Source: a virus
Virus record (IMG/VR): IMGVR_UViG_3300008223_000001
Coordinates: 1 to 56,960 of that record
DNA length: 56,960 nt
Reading direction: 5' to 3' (one strand)
Part shown: positions 1 to 56,960 of the stretch, one piece after another
Numbering within the stretch: position 1 is the stretch's first letter
How the letters are laid out: every line of letters starts with the position of its first letter
Position numbers and translations under genes: made by a program
The notes under the pieces: model-generated
Seen by the model: only the letters and a program-made list of their open reading frames with translations
Told to the model about the DNA's origin: nothing
The model's database searches: none

Positions 1-123
1 CTTGCTGAAAAGAATAAACAAAGCCTCGCAAGTGGGCGCTAAAGCTGGGAGTCGTCCTAAATTTAGCCGACGACGTAATGCGCCGGACGAAAAACCAGCA
101 AGCATTCGTGACAAGATGAATGC
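1..123. repeat. Terminal overlap, copy 1 (identical to 56838-56960)
   Basis: Base-by-base comparison: cttgctgaaaagaataaacaaagcctcg...gacaagatgaatgc is present at both ends. It lies inside a continuous reading frame. Confidence 0.95.
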
Positions 124-3007
124 GGCCGGTGGCGTTGTTAAGCATAAAGCGGATGCCATTCGTAACTTAAAGCTTGATGATTTGATGGCGATGTCGAAAG
201 ATCGTCGTGCCGTGATGCTTAATTTGATGACCGGCTTGCAGATTGAAGAGGTCTATAAATCGGTGTTTGATCAGATCAAAGCCGGTAATCCTTTGACGGA
301 GTATGCGAAGTTACTGCAAAGCATGGATGCCGTGCGCAATAACATCATGCACGATGCTGAAATGATTAATCAGTTATGGGACAAATTGAGCCCTAAAGAA
401 AGTGAAATCATGTCAGATCTAATGCTCGATGCGACATTTATGGGCCTGAATCCCGATCGCAATTACACAACGAGAGTGAATGTCGTCGGGATCAACAAGC
501 GCTTAGACACCATCCAGAAGCAATTAAATCATGCTGACTTTTTCAAGGACAGTAGTGAGGCCGCCATGTTATCGCTCAAAGGCGAACAAAAGCGACTCAT
601 GCGTGAACTCGATAACGAGAACCAGCGCCGACTCGCCTACCCTGTCTTGCGTAATCGTTATGAATCCATGTCAGATGAAGCCGTTGAAGTGTATCAGGCG
701 GTGAAAGGTTTCTTTGATAAGCAATGGGAAGATCAAAAGCGAGCCGTGCTCGATCGTATTGACCGTGCCTTTAATGATGATCCGGAAGCGTCGGACGTGG
801 CCAAAGAGGAAGTTGAGGCGATCTTTATGAAACGCTTAAAAGACGGCCCTTACTTTCCGCTTTCTCGTTTTGGTGACTTTGTATTAATTGCCAAGAAGGG
901 TGATGAATATATCCGTGAACATTTTGAGAACAGCACCGCGCGTGATCATCAGGCCAGTAAGTTTGAGGATCTTGGTTATGTTGTGACGAAAACAAAGACG
1001 AAAGAGTTTGTGCCAACCGACCTTGGCGACGTACCGGCCTTTGGGTCGGAAGTGTTCAGTTTACTCGATGATCATTTAGTCGGGGAACGGTTCCAAGACC
1101 TGAAAGACGACCTGAAGGACGATATTAATCAGCTGATTTTGAAAATGATGCCAGATGTCAGTTCGCTAAAACATTCGATCCATCGTAAAAAGATCAAAGG
1201 TTTTTCACAGGATTCACGTCGTGCCTTCTCACACACCGCCTTTCATGGTGCACACCATCTTACCCGTATCAAGCACGCTGATTTAATGCAGCATGAAATT
1301 GATGCGATGACGGATGAGGTCGACACCCTTGAAAAGTTACCGGAAAAAAGCGCGATTAGAAAAGACCAGGGGGACGTTGCGCGTGATGTTGCGAATCACA
1401 TGCGCGTACGCCACCATAAAATCATGAATCCGGACGCCTCGCCTTGGACAGCCTATGCCGGCAATCTTGGGTTTGTGATGTATTTGGGCTTTAGTTTGGG
1501 GGCTGGCTTAGTCAATTTGACCCAAACCGGCTTAATTGTCGCGCCGAAAATTGGCGCTAAGTATGGGCTGAAGGCCGCCTTTAAGGAATTGAACAAAGCC
1601 TTATTGCAATATACCCGCGCGCCTTTCAAGAAGGGAACTTATGAGTCGTGGAAATCCTTAAGCCGGAGTCAGGAGATTAAAAACGATGAGCGAGCGATGT
1701 TGATTCAATTGATCCGTGAAGGAACGATCGACACCACACAAGCCCACTCATTGGCCCAACTGTCTGAAACCGATACCCGTATGAGTAAAGAGGGTAATTT
1801 AAGCGAAAAAACCACACGATTTATGCGCTATAGCTCTGCCCTCTTTCATAATGCCGAGACCTTGAACCGAGAAGTCGCAGCACTGGCAGCGTATCGTATT
1901 GCGGTGAAAAATGGCGTGGACAAAGAGGCGGCTAAGATTTACGCCCGAAAAATGATTAACGATGGTCACTTTAATTACACCTCCACGAACCGCTCACAAT
2001 TCATGAAGAATGATGTGGTGAAAGTGCTCACACAGTTCCGGCAGTACTCGCAACACATATTGTTCACCTTAATTCGTGATACGCATCAAAGCCTCAAAGG
2101 TGAGACCAAAGAGATTAAACGGGAAGCACGCAAGGAATTGTCGGGCATTCTGGCACTACATTTTGTGGTGGCGGGGTTCTTAGGTCTGCCGTGGTTAGTT
2201 CAAGCGCCAATTTTATTAATGGGCAACTTGTTCCGTGATGATGACGATGAGCCCTACGAATTTGAAGATGATGCGCGTTCTTGGTTAGCTGAAAATCTTG
2301 GTGAAACCGCCGCAACCGCGTTGATGAAAGGCACCATTAATGCGTTGACGCCATTTGATTTGCATAGTCGGGTGAAATTAGACGGCCTACTGGTAATGAG
2401 CAACGACCGCGACTCTGAAATCAGAGACACCGGCGACATTATTATGCGGATGGTGGCCGGCCCAATGGGGGGATTACTCAGCAATTATGCACGAGGAGTC
2501 GACAATATTTCACAAGGCAATATTGAACGCGGCATCGAGAGTCTTGTGCCTAAAGCAGTACGTGATGTCATGCGATCAGGGCGTTATGCGGATGAGGGCT
2601 TGGTGGATTACAACGGCAATGAATTGATTCAGGAATTTACGGCACCGGAATTAGTGGGCCAAGCTGCGGGTATCGCGCCGGCGCGAGTGGGCGATTATTA
2701 CAAGGAAGCCAATGCTTTTAAAAACGCACAGAAGCGAATAGAGAAGCAACGTAAAACCATGCTGCGAAACTATGCCAAAGCGGCCGAAGATGGCGACGAC
2801 ACGAGCCGTGAGCAGTTGTTGGATGAAATGATTGAGTTCACTCAGAAGTACCCGACCCGTGCGATCTTTGCCGACAGTATTGTGCGATCAATGATGAGTC
2901 GAATTAAGCGTCGTCAGAAATTCGAGAACGGCATTTACTTACCCGACACCTACAACTTTCTTAGAAAACGAATTAACTTTAGAGGCAATGCCAATGACGA
3001 GTCATAA
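2..3007 (+). CDS. Giant polyvalent protein, 3' part (last 1,001 codons; PLxRFG region with hydrophobic hairpins)
   Basis: At 56821 the frame reads ...YTDLAF LLKRINKASQ..., which is the start of the listed 2..3007 ORF. 10,772 + 3,007 nt = 13,779 nt, divisible by 3. The 'M' at position 2 in the track is an internal TTG Leu. Motif PYFPLSRFGDF is present. Hydrophobic segments are YAGNLGFVMYLGFSLGAGLVNL (about 1444-1560) and LSGILALHFVVAGFLGLPWLVQAPILLMGNLF (about 2140-2235). TAA is at 3005-3007. Confidence 0.9.
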   Translation: MLKRINKASQVGAKAGSRPKFSRRRNAPDEKPASIRDKMNAAGGVVKHKADAIRNLKLDDLMAMSKDRRAVMLNLMTGLQIEEVYKSVFDQIKAGNPLTEYAKLLQSMDAVRNNIMHDAEMINQLWDKLSPKESEIMSDLMLDATFMGLNPDRNYTTRVNVVGINKRLDTIQKQLNHADFFKDSSEAAMLSLKGEQKRLMRELDNENQRRLAYPVLRNRYESMSDEAVEVYQAVKGFFDKQWEDQKRAVLDRIDRAFNDDPEASDVAKEEVEAIFMKRLKDGPYFPLSRFGDFVLIAKKGDEYIREHFENSTARDHQASKFEDLGYVVTKTKTKEFVPTDLGDVPAFGSEVFSLLDDHLVGERFQDLKDDLKDDINQLILKMMPDVSSLKHSIHRKKIKGFSQDSRRAFSHTAFHGAHHLTRIKHADLMQHEIDAMTDEVDTLEKLPEKSAIRKDQGDVARDVANHMRVRHHKIMNPDASPWTAYAGNLGFVMYLGFSLGAGLVNLTQTGLIVAPKIGAKYGLKAAFKELNKALLQYTRAPFKKGTYESWKSLSRSQEIKNDERAMLIQLIREGTIDTTQAHSLAQLSETDTRMSKEGNLSEKTTRFMRYSSALFHNAETLNREVAALAAYRIAVKNGVDKEAAKIYARKMINDGHFNYTSTNRSQFMKNDVVKVLTQFRQYSQHILFTLIRDTHQSLKGETKEIKREARKELSGILALHFVVAGFLGLPWLVQAPILLMGNLFRDDDDEPYEFEDDARSWLAENLGETAATALMKGTINALTPFDLHSRVKLDGLLVMSNDRDSEIRDTGDIIMRMVAGPMGGLLSNYARGVDNISQGNIERGIESLVPKAVRDVMRSGRYADEGLVDYNGNELIQEFTAPELVGQAAGIAPARVGDYYKEANAFKNAQKRIEKQRKTMLRNYAKAAEDGDDTSREQLLDEMIEFTQKYPTRAIFADSIVRSMMSRIKRRQKFENGIYLPDTYNFLRKRINFRGNANDES
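857..874 (+). other. PLxRFG signature
   Basis: Codons ccg ctt tct cgt ttt ggt give P-L-S-R-F-G. Confidence 0.7.
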
Positions 3008-3239
3008 CGAAACTATCTCTATAGAACTATTGGCCAGCGAGATCGATGTCGAAGTGGACTTCGATTTTGAGCCTGCCGTAGCGGGGTGTTACACGGGGCT
3101 ACCTGAAAACTGTTTCCCCGATGAGCCGGAAGTACTCGAAATCAACAAGCTTACAGTCGGAAAAGTGGACGTAAGCTGGATGATTGAAGGTAATGAGCTA
3201 ATGCTTGTCGAGTTAGTTAAAGAAAGTGCGATGGCTTAG
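2988..3239 (+). CDS. Hypothetical small acidic protein
   Basis: 83-aa ORF whose start overlaps the end of the giant ORF. It is the last gene of the plus-strand block. No motif recognised. Confidence 0.4.
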   Translation: MPMTSHNETISIELLASEIDVEVDFDFEPAVAGCYTGLPENCFPDEPEVLEINKLTVGKVDVSWMIEGNELMLVELVKESAMA

Positions 3240-3586
3240 CCGATCGTACAATTTCTAATGCGGTGTCGATAGTCTCTTTTTTTATCGAGCAATCGGTCAT
3301 GATAGGTAGAGAAAACAACGATTGCCATTTCAAGCGTTTCTTCGTAATCATGCCCCGCGTGAAGACCTTGAGCAACGACTTGATTAAATAGCACTTGCTT
3401 ACACCGCTCGTCACTTATGTTGTTTTGCATGAGCGACAGCGCAAAATTAAGCATTCTAGAATAGTCTACTTGTTCCGCCGCGCATTTGTTCACGATCGCC
3501 TCAAAAAGCCCATCGGTTTGCATCACTTCTTTGATCACCGGTGACATTTGATCGATCAAGACTTGTTTGTGTGAGTCAAACTCCAT
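3236..3586 (-). CDS. Hypothetical protein
   Basis: 116-aa ORF, convergent with the plus block. It overlaps the next minus-strand gene by 11 nt (operon-like). Confidence 0.45.
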   Translation of the reverse strand: MEFDSHKQVLIDQMSPVIKEVMQTDGLFEAIVNKCAAEQVDYSRMLNFALSLMQNNISDERCKQVLFNQVVAQGLHAGHDYEETLEMAIVVFSTYHDRLLDKKRDYRHRIRNCTIG

Positions 3587-3968
3587 TTGCCACCTCGCTT
3601 AATGCTGCCTTTAATCTTTGCTTTAGATTTTCTAAATCTGTAATAGTATCATTCAATCTTAGCACAACATTCGTTTCCATCGCGTCGCATAGGTCGTATC
3701 TAAATCTTTTCAAGGAATCGATGGTTCGTGCGATGTCCTGAGTCTGCTTTCTGACTACAACACTATTGTATCGATCAACAATAAGCGGTGGGAGTGCTGC
3801 TCTGTCTTTATGAAATGCCTTGCACGATCCGCAATAGTAGTTTTTAACGTCATTTTGGTTGTAGCTTGATTTTAAGCACACCTTGCAGTGAATGGCTTTG
3901 CTATTCTGATTGTCGTCATAAAATATTTCGTATGCGTTTGAGCTTTCTAGTGTTTTAAAGTTAAGCAT
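3576..3968 (-). CDS. Zinc-ribbon protein, hypothetical
   Basis: 130 aa. CKVC...CGSC pairs, followed by a helical C-terminus. Confidence 0.5.
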   Translation of the reverse strand: MLNFKTLESSNAYEIFYDDNQNSKAIHCKVCLKSSYNQNDVKNYYCGSCKAFHKDRAALPPLIVDRYNSVVVRKQTQDIARTIDSLKRFRYDLCDAMETNVVLRLNDTITDLENLKQRLKAALSEVANGV

Positions 3969-4674
3969 TTTTACGTTCCAATTTTTTAAGTTCTATTTTT
4001 ATCTGCATTAGGTGTCTTGCTTCAATGCCATGACTTCGAGCAAGCGCTCTGAGTTGGTGTCGCTTTTCTATCCAAGTACGCAGCGTCATAAGTGCAACGT
4101 TAAACAATTCTGCTACTTTGACCTGTGATGTTCCGTTGTTGAGCTCCATAATAATGTCGCTTTCATGGATATCTAATTTGCTTTTGATAATCGCGCCAAT
4201 GGCTCGACCGTTGGTTAATCCTCGTTTGCTTCTAATTTCGCACGCGGTGGTTGCTTTATGTGCCCTTCCCTCTGATAATTTCATCGCCCCAAAGGCTTCA
4301 CCTAGCAATAAAAACATCGTACTGGCCTCATTTTCAACTGAGGAATCAATTACTGTTCGGGAATAACAAAAAACAATCTGCGCCCCCGTATCAATAATGG
4401 CTTGAACTAAGCCGACTACCGCCATCGGCTTTTGGCGACTAATCCTCGCCACGTCCGACACCAAAACAATATCCCCCTTGTTTAGCTTGCCTGCTAAATC
4501 TAACCAGCCTCTTTGCTCGATCGTCGTATTGTATCCAGAGACATTACGTTCGATGAAGTTCTTTGCTGGGATGAGCAAGCCCTCTTCAGTGGCATATTTT
4601 GAAATAGCATGGCGCTGAGCGCGTGAATCTTGTTTGTCCGAGTCACTGACTCTTATATAGGCATAAACGGTCAT
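3961..4674 (-). CDS. Small serine recombinase (resolvase/invertase family)
   Basis: MTVYAYIRVSDSDKQDSRAQ (YxRVSxxxQ catalytic Ser motif). VLVSDVARISR. C-terminal HTH VKVAELFNVALMTLRTWI. The likely start is the ATG at 4674 rather than the track start at 4755. Confidence 0.85.
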   Translation of the reverse strand: MTVYAYIRVSDSDKQDSRAQRHAISKYATEEGLLIPAKNFIERNVSGYNTTIEQRGWLDLAGKLNKGDIVLVSDVARISRQKPMAVVGLVQAIIDTGAQIVFCYSRTVIDSSVENEASTMFLLLGEAFGAMKLSEGRAHKATTACEIRSKRGLTNGRAIGAIIKSKLDIHESDIIMELNNGTSQVKVAELFNVALMTLRTWIEKRHQLRALARSHGIEARHLMQIKIELKKLERKNA

Positions 4675-4892
4675 TTTTTGTACGACTTCCTTGATGTCTA
4701 GTTTAGAGGTTTGATTTACCGTTAAACTGTATAGGATTGTGATGAATTCAGCCACTACTTTCTTATATAGTTTAGAGATTACTCTAGACTATGTTTGTTT
4801 TGGGTGTTGGTAGATCAGCAATGTGCGATCTAAATAAATCGGTTTTATCGGGTCGCACTTGTAGGTTTATCAGGAATTTTTAAGGTTAAAAA

Positions 4893-4929
4893 CGTTGCAA
4901 CTGCGGTGAATTCGTTGCAACTGCGGTGA
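4893..4929. repeat. Two direct copies of CGTTGCAACTGCGGTGA (20-bp period)
   Basis: Copies at 4893-4909 and 4913-4929, located between the recombinase gene and the iterons. Confidence 0.8.
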
Positions 4930-4946
4930 TTTTCTTTTCTACCTGT

Positions 4947-5044
4947 GCTAAGCAAGAGCTAGCCTCTACTAAGCAAGAGGTTGAAAATTAATATCACTGC
5001 TTAGTAGTGATATTGAAAAGACCTACCCCCTATGCTAAGCAGAA
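4947..5044. repeat. CTAAGCA(A/G)(G/A)AG motif x3 plus an 8-bp-arm palindrome carrying the same core
   Basis: gctaagcaagag at 4947, actaagcaagag at 4968, gctaagcagaag at 5033. Palindrome atatcact-gcttagt-agtgatat at 4991-5013. Confidence 0.7.
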
Positions 5045-5154
5045 GGGATACCCCGAACGAACGGTGTTCGTTCAATAATTGTGTTCGCTGCATTCCTAAG
5101 CTTGACTATTCGCAACACTTACTGAATGAAACTTATCCCCTGCTTCTGTGTATA

Positions 5155-5182
5155 AAGGTGTGGAAAGGTGTGGTTAAGGTGT
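5155..5182. promoter_or_regulatory. Three AAGGTGT repeats at 10-11 bp phasing, including a DnaA-box-like TGTGGTTAA
   Basis: AAGGTGT at 5155, 5165 and 5176. TGTGGTTAA (5169-5177) is one mismatch from TGTGGATAA. It lies immediately upstream of the iterons. Confidence 0.4.
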
Positions 5183-5190
5183 TAATGGGT

Positions 5191-5296
5191 ACGTGGTTTC
5201 GTCCCCAAGCGATACGTGGTTTCGTCCCCACATCTACGTGGTTTCGTCCCCACATCTACGTGGTTTCGTCCCCACATCTACGTGGTTTCGTCCCCA
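5191..5296. repeat. Iteron array: 5 x ACGTGGTTTCGTCCCCA, spaced 22-23 bp (candidate plasmid origin)
   Basis: Copies start at 5191, 5214, 5236, 5258 and 5280. The last three units are perfect 22-mers. The array is adjacent to repA. Confidence 0.85.
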
Positions 5297-5329
5297 TCGC
5301 TCCTTTATAGCCCTTTGATAGCAAGGGAT

Positions 5330-5414
5330 TTGAGCGGTGCATAACTAAATAACTTGTTAACATGTTAATAGATCTTTTTATAATAGTAAGAGACACTTTG
5401 ATCATTTATTGATC
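5330..5414. promoter_or_regulatory. AT-rich segment with three GATC sites (candidate unwinding element)
   Basis: GATC at 5371, 5400 and 5411, within a visibly AT-rich stretch between the iterons and the 3' end of repA. Confidence 0.4.
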
Positions 5415-6288
5415 ATAACGGCTTTTTCTTGTGTTTTTTGGCTAAAGATCCAATCGGCATCGGTTTTGGTCTCGCTATCACAACGTTATCAACTAACGTT
5501 AATTTATAATCAGGGATTAAGTTCGCTGTGATACGTTTATTAAGCTGCTTCCTAAATCCGATAAGGTTTTCAACCGACCCCGATCGCTTATGAAGATTCT
5601 CTATACGAATCGGCCATTTCTTTTGATTATGACAATGCCTATTCGCTAATTCATACAAACGACGATCTAGCGCTGCTCTGATTTTGAAGTAATCAGGATT
5701 AATCGTGGCAAAGTTTTTGGGATCTTCTAGCGACTCAAGCAGGACAGAGGGCAATTCAAGCTTAATACTGAGCATTCGACCATCTTTCTTATCATCGGTT
5801 CTAACCACGTCAAAATCATCAAGAAGGTTAAAAGACCGGATACGCTTTGTTTCACTCTTCTCGTTTTTTAAAACAATCTCTATATTAGTGTGCTTTAAGC
5901 GACGTAAAGCCGCCAATAAGCGATCATAGTCATCAGCCGAAGGCTTAGGTCTCTTTCCAGTACGATTAGTCGTCATGAGAAGGTCATGAGCTATCAGCAG
6001 CACATCTTTACCTATTGGCTCATTCCTATTCTTAGCCGCCATTAAATGACTCATACAATAGATAATCACATCTTTGTCATGAATCGTGGCATGACCAACC
6101 TCAAGACCAGGCGTAACTTTTATTTTCACCCTGTCATCTTCATAAACTCGAATATGCTTATCAATTTCATGCTCTTGAACTTTAGCGGCTGTATTGCTTA
6201 AGCTGTAAAGAGGTGCAGACATGGACTCTAAGTCGTCTTTAAACGAAACATCGAACAAATCACACACGAAAAGGTCTATTTGATCCAT
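5413..6288 (-). CDS. repA: Plasmid replication initiator (RepA / 'replication initiator protein A' type)
   Basis: 291 aa. The N-terminus DLFVCDLFDVSFKDDLESMSAPLYSLS matches the pattern I know from RPA-family initiators. It is adjacent to the iteron array. Confidence 0.7.
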   Translation of the reverse strand: MDQIDLFVCDLFDVSFKDDLESMSAPLYSLSNTAAKVQEHEIDKHIRVYEDDRVKIKVTPGLEVGHATIHDKDVIIYCMSHLMAAKNRNEPIGKDVLLIAHDLLMTTNRTGKRPKPSADDYDRLLAALRRLKHTNIEIVLKNEKSETKRIRSFNLLDDFDVVRTDDKKDGRMLSIKLELPSVLLESLEDPKNFATINPDYFKIRAALDRRLYELANRHCHNQKKWPIRIENLHKRSGSVENLIGFRKQLNKRITANLIPDYKLTLVDNVVIARPKPMPIGSLAKKHKKKPL

Positions 6289-6291
6289 TAC

Positions 6292-6486
6292 TCACCTCAA
6301 AAATGAATTACGTAAATTTCGATTGTTTTTTAATTCTATTACACGTCTGTTGTAAGATGCGTTTTTATTAATTCGTTTCAACTCTTCCTTGCAAGCTGGA
6401 TCGTCATAACATGTTCTTCTGCGCTTTGATAAGGGCGTAAAGGACGTGTGACAAATACAACAGTCAATGGGATCTAATTGGCTCAT
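6292..6486 (-). CDS. Small Cys-rich basic protein
   Basis: 64 aa. CCICH...C...C. Translationally coupled between 6483..6737 and repA. Confidence 0.45.
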   Translation of the reverse strand: MSQLDPIDCCICHTSFTPLSKRRRTCYDDPACKEELKRINKNASYNRRVIELKNNRNLRNSFLR

Positions 6487-6737
6487 TGTTTTGGCAATTC
6501 TTCTATCATTGCATTAAGCCATTTTCGCTTTAATTGATTTTCATCTTGGCAAAGCTTCTTTTTTAGGAGATCCAACGGGGACGGCCCTTTGCCCTTTACC
6601 AGCTGGCCTACAACCACTTCAACTGACGAATAACGCTCGTTACAATCTAAACACCTATACCGCCTTATTCTATAACCGTCCTTATGACGTCTAGTATCGA
6701 TACAGCTTGCTTTTAAATGAGCACATAACGCTGTCAT
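6483..6737 (-). CDS. NrdR-like zinc-ribbon protein (no ATP-cone)
   Basis: SCIDTRRHKDGYRIRRYRCLDCNERYSSVEV resembles the NrdR N-terminus (V-I-D-S-R...RRRR-C-x2-C-x-E-R-F-T-T-F-E). Confidence 0.4.
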   Translation of the reverse strand: MTALCAHLKASCIDTRRHKDGYRIRRYRCLDCNERYSSVEVVVGQLVKGKGPSPLDLLKKKLCQDENQLKRKWLNAMIEELPKQ

Positions 6738-6782
6738 GATTAGCTTTTCCTATTAGAAAAATTAAAACGCTTAAACGACAAA

Positions 6783-7118
6783 TTAAATCCTGTTAAACGC
6801 CTCAAGTATTGCCAAGCAAATTGCTTTATTAGTGTGTTTATCTCCTGTTGATTCAATATTTCCTCCTGTCCATGTTGCCGTAGTGTTGCCAATTCGTGGA
6901 GATACTTTAATCGCATACTTGACCATCAATTCAAAACACAAAGCATCATTTGTTATTGGGTTGTATAGATCCTCAAATGAGGGGATCTTAACGAAATTAA
7001 CAAGGCCTTGCTGATGACGCTCCCAGAACACGTCCCTTCGACTTGTTATTTCTTCAGTTATTTTGCAGTGCACGCCTTCAATTTCTGCAATACGGTGGCA
7101 TATTTCTAAGTTATCCAA
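6783..7118 (-). CDS. Hypothetical protein
   Basis: 111-aa ORF in the minus-strand early operon. Confidence 0.45.
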   Translation of the reverse strand: MDNLEICHRIAEIEGVHCKITEEITSRRDVFWERHQQGLVNFVKIPSFEDLYNPITNDALCFELMVKYAIKVSPRIGNTTATWTGGNIESTGDKHTNKAICLAILEAFNRI

Positions 7119-7168
7119 AACTATCTCCCCTAAAATTAAAACGCTATAACGACAAATCTTAAAGTTGG

Positions 7169-7399
7169 TTAATCCAAACCCACTAAAAAATCGTGGGTGT
7201 AAGCTTCTAGAGCCATTGCAAACATGCTATGTTCTTGAGGGCATACAGCCTTAAAAAAGTCGTGATACCCTTTCGCTTCATATCCTAGAACTTTCCAAAA
7301 CTTTGCAGCCAATGTGTTCAAATCTCGATAGGTTTCATAATCAATTTCGATTATTTCACCTTGGACTTCAAATGTTTTATTTATCCAAATTATTTGCAT
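7169..7399 (-). CDS. Hypothetical protein
   Basis: 76-aa ORF, same operon. Confidence 0.4.
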   Translation of the reverse strand: MQIIWINKTFEVQGEIIEIDYETYRDLNTLAAKFWKVLGYEAKGYHDFFKAVCPQEHSMFAMALEAYTHDFLVGLD

Positions 7400-7430
7400 T
7401 TCTTACTTTTCCTGTTTGACAGAAAGAAGC

Positions 7431-7637
7431 CTAGCTAAAAGCTTCATCTTCTAGATCGAAGTCCATCAACTCACAATCAGATTCTCCCTCTGTTTTTTCA
7501 GAACAACACAAGTTTCTCAATACTACGTCAGAGCGCTCTTTTAAGTCCTGAAGAAAGGCTTCCATTTCATCGTCGCGCAAATCCAAAACCACGCTATGTT
7601 GGATTTTTTGATCCCAGTGTAATTTTATTTTAGGCAT
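7431..7637 (-). CDS. Hypothetical acidic protein
   Basis: 68-aa ORF. Confidence 0.4.
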   Translation of the reverse strand: MPKIKLHWDQKIQHSVVLDLRDDEMEAFLQDLKERSDVVLRNLCCSEKTEGESDCELMDFDLEDEAFS

Positions 7638-7685
7638 TATTTTTATCCTTATTCTGATTAGTGATATTAAAAATATTAAAGATAT

Positions 7686-7910
7686 TCAGCGTGGGTCAAA
7701 ACCCGCATTAGCCAAAGCTTCACGAATTCGATTGCCACCACGTTTCATATTTTCCAATTCTGTAGAGTGGAATTCATTAGCCTTGAGCAGATAATCATCA
7801 TGGCCCATTCGTTTATAGAATTCTGCCGTGGCTTCTGCTTGAGCTTCCGTCATTTCGATTATGATTTTTACTTTTTCCTTTGAATCTTCCATTTCCATAT
7901 CCTCACTCAT
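7686..7910 (-). CDS. Hypothetical protein
   Basis: 74-aa ORF, overlapping the next gene by 8 nt. Confidence 0.4.
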   Translation of the reverse strand: MSEDMEMEDSKEKVKIIIEMTEAQAEATAEFYKRMGHDDYLLKANEFHSTELENMKRGGNRIREALANAGFDPR

Positions 7911-8187
7911 CGTCTATATGAATTGTGTACTCGCGATTATATTTGTCTACGAGCGCGCCAATTATCAGTTCCCTAACTGTTGGGTAATGCCCCATTCCAT
8001 GGTTAAGGTTGACCTCTCTAAAAATAAATCCTTCGGACTCTTTTTTGATTTTGTATGTCGCGTGGCAATCCTTGACTTTGCCTGTCCCATAATCCATTTC
8101 AGCATCCACCTTGCAGGTGATTAGGTGCATGTTCTTTTCACCTACCCTCTTTCCATTCTTCAGGCTATATTCCAATTTAATTTCCAT
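7903..8187 (-). CDS. Hypothetical protein
   Basis: 94-aa ORF. Its start overlaps the stop of the upstream gene. Confidence 0.45.
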   Translation of the reverse strand: MEIKLEYSLKNGKRVGEKNMHLITCKVDAEMDYGTGKVKDCHATYKIKKESEGFIFREVNLNHGMGHYPTVRELIIGALVDKYNREYTIHIDDE

Positions 8188-8519
8188 TAATCCACCACCA
8201 CTTTCTTTCTATTCAAAAACTCTCGCTTAATCGGCGTTCCATCGAGCGTTAGCGTTAGGTCAAAGTAGCGATAGATGCGTTCAATGGTCTCGCTTTGAGG
8301 TGATATAGTTTCGCCATCAATTAGGCGAGTAATTGTGGATGAGCATAGAAAACATCCATCTGCGATTACTCCGTGATCCATACCGCTTGCGTTGATCAAA
8401 TCAATAGCGACATCTTTCAATTTGCGTTCACTATTGCCGATGGCGGTCATATTGCAGTTCTTATATATGCGCGCCTTTATCATTTCTGTTATCTGTTCTT
8501 GCTGTGCAGGTAAGCTCAT
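8187..8519 (-). CDS. Putative HTH DNA-binding protein
   Basis: 110 aa. The segment CSSTITRLIDGETISPQSETIERIYRYF is XRE-like. Confidence 0.4.
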   Translation of the reverse strand: MSLPAQQEQITEMIKARIYKNCNMTAIGNSERKLKDVAIDLINASGMDHGVIADGCFLCSSTITRLIDGETISPQSETIERIYRYFDLTLTLDGTPIKREFLNRKKVVVD

Positions 8520-8522
8520 GGC

Positions 8523-9029
8523 CTAGTCCTCTATTAATGCATTGTCGATAATTTGTTTTAGTTGCCTTAATACGTGGCGATATTTTTCACCGTCGGCGGC
8601 GATCTTACCAAGTGAATTCATGGCCATTTCTAAATCGTGACTGGGTTTATAGGCAGGGTAAGATGATTGCCCTTGCTCAGCATGTACAAGCGTTGCTTCG
8701 ATAGGTTTTGCTTTAGGTTTTGCTTTAGGTTTTTTTATTGATACGGCTTTTTTAGTAGGCGCGCTGGGCTCCATTAGTTTGAATAACACCCCTGCCCCGT
8801 CTGGATTTTTTTTCTTATCTAATTTACCGGCGTTAAATAACACACCAAGTGGCGTGATATTTTTCAACTTTTCGCCGCCAAGGTGTTCGGCTACCTGTTT
8901 ACTGTTATACCACTCGCTGGGATTTGCTTTAAAAAACGCAAGGAGGGTTCCAGCAGAATTTGGTGATTCAATTTTCATGATTATTATTCCTAAGTTAATG
9001 TTGTTTTTATACGCTAATGTAGTGAGCAC
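8523..9029 (-). CDS. Hypothetical protein, possible winged helix, with a KPKAKPKAKP linker
   Basis: The ORF starts at GTG 9029, or alternatively at ATG 8978 (MKIESP...). Confidence 0.45.
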   Translation of the reverse strand: MLTTLAYKNNINLGIIIMKIESPNSAGTLLAFFKANPSEWYNSKQVAEHLGGEKLKNITPLGVLFNAGKLDKKKNPDGAGVLFKLMEPSAPTKKAVSIKKPKAKPKAKPIEATLVHAEQGQSSYPAYKPSHDLEMAMNSLGKIAADGEKYRHVLRQLKQIIDNALIED

Positions 9030-9376
9030 TAGCCTTTATGATTTGCAACGATATATTTGGGGTCGGGCAATTCAACCAAATTCCCAAACATGCCTTTATT
9101 GACGGTTCCCTCCCAGCCCGTGAGTGACGAGATCACATCCCGCTCCCATGATCCTGGTCTACGAGTACCGGTCGCCAATGACGCCGCCACATCTTCAAGC
9201 AAGCGACTAACTAAGGGGGCAAAATGATCATCCTTTTTATTAAAGCCCTTAGTTAGCGCTTCATTTTTTCTATCGTTTGGGTATTTCTCACAATTCAAAC
9301 CAAACGCCAGTACTTCTAGATATTGAAAGGTGTGCTCGCTTATATTCAAAACTAGCTTTCTATTTTTTTCGCTCAT
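9029..9376 (-). CDS. Hypothetical protein
   Basis: 115-aa ORF. Confidence 0.45.
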   Translation of the reverse strand: MSEKNRKLVLNISEHTFQYLEVLAFGLNCEKYPNDRKNEALTKGFNKKDDHFAPLVSRLLEDVAASLATGTRRPGSWERDVISSLTGWEGTVNKGMFGNLVELPDPKYIVANHKG

Positions 9377-9388
9377 CGAAATGTCATC

Positions 9389-10018
9389 CTATTTTGTAGT
9401 ACGTTTTTTTCCACATTTAGAGCATGTGGAGTTAATGCCGTGCTGGTTTCTGCGCGGTTTTGACCATTTATGAACACAAAGCAATTCACGTAGTGCTTTT
9501 TCTCGCTTAGCCTGCAAGTTTGGCTTTCGCCCAGCCGGTTGACCATTCTTTGGCGGCGTGTAGCGTTTTCCACACGTCATGTGACCGCAAACTTCATCCA
9601 ATAAGTCGTGGTCTAGACAGTACTGATATGCGCTACCACACCCCTTGTGAAACTGACCTCTGTGTTGATACTTTTTTGCTTCAAGCGTGACCAACTCCGG
9701 CGTCCAATATATGTTCTTTCTCATGTGAGAACACACCTCACTCAAGATGCCGTTGCGCGAACAATGCTGATAAGCTCTGTGGCTCCCTATTTTGAAATCT
9801 TTTTTACACTTATATTTCTTGGCTTCTTTACTTGCGAGAGCGTAGTTCCAAATCGTATTGCCCGTCATGTGCTGACACGCATCATCGAGTAAAAACCTTT
9901 TGCTCAGGTATCGCCATGATCCTGAATGCTTTATAGCGAACTCCGTTCGTGTCGTGCATTTCTTAGCCTCTGCGAGCGCTATTTCCATCGTGATACGTCG
10001 GCGTTTTTTAACTGTCAT
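9389..10018 (-). CDS. Protein built from three tandem modules of about 38 aa
   Basis: The three modules are:
- AEAKKCTTRTEFAIKHSGSWRYLSKRFLLDDACQHM
- KEAKKYKCKKDFKIGSHRAYQHCSRNGILSEVCSHM
- LEAKKYQHRGQFHKGCGSAYQYCLDHDLLDEVCGHM. Confidence 0.6.
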   Translation of the reverse strand: MTVKKRRRITMEIALAEAKKCTTRTEFAIKHSGSWRYLSKRFLLDDACQHMTGNTIWNYALASKEAKKYKCKKDFKIGSHRAYQHCSRNGILSEVCSHMRKNIYWTPELVTLEAKKYQHRGQFHKGCGSAYQYCLDHDLLDEVCGHMTCGKRYTPPKNGQPAGRKPNLQAKREKALRELLCVHKWSKPRRNQHGINSTCSKCGKKRTTK

Positions 10019-10037
10019 AAGATTTTAACCACTTCAG

Positions 10038-10099
10038 TTTGTAGTGTGTTTTTGTATGTATATTTGCGGTACATTTTGCACTACAAAACAAACTACAAA
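10038..10099. repeat. TTTGTAGTG / CACTACAAA inverted repeat plus an extra ACTACAAA (candidate centromere, left cluster)
   Basis: tttgtagtg at 10038-10046, cactacaaa at 10079-10087, actacaaa at 10092-10099. It lies immediately 3' of the par operon. Confidence 0.45.
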
Positions 10100-10383
10100 A
10101 GTGTTTTAATCTCCTTGATTAGCCGCTCATCTGTTGCTTTTGATCCGATCGAAATCAGCGCACGAATAACGGTTGTTTCTGATATTTTTCTACCGGTCGC
10201 CTTTCTTAGCCGCATAACCATAATGGTTAGTTGGGCTTTGTCGTCAGGCTGTAGACGAAACGACGTAGGCTTGACCGCGCCTGTTTTGACAGGCTTAGGT
10301 TCTGACGTTGGCGAGTCAGAGGTTTGTTTGTCCTCAATGTGCTGAGTTAGCTTTGACTTAATAACGCGTTTAGAAGCTGGCAT
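10093..10383 (-). CDS. Small partition-partner / centromere-binding protein (RHH-like)
   Basis: 96 aa, overlapping the 3' end of parA by 14 nt. Basic, flexible N-terminus, then SFRLQPDDKAQLTIMVMRL, which resembles a ribbon-helix-helix. Confidence 0.5.
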   Translation of the reverse strand: MPASKRVIKSKLTQHIEDKQTSDSPTSEPKPVKTGAVKPTSFRLQPDDKAQLTIMVMRLRKATGRKISETTVIRALISIGSKATDERLIKEIKTLL

Positions 10384-11134
10384 TTAGCACCTCTTTAGAT
10401 AATGACTTGAACTGCTTTGCGCATTTACTATGAGGCATATATTTCGCGATCGGCAATTGCTCGCGTTTGCTATCTTTCATATAAACTGTGGCGGATATTG
10501 TTGTCTTGGCTACCCGTTCTCTTATCACCTCAAGCTCTTGATCGTTTACCTTATTTAACCGGCGTTGTCGGCCGTCAACCATGCTTTGCACAACCATGTA
10601 ATTGATATCATCGGTTTCTTTGACCTCTTCAATTTTCTTCAAAAGAAAAGCGATGCCATTGATTGCATCTGAACCCCCTTCTACGGGAATAATAAAGTCA
10701 TCGGAGGCAAAGGCGGCGATCTCTCCGAGAGTCCCCAGTGACGGGGGGCAGTCGATGATAACGTGGTCGAATTGATTCTTGAGAGGTTTAAGCAGATTCG
10801 CGAGGCGCTTCTCTTTATGTAACGACACGGATAATTGCGGCACAAGCGTCGCCAAGTAGTGAGAACCAGGCACTATAAAAAGGTTCTTATATTCTTCCCC
10901 TTCTGGACTGGTCGCGGGAACTATCAGTTTCGTTAGATCGTAACGAGCATTTAGAAGCGCTTCACTGATGTTAGGCGCGTCATCCGATACATAGACGTCA
11001 CTGCCGTTTCTTTGCTCATCCAAATCAACCAATAGGGTACGCTTGTCAGCTAATGCCAACTCGTAGCAGAGGTTGTAGGCAACCGCCGTTTTACCAACCC
11101 CACCCTTATTATTAAATATTGCTGTGACTCTCAT
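10370..11134 (-). CDS. parA: ParA/Soj-type partition ATPase
   Basis: Deviant Walker A: MRVTAIFNNKGGVGKTAVA. Also VIIDCPPSLG. Confidence 0.9.
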   Translation of the reverse strand: MRVTAIFNNKGGVGKTAVAYNLCYELALADKRTLLVDLDEQRNGSDVYVSDDAPNISEALLNARYDLTKLIVPATSPEGEEYKNLFIVPGSHYLATLVPQLSVSLHKEKRLANLLKPLKNQFDHVIIDCPPSLGTLGEIAAFASDDFIIPVEGGSDAINGIAFLLKKIEEVKETDDINYMVVQSMVDGRQRRLNKVNDQELEVIRERVAKTTISATVYMKDSKREQLPIAKYMPHSKCAKQFKSLSKEVLNASF

Positions 11135-11148
11135 CTTTTCTATATCCC

Positions 11149-11259
11149 TTTTGTAGCGTTAATTTACACTACAAAATATAGTCGTTATGTAGCGCAAATA
11201 CAAGCTAAGCTTATAGCGCGCATTGTAATGCACTTTATAGTGCATAAACTAACTACAAA
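11149..11259. repeat. Cluster of TTTGTAGCG / CACTACAAA / TTATAGYG motifs upstream of parA (candidate centromere and operator, right cluster)
   Basis: ttttgtagcg at 11149, cactacaaa at 11167-11175, ttatgtagcg at 11185, ttatagcgcg at 11211, tttatagtg at 11234, actacaaa at 11252. Confidence 0.45.
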
Positions 11260-11459
11260 TCTAACGTTTTATAATGCTTGATAGTTAGCGTGTATACGGA
11301 GATATAGACGAATAGGCCGAGATTAATCAGCCATAGTCCTTCATTCAGTTTACCTTCAATCCATGTCGAGCCGGAGAGCAGGTAAGGGGAGGTGATTGCG
11401 TTGTGACAACCACTGCTTAGCAGTGGCAATAAAAATATAAAGATCCTGTTGTGCTTCAT
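11253..11459 (-). CDS. Small putative lipoprotein / membrane protein
   Basis: MKHNRIFIFLLPLLSSGC has a signal-like N-terminus with Cys. C-terminal hydrophobic helix GLWLINLGLFVYISVYTLTI. Confidence 0.4.
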   Translation of the reverse strand: MKHNRIFIFLLPLLSSGCHNAITSPYLLSGSTWIEGKLNEGLWLINLGLFVYISVYTLTIKHYKTLDL

Positions 11460-11474
11460 CCTGTTTTTCTCTTC

Positions 11475-11732
11475 TTAGTTTTTGTATTTAGTGGTCGCGT
11501 AGGTTATTTTTTGAATGATGCTACCAAACACTTGTTTCTGAATGTCTTTGTCCAACCGATAGAAGTAGGCCGGCAGGTCATAGCTGTAATCTTTTACGCT
11601 GATCATCTGAAGATCGTCCTCGTCTGTGTCGGTAGGCCGATACGTCATATTCATAAAATACGCCCTGATAACGCCATCGCGACACGACCATTGCGTGTTC
11701 GTCTTCAGTCGTAGCAACGTGTAAGTGGTCAT
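11475..11732 (-). CDS. Hypothetical protein
   Basis: 85-aa ORF with a 4-nt overlap to the upstream gene. Confidence 0.45.
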   Translation of the reverse strand: MTTYTLLRLKTNTQWSCRDGVIRAYFMNMTYRPTDTDEDDLQMISVKDYSYDLPAYFYRLDKDIQKQVFGSIIQKITYATTKYKN

Positions 11733-12109
11733 GCAAAATTACCTTTGGGCAGTTGAGGGTGAGTACGCTTGGTGAATATTTCAAAGTTTTGAGTTGAGCG
11801 CCATTCTTTCACGCCCTCTGATTTATCTTCATAGATCGCGCTACACGCAGAGCTTTTTTTTGCGCAGTAAAAGATGGCGTTTGTGGGGTAACCAAGACCG
11901 TATAAATGCGAGGCCAACAGGCTCAGCGTATCAGACATAAACATAGTGCTAATCGATGTCGGGACATAATCCACATGCCGATACAACCAAGCGGCCTCTC
12001 TACTTTCTTCAGCCAAACGCCTATATCCTCTTGGACGATCCAGCGCCTCATCCTGCTGCGCTTGGCGATACGTACCGTGGGATGTGGAATCAGTGGCGGT
12101 GAATCTCAC
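11729..12109 (-). CDS. Hypothetical protein
   Basis: 126-aa ORF. Confidence 0.45.
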   Translation of the reverse strand: MRFTATDSTSHGTYRQAQQDEALDRPRGYRRLAEESREAAWLYRHVDYVPTSISTMFMSDTLSLLASHLYGLGYPTNAIFYCAKKSSACSAIYEDKSEGVKEWRSTQNFEIFTKRTHPQLPKGNFA

Positions 12110-12111
12110 GG

Positions 12112-12306
12112 TTAACCCGCGTCCTGTTCAGCGAATATACGCGCTTCATAAACTTCGGTGCGATCAATTTTTATATGTCTTGGCGCATCAATACCAATTT
12201 TGCCCTCGCGTCCGCTGTCATCCATTCCTAAGAAACAAATCAAAATCTCAGCACCACCGGCCTGAATCATGAACGACTGGTCTTCTTTACGGCGTAGTAT
12301 CAGCAT
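12112..12306 (-). CDS. csrA: CsrA/RsmA-family RNA-binding regulator homologue
   Basis: MLILRRKEDQSFMI ... KIGIDAPRHIKIDRTEVYE aligns with E. coli CsrA (MLILTRRVGETLMI ... RIGVNAPKEVSVHREEIYQ). There is a 5-aa insertion in the middle loop. Confidence 0.75.
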   Translation of the reverse strand: MLILRRKEDQSFMIQAGGAEILICFLGMDDSGREGKIGIDAPRHIKIDRTEVYEARIFAEQDAG

Positions 12307-12314
12307 TATCGGCC

Positions 12315-12809
12315 TCAGTATCTAATGGATTGTTTGCCATCAATTAAGCTGGCATGTTCAATGTACTCGCCAAGGTTGAGCGCTTCTTTGAGCCCTTTCT
12401 TGTCGACCGTGGTGGTGGTTTTTGTATTCTGATAGCGCTTAGGCAGGGTATGGATATGTTTTTCAGATATGTAAACGACCTTGGTAGGCTTCTTTAGCGT
12501 GACTGGAAAAATAGCATGATCCACTTTGCGCTTCTGGATCGCTTCCATCCCTGCAATCATGTAACTTTCAATATTCACAATTTTGTTGGTCAGGGTTTTC
12601 TTTCGCTTGTCGAGGTGATCCCCCGCTTCAACTACCGCTGTTAGTTCAGCCTTTAGACTTCGGGCAACATAGGCACAGGCAATTATTTTATCGTCAAACG
12701 AGGCATCAATCGCGGCTAATGAATCGGCGATTTCCTCCGCCGTCATACCACAACTGCTTAGATCGTCATAAGCGGCGCGATGCTCTTTGGCTATCTCGAA
12801 TAAGTGCAT
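12315..12809 (-). CDS. Siphovirus Gp157-family protein
   Basis: 164 aa. The N-terminal helical part (LFEIAKEHRAAYDDL...EEIADSLAAIDASFDDK), the coiled coil, and the C-terminal ...DKKGLKEAL...SLIDGKQSIRY match the Gp157 pattern. Confidence 0.65.
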   Translation of the reverse strand: MHLFEIAKEHRAAYDDLSSCGMTAEEIADSLAAIDASFDDKIIACAYVARSLKAELTAVVEAGDHLDKRKKTLTNKIVNIESYMIAGMEAIQKRKVDHAIFPVTLKKPTKVVYISEKHIHTLPKRYQNTKTTTTVDKKGLKEALNLGEYIEHASLIDGKQSIRY

Positions 12810-12811
12810 GA

Positions 12812-13558
12812 CTAGATAGACTCCAAGTCAAAAACATGGGCATCGAAAGCTTGAGTGATGCGGTTTTGCAGGAAGGGATCAAAACATTGCGTTAAAAGCT
12901 GTTTGTAGACTAGGTTTGTCGCCTCCACCGTGGGCAACGTTTTCATGCTGGCGATTTGCTCATCGGCCCAGTCGGCATCATGAGGCTTATCATTAGTGAT
13001 TGACTTGGCGTTTTCAGCAGAGGAGAGCGCTTGAAACTCAGGTTTCTTTATTTCGGACAGGTAGATATCAGCATTACAGCCCAGCATCGAGGAAGCATTT
13101 TTAATTGCACCAAAAAGAGCATTACGATAGGCATTGCGAGTGGTTGTCATCTTGTCATCGCTTATGCCGAGTAGCGAGCACTCACCGAAACAGTCGAAAT
13201 CAGCACGAACGCCGTCGCTAGTCTTGTACCAAAACATGATCTCGATAGTCAGAATTTCATGATTAAGCGTATCATCATTAAACCCCTGACTTAATTCACA
13301 CCCTTTGCGGCTTGATTGCTCATTGATCACATAACCCCAGCCTTGGCCAATCGGGCCAAACGCTTCAGTTAATTTTAAGAAGGGTTGATATTGGTTAATG
13401 CCCGTTAGGTTTGATTTACCAGCCCTTTCGATCACCGAGGTATGCTTTACTTCAAAGCTTTTGAGTTGATCCCAAAGCGCTAAATTGCTTTCGTTTGCCT
13501 CCGCTTGCATAAAAATAAACCCGCTCATGTTTTTATTGAGCACGGACTCTAGCACCAA
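12812..13558 (-). CDS. Putative Rad52-superfamily single-strand annealing protein
   Basis: KLTEAFGPIGQGWGY resembles the Rad52/Sak-type 'L-x-E-x-F-G-P-x-G-W' core. It is adjacent to Gp157, a common pairing. The start is uncertain: GTG 13558, ATG 13528 or ATG 13510. Confidence 0.45.
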   Translation of the reverse strand: MVLESVLNKNMSGFIFMQAEANESNLALWDQLKSFEVKHTSVIERAGKSNLTGINQYQPFLKLTEAFGPIGQGWGYVINEQSSRKGCELSQGFNDDTLNHEILTIEIMFWYKTSDGVRADFDCFGECSLLGISDDKMTTTRNAYRNALFGAIKNASSMLGCNADIYLSEIKKPEFQALSSAENAKSITNDKPHDADWADEQIASMKTLPTVEATNLVYKQLLTQCFDPFLQNRITQAFDAHVFDLESI

Positions 13559-13562
13559 AAAG

Positions 13563-13622
13563 AGTATTTAACAAAGCGCAAGGAGCTATTTGCTTTTTAT
13601 ACAAAGCGGGTAGAGCTATTTA
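13563..13622. repeat. Two tandem 30-bp units
   Basis: caaagcgcaaggagctatttgctttttata followed by caaagcgggtagagctatttattttttatc. Located between the repressor gene's 3' end and the downstream operon. Confidence 0.8.
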
Positions 13623-13642
13623 TTTTTTATCTAAGGGTAGGT

Positions 13643-14140
13643 TTATTCGACTTGTTCCGACATCGCGACGGTCAAAAAGGATTTAACGAGTGCGATATTA
13701 ACTTTTTTGCTGCGTTGACACAGTTTATAAACTTGCACAATAACGCGCGCTTTGGATTCAGGCGGGCAGATACTGTCGTCTTCAGCCAGTATCTTATCAA
13801 TCATAATCATAACGTCGGTTAGAAACGCAAAGTCAGGCACAGCGTGGACTCTGTTCTGATTGTCACTACGAAACATATCGCCTTTACCGGTGAATAGGTA
13901 ATCGATACTCGCGTTAAATTCATCACAAATTTTCAACAAAAGCGGCATGGCGGGGGTGGCTCCGGCATTAAACCATTTGGTAATGCCGCCCTGTGAGGTT
14001 TTAAAATCTTTTTCTAACTTGGTCTGACGCCCGTCTCCATGCTTTGGGTAGTTTGGAATAGCGTCTAGAAGCGCACTAAAATTATGCGCAAACTGTTGGC
14101 GCACATAGGTCTTATCAATTACCGTCATAGTTGTTGTCAT
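13643..14140 (-). CDS. CI-like XRE-family repressor (no S24 peptidase domain seen)
   Basis: HTH: KLEKDFKTSQGGITKWFNAGATPAMPLLLKICDEFNASIDYLFTG. It is divergent from the plus-strand early operon. Confidence 0.7.
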   Translation of the reverse strand: MTTTMTVIDKTYVRQQFAHNFSALLDAIPNYPKHGDGRQTKLEKDFKTSQGGITKWFNAGATPAMPLLLKICDEFNASIDYLFTGKGDMFRSDNQNRVHAVPDFAFLTDVMIMIDKILAEDDSICPPESKARVIVQVYKLCQRSKKVNIALVKSFLTVAMSEQVE

Positions 14141-14336
14141 CCTAGTATTGACCCCTTTGGCTCTTACCTGAGCCTCTAATTTAAAGGGTCTTAATACCGC
14201 ACATAATAATACCTAAATCACAATAAATCAAAAATGCGTGATTATTAGACACTTGATAAAAATACTAATCGCTTTATTATTGACAATCTTTTTAGAGCTA
14301 TTACGCCAAAAAGATACTAATAAACATAGGATTATC
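14141..14336. promoter_or_regulatory. Divergent early control region
   Basis: 196-bp AT-rich gap between divergent genes. It contains TTGACC, TTGATA and TTGACA hexamers and a repeated ATACTAAT. Promoters and operators were not mapped. Confidence 0.5.
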
Positions 14337-15413
14337 ATGGTTTCTGATGCCCACTACACATCAAATGTTATCCCGCTCTACGCAAACGATGAGGGAATAA
14401 ATTACATCCGTTCATTAGTCACGACGCTGAATGCCTTAACACAGTGCAGCTTATCGGATCGTTGCCATCGAATTTTTAATGTCGTGCTGACGCGCTCATT
14501 CGCTAACGAAAAAGCCTACACCACACTCAGTACCCGCGAAATCGCCGCCGCCATCAACTACACCGGTGCCTTAACCCACATTCGCAGTGATTTACGCCGC
14601 CTTGAGGATCAAAACCTCATACTCCGGCATGGTGTAAACATCTATCCAAACCCTCATTGTGAGGAGTGGATAAACGACCAAACAGACAGAAATCAGTCCG
14701 TTTCAAGTAAAAATACGGACAAATGGGCCAGAAAGATCACGAAGAACAAAGGCTTAAGAAAAAGTAAGGGGAGTAAAAGCAAAGGTAAGCAGACAGAAAA
14801 GCGTCCGCAAACAGACAGAAAAACGGCCTCAAAATCGGACAGTACTGTAGAGTCTTTTAATAATACAGAGTCTTTATTGTCAGATACCCAAAAACCTCCC
14901 GAAAAAATTCCTGAAAAAGCCCCCGCACCAAAGCTTGAACCCGACGACGATCGATACATTGTGTCACCCAGTGGCCACAAGTGGGGAAATGAGCACGATG
15001 TCATGCTCGCAAAACATATCTATCAGCGCGTCAATGAACGTCGTGAGATTAGCTTACCCCACTGGTATAACTGGGCGAATGAAATCCGGCTTACGCGTGA
15101 ACAAGATGGTCGAGACCCGCGACATATTCGCGCACTCTTTGATTATGCGATGGATCATTCGTGGTGGCGGGATGCGATCGAAGGGCCAGCAAGCTTGAGA
15201 AAGAACTGGCGTAAGTTGGGGCTCGCACGTCAAAAAGAGCGCAATAGCGGCAGAGAACCTGAAACTAGGCCATCCGGCACCGGTAACGCCAGTCTGGATA
15301 AGATCAAACAAGAAAACAAAGCAATGCACAAGAATCATCTGAAGGGCAAAGGGGCAGGGAACGCAGCATTAAGCGAACTATTGGGTAGAGGCCGACCGGC
15401 AAAGAATGAATAA
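14337..15413 (+). CDS. Putative replication/origin-organising protein with a winged-helix N-terminus
   Basis: It is the first gene of the rightward early operon. It has a Lys-rich linker and a Trp-rich C-terminal region (WYNWANEIRLTREQDGRDPRHIRALFDYAMDHSWWRDAIEGPASLRKNW). ATG 14337 is preferred over the track start at 14238. Confidence 0.3.
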   Translation: MVSDAHYTSNVIPLYANDEGINYIRSLVTTLNALTQCSLSDRCHRIFNVVLTRSFANEKAYTTLSTREIAAAINYTGALTHIRSDLRRLEDQNLILRHGVNIYPNPHCEEWINDQTDRNQSVSSKNTDKWARKITKNKGLRKSKGSKSKGKQTEKRPQTDRKTASKSDSTVESFNNTESLLSDTQKPPEKIPEKAPAPKLEPDDDRYIVSPSGHKWGNEHDVMLAKHIYQRVNERREISLPHWYNWANEIRLTREQDGRDPRHIRALFDYAMDHSWWRDAIEGPASLRKNWRKLGLARQKERNSGREPETRPSGTGNASLDKIKQENKAMHKNHLKGKGAGNAALSELLGRGRPAKNE

Positions 15414-15852
15414 AATCGTATTACACCAAGAAGCTGATCGTAGTCGATTAATTAGCTTTATCTTAGCGCTTGAATTGAATGTGAAGACTGCAATTGAATT
15501 CGCTTGGAAGGACTTCAAACGAAGACGATCAAACAGTGCAAACGGTTTGTATTTTACATGGATGGGGATTTTGGCTATTTATTTTACCCGTGAAACACAT
15601 ACGTTTCATAAAGATCAAATGCACCGAATGATGAGACATTTATTTTTGGGCTATGAAGGGGATTTAAAAATGGGCCGCACCACAATCAAAGGCGATCTTA
15701 AATCGACCAAAGGCATGGAGACATTACCTTTCTGTTTTTACATGAACAAAGTTGATATGTGGGCCGCCGAACGAGGCTGCCTGCTACCAAGACCAGAAGA
15801 CAATAAATACACCGAATATGTTGAAAGGAATTGTGATGGCGCTGAAGGGTAA
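15406..15852 (+). CDS. NinB/Orf-like recombination protein
   Basis: The layout RRRSNSANGLYFTWMGILA ... STKGMETLPFCFYMNKVDMWAAERGCLLP parallels lambda NinB (RSLDQNRKLWA ... STSRM..EF...I..FG.E.GV). Confidence 0.45.
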   Translation: MNKIVLHQEADRSRLISFILALELNVKTAIEFAWKDFKRRRSNSANGLYFTWMGILAIYFTRETHTFHKDQMHRMMRHLFLGYEGDLKMGRTTIKGDLKSTKGMETLPFCFYMNKVDMWAAERGCLLPRPEDNKYTEYVERNCDGAEG

Positions 15853-16192
15853 AACACCAAGAAAGGCTGAAAAAGAATGGCTCGCTGCAATCTGCGACCT
15901 TGGATGCATTGTTTGTTTACGAGAATTTGAACTCGATAGTTTGGCCTGCCCTCATCACATTGATGGCAAAACAAAACCGGACGCGCATTACATGACCATC
16001 CCCCTGTGTGGTAATCACCACCAAGGCGGTATGGATACAGCCGAATGCACGTCTCGTCATCCCTACAAATTCAGATTTGAGGAACGTTACGGCACTGAAC
16101 TTGAGCTTTGGGACGACTGCAACGAACGCCTTGAATTTTTTATCACTGGAGAGCTGTATGACGAATGCGCAAGACGAATTGGCAACGCCTAA
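15836..16192 (+). CDS. Ref-like / HNH-type recombination-enhancement nuclease
   Basis: KEWLAAICDLGCIVC...CPHHIDGKTK...IPLCGNHHQGG. The internal ATG at 15836 overlaps the upstream stop. Confidence 0.5.
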   Translation: MALKGKTPRKAEKEWLAAICDLGCIVCLREFELDSLACPHHIDGKTKPDAHYMTIPLCGNHHQGGMDTAECTSRHPYKFRFEERYGTELELWDDCNERLEFFITGELYDECARRIGNA

Positions 16193-16559
16193 AAAAATTA
16201 AAGGCGTGAATGATATTAATTTTCACATGAATGAAAATTTCTACAGAGCGAACGGCCGGCGCTACCAAGTTAAAAATTTGATTGAGTGCTCGAAAGATCT
16301 ACCCGTGATTACCATCCCAATACAAGCGATCTACTTAGGGGCAAGCCCGTGGGGGCTAAAGAATTTTAAAAGCTTCATTCATCATTTAACGCGAGTAATT
16401 GAGTGCGACTTGGAGTATCCAATTTTATTAGATGACGAAGGGTATATCGCCGACGGGTGGCACCGCCTTGCTAAAGCGATCATGGATGGGAACGAAACGA
16501 TTGAAGCACGCCGCATTACTGTGATGCCCGAAGGGATGGCCGATGACGATACTGAGTGA
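16158..16559 (+). CDS. ParB-like nuclease (sulfiredoxin-fold) domain protein
   Basis: PILLDDEGYIADGWHRLAKAIMDG (the DGxHR motif). Confidence 0.55.
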   Translation: MTNAQDELATPKKIKGVNDINFHMNENFYRANGRRYQVKNLIECSKDLPVITIPIQAIYLGASPWGLKNFKSFIHHLTRVIECDLEYPILLDDEGYIADGWHRLAKAIMDGNETIEARRITVMPEGMADDDTE

Positions 16560-17292
16560 ATTGCTTGAAGCAGGACAACATCTTGATGATGCGGGGGCAA
16601 GAAAACTCGCCACTAAATTGAGTGAAGAGGGAGAAAAAATTCTCGCGGATAAGGATAAAAGCAAACTTAAAAAGCGACACGAACTGATTATGAATTTAAG
16701 CGCCTTTCAAGCTGGAATGGCTTGTGACGAATTAAATGAAAAGAGCAGAAGATCAAAGTTTTTTCCAAAATTAGCAACGATAGATATGAGGGAAAGCATG
16801 AATAAAGCACGATTACAGTCAAAGTTAAATAACATTACAAGTACTGAAAATAAGGTTTACAACGTAGTTTCATATAGCACTCCTATGACTGTCAACGACA
16901 TAACATCTGATTTAAGCGATAAAGGCGTGGTTCTTCAAAAGCCCAACCTGATAAGAGCGATCAATTGTTTAATCGATGCGGGTTTAATAAAGAAAGCAGG
17001 GCATTTTAAATTTTTGAAAACGGATGAAGAACCAATGAACGAAACTAAAACTAAACCTAAAAAAGCAGCGAATATCAATTCTAAGCCAACACTCAATCCA
17101 GCGCCGGTAAGTTCCACTAAATTAGAGTGCGATCCAATTCTTGAGCTTATGATATTAGGCGAAGCTTTGATGAAGATGGCTGAACAGGTTGAAGTTATCT
17201 CAAGAACCGTTATTGCCTCACTTAATACAAACGACGAAAAACAGCAAAAGCTCGAAAACCTAGCAACGGCCTTAAAAGAATTGTCAGTTTAA
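16543..17292 (+). CDS. Hypothetical protein with a MarR-like winged helix
   Basis: NKVYNVVSYSTPMTVNDITSDLSDKGVVLQKPNLIRAINCLIDAGLIKK. Confidence 0.45.
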   Translation: MTILSELLEAGQHLDDAGARKLATKLSEEGEKILADKDKSKLKKRHELIMNLSAFQAGMACDELNEKSRRSKFFPKLATIDMRESMNKARLQSKLNNITSTENKVYNVVSYSTPMTVNDITSDLSDKGVVLQKPNLIRAINCLIDAGLIKKAGHFKFLKTDEEPMNETKTKPKKAANINSKPTLNPAPVSSTKLECDPILELMILGEALMKMAEQVEVISRTVIASLNTNDEKQQKLENLATALKELSV

Positions 17293-17322
17293 CCAGGCGC
17301 AATTAAAAACCAAGAGGATTGA

Positions 17323-17553
17323 ATGATGAGTGAAGGGATAGATTTAACAAGACTCGGTGCGCCAGAGCACGCCAGAGCAATCGATAGTTTTAAAGATCAA
17401 TTGTTGATCGCGTTAGTTCGTCGTCAAGCGGACAGCAAAGGCGAATTAACCATTTCGGCAGTTGAGGTCGATACCACCGAGCATGTGATGTTGAAGATGG
17501 AAGCCAACCCCAAGTTGGGTGAATTCAAATTTATAATTGAACATAAGCATTAA
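17323..17553 (+). CDS. Hypothetical protein
   Basis: 76-aa ORF preceded by aagagga. Confidence 0.5.
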   Translation: MMSEGIDLTRLGAPEHARAIDSFKDQLLIALVRRQADSKGELTISAVEVDTTEHVMLKMEANPKLGEFKFIIEHKH

Positions 17554-17564
17554 GGATTTTTTTT

Positions 17565-17978
17565 ATGATACTACATTTATTTTCTGCTATAGCGTTCGTT
17601 GAAGCAGCGCTTGAAGCGGCTGAAACCGGCTTTGTTCGTTGTGAAAATTGTGACTCCCAAGAAGACACAAAAGATTTGGATTTCATTGGCAACATTAAGG
17701 CGGCAAAAGACCAACTGCTTCACGCCACGCTCAGTTTAAACAGTACTGGCCGTTATTTCATATTTCATTTTGCTTCAGGCCTAGCACGCGGCAATCATTT
17801 GATTTGGACGGAAGGCGGCAGATTTCCCACTACAAATTTCATTTTAGACGTAATAGCGAAGGAAAGCGGCCTTAAAACGGATGAAATAGTCATCACGGGA
17901 TGGACGGAGTTTAAAAGCGAGCAAGATTTTAATGACTATAGATCGGCAAGCAATCACCAAGAGATTGAGCAAGGTTGA
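17565..17978 (+). CDS. Hypothetical protein
   Basis: 137-aa ORF. Confidence 0.5.
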   Translation: MILHLFSAIAFVEAALEAAETGFVRCENCDSQEDTKDLDFIGNIKAAKDQLLHATLSLNSTGRYFIFHFASGLARGNHLIWTEGGRFPTTNFILDVIAKESGLKTDEIVITGWTEFKSEQDFNDYRSASNHQEIEQG

Positions 17979-18235
17979 TCTATCAAGATTATGCCAATTT
18001 GATTTTAGATGAACATGAGATCAACACACGGCGAAAAATATTAACCGCCCTTGAACAAAGTAAAGGGCTTATTTTTCGCAATACCGTACAGAACCTTGTT
18101 TGGATTCAATATCTAGCAGGGAAAGACTTTAGGATGACAGGGTGGAGGAACCAGCACATTCAAGATATTAAAAAAGGTTTGTTATGTCAGAAGACATTCA
18201 AGAAGCTCCTTATGAATCCGCTTACGCTTGCTTAA
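17975..18235 (+). CDS. Hypothetical protein (TTG start)
   Basis: 86-aa ORF. It overlaps the next gene by 52 nt, so it is weak. Confidence 0.3.
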   Translation: MIYQDYANLILDEHEINTRRKILTALEQSKGLIFRNTVQNLVWIQYLAGKDFRMTGWRNQHIQDIKKGLLCQKTFKKLLMNPLTLA

Positions 18236-18705
18236 GTCGTATTATTCCCCCACCTGAAGGGCGCGCTAAGTCCGTAAACCTACAATGCCAGCAAGGCATG
18301 ACACAAAATCCAGATGCCGTCACGTATTTGGATCGCGTGGCGCAAGATGCGATAGCATTACGCGTGGTAGAAGCGTACATTGCTAGTCATGATCCCGCTT
18401 GGCTTTATTTGTATGGCCATTTCGGTGACCTCAATCAAAAGAAATTAGCCGTGACTTATCTCGCTAAGCGAATCATGCCAGCCCTTGAAACAGAGATAGA
18501 CAAGGGCTTTGTTGAGGATATCGTGAAAAAATGGGCGGATGTGAGCGGCTATGCAACCATTGAGCAATGGACGACGAAACTAGAAAAGTCACAACCGACC
18601 CTTTACCGTTGGCAAAAAAAGGTCCGAAGACACTTGCTGGAAGGCTTTTGTCGCGCGGTCGATGAAGCCGAAACAATTTTGCATCAGAGGAATTTCATAA
18701 AATAA
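18184..18705 (+). CDS. Hypothetical protein; possible late regulator with a C-terminal HTH
   Basis: 173 aa. C-terminal segment SQPTLYRWQKKVRRHLLEGF. It is the last gene of the early-right block. The call rests on position only. Confidence 0.3.
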   Translation: MSEDIQEAPYESAYACLSRIIPPPEGRAKSVNLQCQQGMTQNPDAVTYLDRVAQDAIALRVVEAYIASHDPAWLYLYGHFGDLNQKKLAVTYLAKRIMPALETEIDKGFVEDIVKKWADVSGYATIEQWTTKLEKSQPTLYRWQKKVRRHLLEGFCRAVDEAETILHQRNFIK

Positions 18706-18769
18706 CGTTTGGTTATTAGATTCGATTTGCTTAGAATCAAATTAGGATTAATACTCACGAGGAATTGGA

Positions 18770-19225
18770 ATGAAATCGGCACGAACAAAAAGAAAAATAC
18801 TACTGATTGATGATAATAATGATGATTGTCTGTTGTTTGAGCGCGCGCTTAATTATGCAGAAACCGAAAACAGCGTTTCAATGATCGCAACCCGAAACGT
18901 CACGGAGGCCCACAACGAGATCAATAGCGACTCACGCTTACCGGATGTTATTTTTATCGATTACAATTTACGCGACCTAGATGATCCACTGGCGTGCCTG
19001 CATTTCATCGTAGAAATGAAATCAAACGACTGGACGAACTGGATTCCCATTGTGGTTTTCACCGATCAATTGAATCCCGACGATACAATCATCGAGGTGA
19101 TGCGAGGCGGGGCCAGTAGTTTCGTCTCTAAAAACAGCGATAGCCGTGAAGTCTTTTATATTGATATCATTTCGGCAGTGAATTACTGGGTTGATTTTAA
19201 TCTCACCCCGCACAATGGCTTATAA
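18770..19225 (+). CDS. Stand-alone response-regulator receiver (CheY/Rcp1-like) protein
   Basis: KILLIDDNNDD (acidic pocket), PDVIFIDYNLRD (phospho-acceptor Asp), IPIVVFTDQ (Thr), SSFVSKN (Lys), and the C-terminal YWVDFNLTP tail typical of single-domain receivers. Confidence 0.8.
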   Translation: MKSARTKRKILLIDDNNDDCLLFERALNYAETENSVSMIATRNVTEAHNEINSDSRLPDVIFIDYNLRDLDDPLACLHFIVEMKSNDWTNWIPIVVFTDQLNPDDTIIEVMRGGASSFVSKNSDSREVFYIDIISAVNYWVDFNLTPHNGL

Positions 19226-19231
19226 GCACCG

Positions 19232-19690
19232 CTAAGGCAGGTCGTCCAAACCTTTAATGTTTGATCGATTACGGGTTATTTTATTGATTTTATGTTCACC
19301 GGTTGTGAATTGTAATAGTGTGTTGATCGCCTCGATGACGTCATTATCTGCATTTTGTAGCCGCTCAATGAGGGCATTAAAATTGGAGTCAGAGCTATTA
19401 CGATGATAAAACGCATCAATTCGAGAGATATACCGCGCGTCCTGCTCGCTCTCATTTGTACCGGTGGTTAAATAATGAAAGTTCATTTTTAAGGCGAGAC
19501 ACAATCTTAGAATGTAATTGATATCATTCGGCATTCCCGTTGACGCGTGATTCTCCCAACGTGTATACGTATTGCGGCTCACGCCAACTAGCATTGCAAG
19601 ATCGGTTTTGGATAGTTTTTTATCCACCCGCGCGCGCTTGAGGCGCTGAGAAAACTCAAATTTTTCAACAGAACGTTCACATAAACGCAT
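19232..19690 (-). CDS. XRE-family transcription factor
   Basis: FSQRLKRARVDKKLSKTDLAMLVGVSRNTYTRWEN. ATG 19690 is preferred, because the track's N-terminal extension looks non-coding. It is convergent with the receiver gene, 6 bp away. Confidence 0.75.
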   Translation of the reverse strand: MRLCERSVEKFEFSQRLKRARVDKKLSKTDLAMLVGVSRNTYTRWENHASTGMPNDINYILRLCLALKMNFHYLTTGTNESEQDARYISRIDAFYHRNSSDSNFNALIERLQNADNDVIEAINTLLQFTTGEHKINKITRNRSNIKGLDDLP

Positions 19691-19865
19691 AAAAACCCAG
19701 TTACTAAAACAAATAAAACATAAAAAATGACACACCAATGGTGCATAATAGCACAAAACCGTGTTTTTGCTCTGTTGGCGATACAATCCTCGTTTGGCCT
19801 TGAAAAATAAAACAGTTATGTTTGATGGTTAAATATAACAACCAGAGATTCAAAGAGAATAAATC
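19691..19865. promoter_or_regulatory. Divergent control region between the XRE gene and the small ORF
   Basis: 175 bp, AT-rich, with an imperfect palindrome agcacaaaaccgtgtttttgct (19750-19771). Confidence 0.4.
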
Positions 19866-20066
19866 ATGTGCAGTATCCAAGAAAAAATTAACCAAATGAT
19901 TGAAAGTGCTGAAGGCTCAGCAGTCGTTTCGGTAATTTCTACACTCGATATCATGACGCAACTCAGCAAAGAAGGGCGAGACTATATAACGGCGATCGCA
20001 AAAGACCGCTTGAAGTGTGAGCTAATGCTGCTCTCAAGTGAGACAGACACCTGCAAGCTGCCCTAA
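19866..20066 (+). CDS. Small ORF (66 aa) divergent from the XRE gene
   Basis: MCSIQEKINQMIESAEGS... has protein-like composition. No family recognised. Confidence 0.45.
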   Translation: MCSIQEKINQMIESAEGSAVVSVISTLDIMTQLSKEGRDYITAIAKDRLKCELMLLSSETDTCKLP

Positions 20067-20221
20067 AAATACAATTTATTTTAACAAATAGCTCTTTTGG
20101 TGTTGATAGCTCTGATAGAGTTATGTAAGATTCGTCTATCTTGAAGCGTAGTGGTTTTGAGTGAAGTGGTTTCATATTATTCCTAGTAGTAAATTTCAGA
20201 TTACCAGTGTTACTTTTTCAG

Positions 20222-20253
20222 CCCGTCATTTTCTCAAGTGACGGGTTTTTTTT
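20222..20253 (+). terminator. Rho-independent terminator
   Basis: cccgtca-ttttctcaag-tgacggg followed by T8. Confidence 0.8.
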
Positions 20254-20273
20254 GGTTAAAATTTGGCCCCCTC

Positions 20274-20627
20274 ATGAGCGAAAAACTGTCATTTAAACAC
20301 GAAATTGCAACGGGCCACCTCGTTCAAATCACCACGATCATTGTCTCCGTCGTCAGTTTGTATTTTGGCCTGATCTACGAAATTGAAGTCAACGGCCACG
20401 AAATTGCGAACAACACTAAAGAGATTGCGCGACACGAAGCTGTATTAGACCGACACGAAAGCCGCTTTGTTTTAGCAGATAAAGTTTCGCAACGACGCAT
20501 CGCGGAATCAGAGGCCAGAATTACGGAACAACTGACACAACAACTACAACCGATCAATAAATCATTAGACAAAGTAAATGATGATCTTTCTTGGCTGGTT
20601 CGTCGGGAGGCTGATAAAAAAAAATGA
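20274..20627 (+). CDS. Lysis-cassette membrane protein (holin or i-spanin-like): one TM helix plus a coiled coil
   Basis: LVQITTIIVSVVSLYFGLIY, then a long charged helix. It has an ATGA overlap with the endolysin gene. The track start at 20238 lies inside the terminator, so ATG 20274 is used. Confidence 0.45.
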   Translation: MSEKLSFKHEIATGHLVQITTIIVSVVSLYFGLIYEIEVNGHEIANNTKEIARHEAVLDRHESRFVLADKVSQRRIAESEARITEQLTQQLQPINKSLDKVNDDLSWLVRREADKKK

Positions 20628-21163
20628 TCAACCCTAAACATTTAGTTCAACACGTTATTCGTCCCACACTGTTAAATATGGGGATGTGGAGTCAGTCGGC
20701 GGAGTGCTTGTTAATCGGCACCGTGGCCGTTGAGTCTGCAATGGGAACGAGCTTGGTTCAAAATCGTGGCCCAGCCGTAGGGATTTATCAGATTGAACCC
20801 AAAACCGCCCAAGACTTATTACGTCGATATCTAAGCAATCGACCCACGATAGACTATCGATTCCAAAATGGCTTTGTGACATTTGAAAGCCCACCGATCC
20901 ATTGGGATAAAGTCACGAACGACGAAATATCACAGCGCTTGATTGTAGATTTGAGTTTTTCAACGGCGCTCGCTCGAATCAAATATTGGAGTATCCCTTT
21001 TCCGCTACCTGATCACAAAGATATTGAGGGTTTAGCGAATTACTGGAAGCAGCATTACAACACCCGCAAAGGCAAAGGCAAAGTGACAGACTTTATCGAT
21101 GCTTACCCAAAGAGGCTTAAACCTTATGATCGCTCCGCGACAGGATTCACCGCTCGCAGTTAA
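20624..21163 (+). CDS. Endolysin, lytic-transglycosylase (SLT)-like
   Basis: LLIGTVAVESAMGTSLVQNRGPAVGIYQIEPKTAQDL (catalytic E-S followed by G-x-x-Q-I). Confidence 0.6.
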   Translation: MINPKHLVQHVIRPTLLNMGMWSQSAECLLIGTVAVESAMGTSLVQNRGPAVGIYQIEPKTAQDLLRRYLSNRPTIDYRFQNGFVTFESPPIHWDKVTNDEISQRLIVDLSFSTALARIKYWSIPFPLPDHKDIEGLANYWKQHYNTRKGKGKVTDFIDAYPKRLKPYDRSATGFTARS

Positions 21164-21521
21164 AACCGTTTTCCCCCGTACACTCAAAACACAACACCTT
21201 TTCTTTAAACGAAAAATCCAACTAATGGAACCTTTTGTCGTTCAGTCTGAAACCATCGGCCGATTTATTGTGCCGCTTGGTTTTATATCGGATGGCGCGA
21301 GCGTGCCTCGCTGGTTTTGGTCAATATTCCCACCCTTTGGGAAATATTTAGAAGCGGCCGTCGCGCATGATTACATCTATGCCGAGGCTTATCACAAATT
21401 CACAAAAGAGCAAGCCGACACCTTGTTTCTTGAACTTTTGAAACTCTTAGACATTGGTTTCATCAAGCGTAATACCATGTATACCGCTGTGAAGTTCGGA
21501 GGCACTGGCGGCTGGGATTAA
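21126..21521 (+). CDS. DUF1353-family protein
   Basis: GFISDGASVPRWFWSIFPPFGKYLEAAVAHDYIY. The start is uncertain: 21099, 21126 or 21225. Confidence 0.6.
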   Translation: MIAPRQDSPLAVKTVFPRTLKTQHLFFKRKIQLMEPFVVQSETIGRFIVPLGFISDGASVPRWFWSIFPPFGKYLEAAVAHDYIYAEAYHKFTKEQADTLFLELLKLLDIGFIKRNTMYTAVKFGGTGGWD

Positions 21522-21525
21522 ACCT

Positions 21526-22100
21526 ATGGCTAGAAAGAAACCGAAAAAAAAGCCAGCAAAAAAGAGATCGATTGGCTTTCAGTTGAGGCGGCATTTTGCG
21601 CTGGCGTCGATAGTATCTTGGCGATTTCAAAGAAATATGGGTGCGCCGAAGGCACCATTCGTAGGCGTGCCAAAATTGGCCATTGGGAGCGAGACCCTGA
21701 AGGCGTCAAACGTACGCTAGTCAAGACTTCGCTGGCAACGACGATTGAAGTAAAACCCGAAACTACGCATGAAACTACGCACGAAACTACGAATTCAAAA
21801 GCTACGAATGAAAACGTAGAAACCGCACCCATTATACGCAACGCAACCATCGAAGAGGCCGCCCAGCAAGACATTGCGGACATGAACCTTGCGTTATCGA
21901 ATGCGCGTAGAGGGCTCAAAATAGTGAACATTCTACTCAAAGAAACGCCTGATGATTATCGGGATGCCAAAGGATTGCTAGAAGCGAACAAAGTCGGCTA
22001 TGAATCTATTCGCCGATTGCGTGGTTTGGATGAAGTGAAAACGGGTGTTTCGTTTGATGAAGAGATCCTTGGCATAGGAGAAGATATTGCTCTCGACTAG
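21526..22100 (+). CDS. Terminase small subunit; reading it from its only ATG requires a -1 shift at 21544-21552
   Basis: ATG 21526 is in frame 1 (MARKKPKKK). The terminase-small-like HTH EIDWLSVEAAFCAGVDSILAISKKYGCAEGTIRRRAKIGHWER is in frame 0. Frame 0 has no ATG, GTG or TTG between its upstream stop (21531) and TTG 21618. Confidence 0.6.
21544..21552 (+). other. A8-G tract forming the A_AAA_AAG slippery heptamer
   Basis: ccg aaa aaa aag cca in the ATG frame. This heptamer is identical to the classical dnaX -1 frameshift site. Confidence 0.6.
21759..21794 (+). repeat. 12-bp tandem repeat x3 inside terS (encodes ETTHETTHETTN)
   Basis: gaaactacgcat gaaactacgcac gaaactacgaat. Confidence 0.85.
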
Positions 22101-23688
22101 AGCCCGACTGATTATTAGAAAACTCCGCTTATGCTTTTTAATCTTCTCGGTGAAATGCCTGAAGATCAAAACCAAAAAAGGCCAGATTCATCCCTTCAAG
22201 TTAAACAAAGCACAGATTTATTTACACGAACAGATTGAAGAACAGCGCCGGCGCACCGGTAAAGTTAGGAAAGTTATTTTAAAAGGTCGGCAGCAGGGGA
22301 TTAGCACTTATGCACAAGGCCGGTTCTACTGGAAAGTGACCTTTAATGGCGGGGTCAGTGCATTCATTTTGACGCATGAAGCCGAAGCCACCAAAAACCT
22401 ATTTGGTATGACGCAACGCTATTACGAGTTATGCCCCGCGTCACTTAAACCCTCACTCGATGAAGACTCTGCCAAGTCAATGGTGTTCGATAAACTGGAC
22501 TCCGGTTATCGCGTCGGCACAGCAGGAAACAAGGCCGTCGGCCGCTCGATGACCATCACCCATCTTCATGGTTCAGAGGTCGCTTTTTGGCCAAATGCGG
22601 CCGACCATTTAGCCGGCATCTTGCAAGCTGTCCCCCAAGAAGATGGCACCGAAGTGCTGCTTGAGTCCACTGCCAACGGGGAAGGTGGGGTCTTTTATGA
22701 TTACTGCATGGATGCGAAGAATGGCATTGGTGAATTTGAATTAGTGTTCATCCCCTGGTTCTGGCAAGACGACTATCGCTCACCGGTGCCGATTGGTTTT
22801 AAACCTTCTGCAGAAGAGTTAAAGCTAGAAGCTGTTTACGATCTTGATCGCCAACAATTGGCGTGGCGACGTAAAAAGATTGCGGAATTAAAAAGCGTCG
22901 ATCTATTCAAGCAGGAATACCCGAACAACGTTGAAGAGGCGTTTTTATTCTCCGGACGTCCGGTCTTTGATCCCAACAATACCACCGCCGCCATTGAAGA
23001 ATGTTTTGAGCCGATCCGTCGCGCTGAAGTGATGACATCAACTGGCGTGGTCATGGATCGTAAAGACGGCCGCCTACGCATTTGGAAAGAACCGAAAATT
23101 GGCGATCGTTATGTGATGGGGGCCGATGTTGCTGAAGGTTTGGCCCACGGTGACTTTTCGTGTTGCGACGTACTCGATACTAACGGCAATCAAGTCGCCC
23201 AATGGCACGGCCATATTGATCCTGAAAACTTTGGCAAGATGCTTTGTCAGTTGGGTAATTTCTACAACAACGCCTTTATTGGCGTTGAGCGCAACAACCA
23301 TGGTCTCACCACCTTAACGGCCATGAAGAACCTGAAATATCCAAAGCTCTACGTTCAAGAAGATAACGAGCGGCGCAATGATGGCACGCAGACCAAAAAG
23401 CTAGGTTGGCTTACAACCAGCAAATCAAAGTTCTTAATTATTGATCAACTCGCCACTGAATTTATTGATGAGGATACCGGCATTGTTTGCCGCGAAACCA
23501 TTGATGAATGTCGTACTTATGCGATTGAAGACAACGGCTCATATAACGCTAAACCAAAATGTTTTGATGATCGTGTCATGTCGATGGCCATCGCCAAAGA
23601 AATGTTACGTAAACGACCCAAAGGGGGCTCCGGTATGCCAGCTAGTAATATTCAGAAACCGAACGTAGTTGGAAGAGGAGGCTATTAG
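22087..23688 (+). CDS. Terminase large subunit
   Basis: PFKLNKAQIYLHE. Walker-A-like VILKGRQQGISTY. LHGSEVAFW. C-terminal nuclease-like region. The TTG start overlaps the end of terS. Confidence 0.8.
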   Translation: MLSTRARLIIRKLRLCFLIFSVKCLKIKTKKGQIHPFKLNKAQIYLHEQIEEQRRRTGKVRKVILKGRQQGISTYAQGRFYWKVTFNGGVSAFILTHEAEATKNLFGMTQRYYELCPASLKPSLDEDSAKSMVFDKLDSGYRVGTAGNKAVGRSMTITHLHGSEVAFWPNAADHLAGILQAVPQEDGTEVLLESTANGEGGVFYDYCMDAKNGIGEFELVFIPWFWQDDYRSPVPIGFKPSAEELKLEAVYDLDRQQLAWRRKKIAELKSVDLFKQEYPNNVEEAFLFSGRPVFDPNNTTAAIEECFEPIRRAEVMTSTGVVMDRKDGRLRIWKEPKIGDRYVMGADVAEGLAHGDFSCCDVLDTNGNQVAQWHGHIDPENFGKMLCQLGNFYNNAFIGVERNNHGLTTLTAMKNLKYPKLYVQEDNERRNDGTQTKKLGWLTTSKSKFLIIDQLATEFIDEDTGIVCRETIDECRTYAIEDNGSYNAKPKCFDDRVMSMAIAKEMLRKRPKGGSGMPASNIQKPNVVGRGGY

Positions 23689-25680
23689 ATGTCTGGTTTT
23701 AATCCATCCCCCGCCACCGGTGGCCATACAATTGATGACTCCGTAATACACCAATCGCTTGAAATTGAGCAGGTAGAAACAGGCAAAAGCGTTAGTAATG
23801 TGCCTGAAACCGACGCGATTGGTGCGCAGCTAATGAACCAGTTTCAAACTTGGAAGGATGCCAAGTTAACAATTGAAAATGAAATGGTGGAAGACTTACG
23901 CGCGTTTAGTTCTAAGTATTCTGAAGAACAAATACGTGGGATGGGAGATTTGCGCTCCAAGGTCTATTTTGGCATTACCCGCACTAAAGCCATGGCGGCA
24001 TATTCACGCCTAGTCGATCTACTGATGCAAGGCGGCGATCCTGCTTGGTCAGTGGCCCCGACTCCGGAGCCAGAGCTTAACCAAGAACTGACGCGTGCTA
24101 TTCGCTTGAAAGCCATGCAGGACATCATTAATCACGCCAATGGTGTCGATTTAATACCCGAAGACTTCCGCGAGTATGTACAAGAGCGTGAAGCAGAACT
24201 GGAGGTGATTGTAAAAGAGGCCGTGGAAGAACACGCCAAAGAAACGGCCGAGAAAATGACCGTGGTGATTAAAGATCAATTGATCGAAGGGGCTTTTGAT
24301 CAGTTGTTTAAAACAGCGCTCTTGGAAATGTGCATCGTGGGTCATGGTTGCCTTAAAGGCGTGACACTTAAGATCGATAAACGCAAGCGTTGGAAACAAA
24401 ATCAGAAGTGGTCAGCCGAAGCGTTTGAACAAATTGCCCCGAAAATATCAGCGCCATCGGTGTTTAATTTATACCCCGATCCTTATTGTACCGACAAGGA
24501 TGACATGATCGGCATTTATGAACGTCATATTCTAACCAAAGGTCAATTTATTAAAATGGCCGAGACTGGCTCTGGTTTTCGTATGAAGGTCGTGTGGGAG
24601 ATTGTGACGCTTACCCGTAGCGGCAATCATACCGAAGAGGCGCACGAAATTGAACGCAGACAGATGGCCGGCCTTTCGCCCAGTGGTGAATCTAATCGTT
24701 TTGAAGTGCTCGAATATTGGGGCGCAATGGATGGCCAAGATCTAGAACAATGCGGCTGTAAAGTTCCCGACACAAAGCGAGTCTATCAAGCCAATATCTG
24801 GATGTGTGCATCCCGCGTGATTAAAGCACAACTTAATCCTTATGATGCCGATGAAATCCCGTATCACTTGTTTCCTTATGAGCGTGTGCCGCACCAATTT
24901 TGGGGAACCAGCATTGCGCGCATGATGCGTGATTCACAAGAAACGATTAACACCGCTATACGAGTCTTTCTCGATAACACCGCGATCTCTTCAGGGCCAC
25001 AAGTTGAAGTGAACATGGATATGTTGCACGCCACAGAAGATGCAACTCAGATCTATCCGTGGAAAATTTGGAAGCGTTCGGGCTCAGATGCCACCCATCC
25101 GATGCTGCGCTTTTATCAACCGGCCAACCATAGCAGTTCATTAGAAAAGATTATTGAAATGTTTCGTCGCTTTATTGATGAGGAAACCAGCTTACCCAGT
25201 TATACACATGGATCTCAAGGCGAAGGCTTAAACAAAACAGCGTCCGGCATGTCGATGCTGATGGGGGCCGCCAATGTCGCGATTAAATCCGTGGTGAAAA
25301 ACATTGATGACTTTTGTATTCGTCCTCTTATTTCCTCGTTGTACGACTGGAACATGCAGTGGAATGATGACGAAGCGATCAAGGGTGATTTAAAAGTGGA
25401 TGCCCGTGGATCAACAGTATTGATTGCCAAAGAAATTCAAAGCAACCGCATGATTCAATTTGCGCAGCTTACCGCCGGCGACCCCACCGTGGATCGTGTT
25501 TATTTAAACCGAGAGATTGCAAAGTCGCTCGAAATTGATTCAGAAAAGGCCGTCCCTGATGCACCAAGCTCCGAAGAACTTATCGCCGCAGGAGGCGGAG
25601 GTGGTATTGACCCAGCTCAGGCCCAACTTGCCGCTCCGCAAAACGCTCAGCAAGTTCCTACTTCGGCAACGTTCAGTTAA
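23689..25680 (+). CDS. Portal protein
   Basis: 663 aa, starting immediately after the large terminase (stop-start abutting), upstream of scaffold and coat. Size and position are typical. Confidence 0.7.
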   Translation: MSGFNPSPATGGHTIDDSVIHQSLEIEQVETGKSVSNVPETDAIGAQLMNQFQTWKDAKLTIENEMVEDLRAFSSKYSEEQIRGMGDLRSKVYFGITRTKAMAAYSRLVDLLMQGGDPAWSVAPTPEPELNQELTRAIRLKAMQDIINHANGVDLIPEDFREYVQEREAELEVIVKEAVEEHAKETAEKMTVVIKDQLIEGAFDQLFKTALLEMCIVGHGCLKGVTLKIDKRKRWKQNQKWSAEAFEQIAPKISAPSVFNLYPDPYCTDKDDMIGIYERHILTKGQFIKMAETGSGFRMKVVWEIVTLTRSGNHTEEAHEIERRQMAGLSPSGESNRFEVLEYWGAMDGQDLEQCGCKVPDTKRVYQANIWMCASRVIKAQLNPYDADEIPYHLFPYERVPHQFWGTSIARMMRDSQETINTAIRVFLDNTAISSGPQVEVNMDMLHATEDATQIYPWKIWKRSGSDATHPMLRFYQPANHSSSLEKIIEMFRRFIDEETSLPSYTHGSQGEGLNKTASGMSMLMGAANVAIKSVVKNIDDFCIRPLISSLYDWNMQWNDDEAIKGDLKVDARGSTVLIAKEIQSNRMIQFAQLTAGDPTVDRVYLNREIAKSLEIDSEKAVPDAPSSEELIAAGGGGGIDPAQAQLAAPQNAQQVPTSATFS

Positions 25681-26005
25681 TCACGAGCAGCTTGAAGTCG
25701 AAACCGATCTATTAAAGATAGGCCGGCTTCAAGGTCGCAATGCAAACATCAAAGATTTATTAAATTTAGTCAAACAAGCAAGTGAAATTCACGACAGTCA
25801 GTAGCGTTAACGTCCCGCGCTAAAGACTTCACCCCCCTAGATTAAAGGCAACGCCCTTAAGGCTCGATGCGTAAGTTCGCTACTTACAAATTAAGCCCCA
25901 CGGTACACGTTTGCCTGAAATTTAGGTTTTACCCACCGACGTGGACACGTTTTGCGGCCCTTGAAAGAGGCACACCAAAGCAACTCCCCACAAGGAACTA
26001 CCTTT

Positions 26006-26938
26006 ATGCCAGATTATTTAGAACCAGAAGATGAATGGGCTCACTTGGATGATGAAGCGGATGCGCTGATTGATCCGACGACCGCGAAGACCCCTGAAGT
26101 TGTTGAAAAACAAATTAACCAGGCACAGTCTGAAACGATCGTTGAAAAAACAAATATCCCTGAAAAATCAACCCCCGACACCTCCGAGCTTAACCATGAT
26201 GCCGTGGACGGTTTGACCGCCACGCAATGGAAAGAGCGTTATGACAATGCAACCGCACGTATGCACCAAGCGATCGAGGAAGCTAACACGCTTCGCAAAT
26301 CAACGAGTGACACCGAAACGCTGCAAACCGCATTGGATAACGCGCTGAATGAACTCGCCACGCTCAAGACACAAGCCCCCGTTGTACCCGTTACGTCTCC
26401 GGACGGTGCGAGCGACGATGCTTTGAATAGTCTTGCTGAGGATTACGAGCAATTCAAACCATTGGTTGAAGAAATGAAAGCACAGCGAGCACAGTTAAAA
26501 CAACAGGGTCAGGCGGCTGAAAGTACCGCGAAGTCGGCCCAGCTGAGTGCTAAAGCGGATAACGAGCGCGTCCACATGGATGCGATCGTTGCGGCACATG
26601 CTGATGCTATGGATATACACGGGAGTGCCGAGTTTAATGGCTGGTTGGCTCGCCAACCTGCATACATCAAACAGGCGGTTGATAACGGTTCCGCTGCGGA
26701 TGTGATCGATCTCTTAGATCGTTACAAACTCAGTACGGGCCATGGTTCAAATAAAGTGACTGAAGATAAGCTTAAAGCCGCACGCACTATCGCAGATAAC
26801 GCGCCGGCACCAAGCGCAGGGGACGGACAAGCGAAGCCCCGCTTTACTCAAGAACAAATTGGTCGCATGACTCAGGCTGAATATGATGCCAATGAAGATG
26901 CGATCGATGAGTGGATGAAGGACGGCGGAGCTTCATAA
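26006..26938 (+). CDS. Scaffolding protein
   Basis: Acidic, Ala/Gln-rich helical protein located between portal and coat. aaggaa lies 9 nt before ATG 26006. Confidence 0.6.
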   Translation: MPDYLEPEDEWAHLDDEADALIDPTTAKTPEVVEKQINQAQSETIVEKTNIPEKSTPDTSELNHDAVDGLTATQWKERYDNATARMHQAIEEANTLRKSTSDTETLQTALDNALNELATLKTQAPVVPVTSPDGASDDALNSLAEDYEQFKPLVEEMKAQRAQLKQQGQAAESTAKSAQLSAKADNERVHMDAIVAAHADAMDIHGSAEFNGWLARQPAYIKQAVDNGSAADVIDLLDRYKLSTGHGSNKVTEDKLKAARTIADNAPAPSAGDGQAKPRFTQEQIGRMTQAEYDANEDAIDEWMKDGGAS

Positions 26939-26982
26939 GTTCGTGACGCATTTTATAGCGTCCTTTTTATGAGGAATACCCT

Positions 26983-27864
26983 ATGCCAATCGCAGCAGGA
27001 AATTTTATCCCTGAAGTTTGGTCGAAAAAGTTAAATCGTCGTTTTTACGGCAACACCGTTTGCATGGCAGTCGCAAACAGAAATTGGGAAGGAGATATCA
27101 CCGGACACGGAAATAAGGTAATTATTCGTGGAACACCAGAAGTACTCATTTCTGACTATTCGGCTCATGGCACCCTTACTTATGAGACGCTTAGTGTAGG
27201 TAAGCAAGAGCTTTTGATTGACCGTGGGAAAGCCTTTAGCTTCAAAGTTGACGACATTGAAAAGGTGCAATCTGACGTTGCGCTAGTCAATGCGGCGACC
27301 ACTGATGCCGGTCACAAGATGAAGATCCACGTTGATAAAGACGTATTAGGCAATATTTACGCGGATTGTGGTCAGATTTTGGATGGTTCTAGCGGTATCG
27401 ATAAGTCAAATGTGACAGATTATATTGTCGACAGTGGCACGCTTTTGGATGAATCAAACATCCCTGAAGAGGGGCGCTGGATTATCATACCACCATGGAT
27501 GGCTGGCATGATTAAGAAGTCCGATCTATCCGACGCGTCGATCTCAGGTGACGGTACGTCGATGAAACGTAACGGTTATTTAGGCGTCATTGATCGCTAC
27601 AAAATCTACGTTTCAAATCACCTTGCGAGTGTCGATGATGCGGGCGTGGCATTTGGTGAAAGTGGATTTGATCCGTCAACCCTGAAAACCAAATGTATTG
27701 CCGGCACGAAAGATTTGTTCTGCTTTGCGTCACAATTCACTAAATCTGAAACTGTTCGTTTGGTGGATCAATTTGGTGATGGTATCCGTGGCTTGAACTG
27801 CTACGGCTTCAAAGTGACCAACCCTGAAGCGGGTATTATGTTGAACTCAAAACGCGGAGTCTAA
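26983..27864 (+). CDS. Major capsid protein (P22-coat / N4-gp56-like pattern)
   Basis: The N-terminus GNFIPEVWSKKLNRRFYGNTVCMAVANRNWEGDITGHGNKVII matches the coat family I know (FIPEIWS...vnrdyeg...G.tV.I). A strong terminator follows. Confidence 0.75.
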   Translation: MPIAAGNFIPEVWSKKLNRRFYGNTVCMAVANRNWEGDITGHGNKVIIRGTPEVLISDYSAHGTLTYETLSVGKQELLIDRGKAFSFKVDDIEKVQSDVALVNAATTDAGHKMKIHVDKDVLGNIYADCGQILDGSSGIDKSNVTDYIVDSGTLLDESNIPEEGRWIIIPPWMAGMIKKSDLSDASISGDGTSMKRNGYLGVIDRYKIYVSNHLASVDDAGVAFGESGFDPSTLKTKCIAGTKDLFCFASQFTKSETVRLVDQFGDGIRGLNCYGFKVTNPEAGIMLNSKRGV

Positions 27865-27905
27865 GCGCGTTTAATCGTCTCGTTAGGTGAGGCGATCAAT
27901 AATGC

Positions 27906-27936
27906 AAAAAGGCCGCTCATTGAGTGGCCTTTTTTG
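27906..27936 (+). terminator. Rho-independent terminator after the coat gene
   Basis: aaaaaggccgctc-att-gagtggcc followed by T6. Confidence 0.8.
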
Positions 27937-27968
27937 TTTCATTTTAAAATTTTATTGGAGTTAATCTT

Positions 27969-28301
27969 ATGGATCTCATGAGCATGACGAAAGATGATCT
28001 AGCGATCCACGCATTTGACAAATTTGGCGTGGAACTGGATCTAAGTAAACGCATCAAAAAACTTCGTGCTGAAGTGTTGTTGCTTGAAGAGGGCGGCAGT
28101 CTTGAAGAGGAAGAGGAGGAGGACGAAATTCCAGAAGGTAAACGTTTGATGCTGAAAAATCCCCGCACTGGCCTATCGTTTCCACCCACTAAACAACTGA
28201 TGGCGCGCACTGATTTGCTGCATGTGTATGTTGATATCCCTAAGCCAGCTGTAGAAGACGTGACGACGGATAGCGACGGCAACGCGGTTCTTGAGGCGTA
28301 A
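27969..28301 (+). CDS. Hypothetical acidic head-associated protein
   Basis: 110 aa with a poly-E tract. Confidence 0.5.
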   Translation: MDLMSMTKDDLAIHAFDKFGVELDLSKRIKKLRAEVLLLEEGGSLEEEEEEDEIPEGKRLMLKNPRTGLSFPPTKQLMARTDLLHVYVDIPKPAVEDVTTDSDGNAVLEA

Positions 28302-28304
28302 TTG

Positions 28305-28943
28305 ATGCAAATAAATACCCTAATTAATCAAGCCGCGCTGGCACTGAACGATCTTTCGTTTACTCGATGGACTCAGGATGAGTTGTTGGGGTATTTGAAC
28401 AAGGCCGTGGTCGTCCTAATCGGCTATCGCCCTGATGCCAGTACCGTCAACAAACGCTTTACGTGTGTCGCCGATACGATGCAAACCTTTAGCGCCGACG
28501 AATTACGTCTAATTGACGTGGTGCGCAACGTAGAAACCGGTGAGCCGATTAAATACATGGATAAGAACACCATTGATACCATTATTCCACGCTGGCACAA
28601 CGAAGCGATGGAAGATGATGTTGAGTTCTATATGTATGACGATCGTATCCCCAAAACCTTTTATTTGTACCCCTACCCACCGGCCGGCCATGAGATTGAT
28701 TTAGTGTTCTCAGTACTCCCCCCGCCCATAGTCGTGGACGATTGGAATACCAATAACGTGGCACTGCCGCTCGATGATATTTATCAAGTCGCCCTTGCGC
28801 ATTACATTCTGTATCAGGCGTACGGTAAGGATACCGCAGTAGGCAACATTCAAAAATCGATGCTGGAATTGCAAGCCTTTGCAAGTGTGCTGAATGTGAA
28901 ATTGAAAATGGATATTGCCGCCTCTCCTGAATCCAACCAATAG
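28305..28943 (+). CDS. Putative head-tail adaptor-like protein
   Basis: Its position after the coat gene supports the call. The C-terminal pattern (YQVALAHYILYQAYGKD) resembles the C-terminal half of 35141..36487. Confidence 0.3.
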   Translation: MQINTLINQAALALNDLSFTRWTQDELLGYLNKAVVVLIGYRPDASTVNKRFTCVADTMQTFSADELRLIDVVRNVETGEPIKYMDKNTIDTIIPRWHNEAMEDDVEFYMYDDRIPKTFYLYPYPPAGHEIDLVFSVLPPPIVVDDWNTNNVALPLDDIYQVALAHYILYQAYGKDTAVGNIQKSMLELQAFASVLNVKLKMDIAASPESNQ

Positions 28944-28955
28944 CGAGGTAAACGT

Positions 28956-29408
28956 ATGCCCAGTGGCAAGTTACAACTGTACAACAAATACCAACTAAAC
29001 CAAGCCAAAGACATTATCTCGATTAGTTCTGATTCATTGAAGTTAGCGATCGTTAGTGCAGGTTCTAATGCGGCCGATTTGAGCTTGGAGTACTTCAACC
29101 AAATCACCAACGAGATATCAGCCGCCAATGGTTATACGGCCGGCGGCGAAGTGATTGGCAACATCACAATTACCGAAGCCGCAGGGGTCACCACCATCAA
29201 TGGGGAAGACTTCAATATCTTAGCGGCAGGGGGTTCGATCACCGGTCGTTATGGAGTGTTGTATTCAGACACTTCGGCAGGCAAATGTCTCATTGGCGTC
29301 GTCTTGCTCGTTGAACCGGCCGCTGATTTAACCGCCTTAGATACCCAATTCTTCGTCGTCCAGTGGCCAGCCACCGGCATCTTCACCCTAACCCCTAACA
29401 ACGCTTAA
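28956..29408 (+). CDS. Virion structural protein, hypothetical
   Basis: 150-aa ORF in the late operon. Confidence 0.5.
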   Translation: MPSGKLQLYNKYQLNQAKDIISISSDSLKLAIVSAGSNAADLSLEYFNQITNEISAANGYTAGGEVIGNITITEAAGVTTINGEDFNILAAGGSITGRYGVLYSDTSAGKCLIGVVLLVEPAADLTALDTQFFVVQWPATGIFTLTPNNA

Positions 29409-29435
29409 ACACTCACTTTTATACAGGAATTTATT

Positions 29436-29900
29436 ATGGGTACTTTTAATCGCGCCAAAGGCATTGTGCCTGCGATGCATAATCGCGTCAAAAACAATGA
29501 CCCTGCGACTTCGGGAATAGTTTTAATTCTGCTATCGGCGGCCGTGTCAGATGCGGTGATGGAGGATTATTCAACACTTACGGCTTTGCTTGCGGCAAAT
29601 ACCGAATGTGTTTTCGACAACTACTCGCGCAAGGTATTAACCGACGCTGAAATTGCGAGTTCTGTTATTGATAATACCGCCAACTCTCATTACGTAAATG
29701 TGCCAGCCGTGACGTACACCTCAGCAGGGGGCACCACAGACGAGACCGTCATTCGAGGCATCGTGTGTTATGTCGCCGATGTCGCCGATGTCGCCGTGGA
29801 TGCGAACTTGGAGTTGTTGACGTATCACACGACCAACGCGCTAACCAATGGCAATAACCTAAATCTCAACGCTGGCACTTATTTTACCGCGACTGCATAA
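29436..29900 (+). CDS. Virion structural protein, hypothetical
   Basis: 154-aa ORF preceded by aggaa. Confidence 0.5.
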   Translation: MGTFNRAKGIVPAMHNRVKNNDPATSGIVLILLSAAVSDAVMEDYSTLTALLAANTECVFDNYSRKVLTDAEIASSVIDNTANSHYVNVPAVTYTSAGGTTDETVIRGIVCYVADVADVAVDANLELLTYHTTNALTNGNNLNLNAGTYFTATA

Positions 29901-29910
29901 GGAGTAAATT

Positions 29911-30672
29911 ATGGGTCAGCATTCCTTTCCAGCCGATTCCTACCCCGTTGGCACCTTATTATCCTCATTAGGATGGACAGGGGCGGGTAGTCCTGTTAGC
30001 GAATTTACCGTCATCGAATATTTGGCAACAGGGCGAAAATACTGGCAGCAAACAGCAGGGCCAGCGACCAATAATTTAGGAGCCCCGACTTATAAACGAA
30101 CGCATGGCGGGATGTATTTTGACGCCTCATCAGGGGACTGCGAAATACTACTGCTAACCAACTTTACGGGTGCGGAGTTGGGGGCTGTTGCGATGGGCTT
30201 CTGTGCTTCGGTACATGATGCGGCTAGTATTTTTGGGCCAACAGCAGTCACGCTGGTTAATAAAGATACGGGCGTATTTTCAGGCTTTGGCTATAACAAT
30301 GCTGGCCATACAACTCCCGCGACGACGGATGGTTTAATAGGTAAACCGGCCGCATTACGAATCACAGAGCAAACCGGCACCAACTATACGGTATCAATGT
30401 GGACAGCCGAAATGGATGGGCTGGAAGCAGCCGAAGCAGGGAGCAGTCAAGTAGTTCAAACGGGCAGCTCAAGTGATCAATCAGGCACCTTAGTTGGTAT
30501 CGACTCGAACGATTGGACAAGTGAGGTGAGCCAATTCTGGTATAGCCATATTGGCGTGGGTACAGACGGGGAAGCAGCACCTTACCCTCAGCCAGCTCAG
30601 ACTGTTATAACGCCAGTTCCTTCGCCAGTCACGAATATTCAAGCGAATCAAGCCGATTTGAGTTGGGTGTAG
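29911..30672 (+). CDS. Structural protein ending in the first strands of an FN3-like module
   Basis: 253 aa. The C-terminus is PSPVTNIQANQADLSWV. Confidence 0.55.
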   Translation: MGQHSFPADSYPVGTLLSSLGWTGAGSPVSEFTVIEYLATGRKYWQQTAGPATNNLGAPTYKRTHGGMYFDASSGDCEILLLTNFTGAELGAVAMGFCASVHDAASIFGPTAVTLVNKDTGVFSGFGYNNAGHTTPATTDGLIGKPAALRITEQTGTNYTVSMWTAEMDGLEAAEAGSSQVVQTGSSSDQSGTLVGIDSNDWTSEVSQFWYSHIGVGTDGEAAPYPQPAQTVITPVPSPVTNIQANQADLSWV

Positions 30673-30673
30673 T

Positions 30674-32074
30674 ATGGCGATTTCCTATGATGTTGGTTTA
30701 ACCCGAACAGGGTTTGCGGAAACGATTGCGGTAGGGGTGACAAGCCCCTATACGGCTGAAAGCTTGGTGTTAGGCGCAACGTACAATTTTAGGGTGCGTG
30801 CTGTTGATCTGTCTTCAGGGGTAACATTTACGACCGATTGGTCTGATCCTGTTGAGTTTGTCACCGTCCAAGGCGATGTATCTTTTTCTTTTGCGAGTGC
30901 CATTGAAACTTCAGTAACAAACGATCTGATCTTTGGCTCAGACCCTGTTGTGACATTGGTGGGCAGTAATCCTCAACTCATCATCACCGGTGACGCTTAC
31001 GTTGAACTAAACGCAACCGCGTTTGATGACGATGATGGCGATATTTCCGGTTCGATCGTCATCACAGGCACCGTTGATACGGCCACCAAAGGCATCTACA
31101 CCAAAACCTATACCGTGACGGATAGTGATGGCCGAACGAGTTTTGCTAAGCGTGATATTCATGTGAATACCGCCCTTGCCGCCACGTCTTATTCAATTCG
31201 CTACAACGAAGTGGGCCAAGCAGCAACAACGATCACAGGGATTGCGTCGAGCCCTTACACGCTAGAAGGGCTTGTTGGTGGCACTGATTATGAATTTCAG
31301 GTTAAAGCCGACACCGATGGAATAGAAGAGAGTGAATGGTCTGCAAAGACTGCCTTCTCAACGACAGCCGTCCAGCATGTGTACATGGATTTCACGAGCG
31401 CAACTGAAACCTCCATCGCGGAACCGCTTTCGCTCGTCGCTGCATCAACTGCCGATGTTGATTTCAGCTTTACACCCGCCACGGAAACTTCAACCACTCA
31501 AGACATGGTTTTGGAAACCGCCGAAGCACTTCCGCTAGTCGCGGCGACGTCGTGGGATCTAGAAATAACAGATCTTACAACCGGCATACTGACAGAAACA
31601 GACAAACTCAACCCCCTGTTATCTCCCTCATTTGTCGCGCAAGGATTAACGGAAGGAACCGAACACTTTTTTCAAGTACGCGGGAAAAGTGGCGGTAATG
31701 TTAGCGAATGGTCAGAGAAACAATATTTTGCAACGATCCACTCAACGCATCATGTGGTATTGCCCGTCGCGCAAGCAGATACCGAATTAACCTTTATTGA
31801 GGTTTTAATTACGTCCGCCACCGTCGACGAGGTGAATGAAATTGCGGTGTTTACAGGCACCGTGAACCAGCCGAATACCAGCGTTAGAGTGAACTTTTTT
31901 AACAAAGATTATTTTATAGATTCCCAAGTGATTTTTTGGAATGAGTTTACCGACCTCTATGAATGGACACTCACCATAGGTGAAGAGTTAGAAATAGGCT
32001 CAGACGAGTTAGAACCAATAGAACTTATTGCAAATTCTAATGGCGATACATTACTTTTTAGCAGGATTGATTAG
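30674..32074 (+). CDS. Tail/fibre protein with FN3-like modules and an Ig-like module
   Basis: FN3-like units: SPYTAESLVLGATYNFRVRAVD, SPYTLEGLVGGTDYEFQVKA and GLTEGTEHFFQVRG. Ig-like (DUF5011-type) module: AYVELNATAFDDDDGDISGSIVITGTVDTATKGIYTKTYTVTDSDGRT. Confidence 0.65.
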   Translation: MAISYDVGLTRTGFAETIAVGVTSPYTAESLVLGATYNFRVRAVDLSSGVTFTTDWSDPVEFVTVQGDVSFSFASAIETSVTNDLIFGSDPVVTLVGSNPQLIITGDAYVELNATAFDDDDGDISGSIVITGTVDTATKGIYTKTYTVTDSDGRTSFAKRDIHVNTALAATSYSIRYNEVGQAATTITGIASSPYTLEGLVGGTDYEFQVKADTDGIEESEWSAKTAFSTTAVQHVYMDFTSATETSIAEPLSLVAASTADVDFSFTPATETSTTQDMVLETAEALPLVAATSWDLEITDLTTGILTETDKLNPLLSPSFVAQGLTEGTEHFFQVRGKSGGNVSEWSEKQYFATIHSTHHVVLPVAQADTELTFIEVLITSATVDEVNEIAVFTGTVNQPNTSVRVNFFNKDYFIDSQVIFWNEFTDLYEWTLTIGEELEIGSDELEPIELIANSNGDTLLFSRID

Positions 32075-32075
32075 C

Positions 32076-32654
32076 ATGCCAACAAAGATAGACTTAGATG
32101 ATTCAAAAGCAGCGAACCCGAATTATGTAATGAGCATGGGCGACCTAATGTTCTTCTGGTCAGGAGGACAGGGATATGCGGGTTCGATACAAAAACTAGC
32201 AGAATTGATCATTCAAGCCACCGTGGCGGAAGTTTCCCAACCAGCCATATCCCACGCAATCGTGAAGTTCGGCGATAGCTTAGAGGACGGAAGAGAGCCC
32301 TCTTTTGGTGGAACCTTTGAATGGAAAGAAGTTGTTATCGATACCGAAGGTTTTTTCTCAGCCGGTTTCCCCTCTAGATTTACCATTCCAGCCGGTGTCA
32401 CGTTAGTCGAAGTGGGGGTAACCATTGACATTCCCGTCGCAGATACCTTAGTGACTCCCAGCTTAATTAAGATCACAAAAAATGGTGACGCGGAAGCCAT
32501 TGTGACCACTCAAATTACCCAAGCGGCGACGTTAGTGTCGCCTCCTATTGCGGTTGTTGGCGGTGATTATATCGAGATTAATCCCAATACGACCATGTAT
32601 ATGAATGTTCCGACGAGCCGCTATTGGATCAAAGTACTTGAGCGAGGTGCGTAA
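32076..32654 (+). CDS. Structural protein, hypothetical
   Basis: ATG 32076 (MPTKIDLDD...) lies just after the upstream stop. Confidence 0.5.
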   Translation: MPTKIDLDDSKAANPNYVMSMGDLMFFWSGGQGYAGSIQKLAELIIQATVAEVSQPAISHAIVKFGDSLEDGREPSFGGTFEWKEVVIDTEGFFSAGFPSRFTIPAGVTLVEVGVTIDIPVADTLVTPSLIKITKNGDAEAIVTTQITQAATLVSPPIAVVGGDYIEINPNTTMYMNVPTSRYWIKVLERGA

Positions 32655-33886
32655 TGATATACGTCGTTTTAAAAAGCGCAGACGATGAACCCGCATTTAC
32701 CAAACTGCTTGACGATGAAGGCTACACGTATACCGACTTTAAGAACCTCCCGACCATGTTTAGCGTCAATACACCGCTAAATACCTTTAAATTTAAAGAG
32801 AGTCCCTTAATTGAAAGTATCGATGATGGTGATGAGGGGGAAAGCCAGCCAACTTCATTTGATTACACAGATACACCCTTGCCAGATTGTCGTTCTCGAC
32901 GCAGAGATTATACCGATGTGGGCTCGGCTGAACGGGGGGACTCGTGGGCACTGGCTCGAATGTGTAGACGGAAGAACCCCTTTAGCAGAACCCGTGCACC
33001 TTATAACAGTCAACCGTCATTCAAACGAGCAACCCGAACAGGGGTGGGCGTTAATATTTATATCGTGGATCTTGGTATGGACACCTCGCATCCTGATTTT
33101 GAAGGGCGTGCATTTGGCTTAGACGGCAACCCGTTTATCTGGGATTTTCCTGATTCGGGCAATCACGGCTTATTAACCTCGTCTAATACTATTGGTAAAC
33201 GATGCGGGATGGCGACCGGTGCAACGCTGTACTTTGAAGATGCCCCCCTTATTGATAGTCACAAAGGGCAAATGATCCCCAAAATTGACGCGATTATTGC
33301 TCACTACATTGCACAGGGTAAACCTGCCGTTGTCAGCTTTTCCATTGGAGTAAAAGCAGCCACCCAAGCTTCATCCATGGCGGCGTTTAGACTTTTGGCC
33401 GATGCTGGCTTAATAAGCTGTCATTCTGGGGGTAATAATTTTGAAGACTTTGTGACACTGCCCAGAGCGTTTACTGATAGCGACGACGACATGATCGTCG
33501 TGGGTGGCTCTAGCATCGATGACAATTTAATGCGGTTCAATATCGGGGGTACAGGCTCAAGCGAACGTGTCGATATTTATGCCCCTGGTCAAGCATTGTT
33601 GACGGCGTGGCCTAACAGCAATTACAGAGGGGCGTCAGGCACTAGCATGGCAACACCGCTAGTCGCTGGCGTACTTGCGTGCATGCTCGAAGGTTACCAA
33701 AGAATGACCACCCGCGCCGAGGTGCAAGCGCTCAGAAAGAAGTTGATCGAAAATTCCACCAAAGGGGTTTTACGCGTTTCGGAAGTTGATAGGCAGAAGT
33801 TTCACTTTTTTGATAATAAAAACCGTCTCGTATACCTAGATCCAGAATTAGCAATTGAAGATATTGAAGGGCTGACAAAAGCATGA
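32654..33886 (+). CDS. Subtilisin-like serine protease (S8) with an N-terminal propeptide-like region
   Basis: Asp: VNIYIVDLGMDTSHPDF. His: SGNHGLLTSS. Asn: HSGGNN. Ser: GASGTSMATPLVAGVLA. The N-terminus MIYVVLKSADDEP...FKESPLIESID resembles an I9 propeptide. No signal peptide. Confidence 0.8.
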   Translation: MIYVVLKSADDEPAFTKLLDDEGYTYTDFKNLPTMFSVNTPLNTFKFKESPLIESIDDGDEGESQPTSFDYTDTPLPDCRSRRRDYTDVGSAERGDSWALARMCRRKNPFSRTRAPYNSQPSFKRATRTGVGVNIYIVDLGMDTSHPDFEGRAFGLDGNPFIWDFPDSGNHGLLTSSNTIGKRCGMATGATLYFEDAPLIDSHKGQMIPKIDAIIAHYIAQGKPAVVSFSIGVKAATQASSMAAFRLLADAGLISCHSGGNNFEDFVTLPRAFTDSDDDMIVVGGSSIDDNLMRFNIGGTGSSERVDIYAPGQALLTAWPNSNYRGASGTSMATPLVAGVLACMLEGYQRMTTRAEVQALRKKLIENSTKGVLRVSEVDRQKFHFFDNKNRLVYLDPELAIEDIEGLTKA

Positions 33887-34287
33887 CAGATTTAATTCAT
33901 ATAGATGTTATTGATAACGGACTCGCGACGCTCATAGGCACCACACTGAATGCGTGTATCACCCAAACCGAACCGCTTGTGTTAAATGATTGCTCAAATG
34001 CGAGTGGGTCAGGCGGTAAGCGCATTGTCAGTGAAAACGCTTACGCATCCGGTGAGATTACGCTCGTCCAAGGTGATAACGCAAATAGTCGAAAGCTGAT
34101 CTTTCCACCGAAAAAGTTTACTGACGCTGTGTTAGCGGATGTGGATATCGGGGTCGCTGACTATTGGCTGGCTGTTTACGACGGGACACGAATTCTCTAC
34201 AAAACCAACCGCATCACCGCAAGAACAATTGCCATTGGTGGTACGGTAATTTCTGCAACCCTAGAGTATGAAATCAGGCAACTATAA
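33883..34287 (+). CDS. Structural protein, hypothetical
   Basis: 134-aa ORF, translationally coupled (ATGA). Confidence 0.5.
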   Translation: MTDLIHIDVIDNGLATLIGTTLNACITQTEPLVLNDCSNASGSGGKRIVSENAYASGEITLVQGDNANSRKLIFPPKKFTDAVLADVDIGVADYWLAVYDGTRILYKTNRITARTIAIGGTVISATLEYEIRQL

Positions 34288-34691
34288 TGACACTTCAAGC
34301 AGGCTTGCACGCACTGACTGTCACCTCAGTTGATGCCGATGGAATTGATGGTGATAGCACGATACAAACAATATCTATCGGGGGCTCTCTCGATGTTGTC
34401 ATGACTTTTGCGACGGCGACTGAAACCAGTATTTCAGGTGACCTGATTCTCTTATCCGGTTTAGAGCTGGTTAGTGCTGTCGGAAATGTTGCAGGGGGCG
34501 TCACAACCTTCACCACAAATGGAGCCGTAGATCTCACCACGCAAGCGCTTGTCGCGGTCACCCGTGGCGGTATTGCGCTGACCAGTGTGATTGTGACCAG
34601 TGCTACGACATTCACCGCCATAGAACCGGTAGACGGCTTAGAGCTTGGTGTAAATCATGATGTGATTCTAGAAGTGACAGATGTGATTTAA
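34287..34691 (+). CDS. Structural protein carrying one 'ATETS' module
   Basis: 134 aa. LDVVMTFATATETSISGDLILLSG. Confidence 0.5.
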   Translation: MTLQAGLHALTVTSVDADGIDGDSTIQTISIGGSLDVVMTFATATETSISGDLILLSGLELVSAVGNVAGGVTTFTTNGAVDLTTQALVAVTRGGIALTSVIVTSATTFTAIEPVDGLELGVNHDVILEVTDVI

Positions 34692-34717
34692 AACCAAGCA
34701 GCCCCACCGGAAATATT

Positions 34718-35125
34718 ATGAATAAAGTTCTAATACTGCTTTTAGCGATGCTGTTACCCCTTTCTGGGCTTTCTAAAATCAACGGCGTTAGTGGCTCATC
34801 TGCGACCCGAAAAGAAGGCATTCATTGGGTCAGTGATTACCTTAGTGACAGCATTAATACCCCAAAGTCCATTCATTCCGTCAGGCTATCGTGGGACTAC
34901 CCGACACAAAGAGAAGACGGCTCAGCGTTGGCATTAAATGAAATCAAAGAATATCGCATCTACGATCGCGACACCTTAATCATGACGGTCTCGTTCGATA
35001 CGAAAACAGTCGATATTAATGCGATACGGGGCACGCATTATTACACCATCTCAACGGTCACCATTGATGACAGGGAGGGAGCTAAAAGCTCAACTCTTAA
35101 ATACATCGTTCGGCATACTCAGTAG
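34718..35125 (+). CDS. Signal-peptide-bearing FN3-like protein
   Basis: MNKVLILLLAMLLPLSGLSKINGV, then LSWDYPTQREDGSALALNEIKEYRIY. Confidence 0.55.
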   Translation: MNKVLILLLAMLLPLSGLSKINGVSGSSATRKEGIHWVSDYLSDSINTPKSIHSVRLSWDYPTQREDGSALALNEIKEYRIYDRDTLIMTVSFDTKTVDINAIRGTHYYTISTVTIDDREGAKSSTLKYIVRHTQ

Positions 35126-35140
35126 CGGGAACACAACACC

Positions 35141-36487
35141 ATGACAACATTAACGAGCCCAGCATTTTCGGCTCCGTTTCTACCCGCCCTTGGTGCGGTA
35201 GTGACGTTGGCAGTAGATTATGCCGACCTTCATCCTGATTCTTTCCTTAACAATCCAGCCTACACCGGTTACGACGGATTATTAACAGGGGATCAAATTC
35301 CGTATACGCCTTCGGTACAGCCTTCTGGTAATGCGTGTTCATTGTCGAGTGACGGGCTAATAACGGTTGTCGGGGGAGGATCGCTCACTGAATCTCAAAC
35401 ATTCGACTATGCACTCGTAACAGCCGCTGACAATTATCAGATTGGAGTGCCAGCCGTTGAAACGCTGGTCTATGTCGTCGGGGATGTTAACTTTTCACTC
35501 AGTCCAGCCACTGAAACCAGTATCACGTCATCGTTAGACTTGTTTTCTGAGTTGGATGGCCAAGTGACGGCACGACCCATCACAGGGGGAATCATTGCAG
35601 AAGGGCAGACCCCCACTGCTCATGCGGGTAGTGAGTTGGTTATTGCAACCACAATCCCTGTCATTGATACCGTTGGGGGACTCAGTAAAACAATCGAATT
35701 CAATGGTGAATACACCGACCCCATTTGGACAGCGAGCGATGATTTAGGGTCGTTAGCGATTGTCTGGACGGGGGATGTCGTTGATACCAGCGTAGCGGGT
35801 ATTTATACACGCACAGTGACAGTTACCAATAACATAGGGCAAGCAATGGAAATCTACACGGTTACTGTCATGGCGGACTTTGATTTTAATATCAAATCGC
35901 TCATTTCAGGTGTTCAACAAAATATTGATGCCCCTAAAACCCTCATTAAAGAAATGCTGCGCTGGTCTATTCGCGAATTTTGTGAACGCTCATGGGTGTG
36001 GACGGAAGAGTTATCAGCCTTCAATACCGTGGCCGGCGAAAGTGATTACGCGTTGAATGTCGTGGGCATTGATATTATTTCAATCAAAACCTGTGACTTG
36101 GGGGATCTTGAACTATCCCCCTTATCCGATCCCCGACGTGAACGTATTTCAGCCGGTGTGACCGCTGCTTATTCGCTGCCTAAGCGACGCATGATTCGCT
36201 TGCATGATACCCCGACCAGCGTTTTACCCGTCAAAGTGAATGCGGTGGTGAAAATAGCCCGTGATGGCGATTTCATTGATTCCGATTTTGCCGAGCAATG
36301 GTTCGACCAATTAGTGGCCGGTGCTTTATACAAACTAGGCTCAATCGCCAACAAACCTTGGACAGATTATGCCATGGCGAATTTCCATTACAACGTCTTC
36401 AGGCAAGGATGGGCCGATGCCAAAATTAGTGTGATGACCGGCAATACCAATGCCCAGTCCGTTGTTCAACCCGTTCGTATGTTTTAA
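35141..36487 (+). CDS. Tail protein with an Ig-like module and an adaptor-like C-terminal half
   Basis: 'ATETS' module VNFSLSPATETSITSSLDLF. Ig-like segment GDVVDTSVAGIYTRTVTVTNNIGQ. Confidence 0.55.
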   Translation: MTTLTSPAFSAPFLPALGAVVTLAVDYADLHPDSFLNNPAYTGYDGLLTGDQIPYTPSVQPSGNACSLSSDGLITVVGGGSLTESQTFDYALVTAADNYQIGVPAVETLVYVVGDVNFSLSPATETSITSSLDLFSELDGQVTARPITGGIIAEGQTPTAHAGSELVIATTIPVIDTVGGLSKTIEFNGEYTDPIWTASDDLGSLAIVWTGDVVDTSVAGIYTRTVTVTNNIGQAMEIYTVTVMADFDFNIKSLISGVQQNIDAPKTLIKEMLRWSIREFCERSWVWTEELSAFNTVAGESDYALNVVGIDIISIKTCDLGDLELSPLSDPRRERISAGVTAAYSLPKRRMIRLHDTPTSVLPVKVNAVVKIARDGDFIDSDFAEQWFDQLVAGALYKLGSIANKPWTDYAMANFHYNVFRQGWADAKISVMTGNTNAQSVVQPVRMF

Positions 36488-36499
36488 GGAGTTCGTTTT

Positions 36500-37714
36500 A
36501 TGTCAATTACATGGTATCGCACTGGCACCGTCACGCTGACCAATGGTAGTGCGATTGCGGTGGGGGATGGCACAGCGTGGTTAAGCAATGCCAAAGCCGG
36601 TGATATGTTTATCGCGGCTGTAGATGGGAAAGTGTATGAAGTACTCAGCGTCGGCACCAATACAGAGTTAACCCTACAATCGGAATTTACCGGTGTGACA
36701 GGGGCGGCTCTGCTTTATGCCACCATTCCTCTACCTAGTTCTGTTTCAAACTCTGAGTTAGCACTGCAACTAGCGGCATTGGTCGGTCGCTGGAATGTGC
36801 GTGAAGACCAAATGATTAATTGGTTAGGCAGTCTAGGCTCCGTGACAATTACCGACTCAGGAGGCCAAGACCATGTGGTATTAACACCACAACAATTAGC
36901 CCTTGATTATGACACGATCGCTGCGGCTGATTTTAACGTGCTGAATGCTGCGGCAAGCACGTCGGCTGACGAAGCCTTAGCCAGCGCCAATAGTGCGACC
37001 CAAAGCGCCAATCAAACCACTGCCGATTTGGCTGCCATTGTCATTTTAAAAGACAGTGCGGCTGCCAGCGAATCAGAAGCGATTACCTATGCAGGACTCG
37101 CCGAGCAATCAAAAAATAATGCCGATGCCGCTGTTGATAGCGCTGATAATCATAAAATTGCAGCGAATACTCATCGTGCCGATGCGGTGATTGCGAAAGA
37201 TGCAGCGCTCGTAAGCGAGGGAAATGCCGCCGATAGCGCCACGGATGCGGGGCTTCAGCGTGCCAATTGTGAAGCCTTTAAAAATGCAGCCGGTGTCAGC
37301 GAAACCAATGCCGCAACCAGCGAGCAAAATGCCGCTGCAGCCGAAGCCAGTATTGTTCAGTCAGCGAATACAGCCACCGATAAAGCGAATGCGGCGACGC
37401 TCTCAGCCGATGCGGCCGAAGCCTCCGCAAATTCAATCCTCGATACATGGGTAGAAAAGTTCTCCGGAAGCGCGACGTTGGTTCAAAACACATGGGGCGA
37501 AGGAACTTTTCGTGTGGTGACTGACCAAGATATCGGAAACACCATCAATGTGATCGAAGGCATCGTGCAACAAGGGGGCACGATGTATGACAACGGCATT
37601 GCGATGCATCATGTGCGCCGAAGTCAAGTGGGTCAATTTAATGTCGTGATACGAAGTCACGGGCAAGTCAGTAGTTCACTTTCAAACATCACAAAGATCT
37701 ATAAGTGGGAATAA
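36500..37714 (+). CDS. Tail fibre protein (Ala-rich coiled shaft)
   Basis: N-terminus ITWYRTGTVTLTNGSAIAVGDGTAW. The shaft has SADEALASANSATQSANQTTADLAA-type repeats. Confidence 0.6.
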   Translation: MSITWYRTGTVTLTNGSAIAVGDGTAWLSNAKAGDMFIAAVDGKVYEVLSVGTNTELTLQSEFTGVTGAALLYATIPLPSSVSNSELALQLAALVGRWNVREDQMINWLGSLGSVTITDSGGQDHVVLTPQQLALDYDTIAAADFNVLNAAASTSADEALASANSATQSANQTTADLAAIVILKDSAAASESEAITYAGLAEQSKNNADAAVDSADNHKIAANTHRADAVIAKDAALVSEGNAADSATDAGLQRANCEAFKNAAGVSETNAATSEQNAAAAEASIVQSANTATDKANAATLSADAAEASANSILDTWVEKFSGSATLVQNTWGEGTFRVVTDQDIGNTINVIEGIVQQGGTMYDNGIAMHHVRRSQVGQFNVVIRSHGQVSSSLSNITKIYKWE

Positions 37715-37718
37715 GCAG

Positions 37719-38294
37719 ATGAAACGAATTTTTTTAAATCAAGACGGGCCTACGTTTGAATGGGAGTCATTCCGTGACAATGAGGACAATGCCTACGTTG
37801 AAACTAGACCCTTTGTTGAAGTTGCCGACACCGTTGATATCTCACTAAAAACAGTCGAGGCCGGTGTACTACGTGACATGACGCAAGATGAGATTGATAC
37901 TAAAAATGCAGACGCGATGGTGTTGGCAAAAGACCAGGCACTATTCGCAGTCGATCAACAAGCGACCTTTACCCGCGATCGTTATCGCTCTCAGAACAAA
38001 GCCTCAACCTACACCAATAAAGCCGAGGAGCTGAAACGCTGGATAAGCGATGCTCGACCCAGTTCTTTTGCGGTGGGTACTTACCCGTATATGGAAAAGG
38101 AAGCGGCACGCACGTCGCGCACTTTTTTAGAAATGACCGCTGTGATTGAGGCGACACTCACGGCATGGATTGAGCTGGATTCAAACATTGAAGCGGCGTG
38201 TTTAGGCTGCAAACACCTCATTAATCTCGCCATCGATACACCGGCGATTTTGACTGCGAAAGATAATGGCCTCGCTGAATTAAACCAACTCTGA
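37719..38294 (+). CDS. Hypothetical protein (possible fibre assembly/accessory)
   Basis: 191-aa ORF directly after the fibre gene. The call rests on position only. Confidence 0.35.
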   Translation: MKRIFLNQDGPTFEWESFRDNEDNAYVETRPFVEVADTVDISLKTVEAGVLRDMTQDEIDTKNADAMVLAKDQALFAVDQQATFTRDRYRSQNKASTYTNKAEELKRWISDARPSSFAVGTYPYMEKEAARTSRTFLEMTAVIEATLTAWIELDSNIEAACLGCKHLINLAIDTPAILTAKDNGLAELNQL

Positions 38295-38301
38295 GATTTT
38301 T

Positions 38302-39927
38302 ATGACCGCGTACCATATTCGCACCTTCAATGGTGAAATCCCTAAATTATCCCGTCGTTTATTACCGGAAGACATGGCAGACAGCGCCATTGATTGTAAG
38401 TTTGATAGTGGTCAAATTACCCCTTGGAAAGACAACACCTTAGTTCAAGCCTTACCAACGAGTAATGCCATCAGTACGTTTTTATATCGGGATGATCATT
38501 GGTTTAGCTGGGATAAAGATGTCGATATCGTGCGCTCACAAATTGCCGGCGATACCGATAATACCGTGTATTTTACCGGTGATGGCTATCCCAAAATGAC
38601 CAAACAAGATCTTGCGATCGGCGTCGGAGCGATGCCGGATGTCAGTTATCGACTTGGTATTCCGGCTCCGGAGTCACTGAGTTTTGAAGTGCTCAACACC
38701 GGCAATGGCGAGATTTTACGCGAAACACTGTATACCTATACCTTTGTCAATGCCTTTGGGGAAGAGGGGCCGCCAGCCACACCGACGGATCTAATCACCG
38801 TGGAAGGCGATCAAGAAGTGACCCTAACGCTACCGGCACCGCCCACCGGTGACTTTAATTTCGGCTCCGGTTCTTTAAAACGTATCTATCGCACCGCCGC
38901 CGGCAATGCGAATTCAGAGTTTCAGTTAGTCGCACAAACCCCGATCGGTAATACCACGTTTGTCGATACCGTTGGCGATGATGTCTTGGGTGAGATCATG
39001 CCGACTGAAGGCTGGTTAGGGCCAGCCGATGATGACTTAAGCAAATACCCGCAGGGGCCAATGGTTGGACTAACCGCACTACCCAATGGGGGTATGGTCG
39101 GGTTCTTTGGCAATACCCTCGCGTTTTGCGAACCCTACATTCCCTATGCATGGCCCTATGCCTACCGGTTTTCAATTACCAGCAAAGTGGTGGCGATCGC
39201 CAATACCTCAGCCGGCTTGGTGGTTGGCACCACGGGTAAACCGTACGCCGCAATTGGTTATGATCCGACGTCCATTAATCTCATTGAAATAGATGTTAAG
39301 CAAGCATGTGTCAGTAAGCGCTCGATGGTCGATATGGGGATTTATGCCTTATATGCCTCACCCGATGGTTTAGTTTCAGCCGCCGGCACGCAAGCCGAAT
39401 TGATTACAGATCGTTTGATTACCCGTGAGCAGTGGCAAGCCTTGAACCCTGAAAGTATCCACGCCTTTCATTATGACGGTCGTTACTTTGGCTTTTATGA
39501 TAATGGCATTGATAAGCGAGGCTTTATCTTTGATCCGCGTGGTGGCAAGAACGCCTTAATGTGGCTGTCTTTCTATGCGGTCGGGGGGTATGCCGACCTT
39601 AAAACCGATTCGCTGTATTTAATCGGTGAAGATAACAACCTGTATTTGTTTGATAGTCATGCCAACAGCCTCGTGGCCACATGGCGCTCGAAAGAGTTTG
39701 TCTCATCGCGGCCGATCAATATGGGCTGGTTGCGGGTTCAAGCCAGTGGCTATCCTGTGACCGTGAATGTGTATGGGGATGAGGGCATGAATACACAAGC
39801 CGTGCTCTCAGAAGAACCCACCCCCTTACCGGCCGGTTTCTTATCGCGATCTTGGTCAGTGGAAGTGGTGAGCAACGAGATTATTGACTCCGTATCCATA
39901 GGCGAATCACTAAGAGAAGTTATTTAA
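38302..39927 (+). CDS. Tail structural protein, hypothetical
   Basis: 541-aa ORF. Confidence 0.5.
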   Translation: MTAYHIRTFNGEIPKLSRRLLPEDMADSAIDCKFDSGQITPWKDNTLVQALPTSNAISTFLYRDDHWFSWDKDVDIVRSQIAGDTDNTVYFTGDGYPKMTKQDLAIGVGAMPDVSYRLGIPAPESLSFEVLNTGNGEILRETLYTYTFVNAFGEEGPPATPTDLITVEGDQEVTLTLPAPPTGDFNFGSGSLKRIYRTAAGNANSEFQLVAQTPIGNTTFVDTVGDDVLGEIMPTEGWLGPADDDLSKYPQGPMVGLTALPNGGMVGFFGNTLAFCEPYIPYAWPYAYRFSITSKVVAIANTSAGLVVGTTGKPYAAIGYDPTSINLIEIDVKQACVSKRSMVDMGIYALYASPDGLVSAAGTQAELITDRLITREQWQALNPESIHAFHYDGRYFGFYDNGIDKRGFIFDPRGGKNALMWLSFYAVGGYADLKTDSLYLIGEDNNLYLFDSHANSLVATWRSKEFVSSRPINMGWLRVQASGYPVTVNVYGDEGMNTQAVLSEEPTPLPAGFLSRSWSVEVVSNEIIDSVSIGESLREVI

Positions 39928-42020
39928 TGCCTTTAATCAAGAACCTGTTTAAAGAATTGAAGCAGCGTGCCACCAAAGTACCGGCGATTCCCCCACCCAA
40001 TGCGCAGAATTTGCCCAGTGTCGTGGCACAACTGAAAGAAGCACTGGAAATCCGTTTGGGGCGTCGGGGTCATGAAGTTGATCGTGCGGTGACGATACGT
40101 GATTTAGCCGACAGCAACATGATTACCATTATGCCCGTCGTTGGTAGCCCTCTTAGTAGCACTCCCGTGGATGGAGGCACAGGCTTTGTCGGGGGTTGGG
40201 TTGATTTAGAAATTCCACCTAAACCGCTGAATCTTGAAGCGGTGGGCGCGTTTAATTTGATTGCGGTGAAATGGACACCTTCGACCCAAGGAGGGCATAG
40301 TTTTACTGAAGTGTACCGCAGTGAAACGGATGACTTTACCACTAAAAAATTAATCGGAACCAGTCAAACCCGTTTTTATGCCGATCAAGTGGCCACGGGT
40401 TCGACCTATTTTTATTGGATTCGTTTTGTGTCGAATGCCAATTTTTTTGGCCCCTACAATGATATTACCGGCACCGAAGGCAATACCTCACAAGACCCGC
40501 AAGCCGTGGCCGATATTCTCGCCGGCTTAATCTCGAACAATGAATTAGCGCAGCACTTACGCACACCCATTTCACTCATCCCGTCGATCTCGGACGCAGC
40601 AAATGCCGCCAATTCAACCGCGAGTGCCGCCAGTTCAGCCGCCAGTGCAGCCGTGGCAAGTGCGCAAGCGGCCGCACAAAGTGCAGACGAAGCCAGAGCA
40701 ATTGCCGATCAAGCGATCATCGATGCGGAAGCCGCCTTGGATGAAGCCAAAGATGCGGCCGTCGTGGCGCTTGAAGCGTTAAATGGCAACGATAGTCATA
40801 CCATTTCAGTGGGCAGTGCCTTAGTTCAAAATGAACAAACCGCTGAAGCGTTATTAGAGGCTTTGGTGACGCAAGATGCTGAAATCCGTAATCTGGATTT
40901 TAGTGGCGTCTCTTTATCGCTGGCGATTGCCAAGCTTGATACCAAGGTCGAAGAAAACTATGCCTTAGCGACACAGACTGATTTATTGTTTACCGCAGTC
41001 AATGAGAATAATGCCTTAGTCAGTGAGATAAGCACGTCAGTCTCAGACCTAGATTCCGCCACCGGTGAATCCATTCGTGTGCTCAGTGCACAGGCCGGCG
41101 CAAATGCCGCAGCGATCACCAACCAAATTAAAGCGTTTACCGATAGTCAAACCGCGTACACCGAAGCCACGCAGCTACTGAAAAACGCCGTGGGCCAAAA
41201 TACGGCCGATATTACCAATCAGATTAAAGCCTTTTCCGATGCGCAAAGTGCGTATGCACAGGCCACCGTAACCTTGAATGCACAGACATCGGCCAACACT
41301 GCGAGCATTACCAAATTCGCTAAAGCCGTGGTTGATAATGACAGTGCCACCACCGAATCACTACGCCAACTCAGCGCCACGGTCGGCGAAAATAAAGCAC
41401 AAATTATTAGCCAAGTGAGAGCTTACGCGGATAGCGGCATTGCCTCGGCTGAAGCGGTGGAAATTCTGACAGTTAAAGTGGGGGCGAATGAAGGCTCCAT
41501 TTTAACGCATACCGGCGCAATCGCGACCCTTGAAGACGTGCAGCTATCGTTTAGTGCAGTGTTTGATAATAATGGGTACGTGTCCGGATATGGCTTCTAT
41601 AACAACGGCCCCAGTGACAGTGGGTTTATTATTAATGCCGATAACTTTTACATTCTAGATCCCAGTGGCGATATCGCCACTGAACCGGTGTTTGCGATCG
41701 CGAAACTTGAGGGCGTGAATACCATGCTACTCAATGCCAAAGCTTACATTCCGGATGCCAGTATTACTAATTTGATGGTCAAGGAATTAGCGGCTGATAA
41801 AATATTGGCCGGTATCATACAAGTGGCGATCGAATTACAAGCCGCTAAAATCACAGGTGGCGAATTAGACATTGGTAATGGAAAGTTTCATGTTGAGCCC
41901 AATGGTACGACCACGATCTCAAGTGGCGTAGAGGGTTCGCGACAGGTGATCACCAATGACACCATTAAAATCTACGACACGGGGACGTTACGTGTCCATA
42001 TTGGCAACTTGAGCGCATAA
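39927..42020 (+). CDS. Host-specificity / central-fibre-like protein with FN3 and periodic coiled shaft
   Basis: VDRAVTIRDLADSNM. FN3 segment LEAVGAFNLIAVKWTP...YFYWIRFVS. Repeats of about 35 aa: ITNQIKAFTDSQTAYTEAT and ITNQIKAFSDAQSAYAQAT. Confidence 0.6.
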   Translation: MPLIKNLFKELKQRATKVPAIPPPNAQNLPSVVAQLKEALEIRLGRRGHEVDRAVTIRDLADSNMITIMPVVGSPLSSTPVDGGTGFVGGWVDLEIPPKPLNLEAVGAFNLIAVKWTPSTQGGHSFTEVYRSETDDFTTKKLIGTSQTRFYADQVATGSTYFYWIRFVSNANFFGPYNDITGTEGNTSQDPQAVADILAGLISNNELAQHLRTPISLIPSISDAANAANSTASAASSAASAAVASAQAAAQSADEARAIADQAIIDAEAALDEAKDAAVVALEALNGNDSHTISVGSALVQNEQTAEALLEALVTQDAEIRNLDFSGVSLSLAIAKLDTKVEENYALATQTDLLFTAVNENNALVSEISTSVSDLDSATGESIRVLSAQAGANAAAITNQIKAFTDSQTAYTEATQLLKNAVGQNTADITNQIKAFSDAQSAYAQATVTLNAQTSANTASITKFAKAVVDNDSATTESLRQLSATVGENKAQIISQVRAYADSGIASAEAVEILTVKVGANEGSILTHTGAIATLEDVQLSFSAVFDNNGYVSGYGFYNNGPSDSGFIINADNFYILDPSGDIATEPVFAIAKLEGVNTMLLNAKAYIPDASITNLMVKELAADKILAGIIQVAIELQAAKITGGELDIGNGKFHVEPNGTTTISSGVEGSRQVITNDTIKIYDTGTLRVHIGNLSA

Positions 42021-42021
42021 C

Positions 42022-42402
42022 ATGGCATACGGTCTATTAACCTACGATGAAAATGGCGTCTTGCAGTTTGATTCACGCAAGTTCAACTTGCTTTATCTTC
42101 AAGACGTAGAAATTAATGAGGCAGATCTCAATAGTTTGATCCCGATGAATACCAACTTTAAATTAGCTTTATTTATCGAACCGGATGGCGCGATTGGGGA
42201 GAAATTTAAATCCATCGATCTATGGGACTATAGCGAAACAGACTTTGGGCTAACCGGCCTCGCGTGCCCAAACAACATCATTCCGTCTTATTCGTCTAGC
42301 TCTGCAAGTATCTTTGTTTCGGGCTTTCCGGACAGCAGTTATTTAGCCGACTTTAGACCAACCATCGCGCGGGTGTTTCATTATGGGGTCGATATCGTAT
42401 GA
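42022..42402 (+). CDS. Hypothetical tail-associated protein
   Basis: 126-aa ORF. Confidence 0.45.
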   Translation: MAYGLLTYDENGVLQFDSRKFNLLYLQDVEINEADLNSLIPMNTNFKLALFIEPDGAIGEKFKSIDLWDYSETDFGLTGLACPNNIIPSYSSSSASIFVSGFPDSSYLADFRPTIARVFHYGVDIV

Positions 42403-43202
42403 GTTATGGTATTTCAATTCATGGTGATAATGGCAATCTGGTGATTGATGAGAACAGCGCTGCATTTGAATTCATTGGCTCCTTTACCCCCATTGAAGAT
42501 CGTTTGGCTCCAAAAGGATTAGAGGCGTTCGCAGTTGATGATTTATGGGTGTGGACGCATTGGGTTGATGTGAGCAGTCCCGATGGCCGCCCTCTGGTCT
42601 TTTTAGATATCCCGTTTGGGCCAGCAGTAGGGCTAACCGGCAATGGCGCGGCGGTAATTGGCGTTAAATTGCAACCGAGTGGCCTTTGGCGGGTGTTTTT
42701 AGTCGTGGCGTTGGGATATACCGCCCCCACAATTCGTTGTTTTGCGGAATTGAAAACCCCGTCTACTGATCAATTTGGAATGCGGATTCATCGTGCCGAT
42801 AACAGCCTTGTTTTTGACAGTGGAAAAAAAATGCTTTGGGTAAGACATCTTGGGGATATCGAAACCAAAGCCGCGTATACCATGTCATCGAGTTCGCTTG
42901 ATGAAGCAGAACCGACAAAAAATACACAAGTTGATCTCACCAGTTTGGGGGATTTGTCGCAATATGCGATTTGTTGTTATACCCGTCCTATGTGTTTTCG
43001 CTCAAACACGACCGCACATAAAGCTACGTTCTATCACTGGGTTTATAGTTATGACGGCGCTGTTTTACAGGGAAGATGGACGCGTTCATATAAGGCTTCC
43101 TTCTCAGGAAGCCTACATACAGGGGAAGGGACATACTCAGCCACCGATCGTGAGCATTATGTTCGCGAATTTGCATTGATTGATAAGGCTGCTTTCACGT
43201 AA
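42399..43202 (+). CDS. Hypothetical tail-associated protein
   Basis: 267-aa ORF, coupled by ATGA. Confidence 0.45.
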   Translation: MSYGISIHGDNGNLVIDENSAAFEFIGSFTPIEDRLAPKGLEAFAVDDLWVWTHWVDVSSPDGRPLVFLDIPFGPAVGLTGNGAAVIGVKLQPSGLWRVFLVVALGYTAPTIRCFAELKTPSTDQFGMRIHRADNSLVFDSGKKMLWVRHLGDIETKAAYTMSSSSLDEAEPTKNTQVDLTSLGDLSQYAICCYTRPMCFRSNTTAHKATFYHWVYSYDGAVLQGRWTRSYKASFSGSLHTGEGTYSATDREHYVREFALIDKAAFT

Positions 43203-43263
43203 ACTAGCCGGAACAGGATGACGCTAGACAGGATCAACTCATTATTTTTGAGGGCGTTCTCAC

Positions 43264-44064
43264 GTGCTTTCTGTTCTTCGCAGTACCGATCACGATTTAA
43301 TTTGTGATTTTCTGACCAATCCGGTTATTTTTTCTAACATTTCCAATGATGCGTGCCCCGATGCGAGTGACTATAACTTGCATGGTTTCTTGGAAAATCC
43401 AAACAATATCGCCTTGCTTATTTATGCTGGCGAGGTCTTAGTCGGCGTTAATATTTGTAAACAGCTTTCGCCGATTTGCTACGACATCCACACCAACATC
43501 TTACCCGAACATCGTAAAGAATCTGCTCTAACCGCGAATAAGAAGTGCATTGCATGGATGTTCTGTTTTACGCCTTGTCAGCGACTGGTGACCGGCGTTC
43601 CCGACGACCACACCAATGTCATCAATTTCCTTAAGCGCCTCGGCTGTCAGTTCAGTTTTTATCGTGAAGGCGTGGATCACTACCAAGGCAAGTCTCGCGG
43701 CTACAGTTATTTTAATCTGGACTTAACGCGCTGGATTGTCGTGGATAACGTTTATAAGCCGATTGCTGAAAGTATTTATTCACAAGTGGAGGAACACGAA
43801 GGCAAGAAAAATCTGACCCCTTCGGGCGACCCGATTCGCATGTCTCTGCTTGGTTATACATTCTTGACAGCCAATTGCGGCCAACGAAAAAAAGCCCAAG
43901 CGATTTATAACGAGTGGGCAAAGTGGTTGGGTCTGGACATGATCTCGATCGATGTCGATCCCCATTCAGAACTCGGCAATCCTTTAACACGGATTCAATT
44001 CAGCAACCTCACCCTTTCTTTTGACCAACATTTCAAACTTTCATTTCTTCATCGTATTTTTTAG
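43264..44064 (+). CDS. GNAT-fold-like protein (possible internal virion protein A analogue)
   Basis: GTG start. The segment LLIYAGEVLVGVNI...ILPEHRKESALTANKKCIAWMF...VINFLKRLGCQF has the spacing of a GNAT core. This is a weak call. Confidence 0.3.
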   Translation: MLSVLRSTDHDLICDFLTNPVIFSNISNDACPDASDYNLHGFLENPNNIALLIYAGEVLVGVNICKQLSPICYDIHTNILPEHRKESALTANKKCIAWMFCFTPCQRLVTGVPDDHTNVINFLKRLGCQFSFYREGVDHYQGKSRGYSYFNLDLTRWIVVDNVYKPIAESIYSQVEEHEGKKNLTPSGDPIRMSLLGYTFLTANCGQRKKAQAIYNEWAKWLGLDMISIDVDPHSELGNPLTRIQFSNLTLSFDQHFKLSFLHRIF

Positions 44065-44075
44065 GGGTAATTATT

Positions 44076-44735
44076 ATGCCAACCGCCGCAGTCACAGCCG
44101 GAATCGGTGTCGCAGGGCTTGTTCAAGGCCATCAAGATGGCAAACGTGCCGACGCCGCCAATAAGACCAGTGCCGCCATCGCCAATCGTCAGGTGCAACT
44201 TTCTGAAGACCAGTGGGATTATTACAAAGAAATCTACCAGCCACTTGAGACGCAGTTAGCCGAAGATGCGGGAATCTCCCGTGAAGAAAGCGATCGTCGT
44301 GTCGCCAGAGTCGGGGCCGACGTCGATCAACAGTTTGACGTGGCGGATGCGTCTAATACACGCATGATGACGCGCATGGGGATTAATCCCAACTCCGGTG
44401 CCTTTGATAACCGGATGACCAGCAATGCCTTAGCGAAAGCGAAAGCGAAGTCCTCAGCGACTAATGCGACCCGCATACAATCTGAAAATGATGACTTTAA
44501 TCAAAAAATGGCCGTGGCTTCTATGGGTCAAGGGATCGCAAGCAATGTCAACGCTGGCCTCTCCGGTGCATCGGCCACCATGGGCAGTCTTGCTGCCACG
44601 CATGGTTCAAATGCGTCCGCCGCGACACAGATGGGGCTGTCACTGCTAAAAGATAGCGCGAGCAATATGCCCGACTTTGATTTTGGTTTTGGTTCAAGCA
44701 CCGTTGAGCCTACCCCCACCCCACAAACCGGCTAA
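44076..44735 (+). CDS. Putative internal virion/ejection protein
   Basis: Gly/Ala/Ser-rich. N-terminal hydrophobic AAVTAGIGVAGLV. It sits upstream of the giant gene. Confidence 0.4.
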   Translation: MPTAAVTAGIGVAGLVQGHQDGKRADAANKTSAAIANRQVQLSEDQWDYYKEIYQPLETQLAEDAGISREESDRRVARVGADVDQQFDVADASNTRMMTRMGINPNSGAFDNRMTSNALAKAKAKSSATNATRIQSENDDFNQKMAVASMGQGIASNVNAGLSGASATMGSLAATHGSNASAATQMGLSLLKDSASNMPDFDFGFGSSTVEPTPTPQTG

Positions 44736-44785
44736 GCAATCTCAAGCAGATAGGTAACGGGTTTTTAATTATTTAGGAGTGAGAT

Positions 44786-46066
44786 ATGTCGGGTTTTGGG
44801 TACATGGCAAGGGGCTATAACAATTTTCGCAGAGAAAGTCGTCGTGAAGATATTCAAGATGAACAGCGCGAGCGAACCACAGATAGTTATGAGTATGAAA
44901 AAGGGCTACGTCCTTTGAAAGAAGAGGCGTTACGTGCAGATATAGAGGCTAAGAAAGCGAATGGCGTGGGCTTAGGTTTAAACAATAAACTGAAGCAAAA
45001 CGACGTCGATCGACTTCCAACGACCAATGCGACGACGGATAAGAAAACCGAACTCGGCTTAAAAGCGCTCAAACAAGAAACCGATCAAAATGACATCGAA
45101 AGCGATTTTCTTCGTCAAGGTTTGGAAGATAAACAGACCTTAACCCAACAACAAATTAAGTCGAACCAGATGTCGCAAAGTATGATTGGTGAAAAATGGG
45201 ATGAAGAGAAAAACGCATGGTCAGATAAAGCGCGCATTCTCGCCTCGACCGCGACCAATGCCGAATTACAAACCTTGATTGCTGAAATTGACTTGGATAA
45301 TGCGAGGCTTGTTCAAGGCGTGAAGTCGGCCGAAACTGAAACCGCGCTCATGGGAAATCTCACTAAGCAACAAGCCCTTGTGTATAAGTTAATGGTCAAT
45401 GGTGAGAGCAAGATGGCGGCCGATTCATTGAACCGCAATAAGTTCAACGACATCGATACTGCCGCTGATATTTTCATTGATGACAAGACGGGTGACGCCA
45501 TCATTCTCGATGCGTCTGGTGAGGAGCTTAAGCGTATTACGAAAGAGCAGATGGACGGTTTCGCCCGTTTGTTTGATGAAAATACGACTAAAAAGGACAC
45601 GTACCAGCAAGACAGCACCGGCAAGTACTTCAAAGTCAGGGGCAATACGGCCTCGCCTGTTACGACGCCTGATGGTGAGCAGTTAGTGGGCGGTTTACCC
45701 AAAGGCTCCGGTAAATCGAGCGCCGGTGCGGTATCGGATAAGAAGTCTTTCCAAATTTCAATTAAGTATGGGGATGGAAAAGTTGAGGAGAAGAACTGGA
45801 CGAAAGCCGAGGCGCAGAAACACTATGAACAAAAATACAGCCTCATCCCGTCCGAACAATTAGATCAATTAATGCTGTCTGACCCGAAAGCGTGGAAATC
45901 CGCACTGCAAGAAAATAACGCTGCGCGTGAAGGTATTCCAAAGCTTGAAGAGTGGTTAGGCGATGTGATGAGCAATGGCATCCAATTAGGTGGCGGTGGC
46001 TTGCCTAGAAAAGAAGTTGCTGATGATGATGGTTCAAATGATGCGTTTTTTGAGGGCTTGAAGTAA
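44786..46066 (+). CDS. Putative internal virion/ejection protein (coiled coil)
   Basis: 426 aa, preceded by aggagtg. Its stop overlaps the ATG of the giant ORF. Confidence 0.4.
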   Translation: MSGFGYMARGYNNFRRESRREDIQDEQRERTTDSYEYEKGLRPLKEEALRADIEAKKANGVGLGLNNKLKQNDVDRLPTTNATTDKKTELGLKALKQETDQNDIESDFLRQGLEDKQTLTQQQIKSNQMSQSMIGEKWDEEKNAWSDKARILASTATNAELQTLIAEIDLDNARLVQGVKSAETETALMGNLTKQQALVYKLMVNGESKMAADSLNRNKFNDIDTAADIFIDDKTGDAIILDASGEELKRITKEQMDGFARLFDENTTKKDTYQQDSTGKYFKVRGNTASPVTTPDGEQLVGGLPKGSGKSSAGAVSDKKSFQISIKYGDGKVEEKNWTKAEAQKHYEQKYSLIPSEQLDQLMLSDPKAWKSALQENNAAREGIPKLEEWLGDVMSNGIQLGGGGLPRKEVADDDGSNDAFFEGLK

Positions 46067-49000
46067 TGGGAATTGAAGAACGCTGGAAAGGGGTTGAAGA
46101 AGACGAACGTTTTAGCAGTTTAGATGATGTGGGTAAAACCAAGGTTAAAGACAATTTCTTTAATCAGTATGTCACACCACGAGTCGCAGAAGACAAGCTA
46201 GACGTGGCGCGTGAACGTTTTGATGGTATTGCGTCCCCTGTTGTTGCGTATGACTATGTAAAGTCGATGGCCGGTGGTGCTGCCTCAATGGTGCAAGGGC
46301 TAAGTTGGTTAGCCAATAAAGGCACCGGTGGCGCTATTGATGAGAAATTTAATAAAGTGCTTGGTCGTTCCTTAACGGATATGGGCGGGGATGCCGCGAA
46401 GTATTGGACAGATAAGTTTTCAGCCAGCATGAAGCGATCGGCGTCTAAGCGTTTTATCTCAGATAAAGAAGGTGAAATCTTTGGGGATGCAATGTTAGAT
46501 CCTCATGCATGGGGCAACACGTTCGCGCAATCTATCCCAATGATGGTGCCTGGTATTGCCGCTGCCGGTCTCACGGCTAAAGCCTCGGTCGCAAGATCGC
46601 TTGGCGGTAAAGTCTTTGCGACAGAATCCGCGAAGAAAGTCGCTGAGAAAATCGCGATGAAGAAGGCAGCAGGAACCGCCGCTGTAGTGGGTTCAACCGC
46701 TGAAGGGACAATTAGTGCGGGGATGATTGGCCATAAAGTCGAGAGTCATATTCTCGGCATGAAACCCGAAGATTTAGTGGGTTCACCGTTTTTTGATGAA
46801 TTGATTGATAGTGGTATGGAAGTCGAAGCCGCACAAAAAGAACTCGCCCATAAAGCCAGTTTGAGTGCCGCTTTACCGGCCGGTGTCATGGTCGGTTTGC
46901 TAGGTTTCCACTTTAATAAGATGGTCGGTGATGCCGTGGTCGGTGGCCTATCCACGAATGTCGCCAAAGAAGCCGGTAAAGGCGCTGCACTCGAAGGCAC
47001 CACCGAAATCGCTCAAGGTTTGGCAGAAGGCATGATGGAGCAATCCACGCTGAACTCTGCGGCCAATGTTGACTTTAAACCACGCGATATCGCCAATGAT
47101 GCGGTCGCAGGTTTAGGGGCCGGTTCGAGCATGGGTTTTGCGGTCGGGGCTGGCGGCAGTATTAACAGCAATATTAAGCAGTACAAAGAAAACAAAGCAG
47201 GCACAGCACCGGATTCCGAAGAAAATGGAGCCCCACAACCGGAACCTGAAAATGATCTAGATGAGCAGCTCGAAACACTGCGTTCAGCCGGTGCCGATTT
47301 GCAGTCACAAATGATGCAAACCGATGATCAAAACGAAATTGCCGCACTACGTTCTGCCTTAGAAGAGGTACATACCCAAGCGTCCAACTTAGTTGAAGAG
47401 AATTATGAAGCGCCACCCGTCGATGGCGTTGAGGTCGATCAGGTATTAACTGAGCATGAGGCGCAGCGTGAAGAGATCCCTACCTTAACTGAGGAGGTAA
47501 AGCCGGAACGCATCGAACCGACGGATGAGCTTAATGCCGCCTTGAAAGAAGAGTTTCCGGAAATGCGCAGTTTTAGTGGCGATCAAGGTGAAAGCGCTTT
47601 TGAGTACCACCCTGAAGACTTTGATCAAGACTTAGAATTGGACGACTACGGGCAAGAACTCGCTGTCACGATCAATGAGGCACGTCACGCCGGTGTTAGC
47701 GAAACAGAACTTGAGAATGCCTTAGCCGGTGAAGCCGACGACAACCTTGTTCATGCCATTAACCAATTAACCCACGGGAGATTAAATTTTGAAACACAAA
47801 GCATTGGAACAAGCGAACCGGTGGCAGATGAAACCGCCGAAGTTACGCAAGCAGAATCAAGCAGTCAGCCAGCCAAGCCAGCCAGTATCACCAGTGAAGA
47901 AATAAGCGAAAAGGCCAATCAAGCTGCCACGTCGCCCACGAATGATTTAGCCGAGCCAACCCAAGCACAGAAAGAATCCGGCAATTATAAGAAGGGTGCG
48001 CCCTTTAAGTTGCACGGCTTGAATGTCGTGATTGAAAACCCGAAAGACTCCACTCGCTCCGGAGAGGACGAAAAAGGAAAGGCATGGTCGAATACCATGG
48101 GTGCTCACTATGGCGATATTAAAGGCACAAAAGGCGCTGATGGGGATGCACTCGATATCTTTATCGGCCCTAACCCTGAAGTCGATAAGTTCTATGTGAT
48201 CGATCAAATCAACCCGAACGATGGGACGTTTGACGAACATAAAATCATGTCGGGATTCAAGACCGCTGAAGAAGCCAAAGCCGCTTACTTATCATCATAC
48301 GATAAAGACTGGCAAGGCATTGGTGATATGCAATTCGCCACTAAGCAAGGCTTGGGTGCATGGATCAAAAAAGCGGATACCACGAAGCCCTATTATTCTA
48401 AAAGCACACTGCCATTAAAATCTAGCGCGGCAGAAGTAGTGCAAAAAGACACTACAGAAGTAGCGCAAAAGGAACCGCAAGATGTAGCGCAGAATAGCAC
48501 TACCTTAGACTTGATTGATTTTTCAGAAAAAGCCTATCTAGTGAAAGGTGAAACGAAAGTTCATAAAGAAAAGTTACAAGCACTTGGCGGCTCGTTCAAT
48601 CGTAAGCACCAAGGGTGGATGTACTCTAAGAAACGATCCGGCGAAAAGCTGAAAGCATTTGTTGATGATATCAACCGTTATCCTGACATCGAGAAGGATG
48701 TTGCGACGTGGAAAAGTGTAAATCCTTCTAGCGTACAGCCAGAATCATCCGTTGAAGGATTCAAACAAGGTCATCGCGATCGTAAAGACGGTAAACCGGC
48801 CGACCGATCGAAGGGTCACGCTTACGAGTTAGGCTTTTCGCTTGCATCCAAGAACCATGCAATTGACAAGAATGAAACCAAAGTTGATGAGGTGAATCAT
48901 GGACAAGTTCAGAAAGAAAGCACAACACCACAAATCAAAATTATCGAAACGAACCAAGAAGTACTTTCAGCTAAAGAAAAGGATCGAGACACATCCGCAC

Positions 49001-52000
49001 CGGTACAAGGATCAAGTGGAAGCAACGGACAAGTAGAGGGCAAACCAAACTCTAGGCCGAACTCACAGCCTAAGGCTGGCCTAGAGAATGATGAAGCAAG
49101 CCCCGCACAGCCTAGATCTCTTTCTAAAAGTTCCGAACAACTTTCGGATAAACCCAAGCCTAGCCTAAAGAAAAAAGCTAAGCCTAAGCTCCATAAAACT
49201 ATTGATCGTCTTGAAAACTACTTCAAACCCGATCGCATTGTGAAGTCATATTTTGGCCAAGACAAAGTGATTAGCTTTGAGCGTGGTGATGATAACAAGT
49301 GGACGGTCGTCGTTGCAGAAGCTGATGCAGACGGCAAGGTTATTGGCGATTCACGAAGCCATAGCACCGCCCCCTCAAACAAAGAGCTTTTAGCGTGGGA
49401 AAAGACTAATCCTATTGGTGCTGAAGACAAAGCGACACAATCCGTCGCCAAGAATGAAGGCACCGCACCGGAGCATTTAGGCAATGAAGGCAAGCCGCTT
49501 GACCATAAAAATAAGTTTTCCCCCGCATTTGAAGGGGAAGTCATTGAGCACGCTGTTCTAGATGAGGGTATCGAGTTACTTGAGATCGATAAGAAGGCGT
49601 TTGCAGAAATAATTAATTCCCGTGTTGATTTGTTTACCTCGCCTAAAAACTTGGTGCTCAATGCTAAGCGCGTGAATGAAAGCGAAATATTACAACCGCC
49701 AGAGAGGCCGGTAGGCTTAGAGTACGGAGTATGGGAAATAAAAGCTCGTTCAGAGGTGGTCGCAGAGCTTAAAGCCGACATGCGGGGCGAAGGTTATAAA
49801 TCCCCAGCAAGCGGCGAACGTATCATCATTGAATTGCTTAACGACGAGGGGAAGCCTGTATCTAAAGCCAACGGCTCTACCAGAAATAATACATACAGAA
49901 TTCGATCAAATTATAATAATCGCTTCACCGAAGCTCCCCGCTTACTCTTAGAAAAGCCAAAGGCGAGAGTTAAGTTTCGTGAAGAGATTGTGAAACATAA
50001 AGATTCAGATACAGCTTATGACAAAATGCGTGCCGCCGCTAACGCGATGTGGCTTGAGCTTGACAGAGACATCATGGTGCGCGATCAATGGGTTTCTCAT
50101 GCCATTGCACAAAGTGAAGATTCAGCGACACACCGCGAGAACAGTCAGCGAACAATCCTCTCTCTTTTTGATTACACCGGTATGTGGGGCCAACCTTATG
50201 CTGATGCTGGCTACAACGTTATCCCGTTAGACATTCAGAACGGGCATGACATCCTAGATTTAAACCATGAATATTTATCAGAAGTACTCGGCATTGAAGG
50301 GGAAATCTATGGCATTTTAGCCGCGTGTCCGTGTACTGACTTTTCTAATGCCGGCGCACGTCATTATCCGCCAAAAGATGCAGACGGCCGAACCGAAGCA
50401 AGTAAAGAATTGGTGATCGCAACCTTGGAAGCGATCGAAGCCATCGACCCTAAGTTTTGGGTGCTTGAAAATCCGATTGGACGCATTGAAAAGTTAACCG
50501 GTTTACCCAATGCGCGCATGAATTTTGACCCGTGGCAGTTTGGCCATGCCTACACCAAGAAAACCTATCTTTGGGGTAAGTTCAATACTGACTTGCCACT
50601 TGCACCGGTTGATCCCGTGATGGGCAGTAAGATGCACGCAAAGTATGGCGGTAAATCGATTGCGACCAAGAATGCGCGCAGTAAAACCCCTGAGAATTTT
50701 GCTTACTCTTTCTTTATGGCCAATAACTTTGCCGATGCGACACCAGAGAAGCGATTAACGGATGAATACCCCGAAGTCTCCGGAGCGGTTAAAGCCGCAT
50801 TGAATGGCGGTATCAGTGAAGATCGAATCCATGAACTCATCGAGTTCGATTATGGCAATCAGGATTATGCAGATGCTCGAAAAGTATTGGCTGATGAGAT
50901 CCTAAAGACAAACCCAACAGAAAGTAGTAAGGTTCAACAGAGCCAGATTACTAAGGATAAAGCGCATGTCAAAGATCCAAACAACGATAGCCGAAACGAT
51001 CAAAGAACTGAATCCAAGCAAGTACCAGGCACTGATGAAATCGGGGGATCTGGACGTGATGTTGTGGGACTATCAGGAACAGGTAAGCGAAGTGGCAAGC
51101 CGAGCAGCAACAGTAGCAGTGCGCGCGTTGACGAATCCAACGACGCTGGAAAGAACACAAGCGATGCAGCAAGCAGCGAATCAAGCAACGGAGATCGAGC
51201 TAAGCCAGATACTGGAAGAAGTGACACTCCTATATCAGAAAACTACCGCATAACGAGCAAAGACAAGCTTGGCGAAGGTAAACCGCTCGAAAAAGCCCGT
51301 GCTAACCTCGATGCCATTGGCATTATTAAAACACTTCAAAAAGAAAACAGACCCGCCTCAGATGCCGAACGCGCCCAGCTTGTAAAATACACCGGTTGGG
51401 GAGCCGGTGCTTTAGCCAACAACCTTTTTCCGACTAAAGGCGAGCCGTCCGGTTCATGGAAAGGCTTATACGATGAAATGCGTGAGCTATTAACGCCAGA
51501 AGAACTGACCACGGCTTCACGTAGTACTCAGTACGCGCATTACACACCCAAGGCAGTGATTGATTCCATCTATAAAGCATTGGGCAATATGGGCTTTAAA
51601 CGAGGCATGACGCTTGAGGGTGGATTAGGCACCGGTCACTTTATTGGGCTCGCACCGAAGAAAATGCACATGGAGTACGTGGGCGTTGAAATGGATGGCA
51701 TAAGTGCCGCTATTGGTAAAGCGCTCTACCCTAACGCCAGCGTTATTCATGGTGACTTTACCCGCATTGGTTTACCTGAAAACTTCTTTGATTTGTCGAT
51801 CGGCAATCCACCGTTCGCGAGTATTACCGTCAAGAGTGATCCTAAGTACAAAGCACTCGGCTTTAAGCTGCATGATTACTTTATTGCCAAACAAATAGAC
51901 TCCGTGAAAGCCGGTGGTTTAGCGGTATTTGTGACCAGCAAAGGCACGATGGATAAAGTTGATAGCGCTGCGCGTGATTACTTGGCAGACAAAGCGAACT

Positions 52001-55000
52001 TATTAGGGGCGATGCGTTTACCACAAACTGCTTTTAAAGCCAGTGCAGGCACCGAAGTAGTGACCGATATTCTATTTTTTCAGAAGAAGCCGGAAAGATT
52101 TAATGAAAAGGGTGAGAAAGAAAAAGTAGACGGCGGCCACACTTGGCAGGGCTTGAGAACAATCAGCACACCCGATGGCACCGCTAAGATCAATCAATAC
52201 TTTGCGAGCAATCCGGACATGATTTTGGGTGAGTCTCGTCTAACCAGTAGCCGGTTTGGAGGCAACGAATACACCGTCGCGCCAACAGGAAACATCAACA
52301 CCTTGCTCAAAGAGGCAGTGGCAAAACTGCCGAGTAATTTGGTTGAACGCAATCCGACCGTGAAAGAATTGGATGAGCGCGCACGCTTGTATGATTTTGG
52401 CCCGAAGCGTAAAGAAGACTCGTTTTATGTCGGTGGCAAAGGTGATATTCGTGTTATCCGTGACGGCTTTGGTCAGTCGGTGCCAGTGAGAGGGGGCGAG
52501 CAGCGTTCCGGACTCACTAAGAAGCAAGCTGAAATTATTCGTGACTACATTCCGATGCGTGATGCGGTGATGAAGGTCTATGCCGAACAGTTTAGCGATG
52601 GGGATTGGAAAGGCGCACAGAAAGCACTCAGTAAAGAATATGAGGCTTTTGTTAAAAAACACGGCCCGATCAATCAATCTAAAACCACCATCCGTAAAGA
52701 TGGCGTTGAAATGATTCGCGAGCCGGTATTATCCGCCTTGGATCTTGATCCAGAAGCCTATCGTGTTGCGGGTATTGAACATTATGATGCCACCACGAAC
52801 ACCGGTGAAAAGGCCGACATCTTTACCAAAAAGATTATCGATCGCAACGCCAGCACGTCCATTGAAACCGCCGCCGACGCGATGAATGTCACGCTCAATG
52901 AGCGCGGATTCTTGGATATCGAATATTTGATTGAGAAGTACAACCAACCTTTAGAAGACGTATTGACCGAGCTAGGTGAAGCCGCTTACCTTAATCCGGA
53001 AACCGAAAGCTATGTGACGGCGGATGATTACTTATCTGGCAACGTAAAACAAAAGCTTTATTTGGCGAAGAAAGCGGCGAAAGATGATAAGACCTATGGC
53101 CGGAACGTTGAAGCCTTAGAATCGGTGCAACCTGACGATATGCCGGTCTCACGTATACCGATGAACTTAGGCGCGCACTGGATTCCGGCGACGATCGTTG
53201 AGGAATTTGCGAAAGAGACCATTGGGCTTACGGGCACGGTAACGAGTTTTATCAAGGGTGATAAATCCAGTTGGGATGTGACCGGCCAAACATTAATGGG
53301 TAAGTTCGGCACCGGAAGAATGAGCCCACATAAACTTTTATCTGCCGCACTGAATAAGAAAACCGTAGTGATCCGTGATTCCGATCCGAGTGGCGAGAAA
53401 GGCGCGACGGTAATTAATAAGCCGGAAACTGCTGCTGCCAATCAAAAGATCCAAGAGCTTAAAGCTGCGTTTGAAAAGTGGGCACTCAATAATGTTGAAG
53501 TCTCTGAGCAGTTGCATGAGATCTACAATCGCGACTTCAATACCATGGTGCCACGGCAGTACAATGGCGACCACCTAACGTTACCGCGTTTATCGAGCAA
53601 GTATGTGCTGCACAAGTGGCAGAAAGATGTCGTGTGGCGCATTCTGCAAACCGGCAATACTTACATGGCGCATGATGTGGGGGCGGGTAAAACGCTTGCC
53701 TCCACCGTGGCCGGTATGGAATTAAAACGCCTTGGTTTGGCGAAAAAGCCGACGTATGTTGTGCTCAAGTCAACGCTTAAACAGTTTGCGACCGAGTTAT
53801 TAGACGCGTATCCGGATGCGAATATTTTAGTCGCAGATGAACGTCAGCTAGATAAGAAGAACCGTCGTCGTTTCCTCGCCAAAATAGCGAACAATGATTA
53901 TGACGCCATTATCATGACGCATGAATCTTTTGAAACCATCCCGATGTCGGATGAGTTTGTGACCGATTATATAAATGGCCAGCTAAAAGAATACCAAGAG
54001 ACCCTTGAAAGTATCGATGAAGCAGATCGCGCAAGCCGGAAAACGGTTGAGGGACAAATTGAGTCGCTCAATAACCAGTTAGTCGCACTGAATAACCAAG
54101 GTAAGAAAGATAAAGGGATCACTTTTCAGGAAACAGGCATTGATTTTGTCTTTGTCGATGAAGCGCATCACCACAAGAAGATCCCCTTCCCGACTAATCA
54201 AAGCAATACTAAAGGCGTGGACTCTAGCGGATCGCAACGCGCGCAAGATCTATTTATGAAGTCGCGTTACCTGAACAGCATCAAACCAAACAAAAATTTG
54301 GTGTTGATGAGTGGTACGCCGGTGACGAATACCTTGGGCGAAGTGTTTAACATTCAACGTTATCTACAGCCCGACGCACTTGAAGCCGGTAAAGTTTCTT
54401 CGTTTGATGCGTGGTCAGCGACGTTCGCTGATACCGTGACGGAATTAGAAATGCAAGCGAGCGGCGGTTTTAAGCCGGTGACCCGTTTGGCGAGGTTTGT
54501 TGGCATACCTGCCCTACTCCGTGACTTCTTGCGTATTGCCGATATCGTATCGAATAAAACCCTGAGTGAGTCACTAACCATTAAGCGGCCTGAAATCGAA
54601 ACCGGCGCACGTCAGATGTTGACGACGAAGCGCACGCCAGAATTGGCGCAATTTCAGAAAGAGTTAGGCGCACGTATTAAGGCCTTAGAAAACAAAAAAG
54701 GCGGAGCCAAAAAAGGCGAAGATAATACCCTAGTGATCATCACAGATGGCCGAAAAGCGGCTTATGATATGCGCATGGTGGGGCGTGAACAGACGGGGCC
54801 GAGTAAAATCGATTTACTCATCGATGAGGTGGCCAAAGAGTATCACGCTACTTCTGACGATGTGTACGCCATCAAAGGCAAACCCGAAGTCTTGAAAGGA
54901 TCGGCACAATTGATCTTTACTGAATTAGCGAAGGCGAGCGGATTTAATATCTATGAATACATTCGCACAGAGTTAGTTAAGAAAGGCGTCCCCGAAAAGG

Positions 55001-56960
55001 AAATCGCGTTTATACAAGAGGCGAATAATTCAAATAAAAAGAAAAAGCTTTTCCGTGATATGAATACCGGCGTGAAACGAATCATGATTGGCGGCTCAAA
55101 GAATATGGGCACCGGTGTGAACGTTCAGCAACGTTTAGTGGCGCTGCATCATTTGGATGTCGATTATTTACCGGCGCATATCGTACAGCGTGAAGGCCGT
55201 GCAATCCGTCAGGGCAATAAGAACGCGGATATGGGTAAGGCCGTAAAGTTAGTGGCGTATGCGACCGAAGGCACCATTGACGCCTTCATGTGGCAGCTAA
55301 ACCAGACTAAGCAAACGATGATCGATCAGATCATGAGCGGCGACCTGTCCATTGATACCATGGAAGATGTCAGCGACTCCGTTAACCAAATGGCAATGGC
55401 CAAAGCACTCGCGTCGGGTAATCCGTTATTGTTGGAGCAAGCCGGTTTAGAGGCAGAAGTGCGCAAGCTGGAAGCTTTGAAAGAAGCCCACATTAACCAA
55501 CGGTTTCATGCGCGTGGGGGTATTGTTAATCTTAAAGAAACCGTGGCACGACTAACCGCCGCCCAAAAACCGTTTAAAGCGCTGGCACAACAGTACCAAG
55601 AAACCAAAGGGGATAAATTCAAAGCCACGATTGACGGCGCGAGTTTTAAAGATCGAAAGAAAGCCGGTGATGAGCTGTTGGATCTCGCAATGATCGCGAC
55701 CACGAATAAGCAGGCGGAAACGACAAAGGTCGGCAATATCGGTGGTTATGATGTGTTTATGCGCGCTTATTACGGCGATCAAGTCAGTATCGACGTGGGC
55801 CATAGTAGTAAGGCCGAGGGCGTATTAAACGACGCTTATCGTTTTGATACGGTCATCTTACGAATGGATGATAAGCCTAGCGCCGTGGGCGTGATTCGTC
55901 AGATTGAAAACGCGGCCGGTTTGATCAATCGCCACCCTGAAAAGTTAAGCGTACACCTTGACGAAACAAACCAGAAGGTTAAGAACCTACAGTCATTATT
56001 GAATTCAGAGTTCCAGTATGAGACCGACTTGCAAGAAAAGTCTGAACGACTTGAGCAAGTGAATAATGATATTGAAGCGTTTGATGAGGAGGCGGTTGAA
56101 GAAACAACACCTGCAGGTGTTGTTTCCGAAGAATCAGAGGCGCTTGGGTTTAACCGGCGCGCTCCGGTTTTCTCCCGTAGAAGTAGTGCAGTCTCCGACG
56201 GAGACACTATTGCCGAGCGGGTGGAAACGCCCCTTGATCATGATTTCGTTGTTTCGGAAGTAGCGCGGCTCCGGAAGCTCCTCAACTTGAGTGCTAAGGT
56301 CAAGTTTCAAACGGTCTTTGATCCGGAAACGCTCAAGTACGACATTAAAGAGCAGGCGAAGCTTGATGGGTTTGATATTCATGAGGCAGAAGGCATCCTA
56401 TTTGAAGACACCGTGTATGTGATGTCTAAGCAAATTATGAGTGTAGCACAACTGCATCAAGTCGTGCTTCACGAGGCCGCGCACTACGGGGGCTGGGCGA
56501 TGTACGGTAAAGACATGAAAACCGCTTACCGTGATATCTGGATCAAGATGGACGGCGTTAAGGGGATTAAGAAGCGCGCCGCCAAGCTTGGCTTTAATAT
56601 GGATCAGTACTTTGTCTCTGAAGACGCTAAGTACAGTAACGGCAAAGTGACCGCCGAGGAGCGTATCAGAACGCTAGTGGATGAGTTTATTGCTCATGCG
56701 AATGAGGCAAAAGCCAGCGAGCATGTCGGACAAAAACTAAAACGATGGATCAAAGAGTTCATTGGTCAGTTCCGCCAATTGATGACTAAGCACTTTTCTA
56801 AAGAATTCGCGCGGTTTACCTATACAGACCTCGCCTTCTTGCTGAAAAGAATAAACAAAGCCTCGCAAGTGGGCGCTAAAGCTGGGAGTCGTCCTAAATT
56901 TAGCCGACGACGTAATGCGCCGGACGAAAAACCAGCAAGCATTCGTGACAAGATGAATGC
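46066..56960 (+). CDS. Giant polyvalent protein, 5' part (continues across the junction into 2..3007; total 4,592 aa)
   Basis: The ATG at 46066 overlaps the TAA of the upstream gene (TAATG). The frame with pos mod 3 = 1 showed no stop in the long stretches I translated by hand (46066-48700, 48901-51300, 51541-51960, 53581-53940, 56461-56960). Every plus-strand ORF the track lists in this span is in another frame, and only antisense shadow ORFs are listed on the minus strand. The track omits this ORF because it has no in-window stop. Confidence 0.9.
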   Translation, partial: MGIEERWKGVEEDERFSSLDDVGKTKVKDNFFNQYVTPRVAEDKLDVARERFDGIASPVVAYDYVKSMAGGAASMVQGLSWLANKGTGGAIDEKFNKVLGRSLTDMGGDAAKYWTDKFSASMKRSASKRFISDKEGEIFGDAMLDPHAWGNTFAQSIPMMVPGIAAAGLTAKASVARSLGGKVFATESAKKVAEKIAMKKAAGTAAVVGSTAEGTISAGMIGHKVESHILGMKPEDLVGSPFFDELIDSGMEVEAAQKELAHKASLSAALPAGVMVGLLGFHFNKMVGDAVVGGLSTNVAKEAGKGAALEGTTEIAQGLAEGMMEQSTLNSAANVDFKPRDIANDAVAGLGAGSSMGFAVGAGGSINSNIKQYKENKAGTAPDSEENGAPQPEPENDLDEQLETLRSAGADLQSQMMQTDDQNEIAALRSALEEVHTQASNLVEENYEAPPVDGVEVDQVLTEHEAQREEIPTLTEEVKPERIEPTDELNAALKEEFPEMRSFSGDQGESAFEYHPEDFDQDLELDDYGQELAVTINEARHAGVSETELENALAGEADDNLVHAINQLTHGRLNFETQSIGTSEPVADETAEVTQAESSSQPAKPASITSEEISEKANQAATSPTNDLAEPTQAQKESGNYKKGAPFKLHGLNVVIENPKDSTRSGEDEKGKAWSNTMGAHYGDIKGTKGADGDALDIFIGPNPEVDKFYVIDQINPNDGTFDEHKIMSGFKTAEEAKAAYLSSYDKDWQGIGDMQFATKQGLGAWIKKADTTKPYYSKSTLPLKSSAAEVVQKDTTEVAQKEPQDVAQNSTTLDLIDFSEKAYLVKGETKVHKEKLQALGGSFNRKHQGWMYSKKRSGEKLKAFVDDINRYPDIEKDVATWKSVNPSSVQPESSVEGFKQGHRDRKDGKPADRSKGHAYELGFSLASKNHAIDKNETKVDEVNHGQVQKESTTPQIKIIETNQEVLSAKEKDRDTSAPVQGSSGSNGQVEGKPNSRPNSQPKAGLENDEASPAQPRSLSKSSEQLSDKPKPSLKKKAKPKLHKTIDRLENYFKPDRIVKSYFGQDKVISFERGDDNKWTVVVAEADADGKVIGDSRSHSTAPSNKELLAWEKTNPIGAEDKATQSVAKNEGTAPEHLGNEGKPLDHKNKFSPAFEGEVIEHAVLDEGIELLEIDKKAFAEIINSRVDLFTSPKNLVLNAKRVNESEILQPPERPVGLEYGVWEIKARSEVVAELKADMRGEGYKSPASGERIIIELLNDEGKPVSKANGSTRNNTYRIRSNYNNRFTEAPRLLLEKPKARVKFREEIVKHKDSDTAYDKMRAAANAMWLELDRDIMVRDQWVSHAIAQSEDSATHRENSQRTILSLFDYTGMWGQPYADAGYNVIPLDIQNGHDILDLNHEYLSEVLGIEGEIYGILAACPCTDFSNAGARHYPPKDADGRTEASKELVIATLEAIEAIDPKFWVLENPIGRIEKLTGLPNARMNFDPWQFGHAYTKKTYLWGKFNTDLPLAPVDPVMGSKMHAKYGGKSIATKNARSKTPENFAYSFFMANNFADATPEKRLTDEYPEVSGAVKAALNGGISEDRIHELIEFDYGNQDYADARKVLADEILKTNPTESSKVQQSQITKDKAHVKDPNNDSRNDQRTESKQVPGTDEIGGSGRDVVGLSGTGKRSGKPSSNSSSARVDESNDAGKNTSDAASSESSNGDRAKPDTGRSDTPISENYRITSKDKLGEGKPLEKARANLDAIGIIKTLQKENRPASDAERAQLVKYTGWGAGALANNLFPTKGEPSGSWKGLYDEMRELLTPEELTTASRSTQYAHYTPKAVIDSIYKALGNMGFKRGMTLEGGLGTGHFIGLAPKKMHMEYVGVEMDGISAAIGKALYPNASVIHGDFTRIGLPENFFDLSIGNPPFASITVKSDPKYKALGFKLHDYFIAKQIDSVKAGGLAVFVTSKGTMDKVDSAARDYLADKANLLGAMRLPQTAFKASAGTEVVTDILFFQKKPERFNEKGEKEKVDGGHTWQGLRTISTPDGTAKINQYFASNPDMILGESRLTSSRFGGNEYTVAPTGNINTLLKEAVAKLPSNLVERNPTVKELDERARLYDFGPKRKEDSFYVGGKGDIRVIRDGFGQSVPVRGGEQRSGLTKKQAEIIRDYIPMRDAVMKVYAEQFSDGDWKGAQKALSKEYEAFVKKHGPINQSKTTIRKDGVEMIREPVLSALDLDPEAYRVAGIEHYDATTNTGEKADIFTKKIIDRNASTSIETAADAMNVTLNERGFLDIEYLIEKYNQPLEDVLTELGEAAYLNPETESYVTADDYLSGNVKQKLYLAKKAAKDDKTYGRNVEALESVQPDDMPVSRIPMNLGAHWIPATIVEEFAKETIGLTGTVTSFIKGDKSSWDVTGQTLMGKFGTGRMSPHKLLSAALNKKTVVIRDSDPSGEKGATVINKPETAAANQKIQELKAAFEKWALNNVEVSEQLHEIYNRDFNTMVPRQYNGDHLTLPRLSSKYVLHKWQKDVVWRILQTGNTYMAHDVGAGKTLASTVAGMELKRLGLAKKPTYVVLKSTLKQFATELLDAYPDANILVADERQLDKKNRRRFLAKIANNDYDAIIMTHESFETIPMSDEFVTDYINGQLKEYQETLESIDEADRASRKTVEGQIESLNNQLVALNNQGKKDKGITFQETGIDFVFVDEAHHHKKIPFPTNQSNTKGVDSSGSQRAQDLFMKSRYLNSIKPNKNLVLMSGTPVTNTLGEVFNIQRYLQPDALEAGKVSSFDAWSATFADTVTELEMQASGGFKPVTRLARFVGIPALLRDFLRIADIVSNKTLSESLTIKRPEIETGARQMLTTKRTPELAQFQKELGARIKALENKKGGAKKGEDNTLVIITDGRKAAYDMRMVGREQTGPSKIDLLIDEVAKEYHATSDDVYAIKGKPEVLKGSAQLIFTELAKASGFNIYEYIRTELVKKGVPEKEIAFIQEANNSNKKKKLFRDMNTGVKRIMIGGSKNMGTGVNVQQRLVALHHLDVDYLPAHIVQREGRAIRQGNKNADMGKAVKLVAYATEGTIDAFMWQLNQTKQTMIDQIMSGDLSIDTMEDVSDSVNQMAMAKALASGNPLLLEQAGLEAEVRKLEALKEAHINQRFHARGGIVNLKETVARLTAAQKPFKALAQQYQETKGDKFKATIDGASFKDRKKAGDELLDLAMIATTNKQAETTKVGNIGGYDVFMRAYYGDQVSIDVGHSSKAEGVLNDAYRFDTVILRMDDKPSAVGVIRQIENAAGLINRHPEKLSVHLDETNQKVKNLQSLLNSEFQYETDLQEKSERLEQVNNDIEAFDEEAVEETTPAGVVSEESEALGFNRRAPVFSRRSSAVSDGDTIAERVETPLDHDFVVSEVARLRKLLNLSAKVKFQTVFDPETLKYDIKEQAKLDGFDIHEAEGILFEDTVYVMSKQIMSVAQLHQVVLHEAAHYGGWAMYGKDMKTAYRDIWIKMDGVKGIKKRAAKLGFNMDQYFVSEDAKYSNGKVTAEERIRTLVDEFIAHANEAKASEHVGQKLKRWIKEFIGQFRQLMTKHFSKEFARFTYTDLAFLLKRINKASQVGAKAGSRPKFSRRRNAPDEKPASIRDKMN
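46240..47175 (+). other. Gly/Ala-rich hydrophobic N-terminal region of the giant protein
   Basis: Segments include MAGGAASMVQGLSWL, SIPMMVPGIAAAGLTA, AAGTAAVVGSTAEGTISAGMIG, LSAALPAGVMVGLLGF and GLGAGSSMGFAVGAGGS. It resembles the membrane-active parts of ejection or tape-measure-type proteins. Confidence 0.5.
47980..48330 (+). other. Pyrophosphatase-like (InPase-type) module of the giant protein
   Basis: Hand translation: GNYKKGAPFKLHGLNVVIENPKDSTRSGEDEKGKAWSNTMGAHYGDIKGTKGADGDALDIFIGPNPEVDKFYVIDQINPNDGTFDEHKIMSGF. I recognise this pattern from polyvalent phage and plasmid proteins. Confidence 0.55.
50152..50730 (+). other. Minimal C5-cytosine DNA-methyltransferase-like module
   Basis: Motif I-like LSLFDYTGMWG (50161). 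Motif IV PC in AACPCTDFS (Pro-Cys at 50329-50334). Motif VI-like WVLENP. Then AYTKKTYLWG. It is only about 190 aa, and no obvious target-recognition domain follows. Confidence 0.6.
51247..52100 (+). other. N6-adenine DNA methyltransferase module (NPPF class)
   Basis: YTGWGAGALANNLF. AdoMet motif LEGGLGTGHF. Catalytic motif NPPF at 51805-51816. Then GGLAVFVTSKGTMDK. Confidence 0.8.
53590..55330 (+). other. SF2 (DEAH/SNF2-like) helicase module
   Basis: Walker A HDVGAGKT (GAGKT at 53680-53694). Walker B DEAHHHKK (DEAH at 54157-54168). MSGTPVTN. Motif VI QREGRAIRQGN (55186-55215). Confidence 0.8.
56440..56520 (+). other. HExxH zincin-like motif in the giant protein
   Basis: QVVLHEAAHYGGWAMYG, with HEAAH at 56470-56484. 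Confidence 0.45.
56838..56960. repeat. Terminal overlap, copy 2 (identical to 1-123)
   Basis: Same 123 bases as the window start. This is the signature of circular assembly or circular permutation. Confidence 0.95.

Follow-up and report, generated by a model that had tools for sequence, protein, structure and literature searches.

A putative phage-plasmid encodes a kinase-less Rcp-type receiver paired tail-to-tail with a co-conserved XRE regulator

The window analysed here, that is, the full 56,960-nt stretch IMGVR_UViG_3300008223_000001 (all positions are counted from its first letter), encodes a stand-alone response-regulator receiver whose gene abuts a convergent gene for an XRE-type regulator. 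The two genes are found together in a second deep phage lineage, and both are under purifying selection. The reading that we favour, with a probability of about 45%, is that receiver and XRE gene constitute a portable two-gene regulatory cassette, in which phosphorylation derived from the host would modulate a phage repressor.

The receiver gene (18770..19225, plus strand) begins with an ATG placed 6 nt after a Shine-Dalgarno motif, GAGGA (18759..18763, plus strand), read from the sequence, and encodes a protein of 151 amino acids. Its product matched Pfam family PF00072, Response_reg, over residues 10-128, with a score of 36.8 bits for a cutoff of 30.2 (E 4.9e-9). An earlier note on this DNA had reported that all receiver hallmarks are readable, and Pfam, alignment and the AF2 model agree on this point: D14/D15 lie in LLIDDNNDD, the acceptor D64 in IFIDYNL, T98 in VVFTD and K121 in FVSKN, with F118 as the aromatic switch residue. 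When the protein was aligned with its 29 nearest relatives, D15, D64, P93 and K121 were invariant, and T98 fell in a Thr/Ser column. The tail YWVDFNLTP, described earlier as typical of single-domain regulators, corresponds in the same alignment to a conserved C-terminal subfamily motif, 'YW...N..P'. The AF2 model (pLDDT 90.4, pTM 0.87) shows a canonical (βα)5 fold, its five strand-helix units following one another in order. Strands β1, β3, β4 and β5 end at the catalytic residues, and helix α5 (H126-143) is extended. Both Pfam and AF2 confirmed that a fused output (effector) domain is absent, the receiver domain covering essentially the whole protein.

The term 'Rcp1-like' used in the earlier note was backed by structure as well as sequence searches. 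The model gave 188 fold matches in the PDB at E<=1e-3, and the 50 listed were all response-regulator or receiver-domain proteins. Foldseek ranks 1 to 13 were occupied by phytochrome-type single-domain regulators (Rcp1, DrBRR, RcpA, RcpB, RPA3017, AtBRR and 3kht), and the top structures of this Rcp class had a TM score of 0.76-0.80 on the query, at 21-26% identity. A PDB search by sequence placed 3kht, RcpA, Rcp1 and RcpB at the top, and the tail 'NYWVDFNLTP' was aligned with 'SYWLTVN' of 3kht and 'EFWL' of RcpA. CheY proper was rejected as the identity of the protein, che genes being absent and the structural match more distant. We conclude that this is apparently a genuine, phosphorylation-competent-looking single-domain receiver of the Rcp class, devoid of a kinase of its own.

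The protein nevertheless has some oddities relative to its subfamily. The β3-α3 loop (residues 65-74, YNLRDLDDPL; 18962..18991, plus strand) carries a 4-residue insertion and is missing the 'LP...G' of the subfamily, with its usual Pro and Gly, as seen in the alignments. In the AF2 model the loop runs between E60-64 and H75-85. In addition, an Asp, D99, occupies position T+1, and an Asn, N122, position K+1. The β3-α3 region is the usual kinase- and phosphatase-facing surface of receivers. Judging from sequence, the atypical loop or the charged T+1 residue could slow or alter phosphotransfer.

We examined the replicon as a whole. A 123-nt direct repeat at the two ends of the window indicates that the contig is circular and complete, the circle being of 56,837 bp with 46% GC. 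It encodes phage proteins (TerL, portal/adaptor, major head protein, SU10-type adaptor, tail fibre and internal virion protein) together with plasmid proteins (RepA of the RPA family at 193 bits, ParA and a serine resolvase), and no match to Phage_integrase was obtained on the replicon in any scan. Because phage morphogenesis genes and RepA, ParA and resolvase genes reside on one circle that has no integrase, we regard the replicon as a putative phage-plasmid. The description of the receiver as phage-encoded is therefore correct as to the type of replicon, and needs amending in that this is not a plain phage.

The earlier note had also stated that no histidine kinase is encoded on the replicon, and this was borne out at every level of search. 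Pfam and PHROGs detected no kinase, Hpt or phosphorelay domain over the whole replicon in ORFs of at least 200 aa. These included a 4,592-aa ORF spanning the circle junction (46066 to 3007), which encodes a 'polyvalent protein' made up of segments of the pyrophosphatase, methylase and SNF2 helicase types together with an LPD39 domain. Neither HisKA, HATPase_c, Hpt nor any other phosphorelay domain was found by a bulk Pfam scan of 40 smaller ORFs. Finally, a HisKA+HATPase_c profile run against all 1,170 stop-to-stop frames returned a best E of only 0.35; a receiver profile run against the 1,170 frames had the ORF at 18770-19225 as its sole match, with an E of 1.8e-42. This absence is meaningful because the replicon is circular and complete, and it follows that any phosphodonor for the receiver comes from beyond the replicon. 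The earlier claim that the phosphorylation state must be set by a host kinase is too strong, since receiver domains can autophosphorylate from small-molecule donors, and acetyl phosphate is a possible source.

The partner gene encodes a 152-aa HTH regulator of the XRE/Cro-CI type (19232..19690, minus strand; an alternative TTG start is present at 19786). It faces the receiver gene across a spacer of 6 bp between the two stops (19226..19231), exactly as had been described. Pfam assigned the HTH part to HTH_19 (32.0 bits, cutoff 30.2) and HTH_3 (30.5 bits, cutoff 23). The protein is RstR-like in NCBIfam and matches phage-repressor PHROGs, and its PDB sequence matches were P22 C2, the ICEBs1 Xre regulator and SinR. 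The HTH is confidently modelled by AF2 (helices H10-76, pLDDT 74-89), and the C-terminal domain with low confidence. This C-terminal part consists of a family-specific helical domain, at residues 80-128 approximately, followed by a basic tail. An Hpt-like phosphotransfer function for it was considered and rejected, there being no conserved His beyond the HTH. The intergenic region 5' of the XRE gene (19691..19865) presumably contains its promoter and operator. It separates the gene from a divergent small ORF of 66 aa (19866..20066, plus strand), whose membership in the module is uncertain and which had no match in Pfam or PHROGs.

The spacer between the two genes was searched for signals. A terminator scan, bidirectional terminators included, found none at the receiver-XRE junction, and RNA folding at the junction of the window was equal to that of shuffled controls (z = 0.05 and -0.16). 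Likewise, none of the four junctions now available (see below) had a terminator or a hairpin more stable than shuffled controls. A convergent layout is unusual for genes with interacting products, and a purely transcriptional coupling of the two genes is an alternative to be kept in mind.

Relatives of the receiver proved scarce. Neither the receiver nor the XRE protein retrieved anything but itself in word-indexed homology searches, a set of 50,697 phage records yielded no match by megablast or tblastn, a scan of IMG/VR with the receiver alone found nothing, and a profile search of genome contigs with the XRE alignment was empty. Searching 1.84 billion representative proteins with phmmer revealed one near relative of the receiver, P0002 (33% identity, E 1e-16), the remaining matches being generic single-domain receivers at E 1e-11 or weaker. 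P0002 is carried by a distinct temperate phage of 51.5 kb, which has integrase, SSB, Cro, lambda-P and NinG genes, and which was the sole find when IMG/VR was scanned with two-sequence alignments. Directly after the P0002 gene, with a gap of 0 bp, comes a convergent HTH gene. The product of this HTH gene is 39-41% identical to the XRE protein of the window across some 120-130 residues, the non-HTH C-terminal part included. Further variants of the pair were found in a sediment metagenome (L007, 1-bp gap) and in L067 and L068 (4-bp overlap). The set therefore amounts to four variants in two deep phage lineages, the window and what we call lineage 2, with tail-to-tail gaps of +6, 0, +1 and -4 bp.

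The association is specific on the XRE side as well. A profile of the XRE family run against 5.8 billion proteins gave just 3 clusters, each of them adjoining a receiver. The family was absent, with the full profile and with a profile of the C-terminal domain, from 54 loci of distant receivers (385 kb). The next cellular relative of the receiver, P0003, had neither kinase nor XRE gene in its surroundings, which are short contigs; no kinase was present in the 15-18 kb seen around lineage-2 receivers. Receivers are 66-72% identical within lineage 2 and 29-34% between lineages, and the figures for the XRE proteins are 69-73% and 35-39%, respectively. Taken with the other alignments, the XRE protein of the window shares 36-41% of its residues with its counterparts, C-terminal domain included. 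All four receivers retain DD, D64, T/S98 and K121, the aromatic switch being F118 or, in relatives, Tyr. For both genes pN was 0.17-0.21 against a saturated pS, with a dN/dS of 0.07-0.16 where computable. Both are under purifying selection and diverge at matching rates. The linkage to the XRE neighbour, proposed earlier from proximity, is strengthened by this co-conservation, and the word 'orphan', accurate as regards the kinase, does not apply to the partner.

Map positions of the pair were compared between lineages. In the window, the early genes (O-like replication initiator, NinB, RecA-dependent nuclease and others; 14238..18705, plus strand) lie upstream of the receiver gene, co-directional with it, at a distance of 64 bp. 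The promoter scan detected no promoter-like site in this spacer (18706-18769), and early genes and receiver gene are probably co-transcribed. On the other side, directly before the lysis/late genes, consensus matches point to a promoter-like site (20103-20131) and a strong intrinsic terminator (20220-20247), both on the plus strand. The cassette of the window is therefore placed after the replication and nin-like genes and before the late region and its control sites. The lineage-2 cassette is located between the early-left genes and CI/Cro, and its receiver gene is served by a separate, conserved extended -10 promoter (TGTATAAT). Since the map positions differ and the lineage-2 receiver has its own promoter, the role of the cassette does not depend on a place at the end of the early-right operon, where the earlier note had located the receiver gene, and its function seems position-independent.

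Little else is shared around the two cassettes. Of the proteins encoded in the 15 kb around the lineage-2 cassette, the window contains homologues of only 2 besides the pair, namely CsrA and a phrog_4405-like protein. An ORF occupies the spot equivalent to that of the 66-aa ORF, with no detectable homology to it. In lineage 2, two 16-bp direct repeats (ATAACTATTGGTTGTA) are found beside a divergent, stand-alone GerE-type HTH gene adjoining the receiver gene, and no operator motif common to the window and lineage 2 was found. This GerE-type gene is an alternative partner for the receiver in that lineage. As conserved partners, both the GerE protein and the 173-aa protein encoded upstream of the receiver in the window were rejected: they are mutually non-homologous and not common to the two lineages. 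The GC content of the cassette is unremarkable and gives no sign of recent acquisition.

One lineage-2 copy gave access to a host. It is integrated at tRNA-Ser(TGA), adjoining yccA-like and tusDCBE-like genes, on NODE_190 of assembly ERZ511465. Among genomes, its flank came closest to MAGs of Oleiphilus and Oleiphilaceae, at 75-77% identity, which indicates that lineage 2 infects marine Oleiphilaceae. Several of these MAGs were binned from SRR5469033, which by accession number lies next to SRR5469034 and SRR5469068, the two runs in which the phages occur. The replicon of the window is NODE_303 of the same assembly, and from this co-occurrence alone we infer that its host is the same or similar. 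Searches with RepA and TerL placed it no finer than Proteobacteria.

How the pair might work can be sketched as follows. Asp64 would be phosphorylated by an off-replicon donor, either a host histidine kinase that has an Rcp-type regulator as partner, or acetyl phosphate. Phosphorylation would switch the surface of the receiver formed by α4-β5-α5 and the C-terminal tail, and the switched receiver would then dock on the family-specific C-terminal domain of the XRE protein. Docking would change XRE oligomerisation or DNA binding and, as a consequence, expression from the phage promoters under XRE control. Because the genes abut with no terminator between them, convergent transcription probably adds a layer of mutual antagonism. 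A 'split response regulator', whose receiver, phosphorylated by a kinase or by acetyl phosphate, docks on the private C-terminal domain of the XRE protein and flips a developmental or immunity switch, is a tentative proposal that may well turn out wrong. The ideas put forward earlier for the receiver, a phosphate sink or wire-tap and an input to the lysis-lysogeny decision, have the standing of hypotheses.

Other explanations have to be weighed against the favoured one. The receiver could be a phosphate sink or decoy that drains or titrates the host histidine kinase of an Rcp-type regulator, the XRE protein controlling expression of the cassette or being independent. An established role of some cellular single-domain regulators is that of a phosphate sink. 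The intact catalytic set, the lack of a kinase in cis and the single domain without output all suit such a role. Moreover, the best PDB sequence match is a regulator from Hahella, a member of the order to which the inferred Oleiphilaceae host belongs, as would fit a gene captured from the host lineage. A sink, however, leaves unexplained the constant tail-to-tail pairing with a very rare XRE family (the 3 clusters in 5.8 billion proteins), the matched divergence of the two proteins and the conservation of the non-HTH domain of the XRE protein, and one would look for a gene regulating the receiver in an upstream or divergent position rather than a convergent one. We consider this explanation rather unlikely, while taking it seriously. 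A different possibility is that phosphorylation is dispensable and that the receiver is an atypical or pseudo-receiver serving as an adaptor, for instance a constitutive anti-repressor or co-repressor of the XRE protein. Phosphorylation-independent receivers exist, the replicon encodes no kinase, and the unusual β3-α3 loop, D99 and N122 would fit. Five catalytic residues and the aromatic switch (F118 or Tyr) are kept, however, across sequences of 29-34% identity, and this retention disfavours dispensable chemistry and makes such an adaptor improbable.

The pair could also be a self-contained accessory module acting outside phage development, in superinfection exclusion, in defence, or as a toxin-antitoxin-like moron pair. 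Such a role would be in keeping with the shift of map position in otherwise mosaic genomes, with the extended -10 promoter that the cassette owns in lineage 2, and with the weak PADLOC matches of the XRE protein, in its HTH part only, to RmrA and control proteins. XRE proteins are indeed common antitoxins and controllers of defence systems. Against it, the receiver matched none of the defence systems in PADLOC, nothing resembling a toxin or an effector domain is present, the GC content of the cassette is not anomalous, and we know of no receiver domain acting as a toxin. Such a module is, in our judgement, quite improbable. As to a decaying, functionless hitch-hiker, a fragment of a captured host gene, it might be suspected from a lone receiver that has no close relatives and no kinase. 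The ORF is intact, however, with a good Shine-Dalgarno sequence and a confident fold, catalytic residues and synteny are preserved in four variants, and purifying selection is seen, with pN far under a saturated pS. Selection and synteny data effectively rule out a functionless remnant, which we hold to be extremely unlikely.

The cassette can be compared with known systems of several kinds. Like Rcp1, RcpA, RcpB, DrBRR, AtBRR, RtBRR and RPA3017, the receiver is a single-domain protein of about 140-150 aa whose catalytic set is complete, whose α5 is extended and whose C-terminal motif, 'YW/FW', is aromatic. Rcp1, RcpA, RcpB and the bacteriophytochrome response regulators are partners of phytochrome histidine kinases. 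The receiver of the window differs from them in that no phytochrome or other kinase is adjacent to it or present on its replicon, and also in being borne by a phage-plasmid, paired with an XRE gene and endowed with the β3-α3 insertion of 4 residues. Unlike a classical two-component system, it has neither a kinase in cis nor a fused output. With hubs and sinks of the CheY, DivK, Spo0F and MrrA type it shares a stand-alone receiver of the same fold (Foldseek ranks 15-50), these proteins signalling via protein contact or phosphate flux. The structural match is weaker in this case (14-19% identity), and the receiver of the window is phage-borne, with no chemotaxis, cell-cycle or phosphorelay genes in cis.

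Among phages, a conceptual parallel is offered by the VqmA(Phage)-Qtip system of VP882, a plasmid-like phage that triggers lysis by eavesdropping on a signal of its host (PMC10426928). As in the window, an extrachromosomal plasmid-like temperate phage carries a homologue of a host sensory regulator, and the parallel lies in bringing host information into a repressor circuit. VqmA, however, is a ligand-binding transcription factor and not a His-Asp receiver, and the link to the repressor through the antirepressor Qtip is experimental, whereas that between receiver and XRE protein is deduced from synteny. In phiCDHM1 and TorI, as in the window, a mobile viral element brings one piece or modulator of a two-component system, the rest being supplied by the host. 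phiCDHM1 is the mirror image of our replicon, as it carries the agrC kinase and lacks the regulator, and the prophage-encoded TorI is an excisionase-fold inhibitor of a host response regulator, and not a receiver. A receiver-XRE cassette is found in none of phiCDHM1, TorI and VP882.

Receivers are rare among deposited phages: a CheY probe detected 140 of 50,697 phage records, many of which resemble host contamination, and an Rcp-type probe 11. The receiver of the window matched phrog_731 and phrog_1479, two families without assigned function, and its fold matches in BFVD included hybrid kinases of phaeoviruses and giant viruses and a small number of phage proteins, about 125-150 aa long. With viral receivers such as that of Alteromonas phage PT11-V22 (149 aa) and an uncultured Caudovirales 'CheY-like receiver', the likeness is at the level of fold and profile only, with 12-23% identity. 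To our knowledge, none of the annotated viral receiver-domain proteins has been characterised, and we know of none that shares the XRE partner, likeness having been judged here at the fold and profile level.

Phages are known to eavesdrop on the quorum-sensing ligands and peptides of their hosts. His-Asp phosphotransfer is the commonest signalling chemistry of bacteria, and yet we are aware of no characterised phage-encoded receiver that uses it directly. If the split-regulator reading is true, this would be the first phage to tap His-Asp phosphotransfer directly for its own decisions, and the XRE protein would be the first transcription-factor output identified for an Rcp-type single-domain regulator. 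The pair is in this respect a candidate answer to the question of the signalling target of Rcp/phytochrome-type single-domain regulators. Should the pair merely be a phosphate sink, phages of the marine, hydrocarbon-degrading Oleiphilaceae would still have supplied an auxiliary regulatory gene of a new type. With two genes in about 0.9 kb, mobile between phages, the cassette is a small clonable system for viral reading of a host kinase or of the acetyl-phosphate pool. The pairing of receiver and XRE gene suggests that phages of marine Oleiphilaceae may read a host phosphorylation signal via a portable module.

The two ends of the window (1-123 and 56838-56960) are formed by a 123-nt terminal direct repeat, evidence of a circular contig with a length of 56,837 bp. 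A serine resolvase (3961-4755), a RepA of the RPA family (5413-6288) and a ParA (10370-11134) are all encoded on the minus strand, and no integrase was found in the window alongside them, a combination that indicates a phage-plasmid lifestyle. About one quarter of this replicon is used by a single plus-strand ORF of 4,592 aa, which crosses the circular junction (46066-56960, continued at 1-3007). It contains an InPase domain, SNF2, DEAD and Helicase_C segments, an LPD39 domain, and matches, both weak, to C5-type and Eco57I-type methylases. This ORF encodes a giant "polyvalent protein".

A promoter-like site (20103-20131, plus strand) is followed, about 90 nt further, by a strong intrinsic terminator with a 12-bp stem and a run of 8 T (20220-20247, plus strand), and the lysis and late genes come directly after. 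This layout is like that of lambda PR′/tR′, and suggests control by antitermination. The 173-aa protein encoded at 18184-18705, for which no family match was found, could be the antiterminator. Within the virion structural module, a subtilase is encoded on the plus strand (32654-33886; Peptidase_S8, 79 bits).

In the second temperate-phage lineage with the receiver-XRE cassette, the prophage (L064, 15635-15725 and 15888-18027) has a tRNA-Ser(TGA) gene of an Oleiphilaceae chromosome as its integration site, with genes similar to yccA and tusD/C/B/E next to it. Oleiphilus MAGs are the genomes nearest to the flank (75-77% identity). Beside the receiver gene, this lineage has a divergent gene for a stand-alone GerE/LuxR-type HTH protein of 130 aa, without receiver domain. 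The intergenic region of the pair contains an extended -10, TGTATAAT, and two 16-bp direct repeats, ATAACTATTGGTTGTA, with 25 bp between them, all of which are conserved. The arrangement (L003, 4263-4918; also L007, about 340-400, and L067, on the reverse strand), absent from the window, looks like a "split NarL-type regulator".

The C-terminal tails of the XRE proteins are basic and variable in all four cassette variants, and are predicted to be disordered. An eight-threonine run was seen in that of the L007 variant (966-1454, minus strand).

Finally, CsrA, a global RNA-binding regulator, has a 64-aa homologue both in the window (12112-12306) and in L003 (3659-3853), each on the minus strand, with 35% mutual identity. 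The CsrA homologue is a further host-regulator mimic on the same cassette-bearing elements.

Follow-up and report, generated by a model that had tools for sequence, protein, structure and literature searches.

Introduction

The inputs known to induce prophages outside the SOS response are ligand-binding receptors (VqmA, LuxR, arbitrium) or constitutive transcription factors that drive small antirepressors, and the commonest signalling currency of bacteria is two-component signalling. In this article, I will discuss a phage locus that raises the question of whether the two can meet: does an XRE-family regulator that faces a 66-aa open reading frame (ORF) on one side and a response-regulator receiver on the other form a switch between lysogeny and lysis? 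The DNA analyzed, hereafter the window, is a stretch of 56,960 nucleotides that carries terminase, portal, major head and lysis genes and is a circular RepA/ParA/resolvase phage-plasmid, its circle closing across a 4633-aa ORF. A reading of this DNA from its letters alone had proposed a transcription factor-small ORF (TF-smORF) induction module of the kind described in linear plasmid-like vibriophages. The divergent geometry on which that proposal was built is present and conserved, but the assignment to the repA-telN linear-plasmid class does not hold; the genome is circular and no protelomerase was found among its scanned ORFs, so membership in that phage group is unsupported. Megablast against phage and plasmid collections returned no match to the query DNA, and 57 terminase-based IMG/VR relatives have no gene of the region in common with it. 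A CsrA homologue is encoded at 12112-12306 of the window, and also in two of the loci described below (L061 and L125).

A portable three-gene cassette

The locus is a portable cassette of ~1.3 kb in the order small ORF, ~175-bp divergent control region, XRE gene and tail-to-tail receiver (REC) gene, and it lies between the early genes and the lysis cassette, 5.5 kb from cI, 8 kb from parA and 13 kb from repA. Its parts, together with the repressor gene that enters the argument later, are as follows:

13643..14140, minus strand: CI-like repressor, 165 aa; PHROG repressor families, and weak matches to Pfam HTH_3 and Phage_CI_repr
18770..19225, plus strand: stand-alone response-regulator receiver (REC), 151 aa; Pfam Response_reg (PF00072), E = 4.9e-9
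19232..19690, minus strand: XRE-family transcription factor, 152 aa; start taken as the first ATG, N-terminus MRLCERS...
19691..19865, no strand: divergent control region, 175 bp, 32% GC, with candidate operators and promoters
19866..20066, plus strand: small ORF for an acidic protein of 66 aa (pI 4.7), predicted to form a helical hairpin; in the proposal, the cassette's output or effector

The longest frame of the XRE ORF is 19232-19786 on the minus strand, with a TTG start. Its product carries the helix-turn-helix (HTH) string KLSKTDLAMLVGVSRNTYTRWEN pointed out earlier and matches HTH_19, HTH_31, HTH_3 and HTH_26 above the Pfam thresholds, and it is laid out as an N-terminal HTH (residues ~10-76) followed by a family-specific three-helix C-terminal domain (~85-130). 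In line with the previous description of ~90 C-terminal residues of unrecognised type, searches of Pfam, NCBIfam and PDB sequences found no family for residues ~77-152. Some 20 proteins of 130-180 aa align with it over the full length at 25-40% identity (HMMER, 1.84 billion representatives), and judging from these alignments the protein is a member of an undescribed family, HTH plus conserved three-helix domain, that is coherent and conserved from end to end, the C-terminal domain included. The AlphaFold2 model made with the family alignment as input (mean pLDDT 85.9) places helices at 85-100, 102-113 and 116-130, and its predicted five-helix HTH superposes on P22 C2, the 434 repressor, C.BclI and the SinR N-domain at 1.3-2.2 A; Foldseek matches were confined to this part and none spanned the C-terminal domain, the matches to SinR and phage CI-like repressors having high rmsd beyond the HTH. 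Searched by tblastn at E <= 1e-3 in a collection of 50,697 phage records, the protein gave six weak partial matches in Yersinia, Lactobacillus and Clostridioides phages, covering 38-55% of the query at the HTH end, and a word-indexed search of 5.8 billion proteins returned the self-match alone.

The sequence-only reading had left out the REC gene, which is the most tightly conserved component of the cassette. REC converges on the XRE gene with the two stop codons 6 nt apart, it has no second or output domain in its 151 aa, and D14, D15, D64, T98 and K121 are all present. Its closest solved structures are single-domain regulators of the RcpA/RcpB/Rcp1 type, and Pfam match and residues together place it among the single-domain receivers of the PF00072 class. 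Across the family, all 12 partner RECs have the acidic pair (first position Asp or Glu), the phospho-acceptor Asp64 and the Thr/Ser, nine have the receiver Lys (with Arg in two and Leu in one), and a family-specific C-terminal YW motif occurs in 11 of the 12. No cognate kinase gene was seen beside REC at any locus examined. The convergence of REC and XRE, without co-transcription, is unusual for partners, and antisense interference would be an alternative connection between them.

This tail-to-tail pairing, with the genes abutting or overlapping at their 3' ends, is found at 12 of 14 independent family loci (the window, L061, L062, L108, L120, L121, L124, L125, L126, L127, L128 and L129), whose XRE proteins are 25-40% identical to that of the window; the two remaining loci, L107 and L109, have a different, 305-aa partner. 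Where enough upstream DNA is available, at eight loci including the window, the equivalent spacer measures 172-217 bp, and at seven of these it is followed by a divergent ORF of 52-68 aa, the exception being L128, where the divergent gene is an ORF with a T7-type RNA-polymerase domain. The arrangement of an XRE gene facing a 66-aa ORF across 175 bp, first noticed in the window, is accordingly real there and shared by its relatives. At three of the loci (L061, L062 and L125) a short HTH-type cI gene (125-142 aa), in which no peptidase domain was matched, is paired with a Cro-like gene, and the small ORF runs towards this cI gene and overlaps its 3' end; in L121, REC stands in an operon behind a 232-aa gene that itself faces a Cro-like gene. 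Such cI/cro adjacency is where one would expect to find an accessory module for induction. Lysis genes are not adjacent to the cassette in the relatives, and L126, flanked by WYL- and PilZ-domain genes, is not obviously phage. In L061, L062 and L121 the cassette has genes for GerE/LuxR-type HTH proteins as neighbours. Pattern scans with XRE and REC alignments through IMG/VR, GTDB genomes and JGI metagenomes recovered as family loci only L062 and L061/L063/L115 (one contig), and the remaining matches, L110 among them, proved to be unrelated HTH proteins. By these comparisons the cassette recurs in many unrelated phage-like contigs, at no fewer than a dozen diverged loci.

Is the small ORF a gene?

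Within the genome, support for the 66-aa ORF as coding sequence is moderate. Its codon-usage score is above zero solely in its own frame, with 10% of similar-size spurious ORFs scoring as well and 9% of shuffled spacers holding an ORF as long; its Shine-Dalgarno match is weak, and a gene caller picked it out in another, independent assembly of the phage in ENA. The comparative, positional support is strong, as judged from the counterparts of 52-68 aa in L061, L062, L120, L121, L125 and L126. The L061 and L062 counterparts are of equal length and differ with pN 0.38 against pS 0.86, which indicates purifying selection, with synonymous sites saturated. At the level of sequence, homology between loci appears to lie at the edge of detection: BLASTP and hhalign comparisons of the window ORF with those of L061 and L062 were negative, and the one positive result is a leave-one-out profile from four counterparts that scores the window ORF at 12.1 bits (0 of 2000 shuffles as high), from a group picked partly by eye whose other members score P = 0.02-0.23. 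The earlier statement that the small ORF resembles nothing recognisable was borne out by Pfam, PHROG, NCBIfam and PADLOC, where it showed no HTH or other family match, by tblastn against the 50,697 phage records, which found nothing, and by the 5.8 billion-protein search, which found the ORF itself alone. A low-confidence AlphaFold2 model from the single sequence (pLDDT 69) consists of two long helices.

A probable signal-gated switch

Taking together what is observed or computed (genes, domain assignments, synteny, conserved catalytic residues and terminator), it is my opinion that the cassette is probably a signal-gated switch acting on the lysis-lysogeny decision. The form of it that I prefer, while giving it a little less than an even chance, is a REC-gated XRE switch in control of a small effector, which in turn would move the prophage towards lysis, as a variant of the TF-smORF and XRE-LuxR-smORF modules. 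XRE would bind palindromic operators in the spacer and control both its own promoter and that of the small ORF; REC, its phospho-acceptor pocket intact, would receive its phosphoryl group from a host histidine kinase or from acetyl-phosphate and then modulate XRE, probably through the three-helix C-terminal domain, such that the two proteins act as a split response regulator; and the change in XRE state would allow the small acidic helical protein to be made and tip the prophage to lytic growth, most likely through non-covalent inactivation of a non-cleavable CI-like repressor. In the window, the unit would stop at a strong terminator just 5' of the lysis cassette. The choice of CI as target is pure analogy, and the full chain, in which receiver and XRE with its three-helix adaptor let the prophage read a histidine-kinase or acetyl-phosphate signal and a fast-evolving helical protein of ~60 aa inactivates a non-cleavable CI, is in my estimate rather doubtful as a whole.

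The repressor itself gives this proposal some footing. It had been suggested that the CI-like protein has no S24 autoprotease domain, and Pfam agrees, giving weak HTH matches and no S24 peptidase; the protein has weak full-length similarity to the L061 cI product (E = 1e-4), and no Cro-like ORF lies between its gene and the O-like gene. The idea of an SOS-controlled antirepressor was dropped, no LexA box above chance being present in the whole genome, and a Pfam search for another antirepressor among 10 more ORFs, located left of cI between 3.2 and 12.1 kb, gave no match. At the same time, the cassette of the window, 5.5 kb away from cI and a neighbour of the lysis genes, could by its position equally well take part in the control of late genes.

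The control region and the sign of regulation

The spacer between XRE and the small ORF has 32% GC, compared with roughly 37-52% across the profiled 12-24 kb stretch, and holds two candidate operators:

19751..19770, no strand: candidate operator B, the palindrome noted previously, GCACAAAACCGTGTTTTTGC
19810..19825, no strand: candidate operator A, AAACAGTTATGTTTGA, 41-56 nt 5' of the small-ORF ATG

The imperfect palindrome at 19750-19771, AGCACAAAACCGTGTTTTTGCT, to which attention had been drawn is there, with 8 of 11 positions pairing, but 28% of dinucleotide shuffles of the spacer contain an equally good one (P = 0.28), hence alone it is not above chance; what speaks for it is that its motif GCA(C)AAAA..TTTT(G)TGC has a single occurrence in the 57-kb genome and that its 11-mer GCAAAAACACG recurs in the spacer of the distant relative L121, within the palindrome GCAAAAACACGTTTTGC and directly 5' of TGCTACAAT. 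Operator A is a perfect-arm palindrome at 19810-19823 (5-bp arms, 4-nt spacer), and its 10-mer TCAAACATAA is common to another L121 spacer palindrome, AACATTATGTT. When the window and L121 spacers were compared in a shuffle test, the 11-mer gave P = 0.059 and two separate 10-mers gave P = 0.019; for the window alone neither the count of perfect palindromes (P = 0.17) nor a 10-bp direct repeat (P = 0.09) was significant. A different palindrome, CCTATGAAYAGGG, stands out by footprinting L061 against L062 and is absent from the cI-cro region of both, and in the window no operators common to the XRE spacer and the cI-O spacer were found. A search for known RNAs in the spacer or leader yielded at best a sub-threshold NsiR4 match.

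With promoter elements assigned by eye (a consensus scan of the spacer found no 9-of-12 promoter), operator B overlaps with the TG in TGCTATTAT, which reads as a candidate extended -10 of XRE on the minus strand at 19753-19745, and operator A adjoins a candidate -10 for the small ORF, TATAAC, at 19834-19839. Because the candidate operators sit on or beside core promoter elements, repression and derepression fit at least as well as activation; as placed, they would suggest a repressing XRE, where the published modules have an activator.

This placement at the core elements of both divergent promoters also fits another account, which I consider unlikely: a secondary switch that does not work through CI, where REC-gated XRE represses the small ORF and the small protein has some different role. 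It might act on late genes or on the timing of lysis, antagonise XRE in the manner of Cro or MOR (compare SinR/SinI and TP901-1 CI/MOR) or inhibit a host target. The position of the window unit directly 5' of a terminator and lysis cassette is in keeping with it, as are the resemblance of XRE, with its HTH and helical C-terminal domain, to SinR and phage CI-like repressors (with the high rmsd beyond the HTH given above) and the replacement of the small ORF by an RNA-polymerase-domain gene as the divergent output in L128. However, the small ORF is unlike the XRE C-terminal domain, in contrast to SinI and SinR (a relation of this kind was sought and the two did not align), it has neither an HTH nor any family match, and in three relatives it converges on cI and does not lie near late genes.

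What the receiver is for could also be answered without reference to induction. REC might be a host-directed moron, a phosphate sink or decoy rewiring a host two-component pathway during lysogeny, in which case XRE would do no more than regulate its own gene and accessory genes nearby, and the small ORF would be incidental to induction. The same phages carry host-regulator mimics (CsrA homologues in the window, L061 and L125), GerE/LuxR-type HTH proteins adjoin the cassette at three loci, and REC belongs to the stand-alone Rcp-type class that acts by protein-protein contacts; yet I regard this reading as quite improbable, given that it leaves unexplained the strict tail-to-tail pairing of REC with one XRE family, the equally conserved divergent small ORF and the recurrent position against the cI/cro region.

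Downstream of the small ORF

Before the lysis genes lie two further features:

20067..20219, plus strand: untranslated stretch 3' of the small ORF, with direct repeats and a sigma-70-like site
20220..20255, plus strand: intrinsic terminator, 12-bp stem then U-run (terminator scan and RNA fold)

The direct repeats of the untranslated stretch (ATAGCTCT... twice) and the sigma-70-like site TTGATA-17-TAAGAT at 20103-20131 are compatible with more than one function, which may be that of a 3' UTR, of a leader to the late operon, or of the two at once. Folding of 20060-20262, which includes the terminator, gave z = -3.15. At the terminator the transcription unit of the small ORF comes to its end, 27 nt short of the first gene of the lysis cassette and just 5' of the holin and endolysin genes, and that first gene most likely starts at ATG 20274 and encodes 117 aa, as in the ENA record.

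In the leader reading the 66-aa ORF would be non-functional here, 19866-20255 would be a late-operon leader with a pR'-like promoter and a tR'-like terminator read through by an antiterminator, and XRE would be an unrelated neighbouring regulator. The strong terminator so close to the first lysis gene, the sigma-70-like site before it, and the weak ribosome-binding site, moderate codon statistics and missing homologues (among 5.8 billion proteins) of the small ORF speak for this, but the ORF holds the same position at seven of eight loci, including relatives with no lysis genes nearby, matches the counterpart profile and was called by an independent gene caller. Nor was a Q-like antiterminator recognised: ORFs at 17565-18705 have no match to the Q family in Pfam, PHROG or NCBIfam searches, and the 173-aa ORF at 18184-18705, considered for the part, has no Pfam, NCBIfam or PDB match. 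I would call a non-functional ORF very improbable, and a late leader and a real small gene are in any case not mutually exclusive. Finally, XRE could be the antitoxin (or regulator), and the small protein the toxin, of a toxin-antitoxin or anti-phage defence pair. This is suggested by the frequency of XRE HTH proteins among antitoxins and by sub-threshold, HTH-only matches to MqsA, PezA, HipB and RmrA (NCBIfam, PADLOC), but can be set aside as extremely improbable, since type II systems are co-directional operons with a toxin and the genes here are divergent, the small ORF and REC match no toxin or defence family (Pfam, NCBIfam, PADLOC), and the conserved third partner is a receiver domain.

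Significance

If the REC-gated switch is true, two-component phosphotransfer would join the known inputs to prophage induction, beside SOS and quorum-sensing ligands. It is worth testing for its compactness (~1.3 kb), for its presence at a dozen or more diverged loci and for its repeated position against short cI genes without a recognisable peptidase domain. The analysis also defines an XRE subfamily with a conserved C-terminal domain that had gone unannotated, and the layout of the cassette provides a comparative rule for spotting small phage genes that annotation has missed. Should the cassette turn out to have no part in induction, the strict pairing of XRE with REC would still indicate an undescribed response regulator made of two polypeptides.

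Comparison with known systems

The terminator just 5' of holin and endolysin, with a sigma-70-like promoter before it, resembles the lambdoid pR'-tR' leader controlled by Q antitermination; unlike that leader, the window has no recognised Q homologue, its leader would contain a coding ORF of conserved position, and the relatives of the cassette lack adjacent lysis genes. REC is like the single-domain regulators RcpA, RcpB and Rcp1 in size, catalytic residues and C-terminal extension, and unlike them in being phage-borne, always coupled to an XRE gene and marked by the family-specific C-terminal YW motif. For the small protein, there are precedents in P1 Coi/C1, CTXphi RstC/RstR, TP901-1 MOR/CI and Bacillus subtilis SinI/SinR, in which a protein of ~57-75 aa neutralises an XRE/CI-type repressor without proteolysis; SinR and TP901-1 CI, too, consist of an HTH and a helical C-terminal domain, and SinI resembles the C-terminal domain of SinR. 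The window proteins have no sequence or profile similarity to the Coi, RstC, MOR or SinI systems, its small ORF differs from SinI in being unlike the C-terminal domain of its own XRE, and no receiver-domain partner is known in any of the four.

Closer in layout are the TF-smORF prophage-induction modules of linear plasmid-like phages, VqmA_Phage-Qtip of VP882, TF72-smORF72 and TF63-smORF63 (Silpe et al., Nature 2023, PMC10432266), which lie between repA and telN (or by par) and next to cI, and in which the transcription factor activates the promoter of a small ORF whose product inactivates the cognate cI and brings about SOS-independent lysis (PMC10432266). What the window has in common with these modules is a phage-encoded HTH regulator and, beyond a spacer of ~150-200 bp, a counter-oriented ORF of ~50-70 aa whose product is without homologues and without domains that can be recognised. 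Both are temperate elements of the plasmid type, and a non-SOS route, proposed here, would serve where the repressor is not autoproteolytic. The window differs from them in that its cassette does not lie between repA and telN but in a circular RepA/ParA phage-plasmid in which no protelomerase was found, that a third gene (REC) is conserved, that XRE has a distinct conserved C-terminal domain, and that the positions of the candidate operators hint at repression, not activation.

The closest logical analogue of XRE plus REC is found in the XRE-LuxR-smORF modules of the Aeromonas phages ARM81ld and Apop, where XRE drives a counter-oriented small ORF that inactivates cI only together with a sensory partner; this partner is an autoinducer receptor of the LuxR type, its gene co-transcribed with xre (PMC10432266). 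Both systems consist of an XRE protein, a separate sensory partner and a counter-oriented small ORF. Instead of an autoinducer-binding LuxR encoded behind xre in the same operon, the window has a phospho-receiver (PF00072) whose gene converges on xre and abuts it, and the input to be expected would be phosphorylation rather than an acyl-homoserine lactone.

A receiver-XRE-small-ORF cassette in a phage-plasmid

What this genome holds is a conserved three-gene cassette, and the sequence-only reading, which had taken an XRE-family gene and a divergent 66-aa ORF for a possible transcription factor-small-protein induction module, should be re-scoped to include a receiver-domain gene (REC) that it had left out, immediately left of the XRE gene. 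The genes and the spacer that it described are confirmed, the XRE-family gene among them, and its interpretation is supported only in part.

Features of the window (coordinates, strand, description)
3961-4755, -, resolvase
5413-6288, -, RepA, RPA family
10370-11134, -, ParA
12112-12306, -, CsrA homologue (Pfam CsrA, E = 1.5e-13)
also -, Gam and exonuclease
13643-14140, CI-like HTH protein; opposite to it, an O-like replication gene, NinB and several unknown genes
18770-19225, +, REC, stand-alone receiver of 151 aa (Pfam Response_reg), convergent with XRE, stop codons 6 nt apart
19232-19690, -, XRE, 152 aa from the first ATG, passing four Pfam HTH models
19866-20066, +, small ORF, 66 aa, divergent from XRE
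20220-20255, +, intrinsic terminator, 12-bp stem and U-run
later genes: holin-like, endolysin-like, DUF1353, small and large terminase, portal, major head, tail-fibre

The window is the entire contig (56,960 bp), and since a single 4,633-aa DarB-like ORF (+) spans the contig junction (46066-56960 continuing into 1-3007), the genome is complete and either circular or circularly permuted; over its C-terminal 1001 aa that ORF matches antirestriction families of the DarB type as well as giant unknown PHROG families. It belongs to a temperate phage of plasmid type, in which no protelomerase was found, whose closest RepA relatives (~40% identity) come from marine Rhodobacteraceae plasmids, whose terminases are at most 56% identical to their closest counterparts, and which is present again in an independent ENA metagenome assembly. 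The DUF1353 gene (21099-21521, +) shares 65 nt with the 3' end of the endolysin-like gene (20624-21163); its family is a tail assembly chaperone according to PHROGs, and here it is placed within the lysis cassette.

An XRE family paired with a receiver

No relative of the XRE protein with common short exact words was found among 5.8 billion proteins, and in a phage collection tblastn picked up no more than six matches, all weak and partial, from phages of Yersinia, Lactobacillus and Clostridioides. When 1.84 billion representatives were scanned exhaustively with HMMER, about 20 proteins (130-180 aa) emerged with full-length similarity to it at 25-40% identity, a C-terminal motif, Y-x-R-Y-x-x-D-x-x-F...L...D...I, included. 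The AlphaFold2 model built on the HMMER-derived alignment is confident (pLDDT 85.9) and has a five-helix HTH and a three-helix C-terminal domain, and fold searches (PDB, BFVD), like PDB sequence searches, match the HTH only. This XRE belongs to an undescribed family. The top HMMER matches to the HTH itself are giant proteins (P0003, P0004, P0005; 1170-2332 aa) with 8-15 tandem XRE-type HTH repeats.

In a family context survey of 14 independent loci, a receiver-domain gene is convergent with the XRE gene and abuts or overlaps its 3' end in 12 (the window and contigs L061, L062, L108, L120, L121, L124, L125, L126, L127, L128 and L129), and the junctions run from a gap of 6 nt to an overlap of 61 nt. 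The window REC resembles the single-domain RcpA/RcpB/Rcp1 class and carries the full catalytic set (D14, D15, D64, T98, K121); across the 12 receivers the acidic pair (Asp/Glu first, Asp second), the phospho-acceptor Asp and the Thr/Ser are kept throughout, the catalytic Lys in nine, and a family-specific C-terminal YW motif in 11. That one XRE family is strictly paired with a phosphorylatable receiver and has a C-terminal domain of its own suggests that the two together make up a split response regulator. One XRE sub-branch (L107, L109) has instead of the receiver a conserved partner of ~305 aa without a known domain (L107 534-1451 (-), L109 536-922 (-); tail-to-tail with XREs P0060 and P0081), which suggests that the XRE C-terminal domain may be adaptable to more than one kind of partner. 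Three loci also have a small GerE/LuxR-type HTH protein (125-141 aa; L061 9107-9532, L062 3558-3947, L121 3122-3499) alongside the cassette, in some cases with a hydrophobic C-terminus; taken with the REC-only gene, these proteins look like a NarL-type regulator divided between separate polypeptides.

The small ORF

Coding support for the small ORF within the window genome is only moderate: its codon score is positive in its own frame alone, a score that 10% of spurious ORFs equal, an ORF as long occurs in 9% of shuffled spacers, and its ribosome-binding site is weak. The ENA record of the same phage has it called as a gene. As the sequence-only reading had seen no similarity for it, so no short-exact-word relative was found among 5.8 billion proteins. 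A divergent ORF of 52-68 aa lies upstream of the XRE gene in seven of the eight loci with enough sequence, the exception being L128, where the ORF opposite the XRE gene (413 aa; 1551-2792 (-)) has a polymerase domain of the T7 RNA polymerase type (PF00940); neighbours there include a DNA ligase gene. The L061 and L062 small ORFs are equal in length with pN 0.38 vs pS 0.86, though synonymous sites are saturated, and they evolve much faster than XRE and REC (38% vs 72-74% identity); a second small ORF downstream (48-49 aa) is also conserved between the two. Pairwise similarity of the small ORFs across loci is undetectable, and in a leave-one-out profile of four counterparts the window ORF scores 12.1 bits, more than any of 2000 composition-matched shuffles, a match that makes homology suggestive only, because the group was picked partly by eye and its other members give P = 0.02-0.23.

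The control region

The spacer is 175 bp and AT-rich (32% GC) as described, and XRE-divergent-gene spacers measure 172-217 bp in all eight loci. The palindrome that had been pointed out at 19750-19771 is present, with 8/11 positions pairing, but alone it is not above chance (P = 0.28). Its core GCACAAAACCGTGTTTTTGC (19751-19770) occurs once in the genome and overlaps the TG of TGCTATTAT, a candidate extended -10 for the XRE gene. The L121 XRE has a recognition helix near-identical to that of the window XRE (HRNTYTLWED vs SRNTYTRWEN), and there GCAAAAACACGTTTTGC directly precedes TGCTACAAT; a second window palindrome (19810-19825) likewise has an L121 counterpart, and the chance of two separate 10-mers common to both spacers is ~0.02. 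In L061 and L062, footprint alignment finds a conserved palindrome, CCTATGAAYAGGG; a second copy, upstream of the XRE gene, overlaps a TATAAT that is itself conserved. Their cI-cro spacers lack the motif and have operators of another type. These positions suggest XRE autoregulation by candidate operators and possibly repression of a candidate small-ORF promoter, every promoter having been assigned by eye; a consensus scan found none at its threshold.

Placement and competing explanations

L061, L062 and L125 share one order: a leftward cro-like gene, cI, the small ORF converging on cI, XRE, and REC converging on XRE. The cI-type gene there is short (125-142 aa) and has its 3' end overlapped by the small ORF or by the second small ORF, so that transcription of the overlapping ORF would continue into cI in the antisense direction. 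A tRNA gene ends the locus in L061 and L062 and an integrase adjoins the latter, so both are probably integrating prophages. In L121 a 232-aa gene facing a Cro-like one precedes REC, and CsrA, GerE-type HTH, Rad52 and SSB genes recur near the cassette (CsrA at L061 9942-10136 and L125 4715-4906). From these placements, the cassette is portable, and temperate phages habitually house it in their immunity or early region.

In the window it sits elsewhere, after the early operon and directly before the strong terminator and the lysis genes, which would need read-through or antitermination past 20220-20255, as would the other late genes; no Q-like protein was recognised. In its longest frame (20238-20627) the first lysis-cassette gene would begin at a GTG that the terminator overlaps; its real start is probably ATG 20274 (117 aa). 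Directly upstream of REC, a 173-aa ORF (18184-18705, +) could by position be a late regulator; it is without a Pfam, NCBIfam or PDB match, and its sole similarity is a weak one of its C-terminus to an unknown PHROG. Two short direct-repeat pairs within 20088-20172 (ATAGCTCTTTTGGTGTT / ATAGCTCTGATAGAGTT and AGCGTAGTGGTTT / AGTGAAGTGGTTT), flanking a sigma-70-like site TTGATA-17-TAAGAT (20103-20131), may be where some late regulator binds, and a similar 15-mer lies in the XRE spacer at 19769-19783.

The alternative of greatest weight is a secondary repressor switch whose target is not CI, or else a part played in the timing of late genes, followed by a host-directed moron whose REC perturbs host signalling; the synteny opposes both, less strongly than it opposes the remaining two. 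Third comes a non-coding late-operon leader in the window genome specifically, and least weight goes to a toxin-antitoxin or defence pair.

I would favour a REC-gated XRE switch with the small protein as its output, which may act on the lysis-lysogeny decision, in the simplest case as an antirepressor that works without proteolysis. Such an output is suggested because the cassette recurs against short cI genes without a recognisable peptidase domain, because the window CI-like protein lacks an S24 domain, as had been stated, in a genome without LexA boxes, and because the L128 output is an RNA polymerase. The interval from the CI-like gene to the O-like gene (14141-14336) contains no Cro-like ORF; the O-like gene probably starts at ATG 14337 rather than GTG 14238, leaving a spacer of ~196 bp.

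Comparison with known systems

The proposed mechanism parallels the published TF-smORF modules, most closely the XRE+LuxR+smORF ones, in which the XRE requires a sensory partner (PMC10432266); within the literature searched, no paper on a receiver-domain version was found. By location (repA-telN in a linear plasmid-like phage) the cassette falls outside the definition of these modules, but on paper it works like one.

Follow-up and report, generated by a model that had tools for sequence, protein, structure and literature searches.

The largest gene of the window, the whole 56,960-nucleotide stretch of IMG/VR virus record IMGVR_UViG_3300008223_000001, runs through the junction of a circular assembly and encodes a protein of 4,592 aa with a predicted mass of 509 kDa. 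This giant protein belongs to a described and very common class, the giant virion proteins of the DarB-like / PLxRFG type that short-tailed phages encode, and it therefore brings a reshuffled enzyme set to that class rather than opening a new category. Its domains identify it as polyvalent, with a DarB-type N6-MTase/helicase unit at the core. The preferred explanation, held at a probability of roughly three in four, is that this polyvalent protein is a virion component of a temperate, podophage-like element, probably maintained as a plasmid, and that it serves in packaging/ejection and in the protection of DNA.

The giant gene across the circular junction

The gene lies at both ends of the window, and the two parts meet through a terminal repeat:

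46066..56960, + strand: giant ORF, 5' part, aa 1-3631; no in-frame stop, runs on through the circular junction
1..3007, + strand: giant ORF, 3' part; TAA at 3005-3007; bases 1-123 repeat 56838-56960
56838..56960 (= 1-123), no strand: 123-bp terminal repeat marking a circular or circularly permuted assembly

Bases 1-123 are identical to 56838-56960, the longest terminal overlap of the window, and removal of one copy leaves a circle of 56,837 bp. From the ATG at 46066, frame 1 is free of stops to base 56960 (3,631 codons). The closest in-frame stop upstream of this start is found at 46051, an SD-like GAGGG lies 9 nt upstream of the ATG, and the ATG shares TAATG with the TAA of the preceding 426-aa ORF. 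Joined across the junction, the frame extends to TAA 3005-3007, comprises 13,779 nt (4,592 codons plus the stop) and occupies 24.2% of the replicon. A preliminary description of this DNA had proposed the open frame, its TAATG overlap and its length after re-circularisation (about 24% of the replicon), and all three are borne out. It had also correctly blamed the lack of an in-window stop for the absence of the gene from the supplied ORF list. Because ORFs running off a contig end go unlisted, the giant gene was represented there by the entry '2..3007 TTG 1001 aa' alone.

Chance cannot produce a frame that stays open for 4,592 codons at 46% GC. An artefact of assembly or circularisation, in which two unrelated end ORFs were falsely joined, would fit the observation that the ORF appears solely after end-joining through the 123-bp repeat. 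However, in a second ENA assembly with another breakpoint (ERZ511465 NODE_303, 56,915 bp) the giant gene is unbroken and lies in mid-contig. This contig holds only one copy of the repeat and matches the circularised window over 33,779 bp with 0 mismatches; the product called on it, P0274, is identical to the reconstructed 4,592-aa protein. Homologues are also collinear across the junction, as seen by BLASTP with SopranoGao gp6 (giant protein aa 1647-4565), and relatives carry intact genes of 9-15 kb. On these three grounds the artefact was rejected, and its probability is close to nil. Neither an in-frame stop nor a frameshift was found, the independent assembly giving the same intact product. 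The gene is thus confirmed as real, with its ORF intact. Megablast of the giant gene against phages and plasmids gave no match; the element is without a close sequenced relative.

Modules of the giant protein

From the N-terminus to the C-terminus, the modules are the following, the last four lying beyond the junction:

46285..47211, + strand: Gly/Ala-rich N-terminal domain, aa ~74-382; conserved, one hydrophobic segment at aa 263-283
47962..48369, + strand: InPase (type-I inorganic pyrophosphatase domain of polyvalent proteins), aa 633-768; PF18823
49453..50913, + strand: C5-cytosine-MTase-like module, aa ~1130-1616; catalytic core at aa ~1305-1616
51178..56085, + strand: DarB-like unit, aa ~1705-3340; LPD36-like motif, N6-adenine MTase, SWI2/SNF2-type SF2 ATPase
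56263..56865, + strand: candidate zincin-like metallopeptidase region, aa ~3400-3600; contains HEAAH (aa 3469), followed by a VDEFIAHANE helix
176..841, + strand: LPD39 (large polyvalent-protein-associated domain 39), aa 3650-3871; PF18858, E 3.6e-23
845..2947, + strand: PLxRFG domain, aa 3873-4573; NF032893; PLSRFG at aa 3877
1457..1522, + strand: hydrophobic hairpin-like segment 1, aa 4077-4098, within the PLxRFG domain
2132..2233, + strand: hydrophobic hairpin-like segment 2, aa 4302-4335, within the PLxRFG domain

Most modules of the preliminary description were recovered, including the Gly/Ala-rich N-terminus, the pyrophosphatase-like module and the long disordered Ser/Lys/Pro linkers; its list was incomplete, LPD39 and the LPD36-like motif having been missed. 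The term polyvalent protein is also upheld, with InPase, C5-MTase-like module, N6-MTase, SNF2 ATPase and LPD39 in one ORF. The catalytic motifs of the cargo enzymes are all intact.

Zero matches to the N-terminal domain were obtained in Pfam and NCBIfam. By BLASTP it matches Bcep22 gp75, SopranoGao gp6, douglas and 1F273, and a local HMM also matches Heva (E 1.6e-31). This domain is probably part of a virion-incorporation/ejection 'chassis'. The linkers between the modules are four long low-complexity stretches (aa 361-426, 581-640, 928-1058 and 1593-1766). InPase was identified by a full-length match to PF18823 (E 5.1e-50), contains the motifs IENP, HYGDI, DGDALD and DG.FDEHK, and is 51% identical to that of Vibrio phage douglas 12A4. 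A word-indexed homologue search with aa 1-1700 returned just two InPase-containing proteins, probably because the low-complexity linkers swamped the candidates.

C5-MTases are defined by motif I (AdoMet), the Pro-Cys of motif IV and the Glu-Asn-Val of motif VI, and the counterparts in the C5 module are LFDYTG (1367), PCT (1422) and ENP (1468); PC(T) and ENP are invariant in 75 members of the module's family. The match to PF00145 is partial (25.3 bits, cutoff 22, model positions 52-110 of 324 only), and TIGR00675 scores 20.4 bits, under its cutoff of 100.65. There are 696 standalone homologues of ~350 aa at 50-60% identity, some of them named DNA cytosine methyltransferase. By this comparison the module is a whole captured standalone gene; it had been called a minimal C5-MTase-like module, of which only the likeness holds. 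Its AF2 model reaches a pLDDT of 85.5, and the 23 best PDB matches from Foldseek are without exception C5 DNA MTases (probability ~1, TM only 0.3-0.4). A PDB search with the module's sequence gave nothing. The segment presumed to be the target-recognition domain (TRD; motifs VIII-IX) amounts, by eye, to a few dozen residues. Owing to the low TM, the very short TRD region and the sub-cutoff TIGR00675 score, the substrate of this module is uncertain.

The DarB-like unit contains an LPD36-like GxGU motif (GWGAG, aa 1777) N-terminal to the adenine MTase, at which the Pfam scan gave no LPD36 HMM match. The N6-adenine MTase contains YTP, GLGTGHF (1855) and NPPF (1914), and the ATPase GAGKT (2539), DEAHH (2698), SGTP (2749) and QREGRAIRQG (3041). 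Pfam models SNF2-rel_dom, DEAD, Helicase_C and Eco57I match within the unit. The unit is 38-42% identical to the 'DarB-like antirestriction protein' of Bcep22 and Ralstonia phages, and P1 DarB aligns to the giant protein in three collinear BLASTP blocks (E 2e-20, 3e-18 and 4e-11; 22-30% identity). This collinear homology bears out both the NPPF N6-MTase and the earlier recognition of MTase plus helicase as the architecture of P1 DarB. The supposed DEAH SF2 helicase does belong to SF2, but it is of the SWI2/SNF2 type; a DEAH-box RNA helicase was rejected because the matches are SNF2/DarB-type.

In the HEAAH region, the motif had been read as that of a zincin. All 7 giants compared have exactly one HExxH/HExxxH, at an equivalent position, against a chance expectation of 0.03-0.29, and their alignment conserves HExxH-G and, on a downstream helix, (A/V)(E/D)E..A...E, with H, E and H invariant. 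Pfam and NCBIfam gave no match to the region, PDB none by sequence or with the 7-giant profile, and tblastn against phages none; an AF2 model built with two sequences was unusable (pLDDT 47) and lends the zincin no fold support. Hence motif and position stand, HMM, profile or fold matches to zincins do not, and the assignment is putative, drawn from the motif and its positional conservation.

The C-terminal PLxRFG domain scores 574.4 bits against NF032893 (cutoff 100, E 3.5e-172, model positions 1-677 of 681). As for its two hydrophobic segments, hydropathy shows that the one ~270-290 aa from the C-terminus is conserved in 5/5 PLxRFG-type proteins, and the one ~480-515 aa from the C-terminus in 3/5 (the giant protein, douglas and Skulduggery). 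A PLSRFG region with two hydrophobic hairpins, as previously proposed, is therefore well founded. The PLxRFG domain has 7,146 cluster representatives, in proteins of up to ~6,000 aa, and among the best 150 of these 7,146 it is near-terminal in nearly all (at most ~20 residues from the end; 42 in one).

Genomic context and relatives

The genes upstream of the giant ORF are arranged as follows:

38302..46066, + strand: virion-module genes upstream of the giant ORF, syntenic with Bcep22-like phages
38302..39927, + strand: internal virion protein
39927..42020, + strand: tail fibre
43264..44064, + strand: acetyltransferase-like
44076..44735, + strand: virion structural protein
44786..46066, + strand: 426-aa ORF without assigned function, overlapping the giant-ORF start

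This upstream module matches PHROGs phrog_511, 496, 651/1249 and 8003, and by phmmer its genes match Bcep22 gp67 (E 1e-72) and gp70 (E 5e-12), both annotated as virion-associated. The giant gene is the last of the virion module, as earlier described. The same position is occupied by the giants of Bcep22, Heva, SopranoGao, Skulduggery, douglas, 1F273 and 8P, members of the class being 3,000-5,100 aa long. Among podophages, a giant gene in this place typifies the Bcep22-like, Lastavirus, PEp14-like, PBC5-like and Vibrio groups, and published work has taken note of it.

The phage module of the window comprises terminase (TerL), portal, major head protein, tail fibres and internal virion protein. 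The replicon also carries a RepA (PF10134, E 5e-57, ~40% identical to plasmid initiators), a ParA-type ATPase and a small serine resolvase, and no tyrosine integrase was found among ORFs of at least 100 aa. A virion module and plasmid replication/partition genes, the gene criterion for a phage-plasmid, are thus united in one circular assembly. A plasmid-type RepA/ParA context is plausible, and the element is probably podophage-like, temperate and plasmid-maintained. These same plasmid-like genes would also suit a plasmid-type polyvalent protein delivered by conjugation and not by a virion; polyvalent proteins are known from conjugative elements too, and one standalone homologue of the C5 module sits on a conjugative plasmid, flanked by rep/par genes and a relaxase. 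But no gene for a relaxase, coupling protein or T4SS was found in the window, the full phage module is present, and the giant gene ends that module as it does in phages. Conjugative delivery was rejected for these reasons and is very improbable.

Comparison with 156 relatives shows how the class is built. PLxRFG occurs in 154 and LPD39 in 139, whereas InPase occurs in 25 and the DarB unit in ~24. In the giant protein a conserved N-terminal domain and a conserved C-terminal block (zincin-like region, LPD39 and PLxRFG with its hairpins) frame a variable cargo. InPase, C5-MTase and DarB unit are found together in none of the 156, and only this exact cargo set is unmatched. The earlier claim of a new seven-module combination is thus overstated, being borne out among these relatives only for the exact cargo: five metagenomic relatives combine InPase, DarB unit and PLxRFG; in Pseudomonas phage 8P a single protein of 5,145 aa carries C5-MTase, the DarB unit and PLxRFG; and PLSDB already lists phage-sized 'plasmids' that encode PLxRFG giants.

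Among the closest described counterparts are the polyvalent proteins of Iyer et al. 2017 (PMC5512222), from which the InPase (PF18823) and LPD39 (PF18858) families were defined. They likewise join at least 2 unrelated effector domains per polypeptide in a phage packaging/late context, and they share InPase, LPD39, the N6-MTase/SNF2 module, which here has an LPD36-like motif in the place of LPD36, and the zincin-like HExxH region. Unlike here, C5-cytosine MTase is not among the domains discussed ('cytosine' occurs once in the main text), and the name PLxRFG is not used there.

Among individual proteins, identities to SopranoGao and 8P are low (23-48%). SopranoGao gp6 (Klebsiella phage, Lastavirus, 4,369 aa) shares the N-terminal domain and is collinear over aa 1647-4565 at 29%, but it has an N-terminal SLT domain and is without InPase or C5-MTase. 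8P gp023 keeps the same order of C5-MTase (48%), N6-MTase/SNF2 (34%) and PLSRFG (23%); it has no detectable InPase, and 8P has a tyrosine integrase in contrast to the RepA/ParA of the element here. No publication on 8P turned up in the literature, and the one on Lastavirus contains no proteomics.

The Bcep22-type giants, Bcep22 gp75, BcepIL02 gp76 and JC1 gp69 (Lessievirus; also Ralstonia Cimandefvirus), are annotated 'DarB-like antirestriction protein'. They resemble the giant protein in size (4,602 versus 4,592 aa), in share of the genome (~22-24%), in closing a syntenic virion module, and in the Gly/Ala-rich N-terminal domain, the DarB unit and the single HExxH at an equivalent place. They differ in possessing an N-terminal SLT lytic transglycosylase (PF01464, present in the Bcep22 and SopranoGao giants and absent here), in having neither InPase nor C5-MTase, and in belonging to integrating or lytic phages of Burkholderia/Ralstonia with 65% GC. 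BLASTP similarity to the Bcep22-type giant stops at aa 3338, no homology being detected in the C-terminal third. Because the LPD39+PLxRFG HMM gave no match to Bcep22 gp75 or Heva gp07, full-length orthology of the giant protein to the Bcep22 type was rejected.

P1 DarB (2,255 aa) has the same N6-adenine MTase (NPPF/Y) fused to a SWI2/SNF2-type SF2 ATPase. Unlike the giant protein it is half the size and consists of this dyad only, without InPase, C5-MTase, LPD39 or PLxRFG; it is a myovirus head protein, and its packaging needs DarA/Hdf/DdrA, partners that Bcep22-like phages are without according to the literature (PMC9144972). The giants of Vibrio phages douglas 12A4 (VPAG_00062, 3,026 aa) and 1F273 (1F273_PE002 gp63, 3,763 aa) begin with the N-terminal domain and no SLT, and end with the HExxxH region, LPD39 and PLxRFG in the same order; douglas also shares InPase, and both come from marine hosts and have similar genome sizes. 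They differ in a small stand-alone-type MTase (NPPF), with no SNF2 helicase and no C5-MTase. Short-tailed phages also provide the N4 virion RNA polymerase and T7 gp16, very large proteins with delivery and enzymatic roles, which leave the capsid through the tail at infection. They have no detected sequence homology to the giant protein, and their enzymes differ (RNA polymerase; transglycosylase).

Possible roles and meaning of the giant protein

Mass spectrometry of CsCl-purified JC1 virions detected the JC1 giant (gp69; 4,515 aa, 22% of its genome), according to PMC9144972, a paper that also cites such an analysis by Gill et al. for the virions of Bcep22 and BcepIL02; the Bcep22 results of Gill et al. 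2011 are taken here as related in PMC9144972, PMC8402733 and PMC6630229. According to the summary in PMC5512222, P1 DarB lies inside the phage head and acts in cis to shield DNA against type I restriction. By analogy with the proteomics of the Bcep22-type homologues, we infer that the giant protein is packaged and injected; virion detection is documented for these giants only, whose C-terminus is not detectably PLxRFG and whose SLT domain the present protein lacks.

In the preferred explanation, a few copies would travel inside the capsid and leave through the tail, threaded along with the DNA. As a conjecture, the terminal domains may form a chassis for packaging/ejection and membrane insertion. 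The DarB unit would translocate on the entering genome and methylate adenines in cis, shielding it from restriction, and the C5-MTase would add cytosine methylation against further restriction systems. InPase could conceivably clear pyrophosphate or a nucleotide signal, and the zincin-like domain may process the chain into functional fragments.

If this last step were the central one, the giant protein would be a polyprotein, cut by its zincin-like domain at the Ser/Lys/Pro linkers before or after packaging, with the enzymes acting separately and some fragments delivered. Four long linkers separating the modules and one conserved HExxH in each giant compared agree with such cutting. Moreover, Iyer et al. 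propose MPTase autoprocessing, and P1 DdrB is processed ahead of packaging. On the other side, neither profile nor model supports a peptidase fold here, and the N4 vRNAP, with its MPTase-like domain, is packaged unprocessed. Polyprotein processing is rather unlikely overall.

Slightly better placed, though still doubtful, is the possibility that the giant protein is primarily a genome-delivery (ejectosome) component, its N-terminal domain and PLxRFG hairpins building or anchoring a trans-envelope conduit like T7 gp16, P22 gp16/gp20 and the N4 ejection proteins. The enzymes would then be optional passengers and counter-defence secondary. The conservation of the terminal domains against a varying enzyme cargo, with the domain counts given above, is in keeping with a conduit, as are the conserved hydrophobic segments; the N-terminal lytic transglycosylase of the Bcep22 and SopranoGao giants recalls T7 gp16, and such giants are called putative ejection proteins in the literature, where very large ones are recognised in short-tailed phages (PMC8402733). 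Nevertheless, Pfam and NCBIfam detected no homology to known ejection proteins, and the SLT domain is missing from the protein here. A delivery role is also compatible with, and not exclusive of, the preferred explanation of a packaged polyvalent protein that protects DNA.

A membrane-anchored entry machine is a further and distinctly improbable reading. The N-terminal domain and PLxRFG hairpins would insert into the inner membrane where the tail opens, and the SWI2/SNF2 translocase, tethered there, would actively reel the genome in. The m6A and m5C MTases would modify the DNA during its passage, so that none of it was ever exposed without methylation, and InPase would hold down pyrophosphate or nucleotide signals nearby. 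If true, genome internalisation would here be coupled to protective modification in a way that is new.

The history of this gene shows that a contig-end artefact can conceal the largest gene of a phage. After IMG-style calling a stump of 1,001 aa remained, and 24% of the genome was without annotation. The giant protein opens no new category; it adds a member to a huge (> 7,000 clusters) and experimentally almost untouched class of giant delivered proteins. Since its cargo brings together two distinct DNA methyltransferases with a translocase and a pyrophosphatase, the protein lends itself to studying the role of non-DarB cargo, and it also suits asking whether the conserved terminal domains are a delivery chassis.

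The giant gene and the circular junction

Bases 1-123 of the window are identical to bases 56838-56960, and this 123 bp is the longest terminal overlap. The frame that begins at ATG 46066 stays open through the window end over 3,631 translated codons. When one copy of the repeat is removed, a circle of 56,837 bp is obtained, in which the frame continues to TAA 3005-3007. The wrapping frame proposed in the preliminary description is therefore a single one of 4,592 codons (13,779 nt, 24.2% of the replicon), encoding a product of ~509 kDa. Its ATG overlaps the stop of an upstream 426-aa ORF (TAATG) and is preceded, 9 nt upstream, by the Shine-Dalgarno-like GAGGG. The mechanical ORF list carries only a stump at this gene ('2..3007 TTG, 1001 aa') because ORFs running off an end go unlisted, as the preliminary description had supposed from the missing in-window stop.

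The same gene sits mid-contig in an independent assembly, ENA contig ERZ511465 NODE_303, where 33,779 bp match the circularised window with 0 mismatches and the 123-bp repeat is present once. The 4,592-aa protein of this 56,915-bp ENA assembly is identical to the reconstructed product, and falls in one protein-database cluster with the 1,001-aa stump of the 56,960-bp JGI contig. The join across the window ends is real. An assembly artefact is effectively excluded by the unbroken gene in the separate assembly.

Between the two assemblies of the circle, only the breakpoint and the overlap length differ: 123 bp in the window and an implied 78 bp in the ENA contig (56,915 - 56,837). Overlaps left by the assembler on a circular or circularly permuted genome would fit this difference; a physical terminal repeat would not. 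An 81-aa ORF of the ENA annotation (window 2994-3239 (+)) overlaps the final 14 nt of the giant gene, and the genes that follow lie on the opposite strand. In relatives a lysis cassette comes after the giant gene; no holin/endolysin cassette was identified in the window.

Modules of the giant protein

Pfam was run on tiles of the giant protein, and NCBIfam was added.

Domains and motifs of the giant protein
aa 633-768: InPase (PF18823), Pfam E 5e-50; IENP, HYGDI, DGDALD, DG.FDEHK
aa ~1398-1469: C5 DNA_methylase (PF00145), partial match, 25.3 bits against a cutoff of 22; motifs of the whole module LFDYTG, PCT, ENP
aa ~1905-1978: Eco57I-type N6-MTase, weak Pfam match; motifs of the whole module YTP, GLGTGHF, NPPF
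aa 2518-3050: DEAD / SNF2-rel_dom / Helicase_C, Pfam, above cutoffs; SF2 ATPase motifs GAGKT, DEAHH, SGTP, QREGRAIRQG
aa 3650-3871: LPD39 (PF18858), Pfam E 4e-23
aa 3873-4573: PLxRFG domain NF032893, NCBIfam E 3.5e-172

Domain and motif content for five predicted enzymatic activities is thereby displayed in one chain. The pyrophosphatase-like module, the NPPF N6-MTase with a helicase as in phage P1 DarB, and the PLSRFG region with two hydrophobic hairpins, all read by hand in the preliminary description, were recovered. The MTase-helicase core (the DarB unit) aligns with P1 DarB in three collinear blocks (E 2e-20, 3e-18 and 4e-11). Hydrophobic segments lie at aa 263-283, 4077-4098 and 4302-4335, and the N-terminal modules are set apart by four long low-complexity linkers (aa 361-426, 581-640, 928-1058 and 1593-1766). 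Precomputed Pfam matches on the identical ENA protein (locus L009 10001-23779) add the newer PF28553 WH_1, PF28554 DUF8437 and PF28555 Helicase_dom, which probably span the stretch between N6-MTase and helicase (aa ~2060-2500) and part of the helicase. The stretch between InPase and the C5 module (window 48436-49452 (+), aa ~790-1130) is without family assignment; it includes a small basic segment at aa ~817-870, AYLVKGETKVHKEKLQALGGSFNRKHQGWMY, and has a detectable counterpart in only 3 of 156 relatives.

The C5-MTase module (window 49453-50913 (+)) had been described as minimal, but it is a captured full-length gene and not a remnant. It has 696 standalone homologues of ~350 aa at 50-60% identity, of which several bear the name 'DNA cytosine methyltransferase'. 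The alignments cover aa 1305-1616, with the N-termini of these proteins matching aa 1130-1212, so the entire gene has been fused in frame. An AF2 model from a 75-sequence alignment is confident (pLDDT 85.5, pTM 0.86). C5 DNA methyltransferases account for all of its best 23 PDB matches, among them DNMT3A/B, the prophage CP-933R enzyme 3g7u, M.HhaI, M.HaeIII and DNMT1, with TM-scores of only 0.3-0.38; by eye, the segment at the usual target-recognition domain site is very short. The module is accepted as a putative C5-cytosine-MTase-like domain with intact catalytic Cys and Glu. The standalone family itself barely matches PF00145, is likewise very short where a target-recognition domain would be expected, and seems uncharacterised. 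One member is encoded on a conjugative plasmid of Acinetobacter baumannii, with Rep3/ParAB on one side and relaxase/T4CP on the other, a site that would fit an early-entry protective orphan methylase.

The HEAAH region gave no match in Pfam, NCBIfam, PDB or phage tblastn, and its AF2 model from two sequences is unusable (pLDDT 47). Nevertheless, exactly one HExxH/HExxxH occurs in all seven giants compared, always at the equivalent position, with 0.03-0.29 expected per protein by chance; the alignment keeps HExxH-G and a downstream (A/V)(E/D)E..A...E helix. Zincins are the commonest hub domain of polyvalent proteins and carry the same signature (Iyer et al. 2017, PMC5512222). Thus, the proposed zincin stands as a probable zincin-like domain by motif and position, though not by HMM, PDB or model match. 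Such a domain may process the chain. That the whole protein is a polyprotein, processed before acting, is a less likely rival reading.

Relatives, abundance and cargo combinations

No close DNA relative of the giant gene was found among the phages and plasmids searched. By tblastn, its product falls into a well-known family. The core shares 38-42% identity with the protein annotated 'DarB-like antirestriction protein' in the Burkholderia phages Bcep22, BcepIL02 and DC1 and in many Ralstonia phages. For the C-terminal 1,000 aa the identity is 26-30%, and the matches are 'PLxRFG proteins' from Klebsiella Lastavirus, Erwinia PEp14/Pavtok, Serratia Parlo, Pseudomonas Skulduggery, Ochrobactrum, Agrobacterium and Sinorhizobium PBC5-like phages, and from two Vibrio phages. 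In every genome examined (seven phages), the giant gene is the final gene of the virion module.

Comparison giants, each last in its virion module
Bcep22 gp75: 4,602 aa
Heva gp07: 4,545 aa
SopranoGao gp6: 4,369 aa
1F273 gp63: 3,763 aa
Skulduggery gp28: 3,695 aa
douglas VPAG_00062: 3,026 aa
8P gp023: 5,145 aa

The upstream genes are syntenic with Bcep22: the internal virion protein matches gp67 (E 1e-72) and a 219-aa protein matches gp70 (E 5e-12), both annotated as virion-associated. The giant ORF is intact, is homologous to DarB, and closes a syntenic virion module. Giants of this class are discussed as such in the literature. Mass spectrometry found one Bcep22-like giant, JC1 gp69 (4,515 aa, 22.1% of the genome), in purified virions (PMC9144972), and that paper also refers to mass-spectrometric work by Gill et al. 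on virions of Bcep22 and BcepIL02. Atu_ph08 gp21 is a further DarB-like protein of 4,877 aa (PMC6630229). Unlike Bcep22-type giants, the giant protein lacks an N-terminal SLT transglycosylase, as do the Vibrio phage proteins, and it has a C-terminus of the PLxRFG type, for which a local HMM gave no match in Bcep22 or Heva; both types share the N-terminal Gly/Ala-rich domain. The window also encodes a 64-aa CsrA-like protein (12112-12306 (-), precomputed PF02599 match on the ENA gene call). JC1 encodes CsrA too, and may even package it, so CsrA may be shared across the wider group of phages.

With the LPD39+PLxRFG part as query, an exhaustive HMMER search recovered 7,146 cluster representatives, 2,620 at E <= 1e-30. 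Among the best 150 of these, the match ends within ~20 residues of the C-terminus in nearly all (42 in one), and 55 reach 3,000 aa or more, 23 reach 4,000 and 6 reach 5,000, the longest being 6,026 aa; many shorter relatives are probably cut off by contig ends. Each module was then searched in 149 best relatives and 7 phage proteins. PLxRFG was present in 154 of these 156 and LPD39 in 139, while InPase (25) and the DarB unit (about 24) were less frequent; the order InPase, DarB unit, LPD39, PLxRFG occurred in 5. The C5-MTase module was found only in phage 8P, whose gp023 is collinear with the giant protein (C5-MTase 48%, N6-MTase/SNF2 34%, PLSRFG 23%). InPase, C5-MTase and DarB unit occurred together in none of the 156, so this limited sample holds no match to the exact cargo set. 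To this extent the unseen combination of the preliminary description holds, but every pairwise cargo combination, the position and the size have precedent. The class is defined by reshuffled cargo between conserved ends.

The replicon and the proposed role

The window carries phage genes for TerS, TerL, portal, major head protein, a protease-like protein, tail fibres and the internal virion protein, together with an O-like replication protein, NinB, an exonuclease and two repressor-like proteins. The portal shares about 31% identity with the portals of marine Roseobacter CRP phages and of Sinorhizobium phiM6. Beside them are plasmid-type genes.

Plasmid-type genes in the window
3961-4755 (-): small serine resolvase
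5413-6288 (-): RepA
10370-11134 (-): ParA-type ATPase

RepA (PF10134, E 5e-57) is about 40% identical to Rhodobacteraceae plasmid initiators, and no tyrosine integrase was found among window ORFs of at least 100 aa. From this gene content, the phage-plasmid lifestyle suggested in the preliminary description is plausible. PLSDB already holds phage-sized, non-mobilizable circular 'plasmids' with annotated PLxRFG giants. The 60.7-kb circular pANC7919.1 of Acinetobacter sp. ANC 7919 (L012), filed as a non-mobilizable plasmid, encodes a 3,216-aa PLxRFG protein and is made up of phage genes, including integrase, ERF recombinase and S24 repressor. The record probably represents a phage genome in circular form or a phage-plasmid, and comparable ones are filed under Brucella, Chromobacterium, Massilia and A. 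baumannii.

P1 DarB shields DNA in cis from type I restriction, and polyvalent proteins were defined with InPase, LPD39, the DarB-typified LPD36/N6-MTase/SWI2-SNF2 module and zincin MPTases (PMC5512222). By analogy, the giant protein would be packaged in the virion and ejected. Its conserved terminal domains, which carry hydrophobic hairpins, would form a chassis for incorporation or ejection and membrane insertion. The SNF2-coupled N6-MTase would methylate the incoming genome, the C5-MTase would supply a second protective modification, and the InPase would remove PPi or a nucleotide signal. A mainly structural protein with an ejectosome role is a less likely rival reading, though somewhat likelier than the polyprotein. 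Conjugative delivery is effectively excluded.

The giant gene is thus confirmed, and the identification in the preliminary description is essentially correct. The giant protein is a new member of a known and very abundant class, typical in position, in size and in most of its architecture. Particular to it is only the union of InPase, C5-MTase and DarB unit in one chain, on a replicon with plasmid-type maintenance genes.
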